Of a stretch of 45,212 nt of DNA, positions 1 to 45,212 are shown piece after piece. The stretch covers positions 1 through 45,212 of the forward strand of contig JBGUUU010000031.1 of the NCBI GenBank assembly GCA_045133775.1. The letters are read 5' to 3'. The stretch comes from Christensenellaceae bacterium (GTDB lineage: Bacteria; Bacillota; Clostridia; Christensenellales; Borkfalkiaceae). Every line of letters starts with the position of its first letter. Positions within the stretch are counted from its first letter, which is position 1. A program made the translations under genes and the position numbers. A model generated the notes under the pieces. That model made no database searches. It was not told the DNA's origin and saw only the letters and a program-made list of their open reading frames with translations.

Positions 1-1
1 G

Positions 2-172
2 CGTATCAACCGTGAAATCCGTAGGCTAATTCCAAAAGGTACAGACATAGGAATATATTCCGAAAACGATATTCAAGCGGTTGAAGACTGGATAAACACT
101 TATCCTCGAAAGGTTTTAAACTATTATAGTTCAAATGAAATTTTTGAACGTGAATTACGTAATATAGCCTAA
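2..172 (+). mobile_element. IS30-family transposase, C-terminal fragment (5' part lies outside the window)
   Basis: Frame 2 is open from the window edge to TAA at 170-172. The translation RINREIRRLIPKGTDIGIYSENDIQAVEDWINTYPRKVLNYYSSNEIFERELRNIA shows the ...IPKGTD...EDWINxYPRK...NE(I/M)F block I recognise from Firmicute IS30-family transposase C-termini. It is absent from the ORF track because it has no start codon in the window. Confidence 0.6.
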
Positions 173-258
173 TGAGTTAAACAAAATATTATTGACAAGT
201 TGTAAGACTTGTCTATTTTGCTTTACAGTAAAAGTAAAATTTTAAATTTTTACATAGA

Positions 259-286
259 AAAAGCCGTCAAATTTGACAGCTTTTTT
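259..286 (+). terminator. Rho-independent terminator downstream of the transposase fragment
   Basis: Hairpin GCCGTCAAA/TTTGACAGC (one mismatch) followed by TTTTTT at 281-286. Confidence 0.5.
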
Positions 287-352
287 CTATTCTATAAATT
301 TCTAAAAATTTTTTTAACTTTTTCGCATTTACTCTTGACATTTACAAAAATA

Positions 353-384
353 TTTTAAAATAAAAAAGCGGGTAGAAACCCGCT
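353..384 (-). terminator. Rho-independent terminator of the 49-aa small ORF
   Basis: The minus strand reads AGCGGGT-ttct-ACCCGCT followed by TTTTTTATTTT, 7 nt after the small ORF stop. Confidence 0.6.
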
Positions 385-390
385 CAAATT

Positions 391-540
391 TTAAATTGGA
401 GTTGTATTACAAGTGCTATGGCAACAAGTATTTGTAGTGGTTGCCAAAGCGAGCAAAAGCAATAGTTGAGTTAGTGAAATAGAACCACTCGAATAAAGTA
501 AAAATAATAAACCTAATAAAACAATATTATCGTTAAACAT
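391..540 (-). CDS. Unannotated small ORF (49 aa): hydrophobic N-terminal part plus Cys/Thr-rich tail
   Basis: ATG at 540-538 is preceded by GGAGATTTT (good SD spacing); stop TAA at 393-391; own terminator follows. Translation: MFNDNIVLLGLLFLLYSSGSISLTQLLLLLALATTTNTCCHSTCNTTPI. It falls below the ORF-track length cutoff. Confidence 0.4.
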   Translation of the reverse strand: MFNDNIVLLGLLFLLYSSGSISLTQLLLLLALATTTNTCCHSTCNTTPI

Positions 541-610
541 AAAATCTCCAAAAGGCTACAAAACCTAATCTAAAAATACTTTATGCGACAAAATCTTCTA
601 TTATGCAAAA

Positions 611-639
611 TTGACAAAAAGGTAAATAGATTTTAAAAT
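611..639 (+). promoter_or_regulatory. Sigma-A-type promoter of the ArsR gene; probably gives a leaderless mRNA
   Basis: TTGACA (611-616), 17-nt spacer, TAAAAT (634-639). The ATG at 646 lies only 6 nt after the -10 and has no SD. Confidence 0.45.
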
Positions 640-645
640 ATAGGT

Positions 646-987
646 ATGAGTAACGCGTATTTAAAATTAAATGATAAAACAGGAGCAATGGTAGAAAACT
701 ACGTGCCAGACGGCGAGCTACTTGATGAGCTTACAGGTATATTTTCGGTTTTTGCAGATAAGACAAGGCTTAGAATTTTGTCATCTTTAACAATAACCGA
801 TATGTGTGTTAGCGATATATCTTCGGTTTTAAAAATAAATCAAACCACCGTATCACATCAACTAAGGCTACTAAGAAACCTAGGGGCAGTAAACTGTTAT
901 AGGTGTGGTAAAATCGTTTACTATTCGTTAAAAGACGAACTTCTTGGAGAAATATTATTAAAGGGTATAGAATTTTTAAGCAAATAA
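646..987 (+). CDS. ArsR/SmtB-family metalloregulatory transcriptional repressor
   Basis: Winged-HTH signature: ...FADKTRLRILSSLTITDMCVSDISSVLKINQTTVSHQLRLLRNLGAV...YYSL. Confidence 0.85.
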   Translation: MSNAYLKLNDKTGAMVENYVPDGELLDELTGIFSVFADKTRLRILSSLTITDMCVSDISSVLKINQTTVSHQLRLLRNLGAVNCYRCGKIVYYSLKDELLGEILLKGIEFLSK

Positions 988-1106
988 AGGCTTATATGCT
1001 GCGGTATGCGTCGTTACTGCAAATTGTCCTTGACTGGTATGACCACAGAGGTCTATCCCATCCAATGCCAATTTGCGAGCCTAGCCTACCTTGCATCTAA
1101 GCCTTT
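986..1106 (+). repeat. Structured 121-nt interspersed repeat, copy A (MITE-like: TIR AAGGCTTATATGC...GCATCTAAGCCTT, TA flanks)
   Basis: Shares termini, a central bulged hairpin (ATAGACC-N5-GGTCAT) and overall length with the copies at 8058, 12665 and 17603. Its first A completes the arsR TAA stop (985-987). Confidence 0.7.
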
Positions 1107-1142
1107 ATTGTATATAATGATAGGTATTCATTGTAACAGAGC

Positions 1143-1179
1143 ATAATAAAAGCGCCGTTGCGAAACTTCGCAACGGCGC
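1143..1179 (-). terminator. Terminator of fba
   Basis: Hairpin GCGCCGTTGCG/CGCAACGGCGC followed by TTTTATTAT on the minus strand. Confidence 0.7.
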
Positions 1180-1197
1180 GTATTTATTATATAATGA

Positions 1198-2145
1198 TTA
1201 TCTACATTCGTCAGCCTTGCCAGCGCAACCTAAAACGTTAACGAGTTTGTGTTCAACGATTTGTTGTACGCTTGCTCTAGCATCGCCAAGATATTGTCTT
1301 GGGTCGAAGTGGTCTGGATGCTCAACGAAGTGTTTTCTAACAGCAGAAGTACAAGCCATTCTAAGGTCAGAGTCAATGTTGATTTTACATACAGCCATAG
1401 TTGCTGCTTGACGGAGCATTTCTTCTGGAATACCGATAGCGTCTGGCATTTTGCCACCGTATTGGTTAACGAGTCTTACGAATTCTTGTGGAACTGAAGA
1501 TGCGCCGTGTAAAACGATTGGGAAACCAGGAAGACGTTTGCCAACTTCTTCTAAGATATCAAATCTAAGTTGTGGCTTTTGACCAGGCTTAAACTTGTAT
1601 GCACCGTGAGAAGTTCCGATAGCGATAGCGAGTGAGTCGATACCAGTCTTAGTAGCGAATTCGTAAACTTCGTCTGGGTCGGTAAACATAGCGTCTTCGC
1701 TATCAACGTTTACGTCGTCTTCAATACCTGCAAGCTTACCGAGTTCAGCTTCTACAGTTACGTTTCTGTCGTGTGCGTATTTAACAACTTCACGAGTGAT
1801 TTCCATATTTTTAGCAAGGTCGTATTTAGAAGCGTCAATCATTACAGAAGTGAAGCCACCGTCGATACAGCTCTTGCAAAGTTCAAAACTATCACCGTGG
1901 TCAAGGTGTAATACGATAGGAAGACCTGTGTCTTCTTCAGCAGCTTGAACGAGGTGTTTAAGGTAAAGTGGGTTAGCGTATTTTCTAGCACCTGAAGATA
2001 CTTGAAGAATAAGTGGAGCGTTTTGCTTAACGCCTGCGTTTACGATACCTTGAATTGTTTCCATGTTGTTTACGTTGAAAGCGCCTATTGCGTAACCGCC
2101 CTTATAAGCCATTTCAAACATTTTTTTGGAATTAACTATTGGCAT
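1198..2145 (-). CDS. fba: Class II fructose-1,6-bisphosphate aldolase
   Basis: 315 aa. N-terminal ...GYAIGAFNVNNMETIQGI... and HLDHG zinc-ligand motif. SD GGAGGA upstream. Confidence 0.93.
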   Translation of the reverse strand: MPIVNSKKMFEMAYKGGYAIGAFNVNNMETIQGIVNAGVKQNAPLILQVSSGARKYANPLYLKHLVQAAEEDTGLPIVLHLDHGDSFELCKSCIDGGFTSVMIDASKYDLAKNMEITREVVKYAHDRNVTVEAELGKLAGIEDDVNVDSEDAMFTDPDEVYEFATKTGIDSLAIAIGTSHGAYKFKPGQKPQLRFDILEEVGKRLPGFPIVLHGASSVPQEFVRLVNQYGGKMPDAIGIPEEMLRQAATMAVCKINIDSDLRMACTSAVRKHFVEHPDHFDPRQYLGDARASVQQIVEHKLVNVLGCAGKADECR

Positions 2146-2224
2146 AATGTCCTCCGAAAGTTTTTATTATGGCTATATTATACACTATTTTTTTAATAAC
2201 TGCAAATAAAAATAAATATTATAC

Positions 2225-2253
2225 TTGACAAATTAATGAAATTTTATTAAAAT
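2225..2253 (+). promoter_or_regulatory. Sigma-A-type promoter of the TM1266-like/ABC operon
   Basis: TTGACA (2225-2230), 17-nt spacer, TAAAAT (2248-2253). Confidence 0.55.
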
Positions 2254-2406
2254 AAAATTACTGAATCGATGATTTGTTCGGAGAGGAAGCGCAGAGTAAA
2301 TAAGTAAACCTGTTTTGGGGATTTTATTCTTAAAATGGCTTTATCAAAAAACGTATCTTTTTGCGCATACTCTTTTTGTATGCGCATTATTTTTTTAGGA
2401 GAAATT
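2254..2406 (+). promoter_or_regulatory. About 145-nt 5' leader with an intrinsic terminator (2362-2396): candidate attenuator or riboswitch of unknown class
   Basis: Hairpin TGCGCATAC-tcttttt-GTATGCGCA followed by TTATTTTTTT, which ends directly at the SD AGGAGA of the first gene. Confidence 0.45.
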
Positions 2407-2655
2407 ATGAGAATAGCAGTTATAGGAATAGTAATTGAAAAAGACAGAACGGCTTCTTCAAAAGTTAACGAAATTTTGTCGTGCTACGGCGATTATATCG
2501 TAGGTCGTATGGGCGTGCCTGATAAAGAAAAGGACGTATACGTTATAAGCATAATCGTAAAGGCTACGACGGAAATTATTTCTGCAATGACGGGCAAACT
2601 CGGCAGAATAGAAAACGTAACCGTAAAATCTGCGGTGACAAATGTTGAAGTATAA
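2407..2655 (+). CDS. TM1266-family small ACT-like putative regulator (annotated elsewhere as iron-only hydrogenase system regulator family)
   Basis: I place the start at ATG 2407 (SD AGGAGAAATT) rather than the track start 2335. The product MRIAVIGIVIEKDRTASSKVNEILSCYGDYIVGRMGVPDKEKDVYVISIIVKATTEIISAMTGKLGRIENVTVK follows the TM1266 pattern (VNEhL...R.G.P...GKLG.I.GV.VK). Confidence 0.55.
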   Translation: MRIAVIGIVIEKDRTASSKVNEILSCYGDYIVGRMGVPDKEKDVYVISIIVKATTEIISAMTGKLGRIENVTVKSAVTNVEV

Positions 2656-2666
2656 GGAGACATATT

Positions 2667-3674
2667 ATGAAAAAATTTTTAGCACTTTTATTAGCATTAG
2701 TTACTTTATTTTCATTGACAGGCTGTGATTTGTTTACTGATGAAACTGTAGAGCAAGGCGAACTTACTTTTTATGCTCCAGACGGCGCACCAGCCCTTTC
2801 AATAGCAAAGTTTATAAGCGATGGTGAAGATTTCGGCACAGGCGCAAATATAAGCTACAACGTAGTATCTGCAGGCGATATAGGTGGCGTTATGGCGCAA
2901 GGTAAAGGCGATTTTATCGTTATGCCTGTTAACGCTGCAAGCAAGATGTATAAGGCAAACTCTAAAGATCCATACGTTATGGCAGGCGTTGTAACGCACG
3001 GCAATTTATATATTATAAGTAGCGAAGAGATAACCTTACAAAGCCTTAAGGGGAAGGTTATAGGCGTTATAGGACAAGGGCTTGTTCCTGACCTTACGCT
3101 TAAAGCAATTTTAAAGGATAACGGTCTTTTAGAAGACGTTGTTACGGGCGATACTCCAACTGAAGGAAAGATTACTATTCGTTATTTTGCTGAGGCTCCG
3201 GATATGCTCCCGCTTTTAAAGCAAGGAAAAGTTACAATCGGTCTTCTCCCAGAGCCTGCCGCAACAAACCTTACGACAAAGGTTGCTCCAGAAAAAACTT
3301 GGTATAGGCTTGACGTTCAAGAGCTTTACGATGCAGAAACCAAAGCATATCCACAAGCAGTTTTAATGGTAAAAAAGAGTGTTTATGATAAATATAAGGC
3401 TCAAATAAATGGTTTTGCAGAGTATTTTGATGCAAATTTAACTTGGATTAAGCAAAATCCTGCCGATGCTGTTGAAGCTATAAAGAGCGCTTTGCCAGAA
3501 GGTGTAATTCCAAGCTTAAACGCAGGAATACTTAGCGCAACTGTTATTGATAACTGTAAAATTTATTATCAGTCTTCGGCTGATGCAAAACAACAAGTAA
3601 AGGATTATATAAACAAAATAATCGCTGTAAACGATAAAGCTGCAACGGCTATGTCAGATGATTTTTTTGCTTAA
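2667..3674 (+). CDS. ABC transporter substrate-binding lipoprotein (NMT1/THI5-like, NitT/TauT type)
   Basis: Lipobox LFSLTGC; size and neighbourhood with a NitT/TauT-type permease and ATPase; SD GGAGA. Confidence 0.65.
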   Translation: MKKFLALLLALVTLFSLTGCDLFTDETVEQGELTFYAPDGAPALSIAKFISDGEDFGTGANISYNVVSAGDIGGVMAQGKGDFIVMPVNAASKMYKANSKDPYVMAGVVTHGNLYIISSEEITLQSLKGKVIGVIGQGLVPDLTLKAILKDNGLLEDVVTGDTPTEGKITIRYFAEAPDMLPLLKQGKVTIGLLPEPAATNLTTKVAPEKTWYRLDVQELYDAETKAYPQAVLMVKKSVYDKYKAQINGFAEYFDANLTWIKQNPADAVEAIKSALPEGVIPSLNAGILSATVIDNCKIYYQSSADAKQQVKDYINKIIAVNDKAATAMSDDFFA

Positions 3675-3682
3675 GATAATAG

Positions 3683-4441
3683 ATGAAAGAAAAGAAAGAT
3701 AAAATTATAAACTTAATACTTGCCATAATTCCACTTGTATGCATATTACTTGTTTGGCAAATTGAAGCAAAAAAGATAGACAACGAGTTTATATTGACAG
3801 ACGTTGGCGCAACCTTTAAGGCTCTTTTAGAATTGCTTAAAGAAAAGGCTTTTTATAAGTCGTTAGGCGATACTATAGCGCGCACGCTAATCGCTTTTGG
3901 CGTGTCGTTTGTAGTGGCATCTGCGCTTGCGTTTTTGTCAAGAATAAGCAAAAGGGCAGACGTTATGATATCGCCTATTATAAGCGTTATAAGGTCGTTG
4001 CCTACAATTGCCGTTGTCGTGTTACTTTTGCTTTGGACAAACTCTAAGATTGCTCCTATTATTGTAACGATGTTAGTTGTTTTGCCTACGACCTATAGTA
4101 GTATGCGAGATGCGTTTTTTACGGTAGACGACGAGATTGTTACAGTTTTAAAGCTTTATAACGTGCCAATGCGTGAGCTTTTGTTTAAGGTCTATATTCC
4201 ACAGGTTTTACCCCCAACGCTACTTGCAATTGGGGGCGGAATAGCCCTTAACTTAAAGCTTATGGTTGCGGCAGAAGTTATTGCGCAAACTGCTAATTCG
4301 CTTGGTAATCTTTTAAACGAAGCAAAGCACTACTACGAAATTGCTAGTATGATTGCAGTAGTAGTTGTTTCCGTCGTGGTTGGATTAGTGGTTGAATCTG
4401 CATTTAGATTTGCATCTAAAAAGGTAGGTAAATGGCAATGA
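3683..4441 (+). CDS. ABC transporter permease (NitT/TauT type)
   Basis: 252 aa polytopic membrane protein directly following the binding protein. Confidence 0.75.
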   Translation: MKEKKDKIINLILAIIPLVCILLVWQIEAKKIDNEFILTDVGATFKALLELLKEKAFYKSLGDTIARTLIAFGVSFVVASALAFLSRISKRADVMISPIISVIRSLPTIAVVVLLLLWTNSKIAPIIVTMLVVLPTTYSSMRDAFFTVDDEIVTVLKLYNVPMRELLFKVYIPQVLPPTLLAIGGGIALNLKLMVAAEVIAQTANSLGNLLNEAKHYYEIASMIAVVVVSVVVGLVVESAFRFASKKVGKWQ

Positions 4442-5106
4442 TTAAAATTAAAAATTTAACTAAGCGCTATGGCGAAAAGGTTGTTTACGACAATTTTAGT
4501 ATTGATATCGAAAAAAATAAAACCCTTGTAATTTTAGGCGAGAGTGGGTCTGGTAAAACGACGCTTTTAAACGTTTTGGCAAACTTAACCGATTATGAAG
4601 GTCAAATCGAAGGTTTAGACGGCTCGGTTGCAATGGTTTTCCAAAAGGATTATTTAGTGCCAAATCTTACCGTAGAGCAAAATTTAAAGCTTGTTTGCAA
4701 AGATAAAGACGTCTTAACTGTTTTGCGAGCGGTAGAAATGGAAGATTGCGCAAAGCAATATCCAAAGAGCTTATCTGCGGGAATGTCGAGAAGAATAGCT
4801 ATTGTAAGGGCATTACTGTATAGCTCTAACCTTATTGTTATGGATGAGCCTACGAACTCATTGGACGTGGGGCTAAAAAATAAAATTTATAACATACTTA
4901 AACAACTAAAAAAAGAAATGGAAAAAACTATAATCGTTGTAACACACGATATAGATGAAGCACTTTCTCTTGCAGATAGGGTTATAGTTGTTAAAGGTGG
5001 CGGTGTTGAATACGAGTATTCGTTCAAAAGTTCTATCTACGATAGAGATATAACTAGCGAAGAATGTAATTTAGTAAGAAAAGAATTGCTCGATAGACTT
5101 CTTTAA
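4432..5106 (+). CDS. ABC transporter ATP-binding protein
   Basis: Walker A GESGSGKTT, signature LSAGMSRR, Walker B LIVMDEP. Overlaps the permease stop. Confidence 0.85.
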   Translation: MAMIKIKNLTKRYGEKVVYDNFSIDIEKNKTLVILGESGSGKTTLLNVLANLTDYEGQIEGLDGSVAMVFQKDYLVPNLTVEQNLKLVCKDKDVLTVLRAVEMEDCAKQYPKSLSAGMSRRIAIVRALLYSSNLIVMDEPTNSLDVGLKNKIYNILKQLKKEMEKTIIVVTHDIDEALSLADRVIVVKGGGVEYEYSFKSSIYDRDITSEECNLVRKELLDRLL

Positions 5107-5219
5107 TTTGTTATAAAAAGGTTAAAACTGGTCAAAAATATAGGCGAGTGAAACTTAAAGCTAAAAAAATACATATATTATAGCGAAGGGTTTTGCCGAA
5201 TATATTGGGAGATTGGTTT

Positions 5220-5573
5220 ATGATAAAGCGTGGAGAATTGTATTACGCAGACCTAAGCCCCGTAGTCGGTAGTGAACAAGGTGGCGTGAGACCTGTTCTT
5301 GTTGTTCAAAACGACGTTGGCAACAGATATAGCCCAACGGTTATAGCTGCTGCTATAACTAGCCAAATAAACAAGGCAAAACTACCCACACACATTGAAC
5401 TTAGTGCTGTAGATTACGGGCTTAGTAAAGATTCTGTCGTATTATTAGAGCAGATTAGAACTTTAGATAAAAAAAGGCTAAAAGAAAGAATTGGTGAATT
5501 GCCAACGTCGACAATGGAACGAGTGAACACAGCTCTTTTGATTAGCCTTGGCTTTTTAGAGAAAAACGCATAA
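5220..5573 (+). CDS. mazF: MazF/PemK/EndoA-type mRNA interferase toxin
   Basis: I place the start at ATG 5220 (SD GGGAGA). The product [49 protein letters not shown]...KLPTHIEL is near-canonical EndoA/MazF. Confidence 0.85.
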
Positions 5574-5575
5574 TT

Positions 5576-5615
5576 AAGGCTTTTGTCATATTTTTGGCAA
5601 AAGCCTTTTAATTTG
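5576..5615 (+). terminator. Terminator after mazF
   Basis: Hairpin AAGGCTTTTG...CAAAAGCCTT followed by TTAATTT. Confidence 0.6.
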
Positions 5616-5658
5616 TATCATACTTTTTGGTAAGTTTTGTTAAATTTATAAAATTCAC

Positions 5659-5687
5659 TTTACATTTTTTATAAAAAATGGTAAACT
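5659..5687 (+). promoter_or_regulatory. nadE promoter with an embedded 18-bp perfect palindrome (candidate operator)
   Basis: TTTACA (5659-5664), 17-nt spacer, TG-n-TAAACT (5682-5687). The spacer is the perfect palindrome CATTTTTTATAAAAAATG (5663-5680). Confidence 0.45.
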
Positions 5688-5711
5688 AAAGAAAAATCAA
5701 AGGAGTGAATT

Positions 5712-7859
5712 ATGACTGATTTAGCTCAAAGAATTAAACAGTTAAAAGATATAAGAAGGTTAACAAGTAAACAGCTTTCTATTTTAAGTGGCGTTCCACT
5801 AGGAACGCTCAATAAGGTTTTAACAGAATCGACAAAAAGCGTTAAAACAGAAACGTTAAAAAAGCTTGCAGATGCGCTTTCTGTTTCGGTTGCATATCTT
5901 TTGGGTGAAGAAAACGAGCCTATTAAAAAGACCGTTGAAAACTATGGTTTTATAAAGGTTGCCGCAGTTACTCCAGAGCTTCATCTTGGCAACGTTGAAA
6001 AAAATGCCTGCAAGATAAAAGATTGTATTTTAGAGCTTTCTGCAAAGAGAGTATCGCTTGCTGTTTTTCCAGAGCTTAGTCTTTGCGGTTATACGGTTGG
6101 CGATTTAACTTCTTTTGATTTATTACTTAACAAATGCGAAAAATCATTATTAGATATCGCTGATTTTACAAGAAATTACGACATGTTGATTTTTGTCGGT
6201 TGCCCTATTAGACACGACGGAAGGCTTTACAACTGCGCTGTAGCAATATGTGGTGGCGAGATTTTGGGTATCGTGCCAAAAACGAGAATTCCATCTTATG
6301 ATGAGTTTGGTGAAAAGAGATTTTTCGCTCCTTCTCCAGACGATAACACTACTGTAAATATTTTAGGCAACGAATATCCTTTTGGCAATAAATTGCTTTT
6401 TGAAAATAGTATTTTACCAGATTTTAAGGTTGGCGTAGATATTTGCGAAGACTTGTGGTTTGTTCACAGTCCTTCAGAGCATCACGCTTTAAACGGTGCT
6501 ACTATTATCGTAAACTTGTCTGCAAGTAACGAGCTTATCGGTAAGGCAGAAAGAAGGGAAAAACTAGTTGCAATGCAGTCTTATAAAGAGTGTGGCGCAT
6601 ACGTTTACGCAAATGCAGGCGTTGGCGAATCTTCAACAGACTTGCTTTTCTCTGGTCATAATATAATTGCCGAAAATGGTAAAATTTTAGCCGAAACGGA
6701 GCTTTTTACAAATAATATGGCAATTGCAGACGTTGACGTATCGTTTCTTCAGTTTTTAAGAAGAAAGAAGTTTAACTATAAGTCAGAACATACTGAAGGT
6801 TACAAAACTATAAAGTTTACGTCTTTCGTATACGGTGGTTTCTTAACTCGCTTATACGATAAATCTCCGTTTATTCCGTCAAACGAAAGAGAAAGAATTA
6901 ATGCGATGGAAACGGCTCTTAATATTCAAGCTCACGCCCTTATTAGAAGGTTAAATCAAATATACAGTAAAAAGGTTGTAATTGGTCTTTCTGGTGGTCT
7001 TGATAGCACGCTTGCAATACTTGCTGCATGTAACGCATACGATAAAATGCGAAGGTCAAGAAAAGATATAATTGCAGTTACAATGCCTTGTTTTGGAACA
7101 ACGGACAGAACTAAAAGCAATGCTGTTCTTTTAGCGGAGTGTTTAGGCGTTACTTTAAAAAAAGTTAATATAAGCAAAGCAGTTCGCCAACATTTTGAAG
7201 ATATCGACCACGACGAAAACATTGCCGACGTAACCTTTGAAAATGCTCAAGCAAGAGAAAGAACACAAGTTTTAATGGATATTGCTAATGGTTACGACGC
7301 TATAGTTTTGGGAACGGGCGATATGTCGGAATTGGCTCTTGGTTGGGCAACCTATAACGGCGACCATATGTCAATGTATGGTTTAAACGCTTCAATTCCT
7401 AAAACTCTTGTTAGAGCAATGGTAAATCACGTTGCACAAAAAGAAGGTGGTGAGCTTTCTAGGGTTCTTTTAGATATATTAGATACTCCTGTTAGCCCAG
7501 AATTGTTACCAACTAAGGGCAAAGAGATGGATCAAAAAACTGAAGACATAGTAGGGCCTTACGAACTTCACGATTTCTTCTTGTATCACTTTATCGCAAA
7601 TGGTTTTTCTCCGTCAAAAATTTACAAAATCGCAGTAAAAGCCTTTGAAAATGATTATAACGAGCAAACGGTTTATAAGTGGCTTGAAAACTTCTTTAGA
7701 AGATTTTTCATACAGCAATTTAAAAGGTCTTGTATGCCAGACGGTATTAAGGTTACGCCAATTTCGTTCTCTCCAAGAGGCGATTGGCATATGCCTAGCG
7801 ATATGGACAGGGAAATGTGGCTTGAAGATTTAAAAACCGTAGCACCATATAAAAACTAA
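5712..7859 (+). CDS. nadE: Glutamine-dependent NAD+ synthetase with an N-terminal XRE-type HTH domain
   Basis: Residues 1-70 form an HTH_XRE module (LAQRIKQLKDIRRLTSKQLSILSGVPLGTLNKVL...LADALSVSVAYLLGE). A CN-hydrolase domain follows from GFIKVAAVTPELHLG, then the NAD synthase domain (GLSGGLDST). One frame with no internal stop. Confidence 0.85.
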   Translation: MTDLAQRIKQLKDIRRLTSKQLSILSGVPLGTLNKVLTESTKSVKTETLKKLADALSVSVAYLLGEENEPIKKTVENYGFIKVAAVTPELHLGNVEKNACKIKDCILELSAKRVSLAVFPELSLCGYTVGDLTSFDLLLNKCEKSLLDIADFTRNYDMLIFVGCPIRHDGRLYNCAVAICGGEILGIVPKTRIPSYDEFGEKRFFAPSPDDNTTVNILGNEYPFGNKLLFENSILPDFKVGVDICEDLWFVHSPSEHHALNGATIIVNLSASNELIGKAERREKLVAMQSYKECGAYVYANAGVGESSTDLLFSGHNIIAENGKILAETELFTNNMAIADVDVSFLQFLRRKKFNYKSEHTEGYKTIKFTSFVYGGFLTRLYDKSPFIPSNERERINAMETALNIQAHALIRRLNQIYSKKVVIGLSGGLDSTLAILAACNAYDKMRRSRKDIIAVTMPCFGTTDRTKSNAVLLAECLGVTLKKVNISKAVRQHFEDIDHDENIADVTFENAQARERTQVLMDIANGYDAIVLGTGDMSELALGWATYNGDHMSMYGLNASIPKTLVRAMVNHVAQKEGGELSRVLLDILDTPVSPELLPTKGKEMDQKTEDIVGPYELHDFFLYHFIANGFSPSKIYKIAVKAFENDYNEQTVYKWLENFFRRFFIQQFKRSCMPDGIKVTPISFSPRGDWHMPSDMDREMWLEDLKTVAPYKN

Positions 7860-7875
7860 TTGTTATAAATTAAAA

Positions 7876-7904
7876 TGCACCCATGCAGGGTGCATTTATT
7901 TTTT
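7876..7904. terminator. Bidirectional terminator after nadE
   Basis: TGCACCC-atgca-GGGTGCA flanked by AAAA upstream and TTTATTTTTT downstream. Confidence 0.7.
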
Positions 7905-7936
7905 GGCTATGTCACAAAGTATGACTGATTAAATTT

Positions 7937-8043
7937 AAAGGGTTAGATACGAGCAAGACGGGATTTTTGCGAGATTTTTGCAAGGGAATTACCTTGTTGG
8001 TCAGCAACGTGACGTTGCATCCGTGTATTTAGCCGAACTCCTT
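7937..8043 (-). repeat. Structured interspersed repeat, copy B1 (degenerate)
   Basis: 5' AAAGGGTTAGATACGAGCAAGACG and central ACCTTGTTGGTCA match the family. The distal end is diverged and carries a 5-nt insertion. Confidence 0.55.
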
Positions 8044-8057
8044 ACAAAGTGAGTTTT

Positions 8058-8178
8058 AAAGGATTAGATACGAGCTAGCCAAGGCTCGTGAGCTTGAAAA
8101 GACTTGGTAGACCTTGTTGGTCACCAAGGTTTTGAAAGCGAAACAGTTAACGCAGGCTAGCGAAGTAGATAAGAATTT
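8058..8178 (-). repeat. Structured 121-nt interspersed repeat, copy B2
   Basis: AAAGGATTAGATACGAGC-tagccaag-GCTCGT..., TTGGTAGACC-TTGTT-GGTCACCAA, ...GTAGATAAGAATTT. TA flanks. Abuts the U-tract of the riboswitch terminator. Confidence 0.7.
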
Positions 8179-8295
8179 AAAAAGGGCGCACTCGTTCCGT
8201 AAAACAGTGCGCCCAGACGGTCGGCTAATAGGATTTCTCCTTTTGGTTTTCCGTTTCACCGTGTTAATCACGCAATCCGTCAGTCGCAGAAAACC
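8179..8295 (-). promoter_or_regulatory. ZTP (pfl-motif) riboswitch with intrinsic terminator expression platform
   Basis: Minus strand: GGUUUUC-UGCGACUGACGGAUUG-CGUG-auuaa-CACG-GUGAAAC-GGAAAACC, linker, then AGCCGACCGUCUGGGCGCA. This matches the conserved GACUGGCG ... CCGCCUGGGC blocks of the pfl motif. The pseudoknot pair covaries (GACGG with CCGUC). Terminator GGGCGCACU-N13-AGUGCGCCC-UUUUU overlaps the 3' aptamer strand. Confidence 0.7.
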
Positions 8296-8309
8296 ATTAA
8301 GTTGATATA

Positions 8310-8339
8310 ATAATACCATATTTTTAAAAACGTTGTCAA
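8310..8339 (-). promoter_or_regulatory. Promoter driving the ZTP riboswitch
   Basis: Minus strand: TTGACA (8339-8334), 18-nt spacer, extended -10 TGgTATTAT (8318-8310). Confidence 0.55.
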
Positions 8340-8401
8340 GCGTGAAACGACATATTTTTTCATTTTTATTATAAAATAATAAGCCTAGTATTTTATCATT
8401 G

Positions 8402-8435
8402 TAAAAACAAGAAAACGCGACCTTTTGGGCCGCGT
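8402..8435 (-). terminator. Terminator of the pyr operon (after pyrB)
   Basis: Minus strand: ACGCGGCC-caaaa-GGTCGCGT followed by TTTCTTGTTTTT. Confidence 0.7.
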
Positions 8436-8442
8436 TTGTTTA

Positions 8443-9531
8443 TTAAATTTTATGCTCGCTTTCGCAGTAAATACATTTATAAACGCCTTCTCTATCAGTT
8501 GGCACGAATTTATGGTCAAGCTCTTGCTCAACAGACGTAATACAACTTAAATTTAAGCATCTAATTTTATTGACTAAAGCGTTACTTTCGTCGTGAGTTG
8601 GTAAAACGCCGTTTTCAGCATCTTCTAAAAGCTTTAAAATAAGGGCCATACGCATATATTTTGCATTTAAAACTTGTTTAAAATAGCAAGCTCTCTTATC
8701 GTCGTCTAACTTAACGCTAATTTCGTTTACCCTTGGAAGTGGGTGCAAAATACAGGTGTCGTCTTTTGCAAGCTTCATTTTTTCTGGAGTTAAAATATAG
8801 CTATCTTTAAGTCTTTCATACTCGTCTTGATCAAAGAATCTTTCGCCTTGAACTCTTGTCATATATAAGATATCAAGGTCTTTGAGAGAACCTTCTAAAT
8901 CTCTTGTTTCAACGTATTCCATACCGTTCTTTTCAAGCACGCCTTCTCTTACGTATTTAGGAAGTTTAAGCTCGTCTGGAGAAATTAAAACAACCTTAAT
9001 TCCCGTATATCTTGCAAGCGCGTTGATGAGTGAGTGAACGGTTCTTCCATATTTTAAATCACCGCAAAAACCTATGCATAAGTCGTTTAAACGGCCTTTT
9101 TCTCTATGAATAGTCAAAAGGTCCGCAAGTGTTTGAGTTGGGTGGCAATGGCTACCGTCGCCCGCATTTATAACAGGGATTGACGCGTTCTTTGCAGCAA
9201 CGTAAGGAGCGCCTTCTTTAGGGTGTCTTGTAGCAATAATATCTGCATAACAGCTAACAACCTTTGCAGTATCCGCCATGCTTTCGCCCTTTGATGCAGA
9301 AGTGCTACTTGCAGCAGAAAAGCCTAATACGCTACCACCGAGCTCGAGCATTGCAGCTTCAAACGAAAGTCTTGTTCTTGTAGATGGCTCAAAGAAAAGA
9401 GTTGCAAGTTTTTTACCCTTGCATTTTTCTGCATATTTGCTTGGATTTTCAATAATATCGTAAGCTGTTTTAATAAGACCGTCAACTTCTTCTACGGTTA
9501 AATCTATAATGTCGATTACACTTCTTTTCAT
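8443..9531 (-). CDS. pyrB: Aspartate carbamoyltransferase catalytic chain fused to a PyrI-type C-terminal zinc domain
   Basis: STRTR and HPLPR motifs in the first ~300 aa. The C-terminal ~50 aa, [42 protein letters not shown], has the 4-Cys pattern of the PyrI zinc domain. Confidence 0.85.
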
Positions 9532-10187
9532 TATGCCTTTGCTCCGTAAACTTCTAAATATTTTTTAATTCTTGCAACGTTTTCTTCGTTTGCAGAATCT
9601 TCTTCTAAATACTCGATAATATCGTAAACGTCAACAACTGAATATACTGGGAAACTAAATTCTTCGCCTACTTCTGCCATAGCGCTCTTTTCGCCTTGTC
9701 CCTTTTCTTTACGGTCTACCATAACGAAAGTAGCGCAAACCTTTACGCCTTCTAAACCTTTCATTATATCCATAGTTTCGCGAATAGCAGTTCCTGCAGT
9801 TATAACGTCTTCAACGATAACAACTTCTTCGCCAGCAGTTGGCTTATAACCTACAAAAACACCGCCTTCGCCGTGGTCTTTTGCTTCTTTTCTATTGAAG
9901 AAGAAAGGAAGGTTTAGACCATTTTTAGAAAGAGCGATAGATGCTGAAACGGCAATAGAAATACCCTTATATGCAGGGCCGTATAAAACTGCCTTTTTCT
10001 CACCCATTTTATCTAAATAACTTTTAGCGTAAAATTCGCCAAGCTTAGCAATATTTTCACCTGTTTTAATTTCGCCCGCATTGATAAAGTAAGGGATTTT
10101 TCTACCGCTTTTTGCAGTGAAATCACCAAATTTTAAAACGCCTGCATTTTGTAAAAATTGTATAAACTCTCTCTTGTAATTTTCCAT
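9531..10187 (-). CDS. pyrE: Orotate phosphoribosyltransferase
   Basis: PRPP loop [13 protein letters not shown]; operon context; the stop overlaps the pyrB start (TAATG). Confidence 0.9.
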
Positions 10188-10230
10188 TTTTATACTCCTA
10201 ATTTGTTTTAAAAACTTAATAGAAACCTTT

Positions 10231-10275
10231 AAAAAGGTTTAGAGATGCCGTATTGCGTGGTTTATAAGCCTTTTA
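10231..10275 (-). repeat. Internally deleted (~45 nt) derivative of the structured repeat, copy E
   Basis: Minus strand: TAAAAGGCTTATAAACCACGCAATACGGCATCTCTAAACCTTTTTA. It keeps both terminal arms only and starts in the pyrF TAA stop. Confidence 0.5.
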
Positions 10276-10971
10276 TCCGATAAATTCGGCTACGCAACGC
10301 TCATAAGCCGCCACTGGATCTTCAGCTGCAGTTATTGGACGACCAACTACAATGTAGTCAGAGCCAATTCTCTTTGCTTCGGCAGGTGTCATAACTCTCT
10401 TTTGGTCACCGATTTCGCCATCTGCAAATCTAACGCCTGGCGTTACGGTTAAAAACTTTTCGCCACATCTTCCGTGAACTTTGCCAGCTTCGAGTGGAGA
10501 ACAAACAACGCCGTCAAGCCCTGCAATTTTAGCGTTTTCTGCATAGTGCATAACAACTTCGTCGATAGGCTTATCGATAAGAAGGTCTTTTTTCATACTT
10601 TCTTCATCTGTTGAAGTAAGTTGAGTTACGGCAATTAAAAGTGGACGTGAGCCATCTTCACGAGTAAGACCTTCGATAGCGGCTTGCATCATACGGACTG
10701 TTCCGCCTGCATGAAGGTTTGTCATATCTACGTCAAGGCGAGAAAGAACTGCCATTGATTTTTTAACCGTGTTTGGAATATCGTGAAGTTTAAGGTCAAG
10801 GAAAATTTTGTGTCCCCTTTCTTTAATTTCCCTTACGATAGATGGACCTTCTGCATAGAAAAGTTCCATACCGATTTTAACGAAAGGCTTTCTACCTGTA
10901 AACTTATCTAAAAAAGCTAAAGTTTTTTGCTTGCTATCAAAATCGCAAGCGATAATAACGTCTCTTCCCAT
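10273..10971 (-). CDS. pyrF: Orotidine 5'-phosphate decarboxylase
   Basis: 232 aa; [10 protein letters not shown] motif; operon context. Confidence 0.9.
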
Positions 10972-11882
10972 TATTTAACGCCTCCTATAACGTCGCTTAA
11001 TTTTTCAATTTTATATTTTGCCATTACGTTTGGCAAATCTTCTATAATTTGCTTGCTTGCATAAGGATTGATAAGGTTAGCCGCGCCAACTTCAACTGCC
11101 GTCGCGCCAGCAAGCATCATTTCGATTACGTCTTCTGCCGTTGAAACGCCACCCATACCGATAACAGGTATTTTTACTGCGTTTGCAACTTGATATACCA
11201 TACGAACAGCTACAGGGAAAATTGCAGGACCAGAAAAACCACCCATCTTGTTTGCGATAACAGGTTTTCTTGTTCTTAAATCAATTCTCATACCAAGCAA
11301 AGTGTTGATAAGGCTTACGCCGTCTGCACCGGCATCTTCAACTGCCTTTGCAATAGCCGTAATATCAGTTACGTTTGGCGAAAGTTTAGCGATAACCGGT
11401 TTATTGACCGACTTTTTAACTGCGCTTATAATTTCGTAAGCACCCTTTTCGCTTGAGCCAAAGTTTGTTCCGCCCGCGTGGACGTTAGGGCAACTTATGT
11501 TAATTTCAAGCCAACCAACTTGGTCTTCTTTATCTAAAAGGCTTGCCGTGTGAACGTATTCTTCAACTGAGAAACCACCCACGTTTGCCATTACTTTTTT
11601 GTTAAAGCACTTCTTTAATTTTGGAAGTTCTTCTGCGATTACTTTATCTACACCCGGGTTTTGAAGACCTACTGCATTTATCATACCTGCATAGCACTCT
11701 GCAATTCTTGGCGTTGGATTACCAAATCTTGGGTCTTTAGTAGTTCCCTTAAAAGAGAACGTTCCAAGGCAATTTATATCGTAAAATTCTGCAAACTCGT
11801 AGCCGTAGCCGAACGTTCCACTTGCAGGAATTATCGGGTTATCAATTTCAATACCACAAAGGTTTACTTTCATTTCTCCCAT
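10971..11882 (-). CDS. pyrD: Dihydroorotate dehydrogenase B, catalytic subunit
   Basis: 303 aa; [13 protein letters not shown], class 1B features; paired with pyrK. Confidence 0.9.
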
Positions 11883-12619
11883 ATAATTTCCTCCTTACAA
11901 AGAACAGGGCCGTCTTTACATATTCTCTTGTTGCCGTAAAGCGTTTTGCAAGAACAACCCATGCACGCGCCAAAGCCACAACCCATTCTCTCTTCAAAGC
12001 TGAATTGTCCACTAGTAGCGCTTGCATTATAAACTGCTTTAAGCATTGGTTCTGGCCCACAAGTAAAGAAATAACTATAGTCTACGCCTTGCATAGCGTT
12101 AGTTACAAAACCTTTTACCCCATACGAGCCGTCAACAGTTGTAACGGTAACGTTTGCGCCGAGTTTTTTAAACTCTTCTTCGTAAAAAACTTCATCTTTA
12201 GTATTAAAACCGAGTATAACCGAAACGGATTTACCCCCGTCTATAAGTCGTTTAGCGCATAAATACATAGGTGGAACACCTACGCCACCACCAATTAAAA
12301 GTGGCTTATCTCCACTTTGCGAAAGGTCGTAACCATTGCCAAGCTCGGTTAGAACGTCGAGCTTTTGTCCAACCTGCATTTGGGACATTTTTTCTGTGCC
12401 TTTACCAACGACTTTGTAAACGAGAGTGAGTTCATCTCCCACAATGTCGCATACGGAGATTGGACGGCGAAGATATAATCCATCGATTAAGATATTAACG
12501 AACTGACCGCACTTAATACCTGAAACGTCGCCTTTTAATTTCATTTCAAAAACGGTTTCGGTAAGACGGCGAGTTGAAGAAATTTCAAAAATAATTTGTT
12601 TCATTTTTATCCTTTGCAA
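11870..12619 (-). CDS. pyrK: Dihydroorotate dehydrogenase B, electron-transfer (FAD/2Fe-2S) subunit
   Basis: 249 aa; RRPISV flavin motif and C-terminal CGFGACMGC...C cluster. Confidence 0.9.
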   Translation of the reverse strand: MQRIKMKQIIFEISSTRRLTETVFEMKLKGDVSGIKCGQFVNILIDGLYLRRPISVCDIVGDELTLVYKVVGKGTEKMSQMQVGQKLDVLTELGNGYDLSQSGDKPLLIGGGVGVPPMYLCAKRLIDGGKSVSVILGFNTKDEVFYEEEFKKLGANVTVTTVDGSYGVKGFVTNAMQGVDYSYFFTCGPEPMLKAVYNASATSGQFSFEERMGCGFGACMGCSCKTLYGNKRICKDGPVLCKEEIIWEK

Positions 12620-12664
12620 CTAATCGTTGCATTCGTGTTGTTTACTCTTATCAAGTAAGTATTT

Positions 12665-12785
12665 AAAGGGTTAGATGCGAGCAAAAGAAGGCTCGCTTTG
12701 TGGCACAAGACACAATAGACCTTTGTGGTCATTGGGGTTTGGGGTACAAAGCAGAAACGCACTTTTGCGAAGTATATAAGCCTTT
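12665..12785 (-). repeat. Structured 121-nt interspersed repeat, copy C, inside the pyr operon between carB and pyrK
   Basis: AAAGGGTTAGATGC-GAGC-aaaagaag-GCTCGC-TTTGT...CAATAGACC-TTTGT-GGTCATTG...ACAAAGC...CGCA-cttt-TGCG...GTATATAAGCCTTT. TA flanks. Its terminal A completes the carB TAA stop (12786-12784). Confidence 0.75.
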
Positions 12786-15700
12786 AAGCGTCGATAGTAG
12801 AAATACAAAGCGTAGTTTCTTCTAATACGTCGAGAAGAACTTTTACAGTATCGAGCGACGTAAAGATTGTTACGTTAGACTCCGTTGCATATTTTCTAAT
12901 TTGGTATCCGTCTGATGCTGACGAAGGTGAACCTACACTGCTTGTGTTGATAACATACGCAATGTGACCTTGACGGATAGAATCAAAGATTTCTTCACTT
13001 TCTTCAATCTTTTTAAGAACGTGTGTTCTTATGCCGTTTTCTTTAAGGAATTTAGCCGTGCCTGCAGTAGCTTCAATATTAAAACCAAGGTTGTAGAAAC
13101 GACGGATAAGTGGAAGGGCTTCTTCTTTATCTTTATCTGCAATAGTTGCAAATACAGTTCCATAATTTTGAAGGTGCATGCCTGATGCTTGTAATGCTTT
13201 ATAAAGCGCACGGTTAAGTTTATCATCATAACCGATAGCTTCACCAGTTGACTTCATTTCAGGAGAAAGGTATGCGTCTAAGCCCCTAATCTTATTGAAT
13301 GAGAATACAGGAACTTTTACGTACCATCTTTGCTTTTCTTCTGGATATATATCGAAAATACCTTGTTCTTTTAATGTTTTACCCATAATAACTTCGGTAG
13401 CGATATCTGCTAAGCTATAACCCGTTGCTTTAGAAAGGAAAGGAACAGTTCTTGAAGAACGTGGGTTTACTTCGATAATATAAACTTTTTCATCTTTATC
13501 TACGATAAATTGAATATTGTAAAGACCTTTAATGCCTATGCCTACGCCAAGTTTTTTAGCATACTGCAAGATAATGCCTTTTACCTTGTTTGAAATACTG
13601 AACGTTGGGTATACGCTTATTGAGTCGCCCGAGTGAATACCCGTTCTTTCAACAAGCTCCATAATACCTGGAACAAATACATCTCTACCATCGCAAATTG
13701 CGTCGATTTCAACTTCTTTACCGATAATATATTTATCAACAAGTACTGGCTTATCTTCATCAATTTCAACGGCAGTTTTAAGATAATGTCTAAGTTGGTC
13801 TTCGTTTGAAACGATTTGCATTGCTCTACCACCTAAAACAAAGCTAGGTCTTACAAGAACAGGGTAACCAATTTTTGCAGCGGCAGCAACACCGTCTTCA
13901 ATCTTAGTAACTGCTCTACCTTCTGGCTGTGGAATGCCAAGGTCTTTTAAGAGTTTTTCAAATCTGTCACGGTTTTCTGCCTTGTCGATAGCATCGCAGT
14001 CCGTTCCAATAATTTCAACGCCCCTTCTCATAAGTGGCTCTGCTAAGTTAATTGCAGTTTGACCACCGAGAGATGCGATAACGCCTTGTGGGTTTTCAAA
14101 CTCAACGATGTTCATAACGTCTTCTGGAGTTAATGGCTCAAAGTAGAGTTTATCTGCAGTAGTATAGTCTGTAGAAACAGTTTCTGGGTTATTATTAATA
14201 ATGATTGCTTCATAGCCAGAGTTTTTGATAGTTTGAACTGCGTGAACTGTAGAATAGTCGAATTCTACGCCTTGACCAATTCTAATAGGACCTGCGCCTA
14301 ACACGACAGCCTTTTGCTTGTCGGTAAGAATAGATGCGTTTTCGCCTGTATATGAAGAATAGAAATAAGGAATATAAGCGCCACTATATAAGGTATCAAC
14401 CATCTTGAAGATAGGCTTAATATTGTTTTCTCTTCTTAAGTTGTAAACGTCAATTTCCTTCACACCCCAAAGTTTTGCGATATATGGATCAGAAAAACCA
14501 AGCTTTTTAGCATCAACAAGAGTTTTTAAATCGCCCTTGTTTGCTTTTAAGGTGTTTTCCATATCTACAACATTCTTAAAACTCTCTAAGAAAAGTTCTG
14601 TAATCTTAGTTACGTCGTGAATTTTAGCAATACTTTCGCCACGGCGTAAAAGTTCGGTAACGGCAAAGATATTATCCGACTTAAACTCCGTTAAATATTC
14701 GTAAAGCTCCTGTGTTGTATAGCTATCAAATTTAGCAAGATATAAATGGTTTACACCAATTTCGAGTGAACGAACAGACTTAAGTAAACACTCTTCAAGG
14801 TTAGAACCAATACCCATAACTTCACCCGTAGCCTTCATTTGAGTGCCGAGTTGGTTTGATGCAGACGTAAACTTATCAAATGGGAATCTTGGGAATTTTG
14901 CAACTATGTAATCAAGCCTTGGCTCGTGATCAGCTGTAGTGCCTGCAACTTGAATTTCATCTAAAGTCATACCTACTGCAATTTTAGCTGTAACTCTTGC
15001 AATAGGATATCCACTTGCCTTTGATGCAAGCGCTGAAGAACGAGAAACTCTTGGGTTTACTTCGATAAGGTAATATTCGCTAGTAGTTGGGTTTAATGCA
15101 AATTGAACGTTGCAACCACCTTCGATTTTGAGCTCTCTAATAATTTTGATAGCGCTATCGTTGAGCATCTTTAAATCCTTATCGCTGAGTGAAAGGATAG
15201 GAGCAACAACAACGGAGTCGCCTGTGTGAACGCCAACAGGGTCGATATTTTCCATACCACAAATCGTGATTGCCTTATCCGAGCTATCACGCATAACTTC
15301 AAACTCAATTTCCTTATAACCCTTTACGCTCTTTTCGATAAGAACTTGGTGAACAGGAGAAAGCTTAAACGCGTTAAGACCGATTTCGATAAGCTCTTTT
15401 TCGTTATAAGCAAATCCGCCGCCAGTTCCACCTAAGGTAAATGCAGGACGAAGAACGACAGGGTAACCGATTCTCTCTGCTGCAGCTTTAGCTTCTTCTA
15501 AGCTATAAGTGATTTCAGATGGAATTGTAGGCTCGCCGATTGATTGACAGAGCTCTTTGAACATTTCTCTATCTTCTGCTCTTTCGATACTTTCGCTACT
15601 TGTTCCTAAAAGTTCAACTCTACACTCTTTTAAAACACCCTTCTTTTCAAGTTGCATTGCAAGGTTAAGACCTGTTTGTCCACCGATACCGGGAACGATA

Positions 15701-15954
15701 GCGTCTGGTCTTTCATAGCGGAGAATCTTTGCAATATACTCAAGGGTTAAAGGCTCCATATAAACCTTATCTGCAATAGTGGTATCCGTCATTATAGTTG
15801 CAGGGTTTGAGTTTACGAGCACTACTTCGTAGCCTTCTTCTTTAAGGGCAAGACACGCTTGTGTGCCTGCGTAGTCGAACTCTGCCGCTTGACCTATAAC
15901 GATAGGACCTGAACCAATGATCAAAATCTTTTTTAAGTCTGTTCTCTTTGCCAT
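12784..15954 (-). CDS. carB: Carbamoyl-phosphate synthase large subunit
   Basis: 1056 aa; duplicated ATP-grasp halves and an MGS-like C-terminus; typical N-terminal KILIIGSGPIVIGQAAEFDYAGTQA. Confidence 0.95.
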   Translation of the reverse strand: MAKRTDLKKILIIGSGPIVIGQAAEFDYAGTQACLALKEEGYEVVLVNSNPATIMTDTTIADKVYMEPLTLEYIAKILRYERPDAIVPGIGGQTGLNLAMQLEKKGVLKECRVELLGTSSESIERAEDREMFKELCQSIGEPTIPSEITYSLEEAKAAAERIGYPVVLRPAFTLGGTGGGFAYNEKELIEIGLNAFKLSPVHQVLIEKSVKGYKEIEFEVMRDSSDKAITICGMENIDPVGVHTGDSVVVAPILSLSDKDLKMLNDSAIKIIRELKIEGGCNVQFALNPTTSEYYLIEVNPRVSRSSALASKASGYPIARVTAKIAVGMTLDEIQVAGTTADHEPRLDYIVAKFPRFPFDKFTSASNQLGTQMKATGEVMGIGSNLEECLLKSVRSLEIGVNHLYLAKFDSYTTQELYEYLTEFKSDNIFAVTELLRRGESIAKIHDVTKITELFLESFKNVVDMENTLKANKGDLKTLVDAKKLGFSDPYIAKLWGVKEIDVYNLRRENNIKPIFKMVDTLYSGAYIPYFYSSYTGENASILTDKQKAVVLGAGPIRIGQGVEFDYSTVHAVQTIKNSGYEAIIINNNPETVSTDYTTADKLYFEPLTPEDVMNIVEFENPQGVIASLGGQTAINLAEPLMRRGVEIIGTDCDAIDKAENRDRFEKLLKDLGIPQPEGRAVTKIEDGVAAAAKIGYPVLVRPSFVLGGRAMQIVSNEDQLRHYLKTAVEIDEDKPVLVDKYIIGKEVEIDAICDGRDVFVPGIMELVERTGIHSGDSISVYPTFSISNKVKGIILQYAKKLGVGIGIKGLYNIQFIVDKDEKVYIIEVNPRSSRTVPFLSKATGYSLADIATEVIMGKTLKEQGIFDIYPEEKQRWYVKVPVFSFNKIRGLDAYLSPEMKSTGEAIGYDDKLNRALYKALQASGMHLQNYGTVFATIADKDKEEALPLIRRFYNLGFNIEATAGTAKFLKENGIRTHVLKKIEESEEIFDSIRQGHIAYVINTSSVGSPSSASDGYQIRKYATESNVTIFTSLDTVKVLLDVLEETTLCISTIDA

Positions 15955-16013
15955 TTGTTTGCCTCCAATTTTATATCTGTAAAAATTTTATTTTTTAATT
16001 TAAGTGGCTTATA

Positions 16014-17231
16014 TCAAGCCTTTTTGTAAACGACCTTGCCGTCGCATACGGTTAAAAGGTTTACGCCGAAAAGCTTTTGCCCTTCAAAAGGAGTTGCCCT
16101 GCCTTTTGATAAAAACTCTTCTGGGTTTACCGTGAACTCTTCGTTTAAATCCCAAACGGAGAAATCTTTGCCGAGTGGAATATTAAATCTCTTTCTTGGG
16201 TTTATCGCAAGTAAATCAATAAGTTTTTCTAAAGTGATTATACCTGTTTTTACAAGCCCCGTATAACATACTGCAAACGCAGTTTCTATGCCAACTATAC
16301 CAAACGCGCTATTAGAAAGCCCCTTTGACTTTTCTTCTTTAGAGTGTGGCGCGTGGTCGGTTGCTATCATTTCTATAGTGCCGTCTTTTATTCCTTCGAT
16401 TAAAGCGAGCTTATCTTCTTTAGAGCGAAGTGGCGGATTCATTTTAAACTTGCCGTCTTCTTGCAAATCACTATCATCCATAACAAGGTAGTGTGGCGCA
16501 GTTTCGCAAGAAACGTTTAGCCCTTCTTTTTTAGCCTTTCTTATAAGCTCAACGCTTTCTTTAGTTGAGATGTGGCAAACGTGATAAGCGCAACCCGTCT
16601 TTTTAACAAGTTCTAAATCTCTTGCAATTTGCTCGTATTCACTAGCCGAACAAATACCTTTATGACCGTGTGCTTTTGCGTATTCGCCGTCGTGAATATA
16701 ACCACCCTTTAAAAGAGCGTTTACTTCGCAATGGGCTACTATCATTTTGCCGAGCGATTTGGCTTTAAGCATTGCCTTTTCCATCATCTCGTCAGACTGA
16801 ACGCCCCTTCCGTCGTCTGAAAAAGCGATTGCTATATCTTTCATACCATCCATATCAGAAAGTTCTTCGCCCTTTTGCCCAACCGTTATCGAGCCGTATG
16901 GATAAACGTGTATGCACGAAGTATTTTTAACAATATCCGTTTGAATAGAAATATTCTCTACGCTATCTGGCACGGGATTTAAATTTGGCATAGTGCAAAC
17001 TGCAGTATAACCACCCCTTGCAGATGCTTTTGAGCCCGTTTCTATACTCTCTTTATAAAAAAAACCCGGCTCACGAAAATGCACGTGCACGTCGCAAAAA
17101 CCGGGAATAACACACAAATTATCAATATTAGAAGACAATGCGCCGAAATCAAAAGAAAAACCCTTATAAGAATTAGCAATTCCCACAGAGCTTTGTCTAT
17201 TTACGGTAATAATGTCCTTTAACGCCTTCAT
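16014..17231 (-). CDS. pyrC: Dihydroorotase
   Basis: 405 aa; DVHVHFREPG metal-binding motif, ...TDHAPH. Confidence 0.9.
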   Translation of the reverse strand: MKALKDIITVNRQSSVGIANSYKGFSFDFGALSSNIDNLCVIPGFCDVHVHFREPGFFYKESIETGSKASARGGYTAVCTMPNLNPVPDSVENISIQTDIVKNTSCIHVYPYGSITVGQKGEELSDMDGMKDIAIAFSDDGRGVQSDEMMEKAMLKAKSLGKMIVAHCEVNALLKGGYIHDGEYAKAHGHKGICSASEYEQIARDLELVKKTGCAYHVCHISTKESVELIRKAKKEGLNVSCETAPHYLVMDDSDLQEDGKFKMNPPLRSKEDKLALIEGIKDGTIEMIATDHAPHSKEEKSKGLSNSAFGIVGIETAFAVCYTGLVKTGIITLEKLIDLLAINPRKRFNIPLGKDFSVWDLNEEFTVNPEEFLSKGRATPFEGQKLFGVNLLTVCDGKVVYKKA

Positions 17232-17273
17232 CCGTTCTCCTTAAAGTATAAAACTTTAAAAATAATTTTTATT

Positions 17274-17302
17274 ATTATAACAAAACAATTTTAACTTGTC
17301 AA
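17274..17302 (-). promoter_or_regulatory. Consensus sigma-A promoter of pyrC-carB-pyrKDFEB
   Basis: Minus strand: TTGACA (17302-17297), 17-nt spacer, TATAAT (17279-17274). The short 5' UTR has no attenuator hairpin. Confidence 0.65.
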
Positions 17303-17398
17303 TTATATATTTTATATATAAGACAAAAATTTTAGCCAACTTTTATATTTTTAAACTACAACCAGCTAGTAAATAACATAAAGCGCATACACTTGCAG

Positions 17399-17433
17399 TA
17401 AAAAAAGCCTTTGCGATAGACGCGCAAAGGCTT
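17399..17433 (-). terminator. Terminator ending the PRT-like gene plus repeat transcript
   Basis: Minus strand: AAGCCTTTGCG-cgtctat-CGCAAAGGCTT followed by TTTTTTT. Confidence 0.7.
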
Positions 17434-17477
17434 ATATAATATCAAATTTTGCTTTAAAAAAAATTTAGGTTAGGCTT

Positions 17478-17600
17478 AAAGGCTTAGATGCGAGTAAGAC
17501 GAGGCGTTTGCTTTTTAGAGGCAGGGAGCAACCTCTTTGGTCGCAGGAATGTTTATAAAAGGCAAAGTATTGCTTAGTGTTACACCGTGCTTTATTTTAT
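17478..17600 (-). repeat. Structured interspersed repeat, copy D1 (diverged distal end)
   Basis: AAAGGCTTAGATGCGAGTAAGACGAGG... and GCAACC-TCTTT-GGTCGC match the family. In tandem with D2. Confidence 0.55.
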
Positions 17601-17602
17601 TT

Positions 17603-17723
17603 AAAGGCTTAGATGCGAACAAAAGAAGGCTCGCTTTAAGGGATAAGACACAATAGACCTTGTTGGTCATTGGGGTTTAGACCTTAAAGCAGTAACACAC
17701 TTTTGTGAAGCATATAAGACTTT
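17603..17723 (-). repeat. Structured 121-nt interspersed repeat, copy D2
   Basis: Near-identical to copy C except for paired (compensatory) differences. TA flanks. Its terminal A completes the TAA stop (17724-17722) of the PRT-like gene. Confidence 0.75.
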
Positions 17724-18363
17724 AAAGTTTAGAATAGCCGTGGCTATTTACAAGCGCATCAATCTTTCTGCCTTGTTTACACATTGGACATTGGTGCGCC
17801 GGATAACTTGCATAGCCCTGCAAGTCCGTAGGGTCGAAAACTGAATGAACTTCATAACCAGAACACTCGTCAACGGTTGCGAAAATTGCGCTTACACCGG
17901 CAACGCTACCACCGTAATATTTTACAGCTTCTATCGCTGCGTTTGCAGTATAACCCGTTGTAACCGATGCAGACAAAATAAGCACGTTTTTGCCTTTTAC
18001 CGTTGGAATTATGTTATCTCTTAACAAAAGTTGGCTACCAGACGTATGCTCAGGAGTTATTACGTAAACGGTTTTATGCTCGTTCATGCTCATAAATCCA
18101 CCTTTTGTAAGCTCATCTGCAAGACAAGTGCCTACAACCTGCATACCGTCAAGACACAAAATAGTGTCGATTATAGTGCTTGTTCTATAAAATGAAACCA
18201 AAGTTGACGCGATTGCTCTTGCTTCAGAAAGCCTTGTTTTTTGCATTGTAACGTCAATATAGTAGTTTATATGGCTATGGCTCGTTGCAAAGTGACCTTC
18301 TGCTACGCGAAGGGTAAGATTTGAATTTTTTACTGCTACTTTTCTAACTTTTTCTACAGGCAT
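17722..18363 (-). CDS. Phosphoribosyltransferase-fold protein with a degenerate PRPP-binding loop (function unknown)
   Basis: 213 aa. PRT-type loop VLILSASVTTGYT, in which the usual acidic pair (DD/ED) is replaced by SA. C-terminal CPMC motif. Confidence 0.55.
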   Translation of the reverse strand: MPVEKVRKVAVKNSNLTLRVAEGHFATSHSHINYYIDVTMQKTRLSEARAIASTLVSFYRTSTIIDTILCLDGMQVVGTCLADELTKGGFMSMNEHKTVYVITPEHTSGSQLLLRDNIIPTVKGKNVLILSASVTTGYTANAAIEAVKYYGGSVAGVSAIFATVDECSGYEVHSVFDPTDLQGYASYPAHQCPMCKQGRKIDALVNSHGYSKL

Positions 18364-18454
18364 AAAAATACCCCTTTTTCTTTATGTTATCATATATGGA
18401 ATATTCTTGTCAATATCGTTTGCAAAATTTTGCTACTTTTATACCTTTTATGGT

Positions 18455-18485
18455 AAAAGCGACGCTTAAGTTAGCGTCGCTTTTT
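18455..18485. terminator. Bidirectional terminator after the ABC exporter genes
   Basis: GCGACGCT-taagtt-AGCGTCGC flanked by AAAA and TTTTT. Confidence 0.65.
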
Positions 18486-18486
18486 G

Positions 18487-20226
18487 CTACTTTTCGAATT
18501 GACTGTTATAAAGGGTATGATAAAATCCTTTCTTTTCTAAAAGCTCTTCGTGCGAGCCTTGCTCTATCACGTTACCGTCTTTCATAACGAGTATTTTATC
18601 TGCATTTTTAATAGTTGATAATCTGTGCGCTACGATAAATGAAGTTTTACCTTTCGTGAGCTCGTTGAACGCGCTTTGAATTTTCATTTCCGTCCTCGTG
18701 TCGATAGAAGACGTTGCTTCATCTAAAATAAGCATAGGTGGAAGGCAAAGCATAACCCTTGCAATACACAAAAGTTGTTTCTGCCCTTGCGACAAGCAGT
18801 TATCATCAATTACCGTATCGTAACCAAACGGCAATCTCTTTATAAAACTATGCGCGTGTGAACGCTTTGACGCGGTTATAATTTCTTCATCAGTTGCATC
18901 TTGCTTGCCAATGCAAATATTTTCTTTAACTGTTGCTTTTCTTATCCAAGTATCTTGTAACACCATGCCGTATTGAGCCCTAAGCTCTCGCCTAGAAATC
19001 GACGTTATATCTTGTCCGTCTACGCAAATTTTGCCCCTATCTATTTCATAAAACCGCATCAATAGGTTGATTAACGTTGTTTTTCCGCAACCAGTATGGC
19101 CAACAATGGCGATCTTTTGCCCTGCGCTAACGTCAAGGTTAAAACTGCTTATTAAAGGCTTATCTTTAGAATATGAAAAGTCTACGCCATCAGCGTTTAC
19201 GTTGCCGTCTATCGGCAAATTAAAGTGACTGTCTTTAGCATCAGTTTCTTCGTGCACTTCTAAAATATCAAACATTCTTTGGGCGCAAGCCGTCGCGCCG
19301 GAAAGCTCTGTCATAACCGAAGATATTTCATTAAACGGCTTTGTGTATCTATTAGCGTAGCTAAGTAGCGCCAAAATTGAGCCTGCCGTAACGGCAAACA
19401 CACCACTACCACCCTTTAGCGCAAGCAACGCGCCTGTAAGCGCAACTGAAGAATATACTAAAGAGTTTACAAATCTCGTAACTGGGTTTGTTAGCGAAGA
19501 GAAAAATACTGCTTTAAAAGACGTCTTTTTATACTCGTCGTTGACCTTTTCAAAATCCTTAACAAACTCATCTTCTTGCGCATACGCTTTTACGGTAGAT
19601 AAATTGCCTAACGTTTCTTCTATCATTGCAGTTTGTCTACCGGATATTTGCGACTGACCTTTGAAAAACTTATACGTTTTGCCTGTAATAAATTTTGCAA
19701 CGAAAAGCGAAATTGGGGTAATTACAACTACTACACCTGCAATGAGTGGGTTTAGCATAACCATAAATATAAGCGTGCCAACAATTGTTAAAAGCCCCGT
19801 GAAAAGCTTTGAAAAACCTAAGAGCAAGCCTTCTGCTATCTTATCTGCGTCGCCTATTTCTACGCTTAAAATATCGCCGACAGGTCGCTTATCAATATAA
19901 GAAAGTGGCACTCTTTGTAATTTGTTAAAGGTGTCTTTTCTAAGCCTTTTTACAACTCCGTTTGATATAATAGTGCATAAAATTTCGGTAAACCATTGCA
20001 TTAAACCTGCAATTAACGCGCATATAGACGCAGTTATGCCTATTTTAAGCACTCCGTCTAAGTCGACGTTGCCTTTAGATATAATCAAATCGGTAGCATT
20101 GCCGAAAAGTATAGGAAGATAAAGCTGAAACACAACGTAAATGCCTGCAGTTATTATAGAAAGAATAAAAGCAAAGCGATATTTACCAACGTAAGCCCAA
20201 AGTTTTTTTAACGCGCCCTTTTTCAT
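18487..20226 (-). CDS. ABC exporter fused permease/ATPase, consensus-site half of a heterodimer
   Basis: 579 aa. Six-TM N-terminal domain; Walker A GHTGCGKTT, signature LSQGQKQ, Walker B LILDEATS (catalytic Glu present). Confidence 0.85.
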   Translation of the reverse strand: MKKGALKKLWAYVGKYRFAFILSIITAGIYVVFQLYLPILFGNATDLIISKGNVDLDGVLKIGITASICALIAGLMQWFTEILCTIISNGVVKRLRKDTFNKLQRVPLSYIDKRPVGDILSVEIGDADKIAEGLLLGFSKLFTGLLTIVGTLIFMVMLNPLIAGVVVVITPISLFVAKFITGKTYKFFKGQSQISGRQTAMIEETLGNLSTVKAYAQEDEFVKDFEKVNDEYKKTSFKAVFFSSLTNPVTRFVNSLVYSSVALTGALLALKGGSGVFAVTAGSILALLSYANRYTKPFNEISSVMTELSGATACAQRMFDILEVHEETDAKDSHFNLPIDGNVNADGVDFSYSKDKPLISSFNLDVSAGQKIAIVGHTGCGKTTLINLLMRFYEIDRGKICVDGQDITSISRRELRAQYGMVLQDTWIRKATVKENICIGKQDATDEEIITASKRSHAHSFIKRLPFGYDTVIDDNCLSQGQKQLLCIARVMLCLPPMLILDEATSSIDTRTEMKIQSAFNELTKGKTSFIVAHRLSTIKNADKILVMKDGNVIEQGSHEELLEKKGFYHTLYNSQFEK

Positions 20227-21932
20227 ACTGCACCCCCTTTGCTTTGGGAGTCTTCTATTTCTCTATAGATTTCACAGCTATTATAAAGCTCGTCGTGAGC
20301 GCCTATACCAACAATCTCGCCGTCGTCTAACACGATAATCTTATCGGCATCTTTTATTGACGCCGTTCTTTGAGAAACGATTATCAACGTTTGATCGTGC
20401 TCTTGATTTTTAAGAGCTCGCCTTAAATTCAAGTCGGTTACGTAGTCAAGCGCGGATGAAGAGTCGTCTAAAATAAGAATTTCAGTTTTAGCAACTATTG
20501 CCCTTGCAAGAGAAAGCCTTTGTCTTTGTCCGCCAGAGAAATTTTTTCCACCTTGCTCTACAACAGAATCTAAACCGTTGTCTTTTGCCGATAACACGTC
20601 GTTTGCTTGCGCCGTGCTTATTGCAAAAGCCATATCTTCATCACTAGCAGTTGGGTTGCCCATTAAAAGATTGCTTTTTATAGTGCCTTTAAAAAGAGTT
20701 GGCTTTTGAAGAGCAATTGCAACCAAACTCTTTCTCTCATTTTGAGAAAGACCGTTTATGTCTTTTCCTTTTATATATATAGCGCCGTCACGACAGGTAT
20801 AAAGCCCCGCTAAAAGATTTACAACGGTTGTCTTTCCACTACCCGTGCCACCTATTATACCAACGGTTTGCCCCTTTTGTATTGTAAAGCTTACGTTAGT
20901 TAAAACGTCGCCACCGCCGTATGATGCGCAAACGTTTTTAAACTCGATAAACGGGCTATTTTCTTCATCTTTTAAAACGCTCTTTTCTTCAACTTGAATT
21001 TCAAGAGTTTGACTTATTCTCTTGCCTGACGCTATTGCCTTAGATATGCTTACAACAAGGTTTGCAAACTTAATAAGCTCTACTAAAATTTGCGATAAAT
21101 AGTCGTATAAGGCGATTATTGCGCCCTGAGTAAGTATACCAAGGCTTACCTTGATACCCCCGAAATACAAAAGGGCAACTATTGCAAGGTTTACAACGCA
21201 GAACGTCAAAGGGTTAAGCGCGGCAGATATTTTGCCCGTCGCATTTTGGAATTTTTCAAGGGCTTCAACTCTCTTTTTATATCCTGCAATTTCAGTATCT
21301 TCAACGCCAAAAGCCCTAACAACTCTTGCGCCTGTTAAATTTTCTCTAGCAGTTAAAGAAACGCCGTCGAGCATCTGTTGTGCCTTGGAAAATTTAGACA
21401 TTGTAATCGCCATAATTAAGACTACAATCAAAGCTAAAATAGCAATTGCTAGAACAAAAATAAGGGCTATTTTTATGTTTATTAAAAGCGCAGCTACAAA
21501 CGCGCCGACAACTACGAAAGGTGAACGGAGCAAAAGTCTTAGCGCAAGGTTGACACCACTTTGCACCTTGCCGACGTCGCTAGTCATAGTAGTTATCATT
21601 TTGGCCGTTCCAACTTCATCAGTTTTAGAAAGTGGAAGGCTTACAAGTTTATTGTAAAGCGCGCCCCTTAAATCTGACGAATAGCCTACCGCAGCCTTTG
21701 CCGAGAAAAACTGCCCTGCAAGCGAAAACGCCAAGCCAAGCACACCCAAGGCAACCATTAAAGCTACGTCTAAAATTATTACGTTTTTATTTGCCCCGTT
21801 TATACCCCTGTCTATAATATCGGCAACGAGCAAAGGAATAAATAATTCCAATAGAGCTTCGGCAAGCTTTAATAAGGGCGCTAAAACACACTCTTTTTTG
21901 TATGCCGAAAAATATGAGAAAATCTTTTTCAT
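20223..21932 (-). CDS. ABC exporter fused permease/ATPase, degenerate-site half of a heterodimer
   Basis: 569 aa. Walker A GGTGSGKTT, signature FSGGQRQR, Walker B ILILDDSSS (Asp in place of the catalytic Glu). ATGA overlap with the partner gene. Confidence 0.85.
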   Translation of the reverse strand: MKKIFSYFSAYKKECVLAPLLKLAEALLELFIPLLVADIIDRGINGANKNVIILDVALMVALGVLGLAFSLAGQFFSAKAAVGYSSDLRGALYNKLVSLPLSKTDEVGTAKMITTMTSDVGKVQSGVNLALRLLLRSPFVVVGAFVAALLINIKIALIFVLAIAILALIVVLIMAITMSKFSKAQQMLDGVSLTARENLTGARVVRAFGVEDTEIAGYKKRVEALEKFQNATGKISAALNPLTFCVVNLAIVALLYFGGIKVSLGILTQGAIIALYDYLSQILVELIKFANLVVSISKAIASGKRISQTLEIQVEEKSVLKDEENSPFIEFKNVCASYGGGDVLTNVSFTIQKGQTVGIIGGTGSGKTTVVNLLAGLYTCRDGAIYIKGKDINGLSQNERKSLVAIALQKPTLFKGTIKSNLLMGNPTASDEDMAFAISTAQANDVLSAKDNGLDSVVEQGGKNFSGGQRQRLSLARAIVAKTEILILDDSSSALDYVTDLNLRRALKNQEHDQTLIIVSQRTASIKDADKIIVLDDGEIVGIGAHDELYNSCEIYREIEDSQSKGGAV

Positions 21933-21937
21933 TTATC

Positions 21938-23353
21938 TTAACCGTTTAAAATTTGCTTTGCCTTTGTTTTTAACGCGTTTGCTTTAGAAGTGTCAATTCC
22001 GTCAAAATATGGGTATATGTCTGCCCAACCAACTCTTGTTATCAATGATATAAAGCTTTCGTTTGCAATCATACCAGAAGTTAAAGCAACAAACTCTTGC
22101 CCTTTGCCAAGCGACTTCTCGCCAAAGCTTAAAACGTTGGCAATTTTTATAAGGGCTTTATTTGCATAATTATTGCACTCCATAGAGTATTCTTCTGCTA
22201 ACTTTTGACTGTTTTGAGCCTCAAATATATCAATTATCGGCTTATAGGCAGACTTTTTATATCTATTCCACATATTTGAGCCAAGATTTTTTATAAGCGA
22301 TTCCGTTTCAGCAAGAAGAATTTGACCTTCTTTTTGAGCCTTTGCAAGCACGCCGTTCATATACTCAACTGCTTCTAATTTTTCAGATGCTTTTTCTGCA
22401 ATCTTTACTGCCTTTGACCTTAAAATTTCTGCTAAAGCATATCTAACTTCAAAGTTATCAGAGCTAAGGTCAGTCTTTTCAACTTCACCGTTTTCTATCT
22501 TTTCGCCACTTTTTAATTCTTCAAATCTGTTGTAAATTTTATAAAATCTTATATATTCTGCAGCAGCTTGTGGGTATTGAACGTATTGTGAAACGAATTG
22601 CTCCGTAACTTCAATTTTCAATCTTTCGTATTCACGAATTGCAGTTGACAAATCTTCCCAACCCCTTGGCGTTACAAAATAGAAACCGCTTGCAGACCTT
22701 TCTGCCTTAAATAAATATTGGTTATTAAGGGACAAGAACGATATTACTGAATCGTGAATTCCATTATTGTAGGCATAAGTTTTAAAAGCGTCGTAATCTG
22801 GTTCTACGACAATCTTTTTAACACGGTCTAACGTAACCATATCAAGCTCGTTTACAGATTTGTTGTATTCTTCAGGGTTACCTGCGGCAGTTAAAATCCA
22901 ACCGTCTGGTATTTTGTGCGGGCCAAACTTCTTTCTCTGCAAAAGCTCAAGCATTGCAGGGGCAAGCGTTTCTGAAACGCAGTTGATTTCGTCGATAAAG
23001 AGAATACCTTCCTTTTTGCCTTGCTTTTCAATAGCTTCGTAAACAGATGCTACGATTTCGCTCATAGTATATTCTGTAACAGAATACGTTTTTCCACCGT
23101 ATTCCTTTTGCGCAATAAACGGAAGACCTATTGCAGACTGACGTGTATGGTGGGTTATCGTATAACCGATATAACCAATATTGAGTTCGCTTGCAATACT
23201 GCTCATTATAGCAGTTTTACCAATACCTGGCGCGCCTATCAAAAACACAGGGCGCTGTCTTTCTTCTGGGATTACGTAATCGCCGTTTTCATCCTTTTCA
23301 AGGTATATTCTTATTGCTGATTTTATCTCGTTTTTAGCTTCTAAAATATTCAT
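21938..23353 (-). CDS. AAA+ ATPase, AAA_5/MoxR-CbbQ-like, with a ~200-aa helical C-terminal extension
   Basis: Walker A GAPGIGKT, Walker B ILFIDEIN, sensor region TAAGNPEEYN...LDRV. Sits 2 nt downstream of the vWA gene. Confidence 0.7.
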   Translation of the reverse strand: MNILEAKNEIKSAIRIYLEKDENGDYVIPEERQRPVFLIGAPGIGKTAIMSSIASELNIGYIGYTITHHTRQSAIGLPFIAQKEYGGKTYSVTEYTMSEIVASVYEAIEKQGKKEGILFIDEINCVSETLAPAMLELLQRKKFGPHKIPDGWILTAAGNPEEYNKSVNELDMVTLDRVKKIVVEPDYDAFKTYAYNNGIHDSVISFLSLNNQYLFKAERSASGFYFVTPRGWEDLSTAIREYERLKIEVTEQFVSQYVQYPQAAAEYIRFYKIYNRFEELKSGEKIENGEVEKTDLSSDNFEVRYALAEILRSKAVKIAEKASEKLEAVEYMNGVLAKAQKEGQILLAETESLIKNLGSNMWNRYKKSAYKPIIDIFEAQNSQKLAEEYSMECNNYANKALIKIANVLSFGEKSLGKGQEFVALTSGMIANESFISLITRVGWADIYPYFDGIDTSKANALKTKAKQILNG

Positions 23354-23355
23354 AA

Positions 23356-24648
23356 TTATTCCTCTATATTAACTCTATAAGCAAAGTGTGGGACGTTAAC
23401 TCCCTCATTTTCTCCTAAAATTGCAAAGCACGTTTTAAACGGTGGTGTTTCTCTTGGATAAATACCAACGCCGTCGGTAAAATAAATAAGCGCTTCTATC
23501 TTCTCTCCCTTTTTCTTTAAATGTGAAAGGTATTCAAACACAGGGCGAAAATCTGTTCCACCGCCACCTTGCAACCTATAATCTTTTAGCATTTCGGCAA
23601 ACTCTTCAGCAGATACGACAACGTCTTCTCGCTGAATTTTTAAATCGCATTGAATTATTCTTAGCCTATACTTTTTATTCTCGGTTTCCATACTCTTTAA
23701 AAGAGAATAAACTTCTTTCAAAAGCCTTTTTATAGGCTCGCCGTCTGTGCTGCCTGACGTATCGACTGCAATTACGATATCTGAATAATCTCTCTTGTCG
23801 CTATACTCAAGATTTTCAACTAGTGGCACGTTGCCGTAGGTTTGCAAGCCTAAACAATAATATATATAATCAAACTCTTCATCGCTAGGCTTTATTATCT
23901 CTCTTCTTCGTAAAAAACTCTTAAGAAGTGATTTATAGTTACTAGCTTCGCCAACCGCCACAGATATAATTCTTTTTAAATTTGGATTGAGTTTTCCAAT
24001 TCTAGGGTAAAGGTTTTTTGCAACGGCGCTCCATACGGCGTTCATCTCATCCAAGTCTACTTCATCTTGCATATCGCCAAAGGCAATATTTACGTCGCTT
24101 TGCGACTCATCTTCTTGCCCTGCGCTTTCTCTACCGTGCCAAACGCTATGCTCACAAACCTTAAACACAGCATTGAGCTCTTCTATTTTTTCTTTTTTAA
24201 GCGCCTTGCAATACTCAAAGCAAAACGATTCGTTTATATTGCCAAAAAGGTCAATAATCGCCTTATAAGCCGATTTTCTAACTTCTTTTGAGCTTCTATC
24301 CCCGTGTGAGTAACCCAAATCGTCAAGCACGAATCCTACTAAAATATCACACGCTAGGTCATACGCTTTTTCGTTATCTACCCTTTTAAACGGATGCAAA
24401 AAGATGCAATGCAACAAGGTGTGAAGTATAACTGCTTCAACGTGTTTTACACCCTTTTCGGCAGTCACTTTAACGACGTCTAGTTCGTTTAAAACTGCCA
24501 CTTTTCCGTTTGTAAAAGCTAAACCATCTATCTTACTAGCCTTATAATCTAGCAAGCCCAAGGGGTAAGCAAGGTAGAAAAACTCTGAGCTTAATTCCTT
24601 TAACGCATGCGCTAAAATCTCGTTAGAGAGCTCGGTTATCTTATCCAT
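23356..24648 (-). CDS. DUF2201-type protein: N-terminal metallopeptidase-like domain (HTLLH in place of HExxH) plus C-terminal vWA domain
   Basis: ILHTLLHCIFLHPF at aa 74-87. MIDAS DTSGS at aa 296-300. GGGGTDF and FTDG motifs typical of the DUF2201 vWA-like domain. Confidence 0.65.
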   Translation of the reverse strand: MDKITELSNEILAHALKELSSEFFYLAYPLGLLDYKASKIDGLAFTNGKVAVLNELDVVKVTAEKGVKHVEAVILHTLLHCIFLHPFKRVDNEKAYDLACDILVGFVLDDLGYSHGDRSSKEVRKSAYKAIIDLFGNINESFCFEYCKALKKEKIEELNAVFKVCEHSVWHGRESAGQEDESQSDVNIAFGDMQDEVDLDEMNAVWSAVAKNLYPRIGKLNPNLKRIISVAVGEASNYKSLLKSFLRRREIIKPSDEEFDYIYYCLGLQTYGNVPLVENLEYSDKRDYSDIVIAVDTSGSTDGEPIKRLLKEVYSLLKSMETENKKYRLRIIQCDLKIQREDVVVSAEEFAEMLKDYRLQGGGGTDFRPVFEYLSHLKKKGEKIEALIYFTDGVGIYPRETPPFKTCFAILGENEGVNVPHFAYRVNIEE

Positions 24649-26009
24649 AATCTCTTCTCCCTTATAACGTCAGCATCGTTTTTAAGCTCTTCGCTAAGCC
24701 TATCGTAAACAGACTCATCAGACCTAACTGCGTTTACTGCAATCTCTTTTATTTTCTTAAACTCTTCGCTCAAATAAAAATAATTCCTACCGTCACGCCT
24801 ACAAGCTATAATTGCTTGCTCGTAGGTTAAATTTATATTCAAGCCGTCTAAAATTGCGCCGTCTGCAAGCTTTACGATATAACTTTCTAAGCAAGCCGTA
24901 ACGAACTCTCGCTTATTTATATAATCAGTATTTTTAACAACCTTTAATATAGTGCCATCTGCCTGCGCTGCAAGCATCATAACTTCTTCATCATTTAAAT
25001 ATTGAGCGTAATTTTCTTTAAACCTTGCCATTGCAGTAGGCGATTTGCGCCTTAATGACCTTACAAGATAAAGCCTTGCGTTTTTATCGTCAACGTCTTT
25101 TGCGCCAACGCCACGAGTTGCCTTTAAAAGTAACGGCAACACCCTAACCTTTCTGTTTTCTGAAGCAAATTTTACTTCCGCTAAAATTGCGTTATGTGGA
25201 AAACTGTATTTTTCTATTATAAGACCAACCATTTCTACGTCTTCTAAAAGCACGTATTTTCTAAGCAAGTCCGCCTTTTTGAGCATATTACCTTCGCCAC
25301 ATTTAAGACAAACTAAAAGCTTATCTCTATCTAAAGTTGAAAAATCTAAATTTTGAGCCGAAAAGCTAAAGGTTAAACCCCTTCTTTCGATTTCATCAAA
25401 CACGCCTTGCGGAGTGTTATTTGTGAGCGATACAATTCTAAATCGCCCACCGATAGGCGCTATAACCTTTTCAAAAATAGCCTTGCTTTTAAACGCGTCG
25501 TCCGAAGCGTATATAAGCGCAGTTCTATCTCTATTTGCAGCCTGCAAAACAACAGACTCTAAAGAGCGAACTCTACTAGAAAAATACTTGAGCGCTTTAG
25601 GATTGCGCGTTACTGCTATTTTTGCAATATACTCATCATCTAAAAAGCTCTCGTCTAAAAGCTCGATAGTTTCGCCACCGCGTTTTGCAACTGCTTCGGC
25701 TACAAGAACACTCTTTTTAGCCCTGCCGTGAGCAAAAGCAAAGCTAGCGCAAAAGTTCTCTACAGCACTTAAAACCACCGTTTCGTTCTCTCTAAGTTCA
25801 TCATCCAAAAAGCGCAAAGCCCTACCGTCGGATTTTACGCACGCAAGAGCAACGTCCACGTCTTTTTTAAGCTCTTCACTAGCAATAAGATAAAGGGAAG
25901 GATTTCGCTTTACAACGGCTAAAGTAATCTCCTTATCGGCCTGCAACTGCTTGTCAAGCTCGTATCTTTCAGTTAAATAATTCAGTTGTCGTATACTAAG
26001 ATTGTCCAT
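24636..26009 (-). CDS. DUF4116-repeat protein
   Basis: 457 aa with recurring units of the form AV..n..aL.y.s.eLk.D.e.v..A, for example LAVVKRNPSLYLIASEELKKDVDVALACVKSDGRALRFLDDELRENETVVLSAV and IAVNAVRSDESVYDRLSEELKNDADV. Its stop overlaps the vWA gene start by 13 nt. Confidence 0.55.
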   Translation of the reverse strand: MDNLSIRQLNYLTERYELDKQLQADKEITLAVVKRNPSLYLIASEELKKDVDVALACVKSDGRALRFLDDELRENETVVLSAVENFCASFAFAHGRAKKSVLVAEAVAKRGGETIELLDESFLDDEYIAKIAVTRNPKALKYFSSRVRSLESVVLQAANRDRTALIYASDDAFKSKAIFEKVIAPIGGRFRIVSLTNNTPQGVFDEIERRGLTFSFSAQNLDFSTLDRDKLLVCLKCGEGNMLKKADLLRKYVLLEDVEMVGLIIEKYSFPHNAILAEVKFASENRKVRVLPLLLKATRGVGAKDVDDKNARLYLVRSLRRKSPTAMARFKENYAQYLNDEEVMMLAAQADGTILKVVKNTDYINKREFVTACLESYIVKLADGAILDGLNINLTYEQAIIACRRDGRNYFYLSEEFKKIKEIAVNAVRSDESVYDRLSEELKNDADVIREKRLWIR

Positions 26010-26099
26010 ATTTCACCAAAAGTCGCATTGCTTGCAAACAACCGACAAAACGTTAGACTATTTATAGTCTAAAAGCTTAGGATTTTTTTGTTACCTATT

Positions 26100-26128
26100 A
26101 TTATAACAAATTCTCGCCTATCTTTCTA
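26100..26128 (-). promoter_or_regulatory. Candidate promoter of the DUF4116-vWA-AAA-ABC operon
   Basis: Minus strand: TAGAAA, 17-nt spacer, extended -10 TGtTATAAT (26108-26100). The 5' UTR contains the palindrome TTAGACTAT-TT-ATAGTCTAA (26053-26072). Confidence 0.4.
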
Positions 26129-26175
26129 CTGTTTTTAAGCATATTTTTAATTTTTTATAAATTTTCTCTTTTGCA

Positions 26176-26213
26176 TTAAAAAAGCGTGAGCAAACTTTTG
26201 TTTTCTCACGCTT
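26176..26213 (-). terminator. Terminator after rluD
   Basis: Minus strand: AAGCGTGAG-N14-CTCACGCTT followed by TTTTTAATG. Confidence 0.6.
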
Positions 26214-26217
26214 ACGT

Positions 26218-27126
26218 TTATTTAGTTTTTTTATCTAATATGTTTAATACGTTTACAAAATAGTCTGGCATTGGGGCGTTAAAACTCATTCTCTCACCAG
26301 TTGAAGGGTGTGTAAGCTCTAACCTTTCAGCATGCAAAAGTTGACCTTTAAGCCCAAACTTATCAACCTTTGTGTTATACACAGGGTCGCCTACGATTGG
26401 GTGACCTAAATGCTTTGAATGCACTCTTATTTGGTGTGTCCTACCTGTTTCAAGCTTAAACCTACAAAGAGTGTATGCTCCGTATCTTTTTATAACTTCA
26501 TAGTGCGTTATAGCCCGTCTTCCGTCACTCGTAACTGCCATCATAGTTCGATTTTTTTGGCTTCTACCAATAAAAGTATCAACCGTGCCTTTATCGCTTT
26601 TAAGCACTCCTTCTAAAAGAGCAACGTAAATTCTGCCACAGGTTTTATCTTTTATCTGCTCTGAAAGTGAAAGGTGCGCCCTGTCGTTTTTTGCAACGAC
26701 TAAAAGCCCCGACGTATCTTTATCTATTCTATGAACAATGCCCGGTCTTAAAACGCCGTTTATACCACTTAAACTATCCAAATGATAAAGCAAAGCATTG
26801 ACAAGCGTTGAGCCGTGAACACCGTTACCAGTATGCACGGTAAGCCCTTGGGGTTTATTTATAACTGCTATATCGCTATCTTGATATACGATATCAATCG
26901 GTATGTCTTCTGCCTTGGTAGAAAGCTTAACTGCATCTGGGATTTCAATCTCCACAACGCTGTTTACCTTTAAACTTTCGCCCGCCTTTTTAGGAACTTT
27001 ACCATCGATTTTAACCTTGCCGTCATCGCACAGCTTTTTTATAGCAGAACGTGTTTTTTGTGTTTTTTCGGCTAAAAAAACGTCAAGCCTTTGCTCGGTT
27101 TCTACCGAAAAACGCAAAATTTCCAT
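26218..27126 (-). CDS. rluD: RluA-family 23S rRNA pseudouridine synthase (RluD-like)
   Basis: N-terminal S4 domain; catalytic HRIDKDTSGLL motif. Confidence 0.88.
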   Translation of the reverse strand: MEILRFSVETEQRLDVFLAEKTQKTRSAIKKLCDDGKVKIDGKVPKKAGESLKVNSVVEIEIPDAVKLSTKAEDIPIDIVYQDSDIAVINKPQGLTVHTGNGVHGSTLVNALLYHLDSLSGINGVLRPGIVHRIDKDTSGLLVVAKNDRAHLSLSEQIKDKTCGRIYVALLEGVLKSDKGTVDTFIGRSQKNRTMMAVTSDGRRAITHYEVIKRYGAYTLCRFKLETGRTHQIRVHSKHLGHPIVGDPVYNTKVDKFGLKGQLLHAERLELTHPSTGERMSFNAPMPDYFVNVLNILDKKTK

Positions 27127-27755
27127 CAGTTTATATCTCCCTTTTCTAAAAGCTCGTCTTTATTTTTTAAGTTACCTTTATTTTCTTCTAAAGTTTCATC
27201 TGCAACGTCGACGCTTTCGCCTTCTTCTTTGCTTGGTTGCTCTTTCTTTTTAAACCTAAAAACAGCGTCTTTATCAAGAAACAAAAGGTCAAACATTAAC
27301 ATACACGCGCCAACAACGAGAGAAACGTCTGCCACGTTAAAGATATAAGGGAAATATTCTACGCCCTTAATTTCAATGATAACATGTATCATATCTCTTA
27401 CGTATGCGCCGTCGCCAAAATTGATAATTCTATCAATAAAGTTACCAAATGCGCCTGCCAAAATTAAAGCTAAAGTAACGTTTCTCCACTTACTTCTATT
27501 TTTAGATACTGCTATATAAATAAAAATACCAATTAAAATTATGCTCGTAGAAATTATAAACATATATTCTGGGCTTACAATCTTGTCGAATATGCCCATC
27601 ATTCCATCTCTATTTTCATAATAAGTGAACTCTAAAAAGCCGTCGATTACGGTTTTTACAGTTACTCCGTCAACCCCACCTGCATAGTAGCACGCAAGAA
27701 GTTTTGTGAGTTGATCTAAAAGTAATGAAAATATAAAAATTACAACATACCACAT
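27126..27755 (-). CDS. lspA: Lipoprotein signal peptidase II with an acidic C-terminal extension
   Basis: FNVADVSLVVG motif; four TM segments; the last ~45 aa are a K/E-rich tail. Confidence 0.8.
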   Translation of the reverse strand: MWYVVIFIFSLLLDQLTKLLACYYAGGVDGVTVKTVIDGFLEFTYYENRDGMMGIFDKIVSPEYMFIISTSIILIGIFIYIAVSKNRSKWRNVTLALILAGAFGNFIDRIINFGDGAYVRDMIHVIIEIKGVEYFPYIFNVADVSLVVGACMLMFDLLFLDKDAVFRFKKKEQPSKEEGESVDVADETLEENKGNLKNKDELLEKGDIN

Positions 27756-27820
27756 TTTTCTTCTCCTAGTAGCGTATTATTTTTATAAAACGGCACGCTA
27801 TAAGCCGTTTATTGGCGATT

Positions 27821-29269
27821 TTAGTTTAACTTCTCGCCCTTTCTAATCCTATCGAGCATATCGTGTTTTAACTCGTATAAACCATCGGATAGGTCGACCT
27901 TGTAAATTTCAGGTTGGTCTATACGCTTATATTCATCCCAAAAACTATCCATTTCAGTTTTTGCATATGTAGCTATATCTTTTACCTTTGGCATATCTGC
28001 AACGAGCTTGCCGTTTTCTATAATACATACAGGAAGCTCTCTTACAACGTAATCGGTAAAAGTAGTCTTCTTCCATCTCTCGATTGGATGATAAAGTGTC
28101 AACGGCTTTGTAAAATCAAACTGCTCGTCTTTTAAAGCGATAAGGTCTGCTTCTGCCTTGCCTGTCTGCTTATTATAAACGCGATAGAAAGTTTTAAAGC
28201 CAGGATTTGTAATCTTTGCAGAGTTATCAGAAACTTTTATTTTAGGAATAATTTTACCGTTTTCAACAACGCCTGCAAGCTTATAAACGCCACCGAGCGA
28301 AGGCATATCCGCGCTTGTGATAAGCTTTGTTCCAATGCCCCAAATATCTATTTTTGCGCCTTGAAGTTTTAAGCTTTGAACAAGCCTTTCATCTAAATCG
28401 CCAGAAGCGCAAATCTTAACGTAATCGTAACCTGCTTCATCAAGCATTTTTCTTGCTTTTTTAGTAAGATAAGCAAGGTCGCCAGAGTCAATTCTAATTC
28501 CCACAGGGCGCTTGCCTTCTTTAACCATTTCGTCAAACACCTTTATCGCGTTAGGAATACCACTCTTTAAGGTATCATAAGTATCAACGAGCAAGATAAC
28601 TGCATCTGGGTAAACGTTTGCATAAGCTTTAAAAGCTTCGTATTCGCTTGGGAAATTCATTACCCAACTATGCGCGTGCGTGCCTGATACTTTTACGTCG
28701 AACATCTTACCTGCAAGCACGTTAGACGTAGAATTACACCCACCTATAATAGACGCTCTAGTGCCGTAAATACCTGCGTCTGGACCTTGCGCTCTTCTCA
28801 AGCCAAACTCCATAACGTTGTCGCCCTTTGCAGAATCACATATTTTAGCAGCTTTACTTGCAATGAGCGTTTGGTGGTTTAAAATGTTTAAAAGAGCCGT
28901 TTCGATAAGTTGCGCTTCGATAACAGGCGCTTTTACAGTTAATATAGGCTCGCCTGGGAATACCACCGTTCCTTCTGGAACAGCGTATATATCTCCAGTA
29001 AATTTCATATTAGAAAGATAACTTAAAAAGTCTTCCGTAAAAAGGTTAAGACCCCTTAAATAATCTATTTCTTCTTTGCCAAAGCTAAGATTTAAAACGT
29101 AATCAACAGCTTGCTCAAGCCCTGCAAAAAGCGAATAGGTTATCAAATTGTTGCGTCTAAAAAACACGTCGAATACGGCTACTTCATCCGTTTTGCCTTC
29201 GGCAAAATAACCGTTCATCATAGTAAGCTCGTATAAGTCCGTAAGTAACGTAAGATTTCTGTCTGCCAT
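27821..29269 (-). CDS. pncB: Nicotinate phosphoribosyltransferase
   Basis: 482 aa; N-terminal LLTDLYELTMMNGYF and the GTHAHSW motif. Confidence 0.9.
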   Translation of the reverse strand: MADRNLTLLTDLYELTMMNGYFAEGKTDEVAVFDVFFRRNNLITYSLFAGLEQAVDYVLNLSFGKEEIDYLRGLNLFTEDFLSYLSNMKFTGDIYAVPEGTVVFPGEPILTVKAPVIEAQLIETALLNILNHQTLIASKAAKICDSAKGDNVMEFGLRRAQGPDAGIYGTRASIIGGCNSTSNVLAGKMFDVKVSGTHAHSWVMNFPSEYEAFKAYANVYPDAVILLVDTYDTLKSGIPNAIKVFDEMVKEGKRPVGIRIDSGDLAYLTKKARKMLDEAGYDYVKICASGDLDERLVQSLKLQGAKIDIWGIGTKLITSADMPSLGGVYKLAGVVENGKIIPKIKVSDNSAKITNPGFKTFYRVYNKQTGKAEADLIALKDEQFDFTKPLTLYHPIERWKKTTFTDYVVRELPVCIIENGKLVADMPKVKDIATYAKTEMDSFWDEYKRIDQPEIYKVDLSDGLYELKHDMLDRIRKGEKLN

Positions 29270-29271
29270 AA

Positions 29272-29748
29272 TTAACTCTCTTTTGAATAATCTTTTAAAG
29301 TAGGAAGTGGCTCTGCATCCTTTTTAGCGTCTTCTGCCTTTTTTTCTGCTAAAATCTCTGAATAAGGCTTAAAATCCGGTTTTTCATCCGTTCTTTGTGG
29401 AACAAGCGAATTAGACTTAAGCAACGCTAAGAGTAAAACACCTAAAAGCAACATTGCTAATGCAATAATGAGAATGCCATACCATACGAGAACGCCTATT
29501 AAAACTACCACTACTGCAACTACGAGTAAAAGATAACCAATAGCAACTTCGTATCCACCCTTTGTAATTAAACCGTAAAGGGTAAATATACCGCCTATAC
29601 CAAAGGCAAATATCGTAAACCCAAGCTTAAGTGGTTTTGCAGGTATAACCTCGCAAAGTGCCAAAATAAAAAACACCACCATTGAAATAACTACTGCCAT
29701 TGCAAGAATTATTGCGCCTTTTAAAAGCCTTTGTTTTGTGTTTTTCAT
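29272..29748 (-). CDS. Hypothetical polytopic membrane protein with a K/E/D-rich C-terminal tail
   Basis: 158 aa; about four hydrophobic segments; 2 nt upstream of pncB; SD GGAGG. Confidence 0.6.
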   Translation of the reverse strand: MKNTKQRLLKGAIILAMAVVISMVVFFILALCEVIPAKPLKLGFTIFAFGIGGIFTLYGLITKGGYEVAIGYLLLVVAVVVVLIGVLVWYGILIIALAMLLLGVLLLALLKSNSLVPQRTDEKPDFKPYSEILAEKKAEDAKKDAEPLPTLKDYSKES

Positions 29749-29763
29749 TAAAAACCTCCAATT

Positions 29764-29781
29764 TTCTCTATTAATAGAGAA
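29764..29781. promoter_or_regulatory. 18-bp perfect palindrome between the promoter and SD of the membrane-protein/pncB operon (candidate operator)
   Basis: TTCTCTATTAATAGAGAA lies downstream of a minus-strand TTGTCT-17-TATAAT promoter and 8 nt upstream of the SD. Confidence 0.4.
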
Positions 29782-29865
29782 TTTTTTGTTTAGGCTATTA
29801 TATCACACAAAAATACAAAAGACAACAGATACGTTTGTATTTTAACAGTTTTTTATTAAATATTA

Positions 29866-29890
29866 AAGAAAAAAGCACCGCGCAGGTGCT
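29866..29890 (-). terminator. Terminator after the SSB-like gene
   Basis: Minus strand: AGCACC-tgcgc-GGTGCT followed by TTTTTTCTTT. Confidence 0.6.
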
Positions 29891-29898
29891 TATATCTT

Positions 29899-30594
29899 TT
29901 ATACAATTTCGGTTAAAAGCTCTTCGCTTAAATTTAAATTGCTTTCAAACTCTTCTTCTAAATCAAAGCAATCTACGTTATCTTTTGCCGCAAGCTTACA
30001 TATAGAAACTTCGTAAGCAGTCATTATTTTTGTTTCCGTTTCCGATATCTTTTTAGTATATTCTCTACTTTGAATTCTACCTGCTAGAGCAATTCGTTCG
30101 CCTACGGCAAGGTTTTTAACGAATTTTGCATTTCTTCCCCACGCTATGCAAGGGATATAGTCAGATTTGTTATACGCCCTATTTACAGCGATCAACACGT
30201 CTGATATTTCACGTGAAAAAGGCGTTGTTCTATAAACCGGTGGCTTACAAATGTAGCCAGATAATACTATATTGTTAGGATTTCTCGCGCCTGCATCTTG
30301 CAAAATTTCCCTAACGAAAACGGTGAGCATTAGCTTGCTCTTTCCTTCAATCAATTTGTTATAACTTCTAAATTGACCTATTGCGCATAAGGTATAACCT
30401 TTCTTGATCCCGTTGTTTTCAATAAGTCTTTCTGAAATGGTTACAGGCAAAACGTCTTCTTGCCCAGAAAGTCTTTTTACTGAAACGTCCATTTCGTAAA
30501 AGCCTTCGCCGTATACTTCGTGCGAAAATCTAGCATCGCTAGAAACCGTGCCCTTTAAAAATACTCTGTTGTTTTGCTTTTCTTCGTTAATCAT
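29899..30594 (-). CDS. SSB-like protein with two tandem OB folds and an acidic C-terminal tail
   Basis: There are two SSB-like units. The first is VFLKGTV...GQFRSYN...LTVFVREI. The second is IVLSGYI...IPCIAWGRNAKFV..LAVGERIALAGRIQSREY...AYEVSI. The tail is DLEEEFESNLNLSEELLTEIV. Confidence 0.55.
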   Translation of the reverse strand: MINEEKQNNRVFLKGTVSSDARFSHEVYGEGFYEMDVSVKRLSGQEDVLPVTISERLIENNGIKKGYTLCAIGQFRSYNKLIEGKSKLMLTVFVREILQDAGARNPNNIVLSGYICKPPVYRTTPFSREISDVLIAVNRAYNKSDYIPCIAWGRNAKFVKNLAVGERIALAGRIQSREYTKKISETETKIMTAYEVSICKLAAKDNVDCFDLEEEFESNLNLSEELLTEIV

Positions 30595-31363
30595 TTATCT
30601 CTCCTAAAGTTTTTATTTGCTTGCCGTTTACGTCAACGGTATAGCTTTCTTTATAAATTAGTGCCCCTATAGGTTCAAAAACAAACCCTTTTTCTTGCAA
30701 AGCAGAAAAAATAAGCGGCAGCGATTCGGCAGTATGAAGTCCATTATTGTGACATAAAATAATGCTACCGCTTTCTGCCTTTTTTAAAATTCTAGTCGCT
30801 ATTTGGTCTGCAGATAAGTCCTTCCAATCTAAGCTATCAACGCTCCATTGAATAGTGTAAAGCCCCATCTCTCTGGCAGTAGAAACGAGCAAATCGTTAT
30901 AATCGCCATACGGTGGACGAAAGAGCTCCACCTTTCTGCCTGTAATTTTTTCTATCGCTTCTGCCGATGTTTTTAACTCGTCTTGAATTTGACTTTTATT
31001 CATTTTTGACATATACGGATGAGTTCTGGAGTGCGTGCCAATCTCGTGCCCACGCTCAAATATCTTTTTAACGTATTCGGGGTTTTTCTCAACCCAAAAC
31101 TGCGTCATAAAAAAGGTGCATTTTACGTTATAAAAATCAAGCGTGTCTAGTATCTTATCGGTGTATTCCGTGCCCCAAGCGCAATCAAATGAAATAGACA
31201 GTTTTTTATCCTTTCTATCAACGCAGTAAATAGGCAAATCACGCTTGCCTGTGGACATTGTGTAAACCGTGTAAGTTCCCGTTTCTTTTAGCGCTATTGC
31301 GCATGCAACAATCATTGCAACAGCTATACAAACAGATATAATTTTCTTTGTTTTTTCCTGCAT
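30587..31363 (-). CDS. Polysaccharide deacetylase (NodB homology domain), membrane anchored
   Basis: N-terminal TM; SFDCAWG...; GHEIGTHSRTHP; RPPYGDYN motifs. Confidence 0.85.
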   Translation of the reverse strand: MQEKTKKIISVCIAVAMIVACAIALKETGTYTVYTMSTGKRDLPIYCVDRKDKKLSISFDCAWGTEYTDKILDTLDFYNVKCTFFMTQFWVEKNPEYVKKIFERGHEIGTHSRTHPYMSKMNKSQIQDELKTSAEAIEKITGRKVELFRPPYGDYNDLLVSTAREMGLYTIQWSVDSLDWKDLSADQIATRILKKAESGSIILCHNNGLHTAESLPLIFSALQEKGFVFEPIGALIYKESYTVDVNGKQIKTLGEIND

Positions 31364-31523
31364 TTAACTACCCCGTAATTTTAACACTTTTTCTATGACT
31401 GAAAATGGCTATAAATAGCGAATTTAGTCTTATTTTGGCGATTATGCGTTATTATTTTTATTCGCATAAATTTTCAAATATTCTAGGCGTAAAAAAATAG
31501 TCGAAAAATTTATTAAAAAATGA

Positions 31524-31552
31524 TTGACATTACAATTTATTATATATATAAT
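31524..31552 (+). promoter_or_regulatory. Consensus sigma-A promoter of the XRE-cupin regulator/pot operon
   Basis: TTGACA (31524-31529), 17-nt spacer, TATAAT (31547-31552). Confidence 0.65.
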
Positions 31553-31624
31553 ATGCTCACCAGTTTAATTTTATTAAACTTTTTGTTTAAACTCTCTAAA
31601 TGGGGTTTGAAGAAGGGGGTAACC

Positions 31625-32158
31625 ATGCAAATAGGCAAAAAAATACGAGCCCTTAGGTATCAAATAAACTTAACTCAAGAAGAACTTGCAAATAGGTGCG
31701 AACTCACAAAAGGCTACATAAGTCAGCTAGAAAACGACCTAACAAGCCCGTCTATAGCAACGTTAATTGACATTTTGTCTGCGCTCGGCACAAATTTAAA
31801 AGAGTTTTTTGCTGAAGAACAAGAAGAAAAAATCGTCTTCTCTCACGACGACTTTATAGAAAAAAACACCGACGATTTTCAACTTTTGTGGCTTGTAACA
31901 AACGCCCAAAAGAATATGATGGAGCCTATTTCCGTCGAGCTTAAGCCACACGGCAAAACCGAGCCGGACTTCCCACACGAGGGCGAAGAGTTCGGCTACG
32001 TGTTGTCAGGCTCTATAATAGTTCATATCGGCAGTAAAAAATACAAATGTCAAAAAGGCGAAAGCTTTTACTTTACGGCAAGCAAAAGTCACTACGTAGA
32101 AAACGTGACGGATAAGCCTGCAAAATTTATTTGGGTAAGCACCCCACCTACCTTTTAA
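31625..32158 (+). CDS. XRE-family HTH plus cupin-domain transcriptional regulator (PuuR-like)
   Basis: I place the start at ATG 31625 (SD AAGGGGG) rather than track start 31520. The product has IGKKIRALRYQINLTQEELANRCELTKGYISQLEN followed by a C-terminal cupin (GEEFGYVLSG...). Confidence 0.8.
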   Translation: MQIGKKIRALRYQINLTQEELANRCELTKGYISQLENDLTSPSIATLIDILSALGTNLKEFFAEEQEEKIVFSHDDFIEKNTDDFQLLWLVTNAQKNMMEPISVELKPHGKTEPDFPHEGEEFGYVLSGSIIVHIGSKKYKCQKGESFYFTASKSHYVENVTDKPAKFIWVSTPPTF

Positions 32159-32174
32159 ACTAAGGAGAAAGACC

Positions 32175-33677
32175 ATGGAAAATAAAGAAAAAATTATAGA
32201 GCTTAAGGGCGTAGAAAAAATCTTCGACGGTCAAACTGCCGTTGAAAAAATGGATTTATATATAAGAAAAGGCGAATTCGTTACCTTTTTAGGTCCTTCT
32301 GGTTGCGGAAAATCTACAACACTTAGAATGATAGCTGGCTTTGAAATGCCAACTAGTGGTCAAATCCTTTTAAACGGCAAGGATATAACTAACGTGCCAC
32401 CATACGAAAGACCTATCAATACGGTTTTCCAAAGATACGCGCTCTTCCCACACCTTAACGTTTACGACAATATCGCATACGGCTTAAAGCTTAAGAGATT
32501 TAGAAACACTTACGTTGACAAAAAAGGTAAGCAAAGAGTAAGGATTGAAAAACTTTCTAAAGAAGTTATCGACGCTAAGGTGTCAAGAGTTTTAAAACTT
32601 GTTGACCTTGAAGAATTTGAAAAGAGAGACGTTACCACCCTTTCTGGTGGACAACAACAACGTATCGCAATAGCGAGAGCTATTGTAAACGAGCCTGAAA
32701 TTCTTCTTTTAGACGAGCCACTCGGCGCGCTTGACCTTAAAATGAGAAAGGACATGCAGTTAGAGCTTAAAGATATGCATCAAAAGCTTGGCATTACCTT
32801 TATTTACGTAACGCACGACCAAGAAGAAGCGCTTACAATGAGCGATACAATAGTCGTTATGTCTGACGGTGTTATTCAACAAATCGGCACGCCAAAGGAC
32901 ATTTATAACGAGCCTAAAAACTCTTTCGTTGCAGACTTTATTGGCGAGAGCAACATTTTCTCTGGCACGATGGTTGGCAATAAAAAGGTTAGATTTATCA
33001 ACAAGGTTTTCGACTGCGTAGACGACTTCCCTATAAACGAAAAGGTTGACGTTGTTGTTCGCCCAGAAGACGTATTCTTGGCAGATGAAGGCAAGGGTAT
33101 GGTTGACGGTGTAATCATTTCTTCAATTTTTAAAGGTGTTCATTATGAAATGACCTTTAAGGTTGGTAAAACCGAAGTCGTTATTCAAGACACTATTGAA
33201 AGAAAGGTTGGCGAAAGATGCTCTATACATATTCGCCCAGACGACATTCACATAATGGAAAAGGAATTCGACTGCAACCGTTACGAAGGCTATATTACAA
33301 AGCGAAACACAGTTTGCTTTGCCGACGGCGAATTCGAGTGTGACGTTACTCAACTTTACGAAAACTCTCACCTTGACGAAGAAGGTTACCTTATTTTAGA
33401 AAACGGTGAAAGCATAGACTTAACCGACGTTGACGTTAAGGTTGAAGTTGGTCTTAAAGATATTGAAATTATAGATAATGATGAAGACGGTGATGCTTGT
33501 GGAACTATCATTTCTATCGTATATAAGGGCGACCACTACCAAATCATTATTAGAACAGACGACGAAGAAGATTTTGTTGTAGACACAGAATACGTTTGGA
33601 ACGAAAACGATAGAGTTTCTGTTAAGATACCAAAAGACAAGATTAAACTTAAATTAAAGGCGGTAAACCAAAAATGA
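32175..33677 (+). CDS. potA: Spermidine/putrescine ABC transporter ATP-binding protein, long form
   Basis: Walker A GPSGCGKST, INTVFQRYALFPHLNV, LSGGQQQR, LLLDEP. It is 500 aa. It has an insertion after the Q-loop region (RFRNTYVDKKGKQRVRIEKLSKE) and an extended C-terminal regulatory region. Confidence 0.8.
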   Translation: MENKEKIIELKGVEKIFDGQTAVEKMDLYIRKGEFVTFLGPSGCGKSTTLRMIAGFEMPTSGQILLNGKDITNVPPYERPINTVFQRYALFPHLNVYDNIAYGLKLKRFRNTYVDKKGKQRVRIEKLSKEVIDAKVSRVLKLVDLEEFEKRDVTTLSGGQQQRIAIARAIVNEPEILLLDEPLGALDLKMRKDMQLELKDMHQKLGITFIYVTHDQEEALTMSDTIVVMSDGVIQQIGTPKDIYNEPKNSFVADFIGESNIFSGTMVGNKKVRFINKVFDCVDDFPINEKVDVVVRPEDVFLADEGKGMVDGVIISSIFKGVHYEMTFKVGKTEVVIQDTIERKVGERCSIHIRPDDIHIMEKEFDCNRYEGYITKRNTVCFADGEFECDVTQLYENSHLDEEGYLILENGESIDLTDVDVKVEVGLKDIEIIDNDEDGDACGTIISIVYKGDHYQIIIRTDDEEDFVVDTEYVWNENDRVSVKIPKDKIKLKLKAVNQK

Positions 33678-34489
33678 TGGCTCTTAAATTTTCGAGAAAG
33701 CATCTCGGAATACCATACGCCTTGTTTATGGCTTTATTCGTGGTTTTTCCATTGCTTTTGATTATCTATTATGCTTTTACCGACCCTGATACAGGCAAGA
33801 TAAGCATGATAAACTTTATAGACTTTTTTACAAGCAACGCAAACCTTACTGCGCTATTTATAAGTTTGGCTCTTGCCGTGCTTACTACGGCTATATGCTT
33901 GTTAATTGCATATCCCGCAGCTTATATCTTAGCTAGAACAGATATGAACAAAAACGGTATAATGCTCCTTTTGTTTATTCTTCCAATGTGGATTAACTTT
34001 GTTTTAAGAACTGCCGCAATGAAAGAATTGCTCTATTCTATTGGTATGTTCAACTCAAACAAAACAAGCTTTATCAATACGCTTATCGGTATGGTATACG
34101 ACTATTTGCCTTTTGCAATTTTGCCTATCTATACCATTTTACAAAAGCTTGATAAAAACATTATTGAAGCATCTTCAGACCTTGGCGCAAGTAATGCGCA
34201 AACACTTTTTAAGGTGACTATTCCACTTTCTATGCCGGGAATAATAAGCGCTGTAACAATGATTTTACTCCCTACTATGACAAGTTACGTAGTTTCTGAC
34301 ACACTCGGCAACGGTAACGTAACGATTATCGGTAAACTTATCGAAAACCAATTCAGCACTATGTTTAACTGGAACGCAGGCTCTGCTATAGCAATGATTC
34401 TCCTTGTTTTCATCTTTGCCACAATGATAATAACAGGCAAATTTACTGAAAACGACTCTGCCGATGCTAGAGGGGGTGGATTATGGTAA
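33674..34489 (+). CDS. potB: Spermidine/putrescine ABC transporter permease
   Basis: 271 aa polytopic; EAS.DLGA motif (EASSDLGASNAQTLFKVTIP). Confidence 0.8.
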   Translation: MMALKFSRKHLGIPYALFMALFVVFPLLLIIYYAFTDPDTGKISMINFIDFFTSNANLTALFISLALAVLTTAICLLIAYPAAYILARTDMNKNGIMLLLFILPMWINFVLRTAAMKELLYSIGMFNSNKTSFINTLIGMVYDYLPFAILPIYTILQKLDKNIIEASSDLGASNAQTLFKVTIPLSMPGIISAVTMILLPTMTSYVVSDTLGNGNVTIIGKLIENQFSTMFNWNAGSAIAMILLVFIFATMIITGKFTENDSADARGGGLW

Positions 34490-35286
34490 AGAAATTCTTC
34501 CAAAGGGGTTATATTTGGCTTTTAATTGCCTTTTTATATGCTCCAATTCTTCTCCTTGCAGTATATAGCTTTAACAACGTTCAAATTATTGGTCAAGGAA
34601 CAAACGACTGGTCGCTCACTCTTTATAAACAACTCTTTACGAGTGAAGAGCTTATGACGACCGTTGTAAACACCCTTGTTCTTGCCATTGTTTCAAGCAT
34701 TATTTCTACTATTTTAGGAACAATGGGCGCAATCGGTATGTTCTATAGCAGAAAAAGGGTTAGAAACACATTAAATACCGTAACTCAAATACCAGTTATT
34801 AACGCAGAAATAGTAACGGCGATTTCTACTGCTTTAGTTTGCACGATGTTCGCGTTTGGTAGAACTTACGTTTCTCTTCTCATAGGTCACGTAATACTCA
34901 CCTTCCCGTTTGTCGTTTTAAACGTAACGCCAAAATTAAAGCAAATGGATAAAAACCTTTACGAAGCCGCTTTAGACCTTGGCGCAACGCCAACTCAAGC
35001 TCTTTTTAAGGTTATTATTCCACAAGTGCTCCCTGGTATTTTCTCTGGATTCTTAATTGCAATTACACTCTCTCTCGACGATTACATAATAACAACCTTT
35101 ACAAAGCCAACTACCTTTAGCACTATTTCAACCTTCGTTTTCGACGCGTATGCTAAAGGCGGAAGAAGCGCAGACGTTCCTGCACTTAGAGCTTTATCAA
35201 CTATTATTTTCTTAGTTATAGTTTTAATGTTAATCGTTAAAAACGTGCTTGCATCTAAAGGCGCAAAAGCAGGGGGTAAAAAGTAA
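34483..35286 (+). CDS. potC: Spermidine/putrescine ABC transporter permease
   Basis: 267 aa polytopic; EAALDLGATPTQALFKVIIP. Confidence 0.8.
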   Translation: MVKKFFQRGYIWLLIAFLYAPILLLAVYSFNNVQIIGQGTNDWSLTLYKQLFTSEELMTTVVNTLVLAIVSSIISTILGTMGAIGMFYSRKRVRNTLNTVTQIPVINAEIVTAISTALVCTMFAFGRTYVSLLIGHVILTFPFVVLNVTPKLKQMDKNLYEAALDLGATPTQALFKVIIPQVLPGIFSGFLIAITLSLDDYIITTFTKPTTFSTISTFVFDAYAKGGRSADVPALRALSTIIFLVIVLMLIVKNVLASKGAKAGGKK

Positions 35287-36863
35287 TGAAGAAGTTATTT
35301 TCCATTATTTTATGCGGAATTTTAGCTCTCGGCTTAATTCCCCTTACTTCATGTAAAAAAGAAGATACGTTAGTTTTAAACGTTTACAACTGGGAAGACT
35401 ATATCGCTTGCGATGAAGAAGTTTACGATATGGTTGCCGAATTTGAAAGCTGGTATAAAGCAACCTACGGCAAAACGGTTAAGGTAAATTACTCTACGTT
35501 TGGCACTAACGAAAACATGTATAACGAGTTAAAGCTCACCCAAAAGAAAGACGGAACTTATAGCTACGACTTGGTTTGTCCTTCTGAGTATATGATTCAA
35601 AAGATGATACTAGAAGGTATGTGCGAAAAGTTTGACCATTCTAAAATGGTAAACTACAACAACAACCTTGCTCCTTATATAGAGAATCTTTTTAAGGAAA
35701 ACGGTTGGTATGATTACGCAACCTGCTACAACTGGGGAACAATGGGCTTTACCTACAACCCTGAATACGTTGATTATGACGACGTTTCTAGCTGGGCTGT
35801 TGTAACAAACGAAAAGTATAACAACAAAATTACTATTAAAGATAGCGTGCGCGACAGTTACGTTTTAGCGCTTGGCTATATAAATAGAGAAGAGCTTTTA
35901 TCTCTTGACCCTAACGATTCTAACTACACTAAAGAAGTTGGCAAGCTTTTAAATGATTTTTCTAATGAAACCATTGAAAAAGCAAGAGTATTTTTAACAG
36001 ACGTTAGAAAAAATCTATACGGTTTTGAAGTTGATAGCGGTAAGCAAGATATGGCAACTGGCAAGCTTTGGATTAACTTTGCTTGGAGTGGCGACGCCGT
36101 ATATGCAATGGATATAGCCGAAGAAGAAGGCACTTATCTTGAATACGCTGTCCCAAAAGAAGGTAGCAATCTTTTCTTTGACGGTTGGGTTATGCCAAAG
36201 GGAGCGAATAAAGAGCTTGCTCAAATCTTCCTTGAATTTATGTATCGTGAAGATAATGCCATTGAAAATCTCGATTACATTTGTTACTCTTCACCAATGG
36301 TAGGCGAAGACGTATTCACTTACGTTTGCGATAACTACGGTTTAACAACTTTAATACCTTGCAATGAAGAAACTGATTATCAAGATGCAAACGGAAACTA
36401 TTACGAAGAGATTTATATTGCTAACGCTCCAGACTTTGACGCAAGTTTATCAACCTATAGGGTGGCTTATTTAGATGAAAATAGCCATTTAGCATATGAA
36501 GACGTAGAGTTTTTTGAGTATAGCGTTAAACATTTCTTTGAAGATAAAATCGAAGGCGACGGCATTATTTATACCGATTCTGACAAACGTCAACTCGCCG
36601 CAATGTATCCAACTGAAACGATTATGAAAAGATGCGTTGTTATGGAACACGTCGAAAAAGAGCAATTAAAAGCGCTTAACAACATGTGGGACTCTGTTAA
36701 GGTTGGCTATATGAAATACTCAACTATGCTCATTATAGTAATTGTTACCGTATTATTGCTTGCAGCTATTATTACGTTTACCACCTTGAAAAAGAAAGGC
36801 AAAACGTTAAAACTTCGCAAAAAAGATTATGGCACACTTATAAAGAGTGAAAGAATTAAATAA
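35286..36863 (+). CDS. potD: Polyamine-type ABC substrate-binding lipoprotein, enlarged, with a C-terminal TM anchor
   Basis: Lipobox LIPLTSC; PotD-like LNVYNWEDYI start; 525 aa; C-terminal hydrophobic segment MLIIVIVTVLLLAAIITFTTL followed by KKKGK. Confidence 0.7.
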   Translation: MKKLFSIILCGILALGLIPLTSCKKEDTLVLNVYNWEDYIACDEEVYDMVAEFESWYKATYGKTVKVNYSTFGTNENMYNELKLTQKKDGTYSYDLVCPSEYMIQKMILEGMCEKFDHSKMVNYNNNLAPYIENLFKENGWYDYATCYNWGTMGFTYNPEYVDYDDVSSWAVVTNEKYNNKITIKDSVRDSYVLALGYINREELLSLDPNDSNYTKEVGKLLNDFSNETIEKARVFLTDVRKNLYGFEVDSGKQDMATGKLWINFAWSGDAVYAMDIAEEEGTYLEYAVPKEGSNLFFDGWVMPKGANKELAQIFLEFMYREDNAIENLDYICYSSPMVGEDVFTYVCDNYGLTTLIPCNEETDYQDANGNYYEEIYIANAPDFDASLSTYRVAYLDENSHLAYEDVEFFEYSVKHFFEDKIEGDGIIYTDSDKRQLAAMYPTETIMKRCVVMEHVEKEQLKALNNMWDSVKVGYMKYSTMLIIVIVTVLLLAAIITFTTLKKKGKTLKLRKKDYGTLIKSERIK

Positions 36864-36865
36864 TC

Positions 36866-36896
36866 AAAAAGCCGTTTGGACTCCAAACGGCTTTTC
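36866..36896. terminator. Bidirectional terminator between potD and spoIVFB-like
   Basis: GCCGTTTGG-act-CCAAACGGC flanked by AAAAA and TTTT. Confidence 0.7.
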
Positions 36897-36901
36897 ATTT
36901 G

Positions 36902-37732
36902 TTAACAAATTTTCTCTGCAAAGGCGCGAGATTGTAAAACGTTTATAACGTCGTGGGGCTCTAAAATGCGTTTTAGCACGCCATTATCACTATAAACGTA
37001 AATACGATATAGATAGCCACCATCAATCTTTTTGTAAAGATTTTTAACTGTAAAGTCTTCGCTAACGGCGAGAGACTTTATTTTTTTACCATTTTTTAAA
37101 CTGCCAATAGATATGCTTTGATAAAGCCTTATAAACCTATTTTCTTTGCCTTTATCAATTACCCCAAGTAGCATAAATATTGCAAAAAGCAGTAGCGACG
37201 GATTGCCACCTACAAATAGCGACAACACGTAAAGTGCTAAAAAACCTAAAAAGAATATTACCCCAATAATCTTGCAAATAAGCACGGCTGTTTTTCTTGA
37301 CAGAAAGGTAGATAGCGAGCAAAGAAGAATTCTTCCACCATCTAAAGGAAAAACTGGCAAAAGGTTAATTATGCAAAGGGCAAGCCCCGCAGTTACTGCA
37401 AGCTCTGTATAAGGATAAGTTTCGGGGAAAACCCACCAAACGGCTACTAGCGCAATGCTTATGCTTAAATTTAGTAGTGGCCCTGCAAGGCTTACCTTTA
37501 TTTCATCTACGTAGCTCATATTAGAAATTTCACCCGTAACTATTGCCCCAAACGGCATTAAAGTTACGTTTACGAGCTTATAGCCACACTTTTGCGCCGA
37601 AATGGAGTGCCCTATTTCGTGTATTAGCGCGCACAAAGTATAAACTAAAAAAGAATATACCTTGCCGGTAGCGACAAAGTATATTCCTACGATAAAAAAC
37701 AAAGGATGAACTTTAAACCTTAGCTTTCCCAT
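36902..37732 (-). CDS. spoIVFB: M50 site-2 metalloprotease, SpoIVFB-like
   Basis: HEIGH at ALIHEIGHS and NLLPVFPLDGGR motifs; 276 aa; preceded by an M23-like gene, as in the spoIVF operon. Confidence 0.6.
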   Translation of the reverse strand: MGKLRFKVHPLFFIVGIYFVATGKVYSFLVYTLCALIHEIGHSISAQKCGYKLVNVTLMPFGAIVTGEISNMSYVDEIKVSLAGPLLNLSISIALVAVWWVFPETYPYTELAVTAGLALCIINLLPVFPLDGGRILLCSLSTFLSRKTAVLICKIIGVIFFLGFLALYVLSLFVGGNPSLLLFAIFMLLGVIDKGKENRFIRLYQSISIGSLKNGKKIKSLAVSEDFTVKNLYKKIDGGYLYRIYVYSDNGVLKRILEPHDVINVLQSRAFAEKIC

Positions 37733-38442
37733 ATAATAACGCCGTCTTCAACGATATAATTGGTGAGCAAATTTTCTCCGTCGTACATATATACTTTTGC
37801 GCTATCGCCTGCAACGTAGCAAACAGGAACGTAAGCAAACACCTGCTCGCCACTAGTTGTGTAAACGTAATCTACGTCTGAAATAACTGTTTTAAAACTG
37901 TCGCTATGGCTAATTGTGATTGTATATTTTCCGTCTTCTTCTACAATGGAAGTAACCGTTCCGTCGCAAACAGGATAAAGTGCTCCTTTGCCAGAAAAAG
38001 TCATAACGCCGTTTTCAACTTCTACAGAAAGGTCGCTTGATGGACTTTTTGCACTAAAACTTAAATAAGTTCTTGCATCAACCATTTCGGCATCAGTTTT
38101 AAAAACCTTTTTCATAAGGTTGTTAATGCCGCTATTCTCCCAAAAGATATTTGTTAGCAAGATTGTAACAATAAGAGCAAAAATAGCAATTGCTTGAACT
38201 TTTACAACGTCAAAACTAAACTTTTTACCAAAGAATTTCCTGTTTTTAGGAGTAATATCTTCAAACTCTTCTACGTTTTGAGTTTCTGCAGCAATATTTT
38301 CTACGTATTCTGTTTCGTTTACTTTAGTTATTACTTCTTCTTTTACGTCTTTGCGCTTTTTTCTTCTCGCAGGTTTTACAATAACGTCACACGATGAAAC
38401 GTTTAAACCTAACATTTCTGCATATTCCATTCCGTCTTTCAT
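37720..38442 (-). CDS. Membrane protein with a degenerate M23/LytM-like C-terminal domain, SpoIVFA-like
   Basis: Single TM (AIAIFALIVTILLTNIF). C-terminal beta-rich domain PVCDGTVTSIVEEDGKYTITISHSDSFKTV. Overlaps the spoIVFB-like start. Confidence 0.45.
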   Translation of the reverse strand: MKDGMEYAEMLGLNVSSCDVIVKPARRKKRKDVKEEVITKVNETEYVENIAAETQNVEEFEDITPKNRKFFGKKFSFDVVKVQAIAIFALIVTILLTNIFWENSGINNLMKKVFKTDAEMVDARTYLSFSAKSPSSDLSVEVENGVMTFSGKGALYPVCDGTVTSIVEEDGKYTITISHSDSFKTVISDVDYVYTTSGEQVFAYVPVCYVAGDSAKVYMYDGENLLTNYIVEDGVIIWES

Positions 38443-38516
38443 ACATTTCTCCTTTCGGGCTATCCCTTTTACTGTTATATCGTATGTAACGGAATTTCAA
38501 AATAGAACTATGAAAA

Positions 38517-39032
38517 TTAACAAAATGCTAAATCGCTTATAGCAGTTTTAGCAATATCAAAGCCGTTATCTAAAGCCTTAAATAAGTGCTTTTTAGATTT
38601 TCTTATATTAGACCTAACGTAAATACCCTTGCTATAGCAAAGCCCTAAATAATATTCTGCTTCTGCCAAGCCCTGTTTTGCGCCCTTAGACCAAAGCTTA
38701 AACGCCTTCTTTTCATCACGGTTTACACCATAGCCATAATAGAAGTTTCTTGCAAGCAATAAAACTGCATTAGCGTAGCCTGCGCGCGCCGCTCTTTTAA
38801 GATATTTAGTGCCAGTTTTTATATCTCTATGCCCTGCTTCGCCAACGAGAAGCATATAAGCATACATAAATTCTGATGCAGTATGACCTTTTTTTGCAGC
38901 TTCTTTATACCAGCTTTCAGCTAACTGAAGATTTTTGTTTTCGCCTATGCCGTGATAAAATTTTTGAGCAATTAAATATTGATTTTCTGCTACTCCGTCT
39001 ATTGCGCCTTTTAAAATCATTTTGTTTATCAT
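38517..39032 (-). CDS. Sel1-like repeat (SLR/TPR) protein
   Basis: Repeated A..WY.KAA..G...A.......G.G units. Confidence 0.75.
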   Translation of the reverse strand: MINKMILKGAIDGVAENQYLIAQKFYHGIGENKNLQLAESWYKEAAKKGHTASEFMYAYMLLVGEAGHRDIKTGTKYLKRAARAGYANAVLLLARNFYYGYGVNRDEKKAFKLWSKGAKQGLAEAEYYLGLCYSKGIYVRSNIRKSKKHLFKALDNGFDIAKTAISDLAFC

Positions 39033-39208
39033 AAATATCTCCTTAGCTTTTGTGACTACATTTTAACACCTATATATTGACATACGCTTGTCATTGTTTA
39101 TAAAAATTTTTTAACTATTTTACCTACTTTTTACAAATCTTTAATAAAAACGTTTTTATTTGGCTATACATTATGGTATAATATAGAAAAACATAAAAAG
39201 GACAAATT

Positions 39209-40225
39209 ATGCTAGATTTATTCTTTAAAGATGCAGTAATGAAAGACGCTATTCTTCTTTTCGCCTTTGGTTTTATACTCTTAATTAAGGGTGGCGACTG
39301 GTTTGTTGACGGAGCAACTGCAATTGCAAAAAAATTCCACATTCCTGATATTTTAATAGGCGCAACGGTTGTATCCATTGGAACAACTCTACCTGAAGTT
39401 ATGGTTTCGGCTATGGGTTCAGCTAGTGGACAAGGCGATCTTGCATACGGAAACGCAATAGGCTCTATAATTTGTAACACTGCTTTAATTGCCGCTATTA
39501 CAATTGCCGTAAAGCCCGCTGAAGTAGACCGTAAAACCCTTATCATTCCAGTATGCTTCTTCTTTGGTGCTGCAGTATTTTACTCTTGCGTGGCAATCTT
39601 TTTAAAAGATTTTGCCCTTTGGGTAGGTATAGTTCTTCTTATAACCTTCGTTATTTATATGGCTGTTACTATATGGCAAACACTAAAAACTGCTAAACAA
39701 GACCGTGAACTTTTAAAACCCGAAGAAAAAACCGAAGAAGATGATGATCAAACTCCTTTTTATAAATCTATTCTTCTTTTAGTACTAGGAGCATTCGTAA
39801 TTGCAATAGGTGCAACCCTTTTAAAGGAAAAAGCCGAGTTTATTGCACATAAATGGGGAGTTTCTACTAAAGTAATCTCTATCGTTATCGTTGCGCTTGG
39901 AACGTCGCTTCCTGAACTCATAACTGCCATCAACGCTCTTTTAAAGGGCCGCGGAGCGCTTTCTCTTGGCAATCTTATAGGCGCAAATCTCTTTAACATT
40001 GTTTTAGTAAGTGGTTTAGCAATAACTATCGCACCTTTTAAATTACCTGCTAAGGATTTCATAGGTCGTTTTAATGCATCACTTGTTTTAGACACACCTG
40101 TAATGCTTGCAACAATGGCAATACTTACAATCCCAACTATATTAAGAAATAAACTTTCTAAAGTGCAAGGCTATACACTTCTTGCTATCTACGCAACGTT
40201 TGTAACTTTGCAATTCGTTCTTTAA
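39209..40225 (+). CDS. CaCA-family sodium/calcium antiporter (YrbG-like)
   Basis: Two alpha-repeat motifs: GTTLPEV...GNAIGSIICN and GTSLPEL...GNLIGANLFN. Confidence 0.85.
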   Translation: MLDLFFKDAVMKDAILLFAFGFILLIKGGDWFVDGATAIAKKFHIPDILIGATVVSIGTTLPEVMVSAMGSASGQGDLAYGNAIGSIICNTALIAAITIAVKPAEVDRKTLIIPVCFFFGAAVFYSCVAIFLKDFALWVGIVLLITFVIYMAVTIWQTLKTAKQDRELLKPEEKTEEDDDQTPFYKSILLLVLGAFVIAIGATLLKEKAEFIAHKWGVSTKVISIVIVALGTSLPELITAINALLKGRGALSLGNLIGANLFNIVLVSGLAITIAPFKLPAKDFIGRFNASLVLDTPVMLATMAILTIPTILRNKLSKVQGYTLLAIYATFVTLQFVL

Positions 40226-40237
40226 AAATTTGCAAAA

Positions 40238-40267
40238 TAAAAGGCTAGTTTTACTAGCCTTTTTTTA
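40238..40267 (+). terminator. Terminator after the antiporter gene
   Basis: AAGGCTAGT-ttt-ACTAGCCTT followed by TTTTTTATTT. Confidence 0.7.
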
Positions 40268-40275
40268 TTTGTCTA

Positions 40276-40304
40276 TTGACTTAATATGATTAAATATATA
40301 TAAT
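40276..40304 (+). promoter_or_regulatory. Consensus promoter giving a probable leaderless phosphatase mRNA
   Basis: TTGACT (40276-40281), 17-nt spacer, TATAAT (40299-40304). The ATG at 40311 is 6 nt after the -10 and has no SD. Confidence 0.5.
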
Positions 40305-40310
40305 AAATAT

Positions 40311-41324
40311 ATGTTAAAAATTACTTCTCCAAACGGCACAGTTTGCCTTTATACGAAATCTGCGCAAGACTATCTACAAAATGGTGGCGACGTTGCAAAA
40401 TACTTTAACGAGCAACTTATAGAGTCTAACCAAGCTATACCAGTTTTTATTAGCTGGGAAACAGACAAGCCTGCGCACTCGTTTACAATTAAATATAGCG
40501 AAAACAAGTCTTTTGAAAACTGCCAAACGGTAGTTGCAGTAGGCAATGCAAACAGCGTAGAAGTTTATAATCTTTTAAAAGCTACTACCTACTACGTAGA
40601 AGTTTCTGCTCTTTTCACAGACGGCACTATTGAAAGCGCAACTCACACCTTTTCAACTATGGAAAAAGGACCACGCCCACTTAAAATCGACGGCATTTTT
40701 AATACTCGTGATATTGGTGGCTATCTTCTCGCTAACGGAAAACGCACTAAGCAAAATAAAATCTTCCGTGGGGGCGCGCTTTCGCCTTGCAAAGATAGCG
40801 AAACTATTGGGCTTACTGGTAGTGGTAGAAAATATATGAGCGAAGTTTTAGGCATTAAGACGGAAATCGACTTTAGGGGGCGTGAAGAAGCCCAAAAGGG
40901 AGATGATAGCGAAATTCCTAACGCAAACCTTTATTACACAATCTTGAACGGATACGACGCTATAATAAACCACGCAGAGAGTTGCCGTGAACTGTTTTCT
41001 ATATTAGCAAATGAAAAAAATTATCCTGTCTATCTTCATTGCACAGGTGGAGCAGATAGAACGGGAACCGTTTGCTACCTTATAAACGCCTTGCTTGGCG
41101 TAGATGAGCAAACCCTTATCGAAGACTATGAATTTACAACCTTTTCTTACTATACGATAAGAAGCACTAAAAGCGAATGGACTGAGCCACTTTGGAAAAA
41201 GTTTATGAATATCATCAACTCGCAAGAAGGAAATACGCTTTCAGAAAAAGTTGAAAACCTACTCCTTTCAATGGGTGTAGATATAGAGAATATAAATTCA
41301 GTTAGAAAAATAATGATTGATTAA
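40311..41324 (+). CDS. Fn3-like domain plus CX5R protein-tyrosine-phosphatase-like enzyme (Y_phosphatase3-type)
   Basis: Active-site loop HCTGGADRTGTV, preceded by NTRDIGGY. The N-terminal ~115 aa are a beta-sandwich-like domain. Paralogous to 43393-45212. Confidence 0.7.
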   Translation: MLKITSPNGTVCLYTKSAQDYLQNGGDVAKYFNEQLIESNQAIPVFISWETDKPAHSFTIKYSENKSFENCQTVVAVGNANSVEVYNLLKATTYYVEVSALFTDGTIESATHTFSTMEKGPRPLKIDGIFNTRDIGGYLLANGKRTKQNKIFRGGALSPCKDSETIGLTGSGRKYMSEVLGIKTEIDFRGREEAQKGDDSEIPNANLYYTILNGYDAIINHAESCRELFSILANEKNYPVYLHCTGGADRTGTVCYLINALLGVDEQTLIEDYEFTTFSYYTIRSTKSEWTEPLWKKFMNIINSQEGNTLSEKVENLLLSMGVDIENINSVRKIMID

Positions 41325-41336
41325 AGGATACTATTT

Positions 41337-42596
41337 ATGCAAAATTTTAAAAGAACAAAATTTGCTTGCTACTCGGCATATTTTACAATGTCGTCTGTTT
41401 TTTGCTTGCCACCACTACTATTTGTAACGTTTAGAAATACGTTTGGCATATCTTACACTCTACTTGGCACGCTTATACTTGTAAACTTCTGCACACAGCT
41501 TGCAGTTGACTTGTTTTTTACGGCTTTTTCGCACAAGTTAAATCATAAGTTTATAGTTAAGACAATGCCGTTAGTTACAACCTTAGGTTTGTTACTTTAT
41601 GCGCTTATACCAACGTATTTCCCTAACGTAGCATATTTGGGGTTACTTATAGGAACGGTTATTTTTTCAATTTCGGCAGGTCTTTCTGAAGTGCTTTTAA
41701 GCCCAACGATTGCTGCGCTTCCATCAGACAACCCACAAAGAGATATGAGCACGTTGCACTCGCTTTACGCGTTTGGTGTTTTCTTTGTTGCTACGGTTAG
41801 CACGGTATTTTTAAAAATTTTCGGCACGGAAAATTGGATGTGGCTTGTAATTTTGTTTGCATTATTCCCAATAATTGCAGCAACTCTCTTCGCTATTTCT
41901 CCAATGCCTGAAATGAGCGCAGACCACTCTGCTATTAAAGAAGTTAGAACTAGAAGTAATACGGTTGGCATTATTCTTTGCGTTGCTTGTATTTTCTTTG
42001 GCGCGTGCGCAGAAAACGCTATGTCTAACTGGATTTCTAGCTTTATGGAAAACTCGCTTAAAATAGATAAAGCGCTTGGCGATATTTTAGGTCTTGCCTT
42101 TTTTGCAATACTACTCGGCTTAGTTAGAATTTTATATGCAAAATTCGGCAAAAACATATTTAAAACCTTGCTTATCGGTATGATTGGCGCAACTTGTTGT
42201 TACCTTGTCGTAGGTCTTTTTACAAGCACTATTCCAGTATTTATAGCCTGCGTATTGACGGGAGCGTTTACTGCAATGCTTTGGCCGGGCACACTTATTA
42301 TGATGGAAGAAAAAATGCCAAAACTTGGAGTTTCTGCATACGCTCTTATGGCGGCGGGTGGAGATTTAGGCGCATCTGTTGCCCCACAGCTTTTAGGCAT
42401 TGTAACAGACACGGTAACTGCAAGCCCAATAGGAGCACAAATAGCATCTAGTTTAAGCCTTACAGCCGAGCAAATAGGCTTAAAGGCAGGAATGCTCGTA
42501 ACTGCAATCTTCCCACTTATCGGCGCAATAGTAGTTATAATTGCAATGCGCTACTTTAAAAAGCAAGATGCTAAAAATAACGTTATAGAAAGATAA
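41337..42596 (+). CDS. MFS transporter
   Basis: 419 aa; about 12 hydrophobic segments. Confidence 0.7.
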   Translation: MQNFKRTKFACYSAYFTMSSVFCLPPLLFVTFRNTFGISYTLLGTLILVNFCTQLAVDLFFTAFSHKLNHKFIVKTMPLVTTLGLLLYALIPTYFPNVAYLGLLIGTVIFSISAGLSEVLLSPTIAALPSDNPQRDMSTLHSLYAFGVFFVATVSTVFLKIFGTENWMWLVILFALFPIIAATLFAISPMPEMSADHSAIKEVRTRSNTVGIILCVACIFFGACAENAMSNWISSFMENSLKIDKALGDILGLAFFAILLGLVRILYAKFGKNIFKTLLIGMIGATCCYLVVGLFTSTIPVFIACVLTGAFTAMLWPGTLIMMEEKMPKLGVSAYALMAAGGDLGASVAPQLLGIVTDTVTASPIGAQIASSLSLTAEQIGLKAGMLVTAIFPLIGAIVVIIAMRYFKKQDAKNNVIER

Positions 42597-42693
42597 AACA
42601 AAGGCGAAACTTGCAATAAAACAGAACGATAAATAAGAATTTGTCGAGTAGAATATTGAGTGTGCAAGAATAAGTAGAAGGAGAACACGAGCA

Positions 42694-43158
42694 ATGATTA
42701 AATACAGCATCACAAAAAATGATATAAAAACGCAAGCGACAACCCTTGCAGTGTTTAAATTGAAGCCTTTACTTATTATTGGAGCGGTTGCACTTCCTCT
42801 TTCAATATATTTCCTTATAGTCGGATATGCTTCATCTGAGGCAGAAGCACTTAAAATGGGATACCCCTCGTTGTTAATTTCAGTCCTCGCAGTAGTTATG
42901 TTTGTGGCACAGTATTCGGCATTCAACAAAGCTCTATTGGCTCATTTCGAGAAAAACGCAGAAGATGACAAGGTGGAATACAGTATTGCAAAAATCGAGG
43001 GCAATATAGAAATAGCATGTACTTCCGATAAATTCAGCTTTGCAACGGTGGATATTGAAAAAGTATCTTGCACAAAAAACAATATTATCGTAAGACTTGG
43101 AAATAAAATGCTCCTTGCATTCCCGAAGCAAGAGGATATTTTTAAATTACTTCAATAA
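42694..43158 (+). CDS. Hypothetical membrane protein (possibly YcxB-like)
   Basis: 154 aa; two adjacent TM segments followed by a soluble domain; SD GAAGGAG. Confidence 0.4.
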   Translation: MIKYSITKNDIKTQATTLAVFKLKPLLIIGAVALPLSIYFLIVGYASSEAEALKMGYPSLLISVLAVVMFVAQYSAFNKALLAHFEKNAEDDKVEYSIAKIEGNIEIACTSDKFSFATVDIEKVSCTKNNIIVRLGNKMLLAFPKQEDIFKLLQ

Positions 43159-43210
43159 GCAAAACGGAAATGTATTGACCGTCAAATTCCAATTTATCGA
43201 ACAGAATAAA

Positions 43211-43252
43211 TTAACCCCCACAGATTTAAAATCTGTGGGGGTTAATTATTTG
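43211..43252. terminator. Bidirectional terminator (long perfect hairpin)
   Basis: TTAACCCCCACAGATTT/AAATCTGTGGGGGTTAA with T-rich sequence on both sides. Confidence 0.65.
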
Positions 43253-43327
43253 TTTACTGCGGAGCAAATCTGCATCCTATAAGCAAACATCCTTATGCAA
43301 AGTTCTTTTAGATTCACTTTATATTTA

Positions 43328-43378
43328 TGCAGCTACTAACCGGATTTGAACCGGTGACCTCGATTTTTTGTCGAGGTC
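43328..43378 (-). other. tRNA-like 3' fragment (T-arm plus acceptor-like strand): possible tRNA remnant or integration scar
   Basis: Minus strand: GACCTCGA-caaaaaa-TCGAGGTC then ACCGG-TTCAAAT-CCGGT-TAGTAGC. The T-arm is canonical (GGTTCAAATCC). There is no matching 5' acceptor strand or D-arm upstream, and the anticodon-like loop lacks U33. Confidence 0.3.
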
Positions 43379-43392
43379 TTTCATTTTATTGT

Positions 43393-45212
43393 TTATTCAC
43401 AAATTGTCAAAGACGTAACAGCATCCGTACGAATCCAAAACGTCATTTTCATACTAGCTTCAGGTATCTCATTTGCTACACGCGATTGAAATACATACGT
43501 ATGCTCATAAATGCTATTGCCACTTTCCGCTTTAATCGTTAAAACAGGTTTATTATCAATGATTTTTACAGTCATATATAGCGTAGCCCCACCATCAAAC
43601 ATGGTATTAGGCAAGTGCATACCCGTATTTCGACCAACTTCTTTCATATTACCGCTTGCATCTATCGTATAAGGGCGCATTTCCCCGCCACGACATTCAA
43701 ACCCATAACTACCGATAAATACTCTCAATCCACCTTCCGTATTTGCAACAGTCGTTGTTTGCATTTTTACGAGAGCTGTTTTACCGTAACCAATTGTTCC
43801 CGTGCTTACAAGCGGTGTTCTATTAGCTGTAAGTTTAATTTCCCCTTGCTCGTTAAACGCAAAAATCTGGTTCATTGTTACTATATTTAATTCTTTCCAA
43901 TCTAACGTAAATTCCGTTTCCGTTCCGTCATTAAAGACAACCTTACACAAAGTATCCCCATCAGGTAAAGATGGAAGCTGTGCCGGTGTAACGGTAATTT
44001 TACCGTCAGAATAAGTAAAGGCTGTTTCAACGTTACCAATATATAATTTGCTAGGTATCTTCTTACCAACTAAAGAAAGAACTAAATCGCCATCCACGTT
44101 CTTTATATAAGAAGCAGGAGCATATATTGTTGCTTTTGTAGGCTCACCAAAAAATATTGCTTTAATATTATAAATTTCCGTTTCGGTTACACCAATAGAA
44201 AGCAAATAATTCTCTGTTTTTTCCTGCAATGAATTTCCCGGATACGTCTTCAATGTTGTAAGGAATGGTTGGAAATAATTATTTGCCCAGTCCCCAGAAT
44301 GCGCATTACGAATATTATAAGTTGAAAAACTTGTAAATTCATATCCTTGAATACACTCTAATTTCGACACACCAAGAAGCGCATGCAATAAAAACGTCAC
44401 CGTTCCTGTTCTATCTGCCCCACCTGTACAATGATAATACAATGGGTAATTGTTTTCGTCTGCTAAATAAGAGAATATTTTACGATAGCCTTCTTTAGAA
44501 GTAAATGCAGCCGAATAACCACCTACAGTGATATAAGTAAGCGTTGCACCTGGGATTACACTACCCCCTTCAACACCCGATTCTTCAGCATTACGGAAAT
44601 CAAGCTCTGCCTTAATTCCCATTACTTCGCTCATATATAGTTTACCATCATCGGTAAGATTACTTGTATATATATCTTTAGGTGGGGGAGTCAATGATCC
44701 GCCTCGATACGCTATACCTTGCACGATTGTTTTACCAAATGAAGTCTCATACCCACCTAAATCTCTTACGTTATGTATAGCATCAATCTTCATAACACGT
44801 GGTCCAAGCGACGTCGTTTGAAATTCGCTTTCTGCTATATCAAGCGTTTCGCCTTCAGAATCTAATGCTTCCACACTTACGTAATAAGTTGTTCCCCTAT
44901 ACAAGTTATATAAATCAACCGAACGTTTTGAAGAGCTAACTTCAACCGAAATAGCATCAGAAAAATCCACCTTAGTTGCATAGCTTACAAGAAACTTTTT
45001 TACATTTTCCCCTTCATATTCCCACTTCACTTTAATAGGCGCATAAGCATTATCCATTAGCTTAAAATAATCAGCAACGTCCGCGCCTTCTCCTGCTTGC
45101 AAATACTCTTTAGCTGCATCTGCATAAGGAAAAACTTCTCCTACTGGAGCAGTAATCATAAGAGTATATTCAATAGGTGATTCACTCTCGCTCTCGCTTT
45201 CACTCTCACTTT
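43393..45212 (-). CDS. Fn3-like plus CX5R phosphatase-like protein with a ~260-aa extra C-terminal beta-rich region; 5' end outside the window
   Basis: HCTGGADRTGTV and NVRDLGGY motifs, paralogous to 40311-41324. The reading frame stays open upstream of the track's Met to the window edge through a (SE)n linker (SESESESESESPIEYTL-MITAP...). Confidence 0.7.
   Translation of the reverse strand, partial: SESESESESESPIEYTLMITAPVGEVFPYADAAKEYLQAGEGADVADYFKLMDNAYAPIKVKWEYEGENVKKFLVSYATKVDFSDAISVEVSSSKRSVDLYNLYRGTTYYVSVEALDSEGETLDIAESEFQTTSLGPRVMKIDAIHNVRDLGGYETSFGKTIVQGIAYRGGSLTPPPKDIYTSNLTDDGKLYMSEVMGIKAELDFRNAEESGVEGGSVIPGATLTYITVGGYSAAFTSKEGYRKIFSYLADENNYPLYYHCTGGADRTGTVTFLLHALLGVSKLECIQGYEFTSFSTYNIRNAHSGDWANNYFQPFLTTLKTYPGNSLQEKTENYLLSIGVTETEIYNIKAIFFGEPTKATIYAPASYIKNVDGDLVLSLVGKKIPSKLYIGNVETAFTYSDGKITVTPAQLPSLPDGDTLCKVVFNDGTETEFTLDWKELNIVTMNQIFAFNEQGEIKLTANRTPLVSTGTIGYGKTALVKMQTTTVANTEGGLRVFIGSYGFECRGGEMRPYTIDASGNMKEVGRNTGMHLPNTMFDGGATLYMTVKIIDNKPVLTIKAESGNSIYEHTYVFQSRVANEIPEASMKMTFWIRTDAVTSLTICE

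Follow-up and report, generated by a model that had tools for sequence, protein, structure and literature searches.

A ZTP riboswitch without a downstream gene in a Christensenellaceae contig: a purine operon leader joined to the nadE 3' flank within a dispersed repeat, probably by mis-assembly

How does a complete riboswitch, furnished with its own promoter and terminator, come to stand in a contig in front of no gene at all? The question is raised by 45,212 nt of Christensenellaceae DNA (contig JBGUUU010000031.1, assembly GCA_045133775.1; the window in what follows), for which an initial annotation, made from the letters alone, described an orphan ZTP (pfl-type) riboswitch at 8179-8339 on the minus strand. 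Two repeat copies and a bidirectional nadE terminator were said to follow, and it was suggested that the regulated gene had been lost or displaced or, alternatively, that the riboswitch gates a noncoding read-through RNA. An Rfam search and a comparison of the locus in related genomes were proposed as checks. In the Rfam search, RF01750 (ZMP-ZTP) matches 8297..8204 (-) with 46.2 bits against a gathering score of 39 over model positions 1-86 of 86 (E-value 2e-6 when the search is confined to a 600-nt region), and it is the sole Rfam family detected across the 45 kb window. The aptamer is near-identical to conspecific pur-operon leaders, and the conserved ZTP cores (GACUGxCGG ... CCGxCUGGGC) are found as GCGACUGACGGA and CCGACCGUCUGGGC. 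Its pseudoknot strands, GACGG / CCGUC, differ from the consensus GGCGG / CCGCC by a G-C to A-U double change, a covariation that the initial annotation had noticed and that is present in the RF01750 alignment; it recurs in all 10 relatives, the pair being invariant across 11 taxa. Upstream, at 8339..8310 (-), lies the sigma-70-type promoter with the extended -10 box described before, consisting of TTGACA, an 18-nt spacer and TG-extended TATTAT. It scores 11/12 plus the TG, is the top promoter-like site within 7000-9500, and its TTGACA and TG-extended -10 are invariant in 11 taxa (TG plus 5/6 bases, the fourth being T or A). The intrinsic terminator of the expression platform follows at 8214..8179 (-) as GGGCGCACUGUUUUACGGAACGAGUGCGCCC plus U5. 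Its hairpin is part of the minimum-free-energy fold and predominates in the predicted fold, its stem is preserved by compensatory changes in the 11-taxon alignment, and the window copy is identical to that of one conspecific contig (L104). Promoter, aptamer and terminator can be aligned over all 11 taxa with invariant cores and without any defect or decay in the window copy. Judged by covariance model and platform, the element is a ZTP riboswitch, genuine and intact. Within the 45 kb window there is no purine or folate gene; a position upstream of purine or one-carbon genes is, however, only an association of the class, so that membership stands.

As the initial annotation had recognized, the terminator shares a strand with the aptamer: in the predicted fold, its 5' arm uses the GGGC of the P3 3' strand, and this competition corresponds to a transcriptional ON-switch layout. 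The constitutive sigma-70 promoter would drive transcription of the ZTP aptamer. Without ZMP/ZTP, the GGGCGCAC... strand would pair into the terminator and transcription would end at 8179. When ZMP/ZTP is present, the sign of a deficit in purines or 10-formyl-THF, the pseudoknot and P3 would retain the GGGCGCAC... strand, the terminator would fail and RNA polymerase would read through, in related genomes across 0-5 repeat units into the pur operon. A response of the window riboswitch to ZMP/ZTP is expected from its family membership, and ON-switch behaviour has been described for the ZTP class (PMC7337938).

The genes upstream of the promoter belong to the pyr operon, whose last gene, a pyrB-pyrI fusion, occupies 8413..9531 (-) together with its own terminator (gene 8443..9531, terminator 8437..8413). 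The fusion, conserved clade-wide, joins an aspartate carbamoyltransferase catalytic chain and the PyrI C-terminal zinc domain in one 362-aa protein. At the head of the operon, a 213-aa ORF (17722..18363 (-)) is conserved in relatives and followed by two repeat units; it has no Pfam match and a weak phosphoribosyltransferase similarity (TIGR01367 at 1e-8, far below cutoff), and its product may be a divergent PRTase-like protein or a regulator. What normally follows the riboswitch can be read from 16 related loci that extend downstream. Eight come from contigs that fall into the same PyrB 90%-identity cluster as the window (L001, L002, L101, L102, L103, L104, L105, L106; most at 94-99% DNA identity), and eight are sister species, represented by GTDB representative genomes of ruminant-gut Clostridia (L007-L014) with PyrB 72-87% identical to that of the window. 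The comparison gives a clear answer: in 16/16 loci the riboswitch serves as pur-operon leader, with the gene order purE-purC-purF-purM-purN-purO-purH-glyA-purD-purL. The two contigs with identical PyrB (L001, L002) present the same promoter, riboswitch (45.9 bits) and terminator, then one repeat unit, purE and purC, while L101, L103, L104, L105 and L106 contain the full pyr operon, the riboswitch and then purE through purL. All eight sister species have a ZTP riboswitch near pyrB (46-59 bits), followed in each by purE, (purC,) purF, purM, purN, IMP cyclohydrolase, AICARFT, glyA and purD. It lies directly 3' of pyrB in six of them, and 1.5-2.3 kb of other genes intervene in L008 and L013. The L008 interval (11109..13268, about 2.3 kb) holds three ORFs between pyrB and the ZTP promoter, so that adjacency of pyrB and riboswitch is not absolute. 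The physiological target in this lineage is thus the pur operon, and the RNA is an ordinary pur-operon ON switch; its occurrence in 16/16 loci agrees with the known association of the ZTP class with purine and 10-formyl-THF genes (PMC7266159). The notion of an orphan riboswitch as an evolved state fails on this comparison, one of the 16 loci even carrying the identical aptamer-terminator-repeat allele.

On the other side of the riboswitch and convergent on it, nadE (5712..7859 (+)) encodes an HTH-fused glutamine-dependent NAD synthetase (Pfam CN_hydrolase, NAD_synthase, HTH_26). The bidirectional terminator that had been reported after nadE was found at 7873..7897, and a homologous hairpin follows nadE in L087, L091 and L095. 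The N-terminal HTH domain of the window protein is of the XRE type. Such HTH-NadE fusions abound in Clostridia: of nearly 8000 NadE homologues found at E <= 1e-100, 120 were listed, and most of these have the HTH. Directly upstream of nadE lies a mazF/pemK toxin gene (5220..5573 (+)) without a separate antitoxin gene; the mazF-nadE pair is syntenic wherever upstream sequence is present in L088-L100, and the L087 contig starts too close to nadE. The nadE-side comparison contigs carry the window's exact MazF and NadE variants 86-96% identical to its own. Their gene order agrees with the left-hand part of the window over at least the stretch between the ABC-transporter genes and nadE, mazF included, and the longer contigs extend this agreement to the aldolase gene. 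In all ten other contigs reading past nadE, the next gene is gerAC; eight have the full gerAC-gerAB-gerAA, and the two shortest (L087, L097) end within gerAC. This gerA-type flank is seen in L087-L092, L095 and L097, with APH and pfl after gerA in L091 and L092. Never does pyrB follow nadE among these ten contigs, and tblastn of nadE against 86 loci placed it nowhere within 10 kb of pyrB. A search with the PurL N-terminus, asking whether nadE/gerA lies downstream of purL, returned only partial proteins of <=78% identity. At the nadE 3' end itself, gerAC directly adjoins the nadE terminator in L095 (5586..5590), and at the same point L091 (12686..12988) has an insertion of about 300 nt consisting of two repeat units with inverted ends GGCTATGTCAC / GTGATAGAGCC, between duplicated copies of the 8-bp TATTTTTT. 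In the window, TATTTTTT forms the T-tract of the nadE terminator (7897..7904 (+)) and is the target-site copy duplicated at the L091 insertion.

Between these two neighbourhoods, the window is a mosaic. The two repeat copies reported by the initial annotation are present at about 120 nt each (8183..8056 and 8055..7934), and they turn out to be members of a dispersed family rather than a local duplication. Copy 1 (8056..8183 (-); nhmmer 112 bits) is a type-1 hairpin unit and the first pur-leader unit in L104. Copy 2 (7934..8055 (-)) is a type-2 unit, the same as a unit of the L091 nadE-gerAC insertion, of which it equals the nadE-proximal half. It is followed by an end module of the repeat element at 7905..7933 (-) (TTTAATCAGTCATACTTTGTGACATAGCC) with an inverted-repeat terminus, as seen when the filled site of L091 is set against the empty site of L095. 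From 8071 upward, the window equals the L104 pur-leader allele in a 157-nt exact match that leads through copy 1 and the terminator to the aptamer; after this shared allele, L104 goes on with another repeat unit and then purE. From 8034 downward, a 149-nt exact match to L091 extends into the loop of the nadE terminator. On a larger scale, window 1141..8087 is 98.8% identical to L091, and window 8064..19474 is 96.5-98.6% identical to L104. These two contigs (61 kb and 236 kb) are separate contigs of one sample with similar coverage, each with its own normal neighbours, and the L104 leader and the L091 element have no exact match longer than 16 nt in common. The crossover zone is a bridge of 36 nt (8035..8070 (-), TATCTAATCCTTTAAAACTCACTTTGTAAGGAGTTC) that is window-specific, matches neither parent arrangement and is absent from all 107 loci compared; the same kind of unit-to-unit junction is present in the leaders of L007 and L008. 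The pur leader thus gives way to the nadE 3' flank within a dispersed repeat, at 8070..8035, and this crossing is why no gene follows the riboswitch in the contig. The suggestion of a lost or displaced gene hence pointed in the right direction, the pur operon being what is missing; as an event in the cell it is less probable than a mis-join.

The repeat itself is clade-specific, with units of about 125 nt at 985..1107 (+), 7905..8183 (-), 12663..12792 (-) and 17476..17726 (-) of the window and further copies in L001-L012 and L088-L106. A profile from six units recovered 65 units in the window and 14 loci. They are confined to the clade with PyrB >=80% identical, with none in about 70 more distant loci, and are denser in pyr and pur operon spacers than in the remaining sampled DNA. 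The unit at 12663..12792 lies in the carB-pyrK spacer and begins at the carB stop codon; the two at 17476..17726 (type 1 at 17726..17601, type-2-like at 17599..17476) stand after the 213-aa ORF and before pyrC. Generally, no more than about 8 nt separate the first unit of an array from the upstream stop codon, unless the unit begins at the T-tract of a terminator, and 61/63 units are co-oriented with the upstream gene (sense). Each unit, bounded by TTTAAAGGCTTA... and ...TAAnCCTTTAAA, forms one long imperfect hairpin, with 95.4% of cells paired compared to 73% when shuffled and 24-46% when partners are slid. Compensatory changes occur in 18/25 unit pairs, and two U·G pairs are nearly invariant on the sense strand (34-35/35 sequences). 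Arrays contain 1-5 units. Hybrid units exist, and units have been exchanged among loci as well as among strains. In the pur leader, the unit count ranges from 0 in L010, where the Shine-Dalgarno comes directly after the terminator, to 5 in L008. Among sister species, the distance from the ZTP terminator to the purE Shine-Dalgarno accordingly spans about 20 nt to about 740 nt, and the difference consists entirely of inserted repeat units (leaders measured: L010 11313..11360, L009 6223..6403, L007 2964..3534, L008 13505..14228, L012 11307..12048). Leader units would be transcribed only upon terminator read-through. The pur leader of L012 also has, at about 11560..12030, three tandem copies of a different repeat of about 105 nt, each copy ending in GGATGCAACGTCACGTTGC, the same small hairpin as the head of the type-2 unit. 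In addition to the insertion in L091 described above, a second insertion polymorphism concerns the unit at 985..1107, which is present in the window and L093 and absent in L091 and L094; here (window 985..1140 against L091 5917..5923) the target duplication is less clear, and the empty site has a duplicated GCAAATAAAA that resembles a footprint. The family has no Rfam match, and a transposase gene was not seen in the window or the compared loci. Its apex GACC-AACAA-GGUC resembles a PyrR binding loop; a search at E-values up to 10 gave neither an RF00515 nor any other meaningful Rfam match, and this reading was discarded. As the units abut stop codons, attC-like recombination sites were likewise considered; they were dropped because the context is that of conserved pyr/pur operons and not of cassette arrays. 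By analogy, the repeat behaves like a MITE: it occurs as dispersed noncoding hairpin copies with inverted ends, filled and empty sites and an 8-bp target-site duplication.

These features bear on two functional explanations for the empty downstream region. The first is that a small protein-coding gene in 7905-8178 (-) is the regulated target. Short ORFs of 25 aa (8020..7943) and 31 aa (8007..7912) do exist there, and an 87-aa ORF starts inside the -10 box. The two short ORFs, however, are both devoid of a Shine-Dalgarno, whereas purE, the real target in relatives, has a clear AGGAGA, and both are located inside repeat units whose family alignment shows stem covariation, indels that are not multiples of three and no codon conservation. 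A hidden gene is accordingly scarcely credible, and the earlier observation that no ORF with a plausible start exists in 7905-8178 (-) is borne out. The second explanation is a stand-alone regulator, in which ZMP/ZTP would gate a noncoding RNA of two repeat units that acts in trans, or in cis on nadE. The presence of a promoter and a terminator without a downstream ORF fits this proposal, as do the well-supported hairpin of the units (95% of cells paired, compensatory changes in 18/25 pairs) and the fold of the 441-nt read-through RNA (z-score -7.4). Yet a strong fold is common to every copy of the family, whatever its location, the gene-less arrangement is conserved in 0/16 related loci, and the nadE terminator stops antisense read-through into nadE. 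Moreover, the units downstream of the terminator are generic family copies that vary among strains of the species, leaving no locus-specific RNA under selection. A regulator of this kind is therefore very unlikely, and the gating of a noncoding read-through RNA, as offered by the initial annotation, finds no support in what is a variable mobile repeat. Equally improbable is the variant in which the junction is genuine and the newly uncoupled riboswitch gates, as its only product, about 280 nt of structured RNA that consists of two mobile repeat units, stops at the nadE terminator and has an activity of its own. Taken together, a functional orphan and a hidden ORF retain a very small share of the probability.

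The remaining question is where the junction arose. The join is most likely an assembly or contig-merging mis-join at the repeat, to which we assign a probability of roughly 0.6; the orphan state would then be nonexistent in the cell. Alternatively, and with distinctly lower probability, the junction may be real, the product of homologous or element-mediated recombination between the pur-leader repeat and the nadE-gerAC-spacer repeat that led to a deletion or an inversion. In that event the window would contain a freshly orphaned, intact riboswitch, a relic without selected function whose read-through transcript would end at the nadE terminator. Either origin would draw on the same substrates, and from the sequence alone the two cannot be told apart. 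The shape of the junction is that of recombination between two element copies, one supplying the nadE-proximal half and the second the ZTP-proximal half, and the orientation of the copies would be compatible with deletion (direct repeats) or inversion (inverted repeats). Against a natural event stands the rarity of its product: the arrangement is found in 0/16 other riboswitch loci and 0/10 other nadE loci extending past the gene, and this uniqueness among all sampled loci was counted toward a mis-join. Two junction-specific patterns also had 0 matches in a second collection, the JGI metagenome contigs; exact look-ups of the window NadE and PyrE returned no record. The absence of decay in promoter, aptamer and terminator was likewise held against a real junction and in favour of a mis-join.

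Further evidence comes from base composition. GC skew was split into coding-strand and strand-independent components over whole genes, third-codon-position skew being too noisy. The sign of the strand-independent component changes at about 7900-8400 of the window, from about +0.09 on the left to about -0.07 on the right, which corresponds to opposite replication polarity. Individual values, with few opposite-strand genes behind the decomposition, lie between +0.06 and +0.10 for the nadE side (window 1-7900, L091, L092) and between -0.065 and -0.086 for the pyr side (window 8400-45212). Given this flip, both halves would be leading-strand-like and converge at the junction as at a replication terminus. 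Such a flip is unexpected from a deletion in one replichore or an origin-symmetric inversion, whereas a random mis-join yields it half the time. A real deletion would moreover take >=66 kb, composed of 11 kb to the L091 contig end and >=55 kb of the L104 contig, and would include the pur operon, the gerA operon and pfl; with the skew flip, it would need to extend across the replication terminus. An inversion would sit in one replichore and deprive the pur operon of its promoter. The polarity flip and the implied deletion size thus favour the assembler. The sequence also derives from an NCBI metagenome-assembled genome, which was counted toward the same side, and repeats are documented generally as a cause of misassembly (PMC5771137). 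Other assemblies break nearby, L098 within copy 2 and L003-L006 in the terminator of pyrB, a short way upstream of the riboswitch. Contig ends of this sort are what overlap-based contig merging joins wrongly. On the opposite side, the 36-nt bridge occurs in neither sampled parent, and the parent alleles share only 16 exact nt. A k-mer or overlap mis-join consequently requires an unsampled leader allele in which a copy-2-like unit follows copy 1. Such an allele, although unobserved, is plausible, as type-2-headed units occur in the leaders of L007, L008, L105 and L106. The bridge can also be taken at face value, as evidence that copy 1 truly precedes a type-2 unit in the sampled DNA. Furthermore, hybrid units, units that differ between strains at one locus and the two within-species insertion polymorphisms indicate that the family moves and that natural recombination is frequent at these repeats, which again counts against a mis-join.

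The riboswitch itself offers nothing new; it is a textbook ZTP switch on the purine operon of an uncultured ruminant-gut Clostridia lineage. The locus is cautionary, in that a join inside a dispersed repeat can yield the call of an "orphan riboswitch" from a single metagenome-assembled contig, an artefact that comparison with conspecific contigs quickly reveals. A real join would provide a natural instance of operons being separated from their regulators by mobile repeats, in a strain that would be auxotrophic for purines. More unusual than the riboswitch is the repeat family, which may merit its own study, being structured, sense-oriented, stop-codon-abutting and placed between a riboswitch terminator and its operon.

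Members of the ZTP class (RF01750) act as transcriptional ON switches ahead of purine and folate genes, with representatives in Thermosinus carboxydivorans, Clostridium beijerinckii (pfl) and Fusobacterium ulcerans. The window element resembles them in its full-length match, in its two sub-domains joined by a pseudoknot and in the competition of its terminator for the P3 3' strand, and the genes that follow it in relatives include the classic purH and glyA. It differs in the context of one contig only, where no downstream gene is present, and the RNA itself is no different; the relatives depart from the class in the repeat units (0-5) that separate the terminator from the Shine-Dalgarno of purE. 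Riboswitch-controlled noncoding RNAs are known from EutX of Enterococcus faecalis, with its AdoCbl riboswitch, and from Rli55 of Listeria, both of which are controlled by B12 riboswitches, while the SAM riboswitches SreA and SreB act in trans. With a promoter, a riboswitch and a terminator, no ORF and then a structured RNA, the window is superficially similar to these systems. Their arrangements, in contrast, are conserved and comprise a dedicated downstream RNA and a defined partner, whereas here the arrangement is confined to a single contig and the downstream RNA is a generic, strain-variable mobile repeat. For the repeat, the closest parallels are modular intergenic or MITE-like elements such as pneumococcal BOX (boxA-boxB(n)-boxC) and RUP, the Neisseria Correia elements, enterobacterial ERIC/IRU and REP/BIME. 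It shares with them noncoding hairpin units of about 125 nt that have inverted ends and form tandem modular arrays, an intergenic position with co-transcription with the neighbours, insertion polymorphism and, in one case, an 8-bp A/T-rich duplication. A description of IRU/RU elements is available (PMC2759123). Unlike these, to which it bears no sequence relation, the present family has neither an Rfam match nor, in the window and the compared loci, a cognate transposase; it places its first unit against the upstream stop codon and keeps 61/63 of its units in sense orientation.

Follow-up and report, generated by a model that had tools for sequence, protein, structure and literature searches.

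A lineage-restricted family of mosaic palindromic repeats with covarying stems in uncultured gut Clostridia

Introduction

A stretch of 45,212 nt from a Christensenellaceae bacterium (contig JBGUUU010000031.1, hereafter the window) carries several copies of a sequence of about 121 nt, whose arms stay complementary while their letters change from one copy to another. A sequence-only reading of the window had described it as a new interspersed repeat family with a multi-stem structure, maintained by selection on secondary structure and matching no known RNA class. The question raised by this locus is whether such a repeat is a structured RNA or an element of a different kind, and what governs its position and orientation among the genes.

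Results

Copies of the repeat in the window

A pattern joining the 5' terminus of the repeat to its apical hairpin, AAAGGNTTAGATRC-N(30-50)-ACCTNNNTGGTC, matched copies A, B1, B2, C, D1 and D2; in 100 shuffles the expected number was 0.00, compared with these six. A repeat finder independently paired copy C with D2, plus the shared termini. Pattern search and a covariance model trained on 150 copies from other genomes placed all seven copies of the sequence-only reading where it had put them, every one confined to the first 18 kb of the window. On the opposite strand the four full copies reached only 22-24 bits with this model, so the element has a clear polarity. We call element strand the one on which the repeat had originally been written; this is the strand given below for the units, together with the covariance-model scores.

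984..1108 (-), copy A, full-length unit, 124.2 bits
646-987 (+), arsR-like gene upstream of copy A, whose mRNA reads the reverse complement of the unit
985-987, TAA stop codon of the arsR-like gene, inside the end of copy A
1152-1179, terminator beyond copy A
7905..7934 (+), distal end module of array B, GGCTATGTCACAAAGTATGACTGATTAAAT, also present at array ends in other genomes
7935..8057 (+), copy B1, composite "type II" unit, 17.6 bits (partial match)
7935-8003, 5' half and central hairpin of B1
8004-8018, palindrome GCAACGTGACGTTGC of B1
8019-8055, linker and small hairpin AACTCCTTACAAAGTGAGTT of B1
8056..8180 (+), copy B2, full-length unit that immediately follows the ZTP riboswitch terminator on the - strand, 127.9 bits
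10196..10230 (+), extra inserted sequence adjoining copy E, between this remnant and the pyrE ribosome-binding site
10231..10275 (+), copy E, internally deleted unit with both ends kept, between pyrF and pyrE, 25.4 bits (about 1e-3)
12616..12662 (+), tail module on copy C: hairpin GCAACTAATCGTTGC, linker and hairpin TACTCTTATCAAGTAAGTA
12663..12787 (+), copy C, full-length unit between carB and pyrK, the reference copy of the finding, 134.0 bits
12784-12786, carB stop codon, inside the end of copy C
17433-17405, terminator of gene 17722-18363 (-); array D lies upstream of it
17476..17600 (+), copy D1, unit of a separate subfamily (GAGCAAGACGAGGCGTTTGC...) whose 3' end has decayed, in the position distal to the stop codon, 43.6 bits
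17601..17725 (+), copy D2, full-length unit with the stop codon of gene 17722-18363 (-) in its end, 134.3 bits

Copy E, at whose end the pyrF stop codon lies, is indeed an internally deleted unit, derived from a copy that the orthologous site in locus L086 has at full length. The adjoining insert at 10196..10230 is common to L086 and missing from empty sites, and may be the remnant of a second unit. Copy B1, described earlier as degenerate, is not simply so: it is a recurrent composite form with at least 32 occurrences, made of the 5' half, the central hairpin, the GCAACGTGACGTTGC module and a tail. Copy C and its tail constitute an insert of ~174 nt between carB and pyrK.

Extent and distribution of the family

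The repeat was found at more than 103 loci in a scan of species-representative genomes and, among the matches listed, all loci belonged to seven gut MAGs of uncultured Clostridia/Christensenellaceae, whose hosts are sheep, goat, roe deer and human. The collection of copies with nhmmer yielded 251 matches in 708 kb of element-bearing loci, with 154 distinct full-length copies. Neither nhmmer nor the covariance model detected a copy in sister lineages (795 kb of syntenic DNA, in 80 metagenome loci with the same pyr genes and 75-88% protein identity), and the viral contigs, plasmids and phages searched had no copy either. Rfam gave no match to the repeats at the gathering score or at E-value limits of 1 and 5, in agreement with the earlier failure to assign them to a known RNA class, and no description of the family was found in the literature. 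The claim of a new interspersed repeat family is thus sustained; it is an undescribed, lineage-restricted family of the familiar bacterial kind of "selfish" palindromic repeats, and not a new RNA class.

Fold and covariation

Covariation was studied on an alignment of 150 distinct copies, subfamilies included. RNAalifold predicted 30 pairs, and double compensatory changes were seen in 24 of them. Complementary letters occupied 93.8% of the paired cells against 73.8% after shuffling, cells with double changes numbered 972 versus 309, and the covariation score was 0.531 versus 0.173, a value that 0 of 500 shuffles reached and that fell to 0.06-0.12 in slid registers. The compensatory changes first noticed among the window copies are therefore real, and lie far above those of shuffled columns.

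The structure itself differs from the one proposed. Instead of several stems, every copy folds as one long, interrupted, rod-like hairpin, with RNA folding energies for the full window copies of -42.6 to -49.3 kcal/mol (z-scores -5.7 to -8.1). Besides its 16-bp termini, the ~125-nt unit has three stems of variable sequence, an internal loop that is conserved and an apical hairpin that does not vary. Covariation was upheld for the helix GCTTTGT/ACAAAGC with its variants and for the stem flanking the central hairpin, and helix 3 appears in at least nine complementary versions among the 150 copies (GCAAAAG/CTTTTGC, GCAAGAC/GTATTGC, GGTAGGC/GCATACC, GCACACC/GGTGTGC, GTTAGCC/GGCTAAC and others). 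The supposed second helix, CGCA-cttt-TGCG, is not conserved, and its columns pair with the 5' arm instead; as local hairpins, both this one and GCGAGC/GCTCGC were rejected, as they show no covariation and break wherever the sequence varies. The bulged A, taken at first as invariant, is present in 125 of 150 copies (83%).

The terminal inverted repeat is real and imperfect as described, with a length of 16 bp and not 13-14 bp (TTAAAGGNTTAGATRC / GYATATAAGCCTTTAA). One G-opposite-A mismatch within it is near-invariant (149 of 150 copies), so that the two ends are not equivalent (TTAGAT vs TTATAT). All the subfamilies keep the 16-bp termini, this mismatch, the internal loop AAGGCTC / CAGWAAC and the apex GACC-N5-GGTC. 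The stems vary almost entirely by wholesale Watson-Crick swaps between subfamilies; G-U intermediates account for 2.7% of cells, and one-sided changes are rare outside one column. Such wholesale swaps with few G-U pairs look more like those of a DNA palindrome family than those of a typical structured RNA. The pairing is strongly supported.

Differences between the two strands

The two strands of the repeat do not fold equally. The mean RNA folding energy was -47.2 kcal/mol for the element strand versus -38.7 kcal/mol for the mRNA-sense strand, the former being the more stable in 148 of 154 copies. With DNA parameters, the values for the element and mRNA-sense strands of the four full window copies were -29.1/-16.8, -28.3/-21.0, -20.4/-18.6 and -32.2/-22.5 kcal/mol. 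G-U oppositions outnumber A-C on the element strand (122 vs 47), its mismatches are mostly purine-purine, and one polymorphic terminal pair reads AU in 70 copies, GU in 56, GC in 17 and AC in 5. These data are suggestive that pairing matters on the strand antisense to the mRNA, and no more than suggestive since the events are not phylogenetically independent.

Arrays and mosaic composition

The units were grouped in 127 arrays, 81 of which have two to five units. None of these 81 mixes orientations, all their units being arranged head to tail with spacers of 0-8 nt at the junctions. Near-identical adjacent units indicate tandem duplication. Type II units like B1 carry the 5' half and the apex, after which come the palindrome GCAACGTGACGTTGC, a linker and a small hairpin in direct contact with the following unit. 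Array ends bear one of two end modules, GGCTATGTCACAAAGTATGACTGATTAAAT being present at eight or more of them, and the palindrome GCAACGTGACGTTGC is found in many further contexts, in such a way that units join other hairpin modules into mosaics. From the type II units, the end modules and the unit-plus-tail insert at copy C, the family is a mosaic, as BIME and BOX repeats are.

Another repeat, different from this one (...AAAGATTTT... GCAACGTGACGTTGC ATCC..TAGTTCATATAGCGCACTAAAACTCAAAC...), was observed at L003 1700-2100 and at L063 (SIG399 MAG). As it also uses the 15-nt palindrome GCAACGTGACGTTGC, this is apparently a building block shared by several repeat families of these genomes. Two other sequences of the window recall the termini of the repeat. 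The terminator at 17405-17439, AAGCCTTTGCG...CGCAAAGGCTT followed by ATATAA, resembles them (AAAGGCTTATAT), which could be due to chance or to a terminus-only remnant, and a weak covariance-model match at 37121-37155 (-), with 19.3 bits and E about 0.03 (ATAAAGGCAAAGAAAATAGGTTTATAAGGCTTTAT, inside ORF 36902-37732), represents a chance match or a mini-palindrome of terminus-like form within coding sequence.

Position with respect to genes and transcription

The "CCTTTAA" end of the repeat faces the stop codon of the neighbor in 100 of the 108 arrays that have a called gene beyond that end, the neighboring gene being on the opposite strand. In about 70 of these 100 the stop lies within 10 nt of the end (<=10 nt), and at the modal offset the TAA is inside the unit, which often provides the stop codon of the upstream gene. 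This fixed end joins TAA directly, be it a stop codon or the ...TTTTAA that follows a riboswitch terminator. Arrays flanked by tandem genes are co-oriented with them in 57 of 58 cases. The orientation first written for the repeat is consequently antisense to the mRNAs that carry it, which bear the reverse complement.

In the window, the pyr operon that houses copies C and E runs on the - strand (pyrC, carB, pyrK, pyrD, pyrF, pyrE, pyrB/I), array D lies between the stop codon of a gene and its terminator, copy A between the stop codon of the arsR-like gene and a terminator, and array B is located after the ZTP riboswitch terminator. In five related MAGs, two to five units stand between the ZTP riboswitch and the pur genes; in one MAG the riboswitch has no units after it. 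Units sit, then, within operons, in 3' UTRs and in a riboswitch leader. Being inside operons and between riboswitch and pur genes, they are transcribed within mRNAs and cannot be strong terminators. A reading of the units as terminators was also discarded on the grounds that a terminator scan does not flag them, that they have no U tract and that they lie between co-transcribed genes.

With the majority strand of each locus used to separate replication-linked from gene-linked polarity, almost no arrays were found among tandem genes of the minority strand. The split was 9:6 in convergent contexts, and copy A of the window belongs to the minority strand. These data point only weakly to a polarity linked to genes rather than to replication.

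The ZMP/ZTP riboswitch of the window, at 8180-8340 (-), has an aptamer at 8297-8204 (46.2 bits), its own promoter-like site at 8339-8310, a terminator at ~8215-8180 and no downstream gene. Past it there are only B2 and B1, then a bidirectional terminator and a convergent nadE-like gene. As five MAGs have this riboswitch before the pur operon, the genome of the window seems to have lost or relocated its pur genes while keeping an orphan riboswitch. An 87-aa ORF at 8056-8319 (-) that covers B2 and the riboswitch is almost certainly spurious.

Turnover of copies and search for a mobilizing enzyme

Empty and filled sites were compared between genomes whose syntenic DNA is about 74-89% identical, a divergence too high to fix exact insertion boundaries; filled sites are those of the window, L076, L040, L086 and L034. 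The carB-pyrK site is empty in L003, L083, L091 and L104. At pyrF-pyrE, L040 and L003 have an empty site, L086 and L034 a full one, and the window and L091 remnants. Orthologous sites hold from 0 to 5 units, and at the same site in different species the units often belong to different subfamilies (67-73% identity). Copy A is 96.7% identical to its L031 orthologue, against about 84% for the flanks. Within single genomes, copies 97.6-99.2% identical occur at loci with unrelated flanks (L003/L032; L070/L078; L055/L008/L044). In the genome, the repeat behaves as a mobile or concerted-evolving family of the MITE/REPIN/BOX/ERIC kind, and not as a free-standing RNA gene.

Most copies have TA directly outside AAGG...CCTT at both ends. 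This flanking TA pairs as part of the inverted repeat (UA in 136 copies, AU in 6), variant copies having AA...TT and not a direct repeat. Being self-complementary and covarying within the inverted repeat, it does not allow a target-site duplication to be read unambiguously.

Clustering of ORFs in the 708 kb around the copies revealed no recurrent family adjoining the arrays, and a search in the same DNA for pairs of termini 0.3-4 kb apart gave no IS-sized element. The one such pair of the window, 17425-19949, was rejected as a chance match spanning ordinary genes. Two probes, IS200 TnpA and YafM, had no tblastn match to an IS200/RAYT-like gene in the element-bearing loci or the window, and no recombinase appeared among the 20 window ORFs annotated with Pfam. 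The YafM probe did find RAYT/Y1-like ORFs (E about 1e-7) at L140 5184-5591, L143, L181, L155 and L170, where they lie in the vicinity of the pyr genes of sister lineages without the repeat family.

Other features of the window

A MazF/PemK-like toxin gene is encoded at 5193-5573 (+) (Pfam E = 5.8e-37); the ORF list has no antitoxin immediately upstream, and a small one may be encoded in 5106-5193. An 86-nt inverted repeat (40986-41071 / 44399-44484, 77% complementary) lies inside ORFs 40311-41324 (+) and 43393-45159 (-), and probably corresponds to paralogous gene segments.

Discussion

We consider it probable, though still far from certain, that the repeat is a lineage-restricted, non-autonomous and mobile mosaic palindromic repeat, like pneumococcal BOX, Pseudomonas REPIN and enterobacterial ERIC elements. 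As observed here, its units reside in transcribed untranslated DNA with one fixed end joined to TAA. They amplify in place to give head-to-tail arrays, swap modules with other small hairpin repeats, and come and go at permissive sites that different species have in common. Complementarity would be kept along the whole length by the handling of the element as a folded single strand, by a structure-specific enzyme acting in trans. Such single-strand handling is favored by that whole-length complementarity, by the near-pure Watson-Crick pairing, by the conserved mismatch, bulge and loops, and by the strict polarity with uniform arrays. The element strand would be the likelier substrate, as it folds better under both RNA and DNA parameters, and its handling would resemble HUH/RAYT-type or other hairpin-recognizing systems more than a classical TIR-binding DDE transposase, with a DDE/TA-duplicating mechanism as the less likely possibility. 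The effect on the host may be a by-product, each copy adding a hairpin to an mRNA 3' UTR, an intercistronic spacer or a leader, and perhaps only the orientation with the weaker RNA hairpin is tolerated or produced. Against this reading stands that no mobilizing enzyme was found in the 708 kb around the copies and that the flanks gave no unambiguous target-site duplication. Moreover, the conserved internal loop, apical hairpin and G-A mismatch could equally point to a function for the host and to a host protein that binds RNA or DNA.

Also against it, the near-absolute polarity exceeds that of BOX, RUP and SPRITE and is not explained by a symmetric TIR mechanism. This polarity could derive from a strand- and structure-specific mechanism new to Firmicutes, with insertion of fixed polarity 3' of TAA, or from the recruitment of the repeat as an orientation-specific signal after the stop codon, a proposal that we advance with low confidence. 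In such a mechanism the element strand, folded as ssDNA or cDNA, would be recognized through the G-A mismatch, the bulge, the loop and GACC-N5-GGTC, insertion would take place immediately 3' of a coding-strand TAA, and the gene, not replication, would set the polarity; as a recruited signal, the family would be bound genome-wide by a dedicated protein. A classical MITE, derived from an IS630/Tc1-mariner-like (TA-duplicating) or other DDE element and mobilized in double-stranded form by a transposase recognizing the 16-bp TIRs, would owe its polarity only to selection on tolerated insertions. Terminal inverted repeats and insertion polymorphism between related genomes were both found, the element is small, AT-rich and highly base-paired, TA stands outside AAGG...CCTT in most copies, and insertion into the TA of a TAA would restore the stop codon. 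Either orientation would restore it, however, and yet the polarity is 93-98% with no mixed arrays; in addition, the variable flanking dinucleotide behaves as inverted (AA...TT) rather than as a direct repeat, covariation extends over the whole length and not only over the termini, and neither a parent IS nor a transposase was found in the 708 kb around the copies. We thus regard a classical MITE as unlikely.

A host-functional RNA, whose mRNA hairpin would be selected as a stabilizer against 3'-5' exonucleases, an RNase processing site or a site for a global RNA-binding protein, would have spread by recruitment and not by selfish mobility. The presence of all window copies inside transcription units in one orientation speaks for it, as do the loop and bulge sequences kept while the stems vary freely, the higher identity of copy A than of its flanks to the orthologous region, and the known effects of ERIC and Correia elements on mRNA fate (PMC3049150). 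We nevertheless find it rather improbable: the mRNA strand is the one that folds worse, with C-A and pyrimidine-pyrimidine mismatches where the other has G-U and purine-purine, G-U pairs are rare, sites vary from 0 to 5 copies between related species with interchangeable unit types, no copy is present in 795 kb of sister lineages that have the same operons, and decayed copies are tolerated (E, D1 and the L091 remnant). Independent small or antisense RNA genes, transcribed from the element strand opposite to the flanking genes, would agree with the much better folding of this strand, with an SD-like AAAGG followed by ATG in about half of the copies, and with the promoter-like site at 17411-17440 (+) (TTGCGA-18-TATAAT), created by the 17405-17439 terminator, that faces D1. 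They are very improbable, as the other units show no promoter-like site in or before them and no terminator after them, follow one another head to tail at intervals of 0-8 nt, and do not conserve the ATG (G occupies column 15 in roughly half of them). A small-ORF reading of the same strand (AAAGG-N5-ATG ... TAA) was rejected, with the ATG in only about half of the copies and with unit lengths that vary, so that no reading frame is kept. Finally, integron attC sites share with the repeat the imperfect palindrome of similar size right after ORFs, the better-folding strand antisense to the ORF and the conserved mismatches and bulges; nonetheless, the ends are TTAAAGG/CCTTTAA and not RYYYAAC/GTTRRRY, the neighbors are the syntenic housekeeping pyr and pur operons and not cassettes, and the tandem arrays are gene-less. 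Taken as transcription terminators, the units lack a U tract and stand before genes whose co-transcription is required. Both attC-like sites and terminators can practically be dismissed.

The mobile mosaic repeat that we favor adds a well-defined, richly covarying family from uncultured gut Clostridia to a class known mainly from Proteobacteria and streptococci. It offers a natural data set on how hairpin repeats choose site and strand, and on parasites versus recruited mRNA elements, whose value rests on the near-absolute polarity, the fusion to stop codons, the interchangeable stems and a better-folding strand that is antisense. In practical terms, the family fragments MAG assemblies and creates spurious ORFs (e.g. 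8056-8319), and it is usable as a lineage marker.

Comparison with known repeat families

The closest parallels are with hairpin repeats of other bacteria. REPINs are hairpins with common compensatory changes that form tandem clusters (Bertels and Rainey 2011, PMC3116915). They share with the repeat the hairpin units of ~100 nt with conserved ends and a variable, compensated middle, the tandem clusters, the near-identical copies within a genome and a presumed handling as single-stranded DNA, and a hairpin doublet with compensatory changes is what was found here. In contrast, the halves of the repeat are not two REPs, each with its own palindrome and 5' tetranucleotide: the local hairpins break and lack covariation, there is no GTAG-type motif, and no RAYT was found with the two probes in 708 kb of flanks. 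REPINs are, furthermore, known mainly from Proteobacteria.

The ERIC (IRU) elements of enterobacteria and the Correia elements of Neisseria are, like the repeat, imperfect palindromes (~127 nt or 100-155 nt) in transcribed intergenic DNA. They occur in both orientations and are not known to form head-to-tail arrays with end modules. The repeat differs from them in taxon and sequence. As RNA hairpins, ERIC and Correia have reported orientation-dependent effects on mRNA cleavage or stability (summarized in PMC3049150). Pneumococcal SPRITE elements, akin to Rho-independent terminators and strongly enriched directly downstream of CDS 3' ends (PMC3049150), resemble the repeat in this placement, although they have a terminator-like stem with a U-rich tract, whereas the repeat has no U tract and lies inside operons and leaders. 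A CRISPR array was rejected, the units being of ~125 nt with junctions of 0-8 nt and not short repeats with unique spacers.

The BOX elements of Streptococcus pneumoniae have a modular make-up (boxA-boxB(n)-boxC), and in 36 cases a gene takes its stop codon from a BOX (Croucher et al. 2011, PMC3049150). BOX and the repeat are both mosaics of repeated middle units with distinct end modules, tightly folded, intergenic and co-transcribed, with many copies overlapping the extreme 3' end of a gene, and both are hosted by low-GC Firmicutes. There is no apparent sequence relationship between them, and here each unit is a complete palindrome of ~125 nt with many stem haplotypes. The polarity of BOX, RUP and SPRITE is about 61% (PMC3049150), weaker than the 93-98% of the repeat relative to genes. 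By sequence or defining features, the repeat is not a member of BOX, REPIN, ERIC or Correia, and it is unlike the known families in its near-absolute polarity, its fusion to stop codons, its many complementary stems and a better-folding strand that is antisense to the mRNA.

Follow-up and report, generated by a model that had tools for sequence, protein, structure and literature searches.

Repeat copies in the window

The window, a 45,212-nt stretch of DNA from a Christensenellaceae bacterium (contig JBGUUU010000031.1), carries a short palindromic repeat at the ends of genes that were called from open reading frames and Pfam matches. Full cores (copies A, B2, C and D2), partial units (B1 and D1) and a mini copy are present, and their coordinates are collected in Table 1. 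The repeat pattern has six matches in the window and none in shuffled sequence.

Table 1. Copies of the repeat and neighboring features in the window
Feature	Position	Strand	Remarks
arsR-like gene, TAA stop	985-987	+	overlapped by the right end of copy A
Copy A, full core	986-1106	-	opposite absolute orientation to the other copies; TA at 985-986 and 1106-1107
38-nt tail, ATTGTATATAATGATAGGTATTCATTGTAACAGAGCAT	1107-1144	+	only in alleles that carry copy A; between copy A and the shared terminator
Shared bidirectional terminator	1152-1179		
Copy B1, type II unit	7937-8057	+	left arm plus loop at 7937-8011; module X (GCAACGTGACGTTGC ATCCGTGTATTTAGCCGAACTCCTTACAAAGTGAGTTTT) replaces the right arm; without right terminal inverted repeat
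Copy B2, full core	8058-8178	+	right end degenerate (AAATTC...), adjoining the T-tract of the ZTP riboswitch terminator (minus strand); TA at 8057-8058 and 8178-8179
Mini copy, 41 nt	10233-10273	+	centre deleted, both termini retained; directly after the pyrF stop
pyrF, TAA stop	10273-10275	-	
pyrK, start	12604		
Module X-like tail, GCAACTAATCGTTGC ATTCGTGTTGTTTACTCTTATCAAGTAAGTATTT	12605-12664	+	distal side of copy C
Copy C, full core	12665-12785	+	between carB and pyrK, in the pyr operon; TA at 12664-12665 and 12785-12786
carB, TAA stop	12784-12786	-	overlapped by the right end of copy C
Intrinsic terminator of the 213-aa gene	17405-17433	-	
Copy D1, distal degraded unit	17478-17602	+	HMM positions 1-82 retained (left arm, loop, some of the right arm); a 44-nt tail stands instead of the right terminus
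Copy D2, full 121-nt palindromic core	17603-17723	+	forward strand (AAAGGCTTAGATGC first) on the plus strand; stop of the 213-aa gene overlapped by the right end (minus-strand reading AAAGTCTTATATGC); TA at 17602-17603 and 17723-17724
213-aa phosphoribosyltransferase-like gene	17722-18363	-	
213-aa gene, TAA stop	17722-17724	-	final AA is shared with the D2 right end, which begins with it

The TA dinucleotides that the initial annotation placed on both sides of copies A, B2, C and D2 are all present. Its four stop-codon junctions were also confirmed: AAA TAA AGGCTTATATGC at the arsR-like gene, GCT TAA AGGCTTATATAC at carB, CTT TAA AGTCTTATATGC at the 213-aa gene and GGA TAA AAGGCTTATAAAC at pyrF, where the register is offset by one A and the element is the mini copy. 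Copy B2 begins, as had been noted, in the T-tract of the ZTP riboswitch terminator.

The right end of the element starts T|TAAAGG and can therefore overlap a native ...T TAA with the protein unaltered. The carB stop codon has the same position in the empty alleles L003, L083 and L091 as in the filled alleles, and the same holds for pyrF. The phosphoribosyltransferase-like protein, named orotate phosphoribosyltransferase in some sources, is 213 aa long in nearly all of the 120 listed homologues, with or without the repeat; the six exceptions range from 199 to 291 aa. The identical stop positions in filled and empty alleles bear out the proposal that stop overlap is coding-neutral. A repeat end that provides TAA, and hence overlaps neutrally, is real and has a published precedent in the pneumococcal BOX elements, which encode the stop codon of 36 genes without truncation (PMC3049150). 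Repeats supplying a gene's stop codon are thus already known in other bacteria.

Copies stand in transcribed spacers: between a stop codon and its intrinsic terminator, between cistrons, and in a riboswitch (pur) leader. D2 and D1 both lie between the stop codon of the 213-aa gene and its terminator, that is, in the 3' UTR; the near-identical strain L190 has an intact version of the D1 copy directly on the stop codon. The module X-like tail beside copy C now supplies the sequence just 5' of the pyrK ribosome-binding site and ATG, and it is missing in the empty carB/pyrK alleles. RNA-derived contigs cover B2 and the junction of pyrK, module X and copy C, with one contig spanning the 5' end of pyrK, module X and part of copy C. 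These contigs are thin, unstranded and could include DNA, so the metatranscriptomic part of the case for transcription is weak.

Structure of the repeat

The element core is 121 bp, or 127 bp if the conserved TTT/AAA is counted. Its termini are TTTAAAGGnTTAGATGC... on the left and ...GYATATAAGCCTTTAAA on the right, the apical motif is TAGACCTnnnTGGTCA, and the consensus ends in the family alignment are AAAGGnTTAGATGC and GYATATAAGCCTTT. Full copies have terminal inverted repeats at both ends, AAAGGnTTAGATRC and its near-complement. Type II and type III units are frequent and retain the left terminus only, without the right terminal inverted repeat; orphan termini run into other short repeats and lead to no open reading frames.

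The whole element forms one long imperfect hairpin with arms of ~55 nt that are A/T-rich at the tips. The asymmetric internal loops and the apical loop are conserved across the family, and a G.T pair is near-invariant at alignment columns 45/74. Covariation analysis detected double compensatory changes in 19 of the 32 stem pairs, and canonical pairs occupy 83% of cells compared to ~40% when the partner is shifted. In RNA folding the forward strand came out as the more stable one in 102 of 106 copies, and the transcribed strand is less stable by ~9 kcal/mol; the values for D2 are -43.4 kcal/mol (forward) and -36.2 kcal/mol (reverse). Arm mismatches of the G.U (G.T) type number 194 overall versus 164 of the A.C type, a weak asymmetry that does not decide the strand of function. 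The strand asymmetry in minimum free energy is real but largely inherited from the family consensus.

An Rfam search matched only the ZTP riboswitch and no RNA family matched the repeat. Module X and the element ends were rejected as promoters because a sigma-70-like scan had no match inside any copy. The terminator scan matched the two separate native terminators (Table 1) and a weak 7-pair stem within copy A (1000-1021) that is not followed by a T-run. An intrinsic terminator-like repeat of the SPRITE type, defined by a short G+C-rich stem with a U-tract behind it and by enrichment between convergent genes, was likewise rejected: the tail after the element is TTTAAA without a T-run, and 45 of 69 arrays lie between co-directional genes, including within the pyr operon.

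Copies are anchored to stop codons in one orientation

Loci L001-L103 and the window, ~800 kb from related genomes, yielded 107 unique full copies, some of which are orthologues shared by different MAG species, which makes the counts less than fully independent. A long open reading frame ends in the exact T|AA-AGG register at 23 of these copies, and 51 of the 107 lie within 12 nt of a stop. Stop overlap occurs in 16 of the 69 arrays flanked by genes on both sides, compared to a random-TA expectation of ~3.5% (p = 2e-9) that is rough owing to the definition of intergenic DNA by ORF proxies. By this comparison, copies sit on stop codons more often than expected by chance.

Orientation is all-or-none. 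The right end sits on the stop at 23 copies and the left end at none. Arrays between two co-directional genes have the same orientation in 45 of 45 cases, none of the 83 multi-copy arrays is mixed, and copies are arranged head-to-tail with the same array end always facing the upstream gene. This end is within 8 nt of a stop in 38 arrays versus 1 for the opposite end. Convergent spacers show the same preference: in 14 of 20 the array lies closest to the gene that its right end faces, and seven of these 14 genes are on the minority strand of the locus. Replication direction as the cause of orientation is weakened by these seven cases, in which arrays follow the adjacent gene, the majority strand of a locus being a crude proxy for replication direction.

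Arrays are also polar in the integrity of their units. All 40 anchored arrays have a full unit next to the stop (mean 92 bits); distal units average 64 bits, and 20 of 29 are partial. Part of this polarity comes from the scoring itself, since a unit that has lost its right arm cannot count as abutting a stop. The head-to-tail arrays with intact copies adjacent to the stop, the strong compensatory variation in the stem, the mosaic variants that lack the right end and the fast turnover between strains (see below) are new here.

The initial annotation had proposed that regeneration of TAA on insertion explains why copies accumulate at the 3' ends of genes. This mechanism is insufficient: the left end starts with the same TTTAAAGG and should restore TAA just as readily, yet it is found on a stop 0 times versus 23 for the right end. 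Given identical end starts, the 23:0 and 45:0 counts call for a factor that distinguishes orientation, which could be selection acting on the transcript or insertion that is itself directional.

Host range and turnover

The family occupies >103 stretches in 8 MAGs and is confined to a clade of uncultured herbivore-gut Clostridia. It was absent from 80 loci of more distant relatives taken from a PyrK metagenome scan (63-74% identity). The depth of repeat k-mers is 17-40 times that of unique flanks in Logan contigs.

Site occupancy varies at all four gene ends. At carB/pyrK a copy is present in the window, L040 and L076; L003, L083 and L091 have none. The pyrF site holds a full-length copy in L086 and L034 and the mini copy in the window, and is empty in L003, L040 and L193. 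L184 and L185 have no copy behind the 213-aa gene, and L201 and L209 have none at the arsR site. Strains at ~97.5% identity differ at 3 of 5 sites. Copies are thus gained and lost between species and between strains, with fast turnover. The strain-level differences (L190, L193, L201) are all either complex replacements or part of recombined tracts; as none is a clean insertion event, we can only infer present-day mobility and the insertion site.

Flanking sequences and the insertion target

A T precedes the element in 101 of 107 copies and an A follows it in 97 of 107. This TA falls within the conserved terminal palindrome TTTAAAGG...CCTTTAAA. Flanks that deviate from the consensus change as inverted complements of each other, for example GATT..AATC or AAT..ATT (Fisher p = 1e-7 to 3e-4), and direct repeats in the copy flanks did not exceed permutation at any offset or length. 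The proposed duplication of a TA target by an IS630/Tc1-mariner-type transposase is not shown by these flanks, with their inverted covariation and chance-level direct repeats, although the AATTT spacers between copies fit it. A 4-bp TTAA duplication was rejected for copy A, whose flanks are ATAA/TTAT, and 5-bp (bcr1-like) direct repeats or those of other lengths were rejected on the permutation result.

The empty sites found are too diverged or recombined to reveal a TA duplication, and none is clean. The best strain-level case, arsR in L201, differs from the filled allele by more than the element plus TA, and the difference lies in a recombined tract. An all-against-all flank search between MAG species was swamped by tandem copies and returned few empty sites, their spacers being too diverged for a duplication to be read. 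Logan contigs of 8 metagenomes compared with the window contained no precise excision and no empty allele, and the joints detected were cross-copy artefacts.

A search for a transposase with matching ends, which the initial annotation had suggested, was negative in the window and the repeat-flanking DNA. The window encodes no transposase gene, and ~0.8 Mb of repeat-flanking DNA contains no multi-copy open reading frames, only syntenic orthologues. Searches of plasmids, phages and viral contigs for the element or a parent insertion sequence gave no match.

Relation to known repeats

The family is multi-copy, non-coding, intergenic and strain-variable and forms a compensated hairpin; these are traits of the BOX, ERIC and bcr1 class, for which co-transcription is the trait with weak evidence here. 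It joins the known small interspersed palindromic repeats (BOX, ERIC, bcr1, REPIN-like) as a new family.

BOX of Streptococcus pneumoniae (boxA-boxB-boxC) is likewise a small, non-coding, hairpin-forming mosaic repeat that is dispersed in the intergenic DNA of a low-GC Firmicute and co-transcribed with its neighbors, and its stop codons are the same phenomenon as those described here (PMC3049150). BOX has no sequence similarity to the present family and is built from three modules with a variable number of boxB, whereas the present family consists of one 121-nt palindrome and an optional module X. We found no report for BOX of a 45:0 orientation or a stop-proximal array polarity.

ERIC/IRU and Correia (nemis) elements resemble the family in size (~100-160 bp), in being imperfect palindromes over their whole length and in being transcribed in operons and 3' UTRs. 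ERIC/IRU and Correia MITEs are said to insert at TA, both ERIC and Correia occur in both orientations, and TA duplication is backed by empty sites for Correia and RUP. The present family differs in its fixed orientation and in that no duplication is demonstrated. The effect of ERIC on the upstream mRNA depends on its orientation and its nearness to the upstream stop (PMC2229807).

The ~155-bp bcr1 repeat of the Bacillus cereus group varies between close strains, is transcribed and has compensatory changes that preserve RNA structure (PMC3184786). It shares with the present family a Firmicute host, strain variability and structure-keeping changes, but has clear 5-bp direct repeats and a cruciform with two stem-loops where the present family has one hairpin and no detectable direct repeat.

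REPINs/BIMEs are also extragenic hairpin doublets (~50-120 nt), often in 3' UTRs, that are mosaic and form large populations within a genome. They are composed of short, G+C-rich REPs in alternating orientation, whereas the present family has ~55-nt arms, A/T-rich tips and a head-to-tail arrangement. The consensus ends lack the GTAG/CGTC tag, and no RAYT gene was found in the repeat-flanking DNA.

Integron attC sites (Vibrio VCRs, 121-126 nt) resemble the family in length, in being imperfect palindromes with conserved ends and a variable but structurally conserved centre, in lying directly after open reading frames in a single orientation and in having one strand that folds better. The present copies differ in being unclustered, spread over many contigs and beside core genes (carB, pyrF, the fba-side arsR), and no integrase was seen. 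The R''/R' cores (RYYYAAC...GTTRRRY) are missing from the consensus, and of these diagnostic features only the single orientation after open reading frames is shared.

Origin of the placement

The explanation that we prefer, at roughly even chances, is that these are lineage-restricted, non-coding, hairpin-forming interspersed repeats of the MITE/BOX/ERIC/bcr1/REPIN kind that are added next to the stop and tolerated on one strand. New copies would enter at the stop-proximal end of an array, at the A/T-rich TTTAAA-like sequence made by NNT TAA and the terminus of the previous copy. Entry at that end would account for the intact copies beside the stop and for the decayed or mosaic units farther away. 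Orientation may be fixed since only one strand is tolerated, or useful, in mRNA. The opposite orientation would place a near-perfect 50-bp RNA helix in a 3' UTR or operon, a likely target for double-strand RNases or a block to transcription. After insertion, arrays may be remodelled by recombination between copies and by deletion of the central palindrome. Why arrays should start 0-8 nt from the stop, and not at any other point of the 3' UTR, does not readily follow from selection alone.

Strand-specific insertion by an enzyme that recognizes the hairpin, such as a REPIN/RAYT or IS200/IS605 HUH enzyme or a tyrosine recombinase acting on an attC-like site, is unlikely in our estimate. Directional insertion of a folded strand would account for the fixed orientation, the head-to-tail arrays and the lack of a target duplication. 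It is consistent with the single long hairpin with its conserved internal loops, G.T at 45/74 and strong covariation, with one strand folding better in 102 of 106 copies, with the strict orientation free of mixed arrays, and with the apparently polar addition at one array end and undetectable target duplication. The size and the position after open reading frames also recall attC/VCR sites. These points are countered by the ends, which carry neither the GTAG/CGTC tag nor the RYYYAAC/GTTRRRY cores, and by the repeat-flanking DNA, in which no copy has a RAYT, TnpA(Y1) or integrase gene nearby. Copies are scattered beside housekeeping genes with no integron-like locus, and their orientation follows the adjacent minority-strand gene, which misfits targeting by replication direction.

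A related but less probable reading is that the element, rather than being a passive cut-and-paste MITE, is directional and hairpin-dependent and is added repeatedly and in polar fashion between the stop and the previous copy, in one orientation, by a mechanism that senses either the termination of transcription or translation or a folded single strand. If true, this would amount to recombination of the attC or REPIN kind, with sites scattered among housekeeping genes instead of gathered at one locus.

We also give little credence to classical MITEs, that is, AAGG...CCTT elements moved by an IS630/Tc1-mariner-type DDE transposase that cuts and duplicates TA, with copies gathering at stops only because insertion into the TA of TAA or TAG is neutral. 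The T at -1 and A at +1 in >90% of copies fit this model, as does the neutral stop overlap. The flanks of copy A (..AAATA|AAGG...CCTT|TATTG) have no direct repeat in common beyond TA, so that TTAA is ruled out at this copy, and the commonest spacer between copies, AATTT, is exactly that expected from a TA-duplicating insertion into the stop of a TAA TTT AAAGG site, for example in L040 versus L076. However, the terminal palindrome includes the TA and makes it indistinguishable, flank changes covary in inverted fashion and direct repeats are not above chance. The model predicts equal orientations, contrary to the 23:0 and 45:0 counts, and a bare TA target would not predict the T that precedes the TA of the stop in 20 of 23 cases (+2 class). 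Type II/III units, which have no right terminal inverted repeat, are frequent, subtracting the element and TA from the filled arsR allele does not give the empty site, and no transposase with matching ends was found in the window or the repeat-flanking DNA.

Equally improbable is that the copies are functional RNA modules (stabilizers in 3' UTRs or between cistrons, or processing or protein-binding sites) that are under selection and spread by homologous recombination with little or no transposition today. The transcribed positions (stop-to-terminator, pyr operon, pur leader), the covarying structure with its conserved apical and internal loops and the resemblance of strain differences to allele replacement agree with such a role, for which ERIC, BOX and bcr1 provide precedents (PMC2229807, PMC3049150, PMC3184786). 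Against it, the genes concerned do well in sister strains and species that lack the element, copies decay into mini copies and partial units, the transcribed strand is the less stable one, and hundreds of dispersed sites would still need an insertion mechanism.

The all-or-none orientation, the anchoring to stops and the arrays that are intact proximally and decayed distally are cleaner than the descriptions that we found for BOX, ERIC and Correia. They make the family a good system for the old question of whether the placement of repeats comes from the insertion machinery or from selection on mRNA, and the Clostridia concerned, abundant in ruminant and herbivore guts but uncultured, gain a repeat that is named and can be tested. 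Such repeats break metagenome assemblies and inflate apparent differences between strains; contigs end inside repeats, and the synteny of the window breaks exactly at one of them.

Repeat copies in the window and in related genomes

The window holds four full copies of a ~121-nt hairpin-forming repeat (A, B2, C and the focal copy D2), the degraded units B1 and D1 that adjoin B2 and D2, and a centrally deleted mini copy at pyrF. The initial annotation had assigned TA to both ends of the four well-preserved copies, and the sequence bears out each of these positions. Three stop junctions read NNT TAA AGG and the pyrF junction carries one additional A; the start of B2 falls in the T-tract of a ZTP riboswitch terminator. 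Copy A separates the arsR stop from a bidirectional terminator, D2 and D1 occupy the interval from the stop of a 213-aa gene to its terminator, and copy C lies within the pyr operon.

Positions of repeat units, stop codons and associated features (window positions unless a locus from a related genome is named)
Feature	Position	Strand or orientation	Remarks
Copy A, full	986-1106	reverse	T...A flanks, TA readable at both ends
Copy B2, full	8058-8178		T...A flanks, TA readable at both ends
Copy C, full	12665-12785		T...A flanks, TA readable at both ends
Copy D2, full	17603-17723		T...A flanks, TA readable at both ends
B1, degraded unit, type II	7937-8057
D1, degraded unit	17478-17602
Mini element at pyrF	10233-10273		41 nt, both termini kept
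ArsR-family gene stop	985-987	+	ORF listing and Pfam
carB stop	12784-12786	-	ORF listing and Pfam
pyrF stop	10273-10275	-	ORF listing and Pfam
213-aa gene stop	17722-17724	-	orotate phosphoribosyltransferase in some sources
Module X	7937-8057, 12605-12664		elsewhere e.g. L021:4982-5293, L009:90-158
ZTP riboswitch	8204-8297	-	promoter-like site 8339-8310; terminator ending ~8178
AAAGGCTTAGATRCGAGC-GCGTCGCAACTCGATTTTTTGTCAACCAACCGTGGCTACGGTTGGTAAAACTTTTC fusions	L007:2583-2596, L007:129-142, L042:5384-5397, L044:125-138

A pattern of left terminus plus apical motif had six matches in the window and none in shuffled sequence. Over 103 stretches carry it in eight metagenome-assembled genomes (Clostridia or Christensenellaceae-like; guts of sheep, goat, roe deer and others), whose shared genes are ~75-90% identical to those of the window. 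No copy was found in 80 loci (0.67 Mb) of relatives with PyrK just 63-74% identical, or in the plasmid, phage and viral-contig collections searched. Repeat k-mer depth was 17-40x that of unique flanks in one bovine gut metagenome. The DNA retrieved contains 107 distinct full-length copies (120-122 nt), and a profile HMM gave 254 matches that form 133 arrays of 1-5 neighboring units. An Rfam search returned no family matching the element. It forms a new family of small interspersed repeats that are transcribed and conserve their structure, a class already known. In bovine metatranscriptomes, RNA-derived contigs span B2 and the junction of pyrK, module X and C; these contigs are few and unstranded and may stem from DNA.

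Stop-codon anchoring and orientation

The main interest of the family is its unusually strict orientation, stop-codon anchoring and array polarity. Open frames with a minimum of 80 codons stood in for genes. The exact register T|AA-AGG occurs at an ORF end in 23 of the 107 full copies, and in a further 28 a stop lies 0-12 nt upstream, most commonly as TAA TTT AAAGG (9 cases) or TAA TTTT AAAGG. The stop-associated (right) end is AAAGGCTTATATAC in all of these copies, and the opposite (left) end, AAAGGnTTAGATGC, lies on a stop in this register in none of the 107. Arrays no more than 8 nt from a stop present the right end in 38 cases and the left end in one. A single orientation was found in 45 of 45 arrays between co-directional genes, and none of 83 multi-copy arrays was mixed. 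Simple tandem duplication does not account for these arrays, as neighboring units differ in sequence subtype. The proximal unit of stop-anchored arrays (n = 40) is always full and high-scoring and the distal units are mostly partial, a polarity imposed in part by the anchoring scoring. In 14 of 20 convergent spacers the array adjoins the gene towards which its right end points, and seven of those 14 genes are on the minority strand of their locus; by this crude proxy, the seven cases argue that orientation tracks the adjacent gene and not replication direction. The proposed enrichment at stop codons held up: the TA of a stop is overlapped in 16 of 69 arrays, compared with a rough expectation of ~3.5% from random TA outside ORF bodies.

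The overlap had also been proposed to be coding-neutral because the terminus supplies TAA, and this was confirmed wherever testable (carB, pyrF and the 213-aa gene). The carB stop codon is the same in empty carB/pyrK junctions (L003, L083, L091) and filled alleles, and the pyrF end position is identical with a full copy, the mini copy or no copy. Among the 120 homologues listed for the 213-aa protein, all but six (199-291 aa) have exactly this length, and they include close relatives with no repeat in the 3' spacer (L184, L185). Orthologous sites differ in junction register: carB reads GCA TAA TTT AAAGC in L076 versus GCT TAA AGGC in L040, L193 and the window, and the 213-aa gene reads CTC TAA TTT AAAGTC in L072 versus CTT TAA AGTC in the window, a 5-nt difference that leaves the protein unaffected. 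The family resembles BOX of Streptococcus pneumoniae, which encodes the stop codon of 36 genes without evidence of truncation (PMC3049150). TAA regeneration cannot by itself explain the copy distribution, because both termini share TTTAAAGG, yet stops are occupied by one of them only.

Hairpin structure and strand asymmetry

The element core is one long imperfect hairpin. RNAalifold predicted 32 pairs from a 57-copy alignment, 19 of them with compensatory changes on both sides; columns 22/100 hold A-U 27, C-G 14 and G-C 14 times. In a separate count, 83% of cells were canonical pairs versus ~40% with a shifted partner. Conservation extends to the apical TAGACCTnnnTGGTCA, to asymmetric internal loops and to a G.T in columns 45/74. 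The strand starting with AAAGGnTTAGATGC is the better folder in 102 of 106 copies (mean -45.8 versus -36.8 kcal/mol, RNA parameters), and the transcript of the upstream gene carries the less stable strand.

We favor, with about even confidence, a joint action of TTTAAA-like insertion and transcript selection against one orientation. Insertion would occur at the A/T-rich TTTAAA-like sequence made by NNT TAA and the terminus of a preceding copy, and transcript selection would purge the orientation in which the mRNA contains the stabler, nearly perfect helix. Precedents are ERIC elements, whose effect on upstream mRNA depends on orientation (PMC2229807), and bcr1, whose RNA fold is maintained by compensatory changes (PMC3184786). 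The strict orientation could instead come from a directional DNA mechanism that reads the hairpin, of the REPIN/RAYT, IS200/IS605 or attC type, which we regard as unlikely.

TA flanks, empty sites and mosaic units

T occupies positions -1, -2 and -3 in 101, 94 and 81 of 107 copies, and A occupies +1, +2 and +3 in 97, 100 and 94. The conserved terminus is TTTAAAGG...CCTTTAAA, longer than initially annotated. The flanks had been read as a TA target-site duplication; the TA flanks stand, and several results speak against the duplication. Duplication and palindrome extension look alike because TA, TTAA and TTTAAA are all self-complementary. Deviant flanks covary as inverted complements (e.g. GATT..AATC, AAT..ATT; Fisher p = 1e-7, 2e-4 and 3e-4 at three positions), as expected of the outermost base pairs of a hairpin and not of direct duplication, and direct repeats of 2-5 nt outside the core at offsets 0-5 did not exceed permutation. 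The window encodes no transposase, and no multi-copy ORF was found in repeat-flanking DNA.

The best candidate empty sites came from sister strains (~97.5% identity), and none was clean. The empty arsR allele reads GCAAA TAA AAAATTGCAAATAAAAGCGCC; the filled allele has five fewer A's, 32-38 additional bases after the element and an adjoining arsR 3' end only ~80% identical, and the difference is therefore an allele replacement. In a sister strain, carB/pyrK has an extra degenerate copy with imperfect flanks, and the last six codons of pyrF also differ. The focal site of a strain whose protein is 99% identical has another copy on the stop codon and another distal part. A classical TA-duplicating IS630-type MITE would account for the flanks of copy A, which have just TA in common, and for AATTT, the commonest inter-copy spacer and the sequence expected from insertion into the stop of a TAA TTT AAAGG site; given the inverted covariation, it seems quite improbable.

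Arrays vary in the repeat subtype on the stop and in copy number between strains with 99-100% identical flanking proteins (L190/L191/L192, downstream of the 213-aa gene; L193:8967-9279). Turnover of the arrays is thus much more rapid than that of the genes around them.

In type II units, such as B1, the right arm is replaced by a 45-55-nt module X, composed of the hairpin GCAACGTGACGTTGC followed by ATCCGTGT...CTTACAAAGTGAGATTT. In type III units, module X follows the left terminus directly, and both types lack the right terminal repeat. Many arrays, that of copy C among them, are closed by module X-like tails, and orphan termini run into other short repeats. Long palindromes usually end in central deletion, and the pyrF mini copy is such a derivative of the full copy that L086 carries there. 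An RNA module spread chiefly via recombination is a distinctly doubtful account of the family. One roe-deer genome has four places where the left terminus AAAGGCTTAGATRCGAGC runs into another conserved sequence, GCGTCGCAACTCGATTTTTTGTCAACCAACCGTGGCTACGGTTGGTAAAACTTTTC, which is a further mosaic partner or possibly a different repeat family.

The ZTP riboswitch locus and other features

The ZTP riboswitch in the window is an orphan, followed only by the B2/B1 repeats and then by convergent nadE. In the sister strain (~97.5% identity; L193:13365-13951), B2 and one more copy lie between the same riboswitch and purE-purC-purF-purM-purN-purH-glyA. Collinearity stops at 8052 in the window, close to where B2 and B1 meet (8057/8058). 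This leaves two readings of the window, a repeat-mediated rearrangement or an assembly chimera joined at the repeat.

A promoter-like site (TTGCGA-18-TATAAT, 10/12 matches; 17411-17440, +) lies inside the terminator hairpin of the 213-aa gene, antisense to that gene and directed into D1/D2 on the better-folding strand. Its -10 hexamer is the same in the near-identical strains L190 and L193 and is TATAGA in L072.

Other repeat-finder repeats are unrelated to the hairpin family and lie in paralogous genes: 40986-41071 and 44399-44484 in two Y_phosphatase3 paralogues on opposite strands, and 34151-34226 and 34948-35023 in two adjacent ABC permease paralogues. The pyr operon has two phosphoribosyltransferase-type genes, 9531-10187 (Pribosyltran domain) and 17722-18363 (no Pfam match), and its aspartate carbamoyltransferase catalytic chain (8443-9531, -; 362 aa) is fused to a PyrI_C-like metal-binding domain. 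The glutamine-dependent NAD synthetase (5712-7859, +; CN_hydrolase and NAD_synthase) is an unusual fusion with an N-terminal Cro/C1-type helix-turn-helix domain (HTH_26). A MazF/PemK-family toxin gene (5193-5573, +) has no obvious antitoxin ORF directly upstream and is preceded by an ABC transporter ATPase gene.

Follow-up and report, generated by a model that had tools for sequence, protein, structure and literature searches.

The five genes at positions 18487-26009 on the minus strand of the window (the 45,212-nucleotide stretch of DNA from Christensenellaceae bacterium, GCA_045133775.1 JBGUUU010000031.1, that was analysed) form a genuine conserved operon of an uncultured gut Clostridia bacterium. 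They encode a DUF4116 solenoid protein, a protein with a zincin-like N-domain and a vWA domain, a MoxR-class AAA+ ATPase, and the two half-transporters of an ABC exporter. We read the first three, tentatively, as a cytoplasmic ATP-driven three-part MoxR-AAA+/vWA remodelling machine with a housekeeping role, co-transcribed with a heterodimeric ABC exporter; this reading is plausible but well short of secure. The view of the preliminary description that this gene combination has no published function held up.

Operon structure

The five open reading frames have the coordinates that were claimed earlier, and the claimed junctions were confirmed: genes 1 and 2 overlap by 13 nt, genes 2 and 3 are 2 nt apart, genes 3 and 4 are 5 nt apart, and genes 4 and 5 overlap by 4 nt. 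One candidate promoter in front of the block and one terminator behind it had also been proposed, and both were located, as an extended -10 site and a hairpin. Co-transcription of the five genes is predicted from the gene packing, the promoter, and the terminator. The Pfam search recovered DUF4116, DUF2201, AAA_5, and, in both exporter chains, ABC_membrane with ABC_tran; of the predicted domains, only PF13203 (DUF2201_N) gave no match in the operon's own protein. The elements of the operon are as follows.

26100..26128, minus strand: candidate sigma-70-type promoter with extended -10 (TAGAAA, 17 nt, TG-n-TATAAT; 10/12 matches in the scan, TG present)
26010..26099, minus strand: 5' leader of about 90 nt, which holds the perfect palindrome TTAGACTATAAATAGTCTAA at 26053-26072
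24636..26009, minus strand: gene 1, DUF4116 alpha-solenoid protein, 457 aa (Pfam PF13475, E 1.6e-34)
23356..24648, minus strand: gene 2, putative adaptor protein, 430 aa (Pfam DUF2201 PF09967, E 1.3e-15), with N-domain, linker, and vWA domain
21938..23353, minus strand: gene 3, MoxR-class AAA+ ATPase, 471 aa (Pfam AAA_5)
20223..21932, minus strand: gene 4, ABC half-transporter (ABC1), 569 aa (Pfam ABC_membrane and ABC_tran), degenerate NBD
18487..20226, minus strand: gene 5, ABC half-transporter (ABC2), 579 aa (Pfam ABC_membrane and ABC_tran), catalytic NBD (MLILDE, VAHR)
18455..18484, no strand assigned: GC-rich hairpin of 12 bp (6 GC pairs) resembling a terminator, with A and T runs on its flanks, 2 nt past the stop codon of gene 5

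In most related lineages examined, TGnTATAAT followed by an A/T-rich ATAG-type motif is present upstream of the DUF4116 gene. Neither L001 nor other relatives conserve the palindrome TTAGACTATAAATAGTCTAA; thus, it is probably not a shared operator. No Rfam family matched the 5' leader. The rluD-like gene upstream of the operon has its own terminator at approximately 26177-26213.

The AAA+ ATPase

Gene 3 is MoxR-like by its predicted fold and by Pfam AAA_5. The AAA_5 match (PF07728) scored 33.8 bits against a cut-off of 22 (E 4e-8), which is weak in absolute terms, and the generic AAA model PF00004 was also above threshold. The AF2 model has a pLDDT of 81 and rests on a shallow alignment of 20-25 sequences. 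In a Foldseek search of the PDB, its top matches were NorQ and NorQD (9qh4, 9qhd, and others), with dynein AAA modules and CbbQ2 (6l1q) next, and the TM-scores on the target were a moderate 0.5-0.58. Searching PDB sequences by phmmer, we found no MoxR member and only marginal generic AAA proteins (YjoB at 0.0069, ClpB, and VCP); thus, gene 3 is a distant branch. Its C-terminus is a family-specific helical extension of about 190 aa. The following motifs are invariant in 25 homologs (alignment A2), as are the sensor-1 residue Asn159 and the Arg finger, Arg177.

23213-23236, minus strand: Walker A GAPGIGKT, residues 40-47
22988-23005, minus strand: Walker B ILFIDE, residues 117-122

The zincin-like/vWA protein

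Gene 2 begins with a zincin-like N-domain that lacks the catalytic Glu; a conserved linker then leads to a vWA domain whose MIDAS is complete. Its principal features are the following.

24394..24423, minus strand: three-His (+Cys) motif H76-T-L-L-H80-C-I-F-L-H85, where zincins have HExxH, Thr standing in for Glu
23803..23880, minus strand: residues 257-282 (EEFDYIYYCLGLQTYGNVPLVENLEY), the most conserved stretch, with invariant columns in alignment A1, just ahead of vWA strand 1
23749..23763, minus strand: MIDAS motif D296-T-S298-G-S300, invariant in alignment A1
within 23548-23568 and within 23470-23484, minus strand: the other MIDAS residues T365 and D392, respectively, invariant in alignment A1

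The catalytic HExxH of zincin metallopeptidases is absent from gene 2, which has HTLLH in its place. The pattern HxxxHxxxxH was found in 252 of 265 homologs of the vWA protein; among these 252, the first His is followed by Glu in only 4 and the second His by Cys in 196, and all have DxSxS. On this sequence pattern, the N-domain is filed as a putative pseudo-peptidase. The preliminary description had also pointed to PF13203 (DUF2201_N); the protein of the window itself gave no match at E <= 0.01, whereas 16 of 20 aligned homologs match this family (best 1.7e-15). Full-length matches in BFVD were phage 'metallopeptidase/VWA-like' proteins (E about 1e-16), and these model-based matches support a relation of the N-domain to the zincin family. 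The AF2 model (pLDDT 78, from a similarly shallow alignment of 20-25 sequences) matches vWA and integrin I domains in the PDB. Confidence is low in the linker, with pLDDT below 50 at residues 249-264 and 272-286. Residues 257-282 are a candidate for the element that contacts the AAA ring or a partner, by comparison with the linker and finger of NorD (PMC13036017).

The solenoid partner

Gene 1 scored 117.6 bits against PF13475 (cut-off 24.9) in five stretches. In the repeat map, the DUF4116 units occupy residues 25-73, 76-121, 125-171, 315-358, and 397-442, and a non-repeat core of about 120 aa (residues ~196-314) lies between repeat units. No signal peptide was seen in the sequence of gene 1. 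Orthologs of the DUF4116 protein are collinear in 8 loci. Furthermore, there is a natural fusion (P0062), in which DUF4116 residues 3-295 are joined to a full vWA protein; the locus with the fusion has also deleted the ABC pair. The DUF4116 and vWA proteins diverge in step: both are 66% identical to those of L001, while the AAA protein and the flanking housekeeping proteins are 80-91% identical, and the evolution of the former two is about three times faster than that of their neighbours.

The third gene beside the vWA and AAA genes is variable. Among 80 loci, it encodes an LRR_5 protein in approximately 53, a DUF4116 protein in 3, and an ANK protein in 1, and it is sometimes absent. It may be upstream of, between, or downstream of the pair, and is contiguous in every case; in L068 and L088, 4-5 LRR_5 genes stand in tandem between the vWA and AAA genes. 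Since LRR_5, ANK, and DUF4116 partners alternate next to the vWA and AAA genes, DUF4116 is one among several interchangeable solenoids.

The ABC exporter

The proposed heterodimeric degenerate-site ABC exporter was borne out by the two-domain chains, the 4-nt gene overlap, and the asymmetric motifs listed below.

20460-20480, minus strand: gene 4 Walker B ILILDD, Glu to Asp (motif check)
20367-20378, minus strand: gene 4 switch loop VSQR, His to Gln (motif check)
18781-18795, minus strand: gene 5 non-canonical signature LSQGQ (LS[QA]GQ in orthologs)

The signature of gene 4 (FSGGQ) is canonical. The asymmetry of losses (LDD/VSQR in gene 4; LSQGQ with LDE/VAHR in gene 5) was kept in all six orthologs checked. 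Each chain (569 and 579 aa) holds the two core domains, and no C39 peptidase, C39-like, or other N-terminal domain is present, unlike in protein- or bacteriocin-secreting exporters of the HlyB or C39 type. Against NCBIfam, the chains gave generic MsbA-like matches far under the cut-offs. The ABC pair has relatives at 42-52% identity that occur alone, without the module; therefore, the exporter was recruited in the DUF4116 clade only. In the LRR_5 branch, an exporter lies within 9 kb at about 5 of 80 loci, which is not above chance, and at least 53 LRR_5-type loci, as well as pair-only loci, have no exporter. In L005, a clean 3.4-kb deletion has removed the ABC pair and left the vWA and AAA genes intact; thus, the module can persist without the exporter. 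The loss of the exporter in this locus coincides with the loss of the C-terminal DUF4116 repeats. The proposed union of module and exporter accordingly stands for the DUF4116 clade; it does not extend to the wider LRR_5/ANK family, and it has been deleted in one sister locus.

Conservation and distribution

All five genes stand together in at least 10 uncultured Clostridia lineages (the window, L001, L011, L003/4, L012, L006, L013, L144, L145, and L146), across which the identity of the vWA protein falls from 66% to 37%. At least five distinct flank contexts were observed: RluD/PRT-like, HU/DAHP-DHQ synthase, PCC/PfkB, FeoAB/VEG, and patatin/VWA_4. Because the order recurs in diverged lineages with different flanks, the arrangement exceeds chance, and this comparison of gene neighbourhoods answers the concern that the five genes might be merely adjacent in one genome. 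The AAA-ABC1 junction is a 4-nt overlap or a gap of a few nucleotides in most lineages; the seeming gap and short ABC1 of L144 are caused by a run of N. FeoAB adjoins the block in L145 and L005, and is near it in L009. The locus is single-copy, orthologous, and syntenic amid housekeeping genes, with no mobile-element neighbours. Among Clostridia, at least 592 species-level genomes carry the vWA and AAA pair, and about 80 of 86 distinct loci have the two genes side by side. The family of the trio is very widespread and unstudied, which makes the trio a good, if not revolutionary, target for experiments.

Possible function

Drawing on the gene structure, domains, motifs, conservation, partner swapping, fusion, and evolutionary rates described above, we infer that a ring is formed, that the parts bind in a complex, and what the client is. 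Gene 3 would form a MoxR-class AAA+ ring, as its fold and the intact Walker A and B, sensor-1, and Arg finger suggest. Gene 2 would serve as the adaptor, its invariant linker engaging both the ring and the client, by analogy with NorQ-NorD (for the NorQD mechanism, see PMC13036017). The N-domain of gene 2 may be a metal- or peptide-binding module; it should not be a protease, because the catalytic Glu is missing while the three His and the Cys are retained. The solenoid of gene 1 would bind the adaptor and give client specificity, a role that LRR_5 or ankyrin proteins may fill in other Clostridia. In the DUF4116 clade, the client would most likely be the ABC exporter or something passed to the exporter, with assembly, activation, or loading as the possible actions. 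The behaviour of the unit is that of a stably inherited housekeeping function and not of a mobile defence system.

A bolder version, which we consider unlikely, is that gut Clostridia have a large and so far undescribed class of MoxR-type machines with a dead zincin-vWA adaptor and interchangeable solenoids (LRR_5, DUF4116, ankyrin), and that the machine of the DUF4116 clade is dedicated to the ABC exporter, with the C-terminal DUF4116 repeats facing it. If true, this would, to our knowledge, be without precedent, as no AAA+/vWA protein is known to chaperone or regulate an ABC transporter.

One possible explanation without a mechanistic link is that the exporter is a passenger: the trio acts on another client, and an ordinary multidrug- or lipid-type ABC pair landed downstream in the ancestor of the clade and has remained in the same transcript. 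The solitary relatives of the ABC pair, the lack of an exporter in the pair-only loci and in 53 or more LRR_5-type loci, the persistence of the module in L005, and the merely generic, sub-threshold MsbA-like NCBIfam matches are all consistent with it. However, the block has outlasted at least five changes of flank with a tight AAA-ABC1 junction in most lineages, and the joint loss in L005 of the exporter and the C-terminal DUF4116 repeats would be surprising were there no connection between them; we regard the passenger explanation as rather doubtful, though with a sizeable chance of being right. Another possibility, which seems quite unlikely to us, is a metallochaperone, in which the His3-Cys of the dead zincin carries a metal that the AAA ring inserts into a client (cf. 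NorQD, CobST, BchID) while the exporter handles the metal or a chelate. MoxR-vWA pairs of known function commonly insert metals (PMC13036017, PMC9976466), the three His are near-invariant with Cys in 196 of 252 homologs and the catalytic Glu lost, and FeoAB is found beside the block in L145 and L005 and near it in L009. Nevertheless, the His residues may persist merely for fold stability, the adjacency of FeoAB is restricted to two independent lineages, the leader has no metal-sensing riboswitch or recognisable metalloregulator site, and no candidate metalloenzyme client lies near the operon.

A conflict or defence system like the vWA-MoxR ternary systems of Kaur and Aravind, in which the solenoid recognises a molecule from an invader and the AAA/vWA pair then triggers a response, would fit the variable third component, the tandem LRR_5 arrays of L068 and L088, the threefold faster evolution of DUF4116 and vWA, and the presence of pair homologs in phages. 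We find it very doubtful, however. The peptidase is inactivated, and genes 1-3 have no further Pfam domains and hence none of effector type. VMAP, iSTAND, FtsH, and beta-propeller components are all missing; the locus is single-copy and syntenic in a housekeeping context without mobile-element neighbours; and the hosts are unicellular gut Clostridia, while ternary systems favour multicellular taxa. In the PADLOC check proposed earlier, PADLOC-DB 2.0 gave no defence model match, only generic P-loop/ABC ones (IetA at 0.002; mad3 via the ABC NBD). A domesticated or remnant phage assembly module is barely credible. N4-like and jumbo phages carry the same AAA and zincin-vWA pair (noted for jumbo phages in PMC7824862), and the genes match phrog_1297 (E 1e-44) and phrog_1314 (E 2.7e-33) of PHROG, 106 phage records by tblastn, and full-length folds in BFVD. 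As a present-day function, however, this is largely refuted: genuine phage proteins are only 22-26% identical, none of about 100 loci examined is flanked by phage genes, and the chromosomal branch is vertically conserved with its own signature (Glu lost, Cys gained). The matches at 27-32% identity labelled 'Bacteriophage sp.' are bacterial fragments and not phage.

Comparison with known systems

As in NorQ-NorD, CbbQ-CbbO, and RavA-ViaA, the gene for an AAA_5-type ATPase adjoins a vWA gene with a complete MIDAS. Structurally, the gene 3 model comes closest to NorQ and CbbQ2, and gene 2 is laid out like NorD, from a target-side domain at the N-terminus through a linker to a vWA domain. Unlike these MoxR/vWA chaperone pairs, the operon has no client enzyme gene (NOR, Rubisco, Frd) nearby, and it has a zincin-like N-domain without the catalytic Glu in gene 2, the helical C-terminal extension of about 190 aa in gene 3, and a third, solenoid subunit that appears obligatory.

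The AAA and metallopeptidase-vWA pair of phages (N4 gp25-like, jumbo, and PBS1), noted by Iyer et al. 2021 (PMC7824862), shares the two-gene architecture and the families (DUF2201_N and DUF2201; phrog_1314 and phrog_1297). However, phage homologs keep HExxHxxxxH (HELMH, HELLH), whereas the motif of the chromosomal branch in Clostridia is H[T/M/S/L/V]xxHCxxxH, and the two phage loci inspected (Presley and Internexus) have no annotated solenoid partner or ABC exporter.

The operon also resembles the vWA-MoxR ternary conflict systems, of which four classes are defined by VMAP, iSTAND, FtsH, and beta-propeller components (Kaur et al. 2020, PMC7159879), in having three components, an AAA+/vWA core and a variable third protein. 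This logic, suggested in the preliminary description, stands, but membership in the four published classes does not, and no defence or effector signature was found. The third protein is DUF4116 (LRR_5 or ANK in relatives) and none of the four defining components; no effector is fused to the vWA protein, in which the vWA domain is C-terminal; gene 3 scored 19.5 bits against the Pfam bpMoxR model, below its cut-off of 27; and the operon sits in a housekeeping setting in unicellular gut Clostridia.

TM287/288, LmrCD, BmrCD, EfrCD, and PatAB are heterodimeric ABC exporters in which one ATP site is degenerate. Genes 4 and 5 resemble this type in their overlapping half-transporter genes and in having one chain with Walker B Asp and switch Gln and another with a non-canonical signature. 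As far as we know, no exporter of this type has been described in one transcription unit with an AAA+/vWA/solenoid module.

The Bat aerotolerance operon of Bacteroides encodes MoxR, DUF58, the vWA proteins BatA/B, and the TPR proteins BatC/E. Among the vWA fold matches, the BatB vWA structure 3ibs and the related 4jdu ranked 6 and 12. Unlike gene 2, the Bat vWA proteins are membrane-anchored and have no zincin-like domain; furthermore, the present operon has no DUF58 gene, its solenoid is of another type, and an ABC exporter is missing from the Bat operon. Nevertheless, both operons bring together a MoxR-type ATPase, a vWA protein, and a solenoid protein (TPR in Bat) in a gut anaerobe.

Organization of the operon and its surroundings

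The preliminary description had read five genes as a tightly coupled operon. The ORF coordinates reproduce its junctions exactly (a 13-nt overlap, a 2-nt gap, a 5-nt gap and a 4-nt overlap), and the single promoter ahead and single terminator behind have their counterparts in a promoter-like site at 26128-26100 and a hairpin at 18455-18484.

Features of the operon and its borders
about 26177-26213, hairpin and T-run ending the upstream rluD-like gene, that gene's own terminator
26128-26100, minus strand, promoter-like TAGAAA-17-TGtTATAAT ahead of gene 1
between promoter and gene 1, minus strand, operon leader of about 90 nt
26053-26072, perfect 20-nt palindrome TTAGACTATAAATAGTCTAA in the leader
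24636-26009, minus strand, gene 1, DUF4116 protein, ORF of 457 aa
23356-24648, minus strand, gene 2, vWA protein, ORF of 430 aa
21938-23353, minus strand, gene 3, AAA protein, ORF of 471 aa
20223-21932, minus strand, gene 4, ABC1, ORF of 569 aa
18487-20226, minus strand, gene 5, ABC2, ORF of 579 aa
18455-18484, GC-rich 12-bp hairpin, 2 nt past the last stop codon

Most related lineages examined have an extended -10 promoter, TGnTATAAT with an A/T-rich ATAG-type motif after it, 5' of the DUF4116 gene. The leader palindrome is degraded in L001, the closest relative, and absent from the other relatives compared; thus, we rejected it as a regulatory operator. Rfam searches of the leader, both at gathering score and with E <= 1, gave terminator-like noise and no regulatory RNA. 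The GC content (0.37-0.40) and GC skew of the operon run on unbroken into the flanks, and nothing points to a genomic island.

The gene downstream of the operon has a promoter of its own. In the window (17722-18363, minus strand) and in L001, it encodes a protein, of 213 aa in the window, with a phosphoribosyltransferase-like motif (VLILSASVTTGYT); the L001 ortholog is 90% identical and has no Pfam hit on record. The 490-nt non-coding stretch that follows (17232-17721, minus strand), upstream of a dihydroorotase gene, holds a promoter of perfect consensus, TTGACA-17-TG-TATAAT (17302-17274), as well as a hairpin that resembles a terminator (17433-17405). The stretch may act as a pyrimidine attenuator; no Rfam family matched it at gathering score. 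Elsewhere in the window, a ZMP/ZTP riboswitch match (8204-8297, minus strand; 46.2 bits against a gathering score of 39) lies downstream of a minus-strand pyrB-like gene (8443-9531) and is convergent with a NadE-like gene ending at 7859. No minus-strand ORF of at least 90 aa follows it, and it looks like an orphan or oddly placed riboswitch.

Domain assignments and the exporter

Most domain calls of the preliminary description were upheld by Pfam. DUF4116 matched five stretches of gene 1 (E 1.6e-34), AAA_5 matched gene 3 at 33.8 bits against a cut-off of 22, together with generic AAA, and ABC_membrane and ABC_tran were found in both gene 4 and gene 5. For gene 2, the vWA-like DUF2201 domain was recovered (E 1.3e-15), but PF13203 (DUF2201_N) did not reach E 0.01 in the window protein; it does so in 16 of 20 aligned homologs. 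NCBIfam gave nothing for genes 1-3 and only sub-threshold MsbA-like matches for the exporter.

The classic asymmetric ABC exporter pairs one degenerate with one consensus ATP site, and such an asymmetry had been claimed for ABC1 and ABC2. The motifs agree with it. ABC1 has Walker A GGTGSGKT and the canonical signature FSGGQ, and has lost the catalytic Glu of Walker B (ILILDD, Glu to Asp) and the switch His (VSQR, His to Gln); in ABC2, MLILDE and VAHR are intact and the signature is LSQGQ. The asymmetry is kept in all six orthologs examined. Neither chain has an N-terminal peptidase or accessory domain.

Recurrence of the five-gene order in other lineages

The close homologs all come from metagenome-assembled genomes (MAGs) of uncultured Clostridia. 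The five genes are not neighbors in one genome only, since the same order recurs in other lineages, listed here by locus number.

Loci with the order DUF4116, vWA, AAA, ABC1, ABC2 (identity of the vWA protein)
L001/L002, 66%, flanks same as in the window
L011, 57%
L003/L004 and L012, about 43%
L146, 41%
L144, 40%
L145, 39%
L006, 38-41%
L013, 35-37%

The apparently short ABC1 of L144 is an artefact of a scaffold gap; directly after the ABC pair of this locus, a second vWA protein (VWA_4, 470 aa) is encoded at 14134-15546. The flanks of the block vary by lineage: HU with DAHP or DHQ synthase, PCC with PfkB, FeoAAB with VEG, or patatin with VWA_4. FeoAB was rejected as a general neighbor, being confined to L005/L145, which are a single lineage, and L009/L010. 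All five proteins diverge in parallel, with ABC1 and ABC2 55-81% identical across the set. Between the window and L001, the AAA proteins are 89% identical, the ABC chains 77% and 81%, and the DUF4116 and vWA proteins 66% each, against 80-91% for the flanking housekeeping proteins; thus, genes 1 and 2, which diverge in step, are the fastest-evolving genes of the neighborhood.

Natural fusion and deletion in one relative

Two deletions aside, L005 aligns collinearly, at about 75% nucleotide identity, with L145, a locus that has all five genes. One removed the C-terminal approximately 150 codons of the DUF4116 gene and produced an in-frame fusion (protein P0062), in which DUF4116 residues 3-295 are joined by a short linker to a complete vWA protein. 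The other took out about 3.4 kb, with the whole of ABC1 and all of ABC2 but about 90 nt at its 3' end. Joined as they are in P0062, the DUF4116 and vWA proteins are likely to form a physical complex. The double loss can be read as a sign that the module of genes 1-3 can persist without the exporter, or that the C-terminal DUF4116 repeats and the exporter functionally belong together; caution is needed here, because L005 is a single MAG contig. A word-indexed search with the DUF4116 protein gave 31 hits, nearly all from the DUF4116 clade, and no further fusions.

Proteins of the module

DUF4116 has been modelled as an alpha-solenoid (PMC8078820). In the window protein, three and a half N-terminal repeat units span residues 25-195, and two to three more lie at the C-terminus; the non-repeat core between them (196-314, about 120 aa) carries conserved motifs, NxTPxGxF and RKxRVLPxLL among them. 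A PDB sequence search with this protein gave no match. The products of genes 1-3 show no apparent signal peptide or membrane segment, and therefore these are presumably cytoplasmic.

In the vWA protein, the residues of the metal site (MIDAS; D296, S298, S300, T365 and D392) are invariant among 20 aligned homologs, and an N-domain motif, H76-x3-H80-x4-H85, is near-invariant. Acinetobacter phage Presley gp33 (N4 gp25-like) shows HELMHvvykH at the aligned position, and the 'zincin-like protease fused to vWA' of Bacillus phage Internexus shows HELLHvansH; the His motif thus corresponds to the zincin HExxH site. Among 265 chromosomal Clostridial family proteins, 252 retain the three His. Cys follows the second His in 196 family proteins, and Glu follows the first in only four, the usual residues being T, M, S, L, V or I. 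Because the catalytic Glu is lost in nearly all Clostridial homologs, the N-domain is very probably not a protease; it may still hold metal or peptide. The phage zincin-vWA family (phrog_1314; NC_023581.1 Presley_33; NC_023719.1 gp576) is labelled 'HNH endonuclease' in PHROGs and several RefSeq phage records, which looks like a propagated mis-annotation, since the alignment has HExxH and a vWA/MIDAS domain.

The AF2 model of the vWA protein (pLDDT 78 overall, 87-96 in the N-domain) matches PDB vWA domains, the hits of the full-length search being dominated by the vWA domain. Phage 'VWA-like/metallopeptidase' proteins in BFVD match both domains (E about 1e-16), and a PDB sequence search with the vWA profile gave no match. 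The most conserved stretch of the aligned homologs, residues 257-282 (EEFDYIYYCLGLQTYGNVPLVENLEY), sits in a low-confidence linker of the model, immediately N-terminal to the first strand of the vWA domain. In the NorQ-NorD system, the AAA pore receives a finger of the vWA domain, and a linker of NorD, without which there is no function, is remodelled by the ring (PMC13036017). This analogy makes the 257-282 linker the leading candidate target of the ATPase.

In the AAA protein, Walker A, Walker B, sensor-1 Asn159 and Arg177 are invariant among 25 homologs. The best PDB fold matches of its AF2 model (pLDDT 81) are NorQ hexamers and NorQ-NorD complexes, followed by dynein AAA modules and CbbQ2, with TM-scores on target of 0.5-0.58. 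A PDB sequence search found no MoxR protein, only marginal generic AAA matches. The protein thus belongs to a remote branch of the MoxR class. Its C-terminal part, from about residue 280 to residue 471, is a family-specific helical extension.

The wider family

A profile of the 20 aligned vWA proteins matched 16,183 clusters (representatives at 50% identity) at E <= 1e-3, of which 1,382 reached E <= 1e-30. When GTDB was scanned with a single genome for each species, relatives turned up in at least 592 genomes, with Lachnospiraceae, Oscillospiraceae, Anaerovoracaceae and cultured Blautia species among the hosts. Cultured carriers of the LRR_5 type or of the bare vWA-AAA pair are [Clostridium] polysaccharolyticum DSM 1801 (L085), Lachnospiraceae bacterium FE2018 (L037), Clostridiales bacterium NK3B98 (L076) and Blautia species (L015, L053 and L080). 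Across the 80 retrieved loci, the AAA gene almost always adjoins the vWA gene. In about 53 of them, the contiguous third gene codes for a BspA-type LRR_5 protein, with 32 of the copies upstream, 11 between and 17 downstream; it encodes an ankyrin-repeat protein in L062, and none is recognisable in about 23, several Blautia included. The association of DUF2201 with DUF4116 and ABC exporters stood only in part: DUF4116 is the third gene only in L011-L013, and the exporter link exists only in the DUF4116 clade. Unbiased clustering of all neighboring ORFs revealed no other strongly enriched family.

In L068 (about 4200-10900) and L088 (about 11200-20000), the vWA and AAA genes are separated by tandem arrays of four to five LRR_5 paralogs, which looks like a local expansion of the solenoid partner. 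The LRR_5 partners (about 300 aa; L022-L059 and others) share a central motif (FPEFFEEAVENTPAR-like) and a conserved C-terminal tail (a Lys/Arg run, Phe or Tyr, Glu or Asp, and a terminal Leu), which DUF4116 partners do not have; the tail could serve as a peptide that docks on the MIDAS of the vWA protein or in the AAA pore. A docking domain common to both partner types was rejected: hhalign aligned residues 246-299 of the DUF4116 partner to the C-region of LRR partners with P = 0.005 and a probability of only 7%.

Possible function and alternative explanations

Under the proposed mechanism, gene 3 would form a MoxR-class AAA+ ring partnered by the gene 2 adaptor, the vWA/MIDAS domain and invariant linker of which would couple it to ring and client, and the dead-zincin domain would offer a metal- or peptide-binding surface. 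The gene 1 solenoid, bound to the adaptor, would set client specificity, and in the DUF4116 clade the client would be the co-transcribed exporter or cargo delivered to it. We infer complex, transcript and client alike from comparative genomics and models. The exporter (or its cargo) is the most economical client, because the block has outlived at least five rearrangements of its surroundings and because L005 lost the exporter along with C-terminal DUF4116 repeats.

The main rival explanation is that the exporter is simply a passenger, to which the persistence of the L005 module would also conform. Only about 5 of the 80 loci have a same-type exporter pair within 9 kb, as its abundance predicts, and an ABC1 search of metagenome contigs found pairs 42-52% identical with no module upstream (L093-L099); by these comparisons, the exporter is of a generic family and was recruited once, in the DUF4116 clade. 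The retention of the block through changing flanks speaks for the exporter as client. Among other transporters near the LRR-type loci, a small ABC ATPase is found less than 10 kb away in 23 of 86 loci, about chance level for that abundant family. MATE genes occur in 14 of the 86, five directly upstream of the vWA gene (L044, L049, L056, L071 and L080; <400 nt, same strand) and nine within 7 kb. This possible weak enrichment may be a second, independent efflux-transporter association of the module or else shared synteny, and it was not relied on because the loci are perhaps not independent. A metallochaperone role, a more specific variant of the remodelling proposal that the retained His would suit, deserves a direct test. 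The defence reading, prompted by computational proposals for vWA-MoxR systems, has little support, and PADLOC gave no genuine hit.

Few AAA+ machines are as poorly understood as the MoxR-vWA pairs, of which only a handful have known clients, and degenerate-site ABC exporters are important for drug efflux in Firmicutes. The swappable solenoid offers a way into how client specificity is set, the Glu-less His3-Cys site gives a clear biochemical hypothesis, and the clade-specific exporter weld with its natural fusion-plus-deletion variant gives a concrete candidate client. If true, the exporter link would add a control or assembly layer to a drug-efflux-relevant transporter class. The interest is moderate to good, on the ground that the family is common across gut Clostridia and open to experiment; a striking new principle is not demonstrated yet.

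Comparison with known systems

Full-text searches of a literature library found no functional description of the gene combination, as the preliminary description had supposed, and no functional study of DUF2201 or DUF4116 by name or accession number. We did not find described before the loss of Glu in a kept His3-Cys site, the swappable solenoids, or the clade-specific weld to a degenerate-site ABC exporter. Jumbo phages are known to carry an AAA and a metallopeptidase-vWA gene as a pair, for which a part in virion assembly has been proposed (PMC7824862). The module itself is not phage-borne, the genuine phage homologs being 22-26% identical. Records named 'Bacteriophage sp.' (MT835935.1, MT836813.1 and related ones; L142, L143; 27-32% identity) had suggested that phages carry the Clostridial type, a reading rejected on MT835935.1, the only one inspected in detail. 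This record ('UNVERIFIED: Bacteriophage sp.', human faeces) is a bacterial chromosome fragment, with LRR_5, vWA and AAA genes amid Mur ligase, DegV, peptidase M18 and aminotransferase genes.

The vWA-MoxR ternary conflict systems comprise VMAP, iSTAND, FtsH and beta-propeller classes (Kaur et al. 2020, PMC7159879). The operon belongs to none of the four, as its third component is another and bpMoxR stayed below threshold; furthermore, unlike these systems, it has no effector domains, and its vWA domain is C-terminal. The operon is genuine, conserved and uncharacterised, and is best classed as a variant of the MoxR-vWA remodelling systems.
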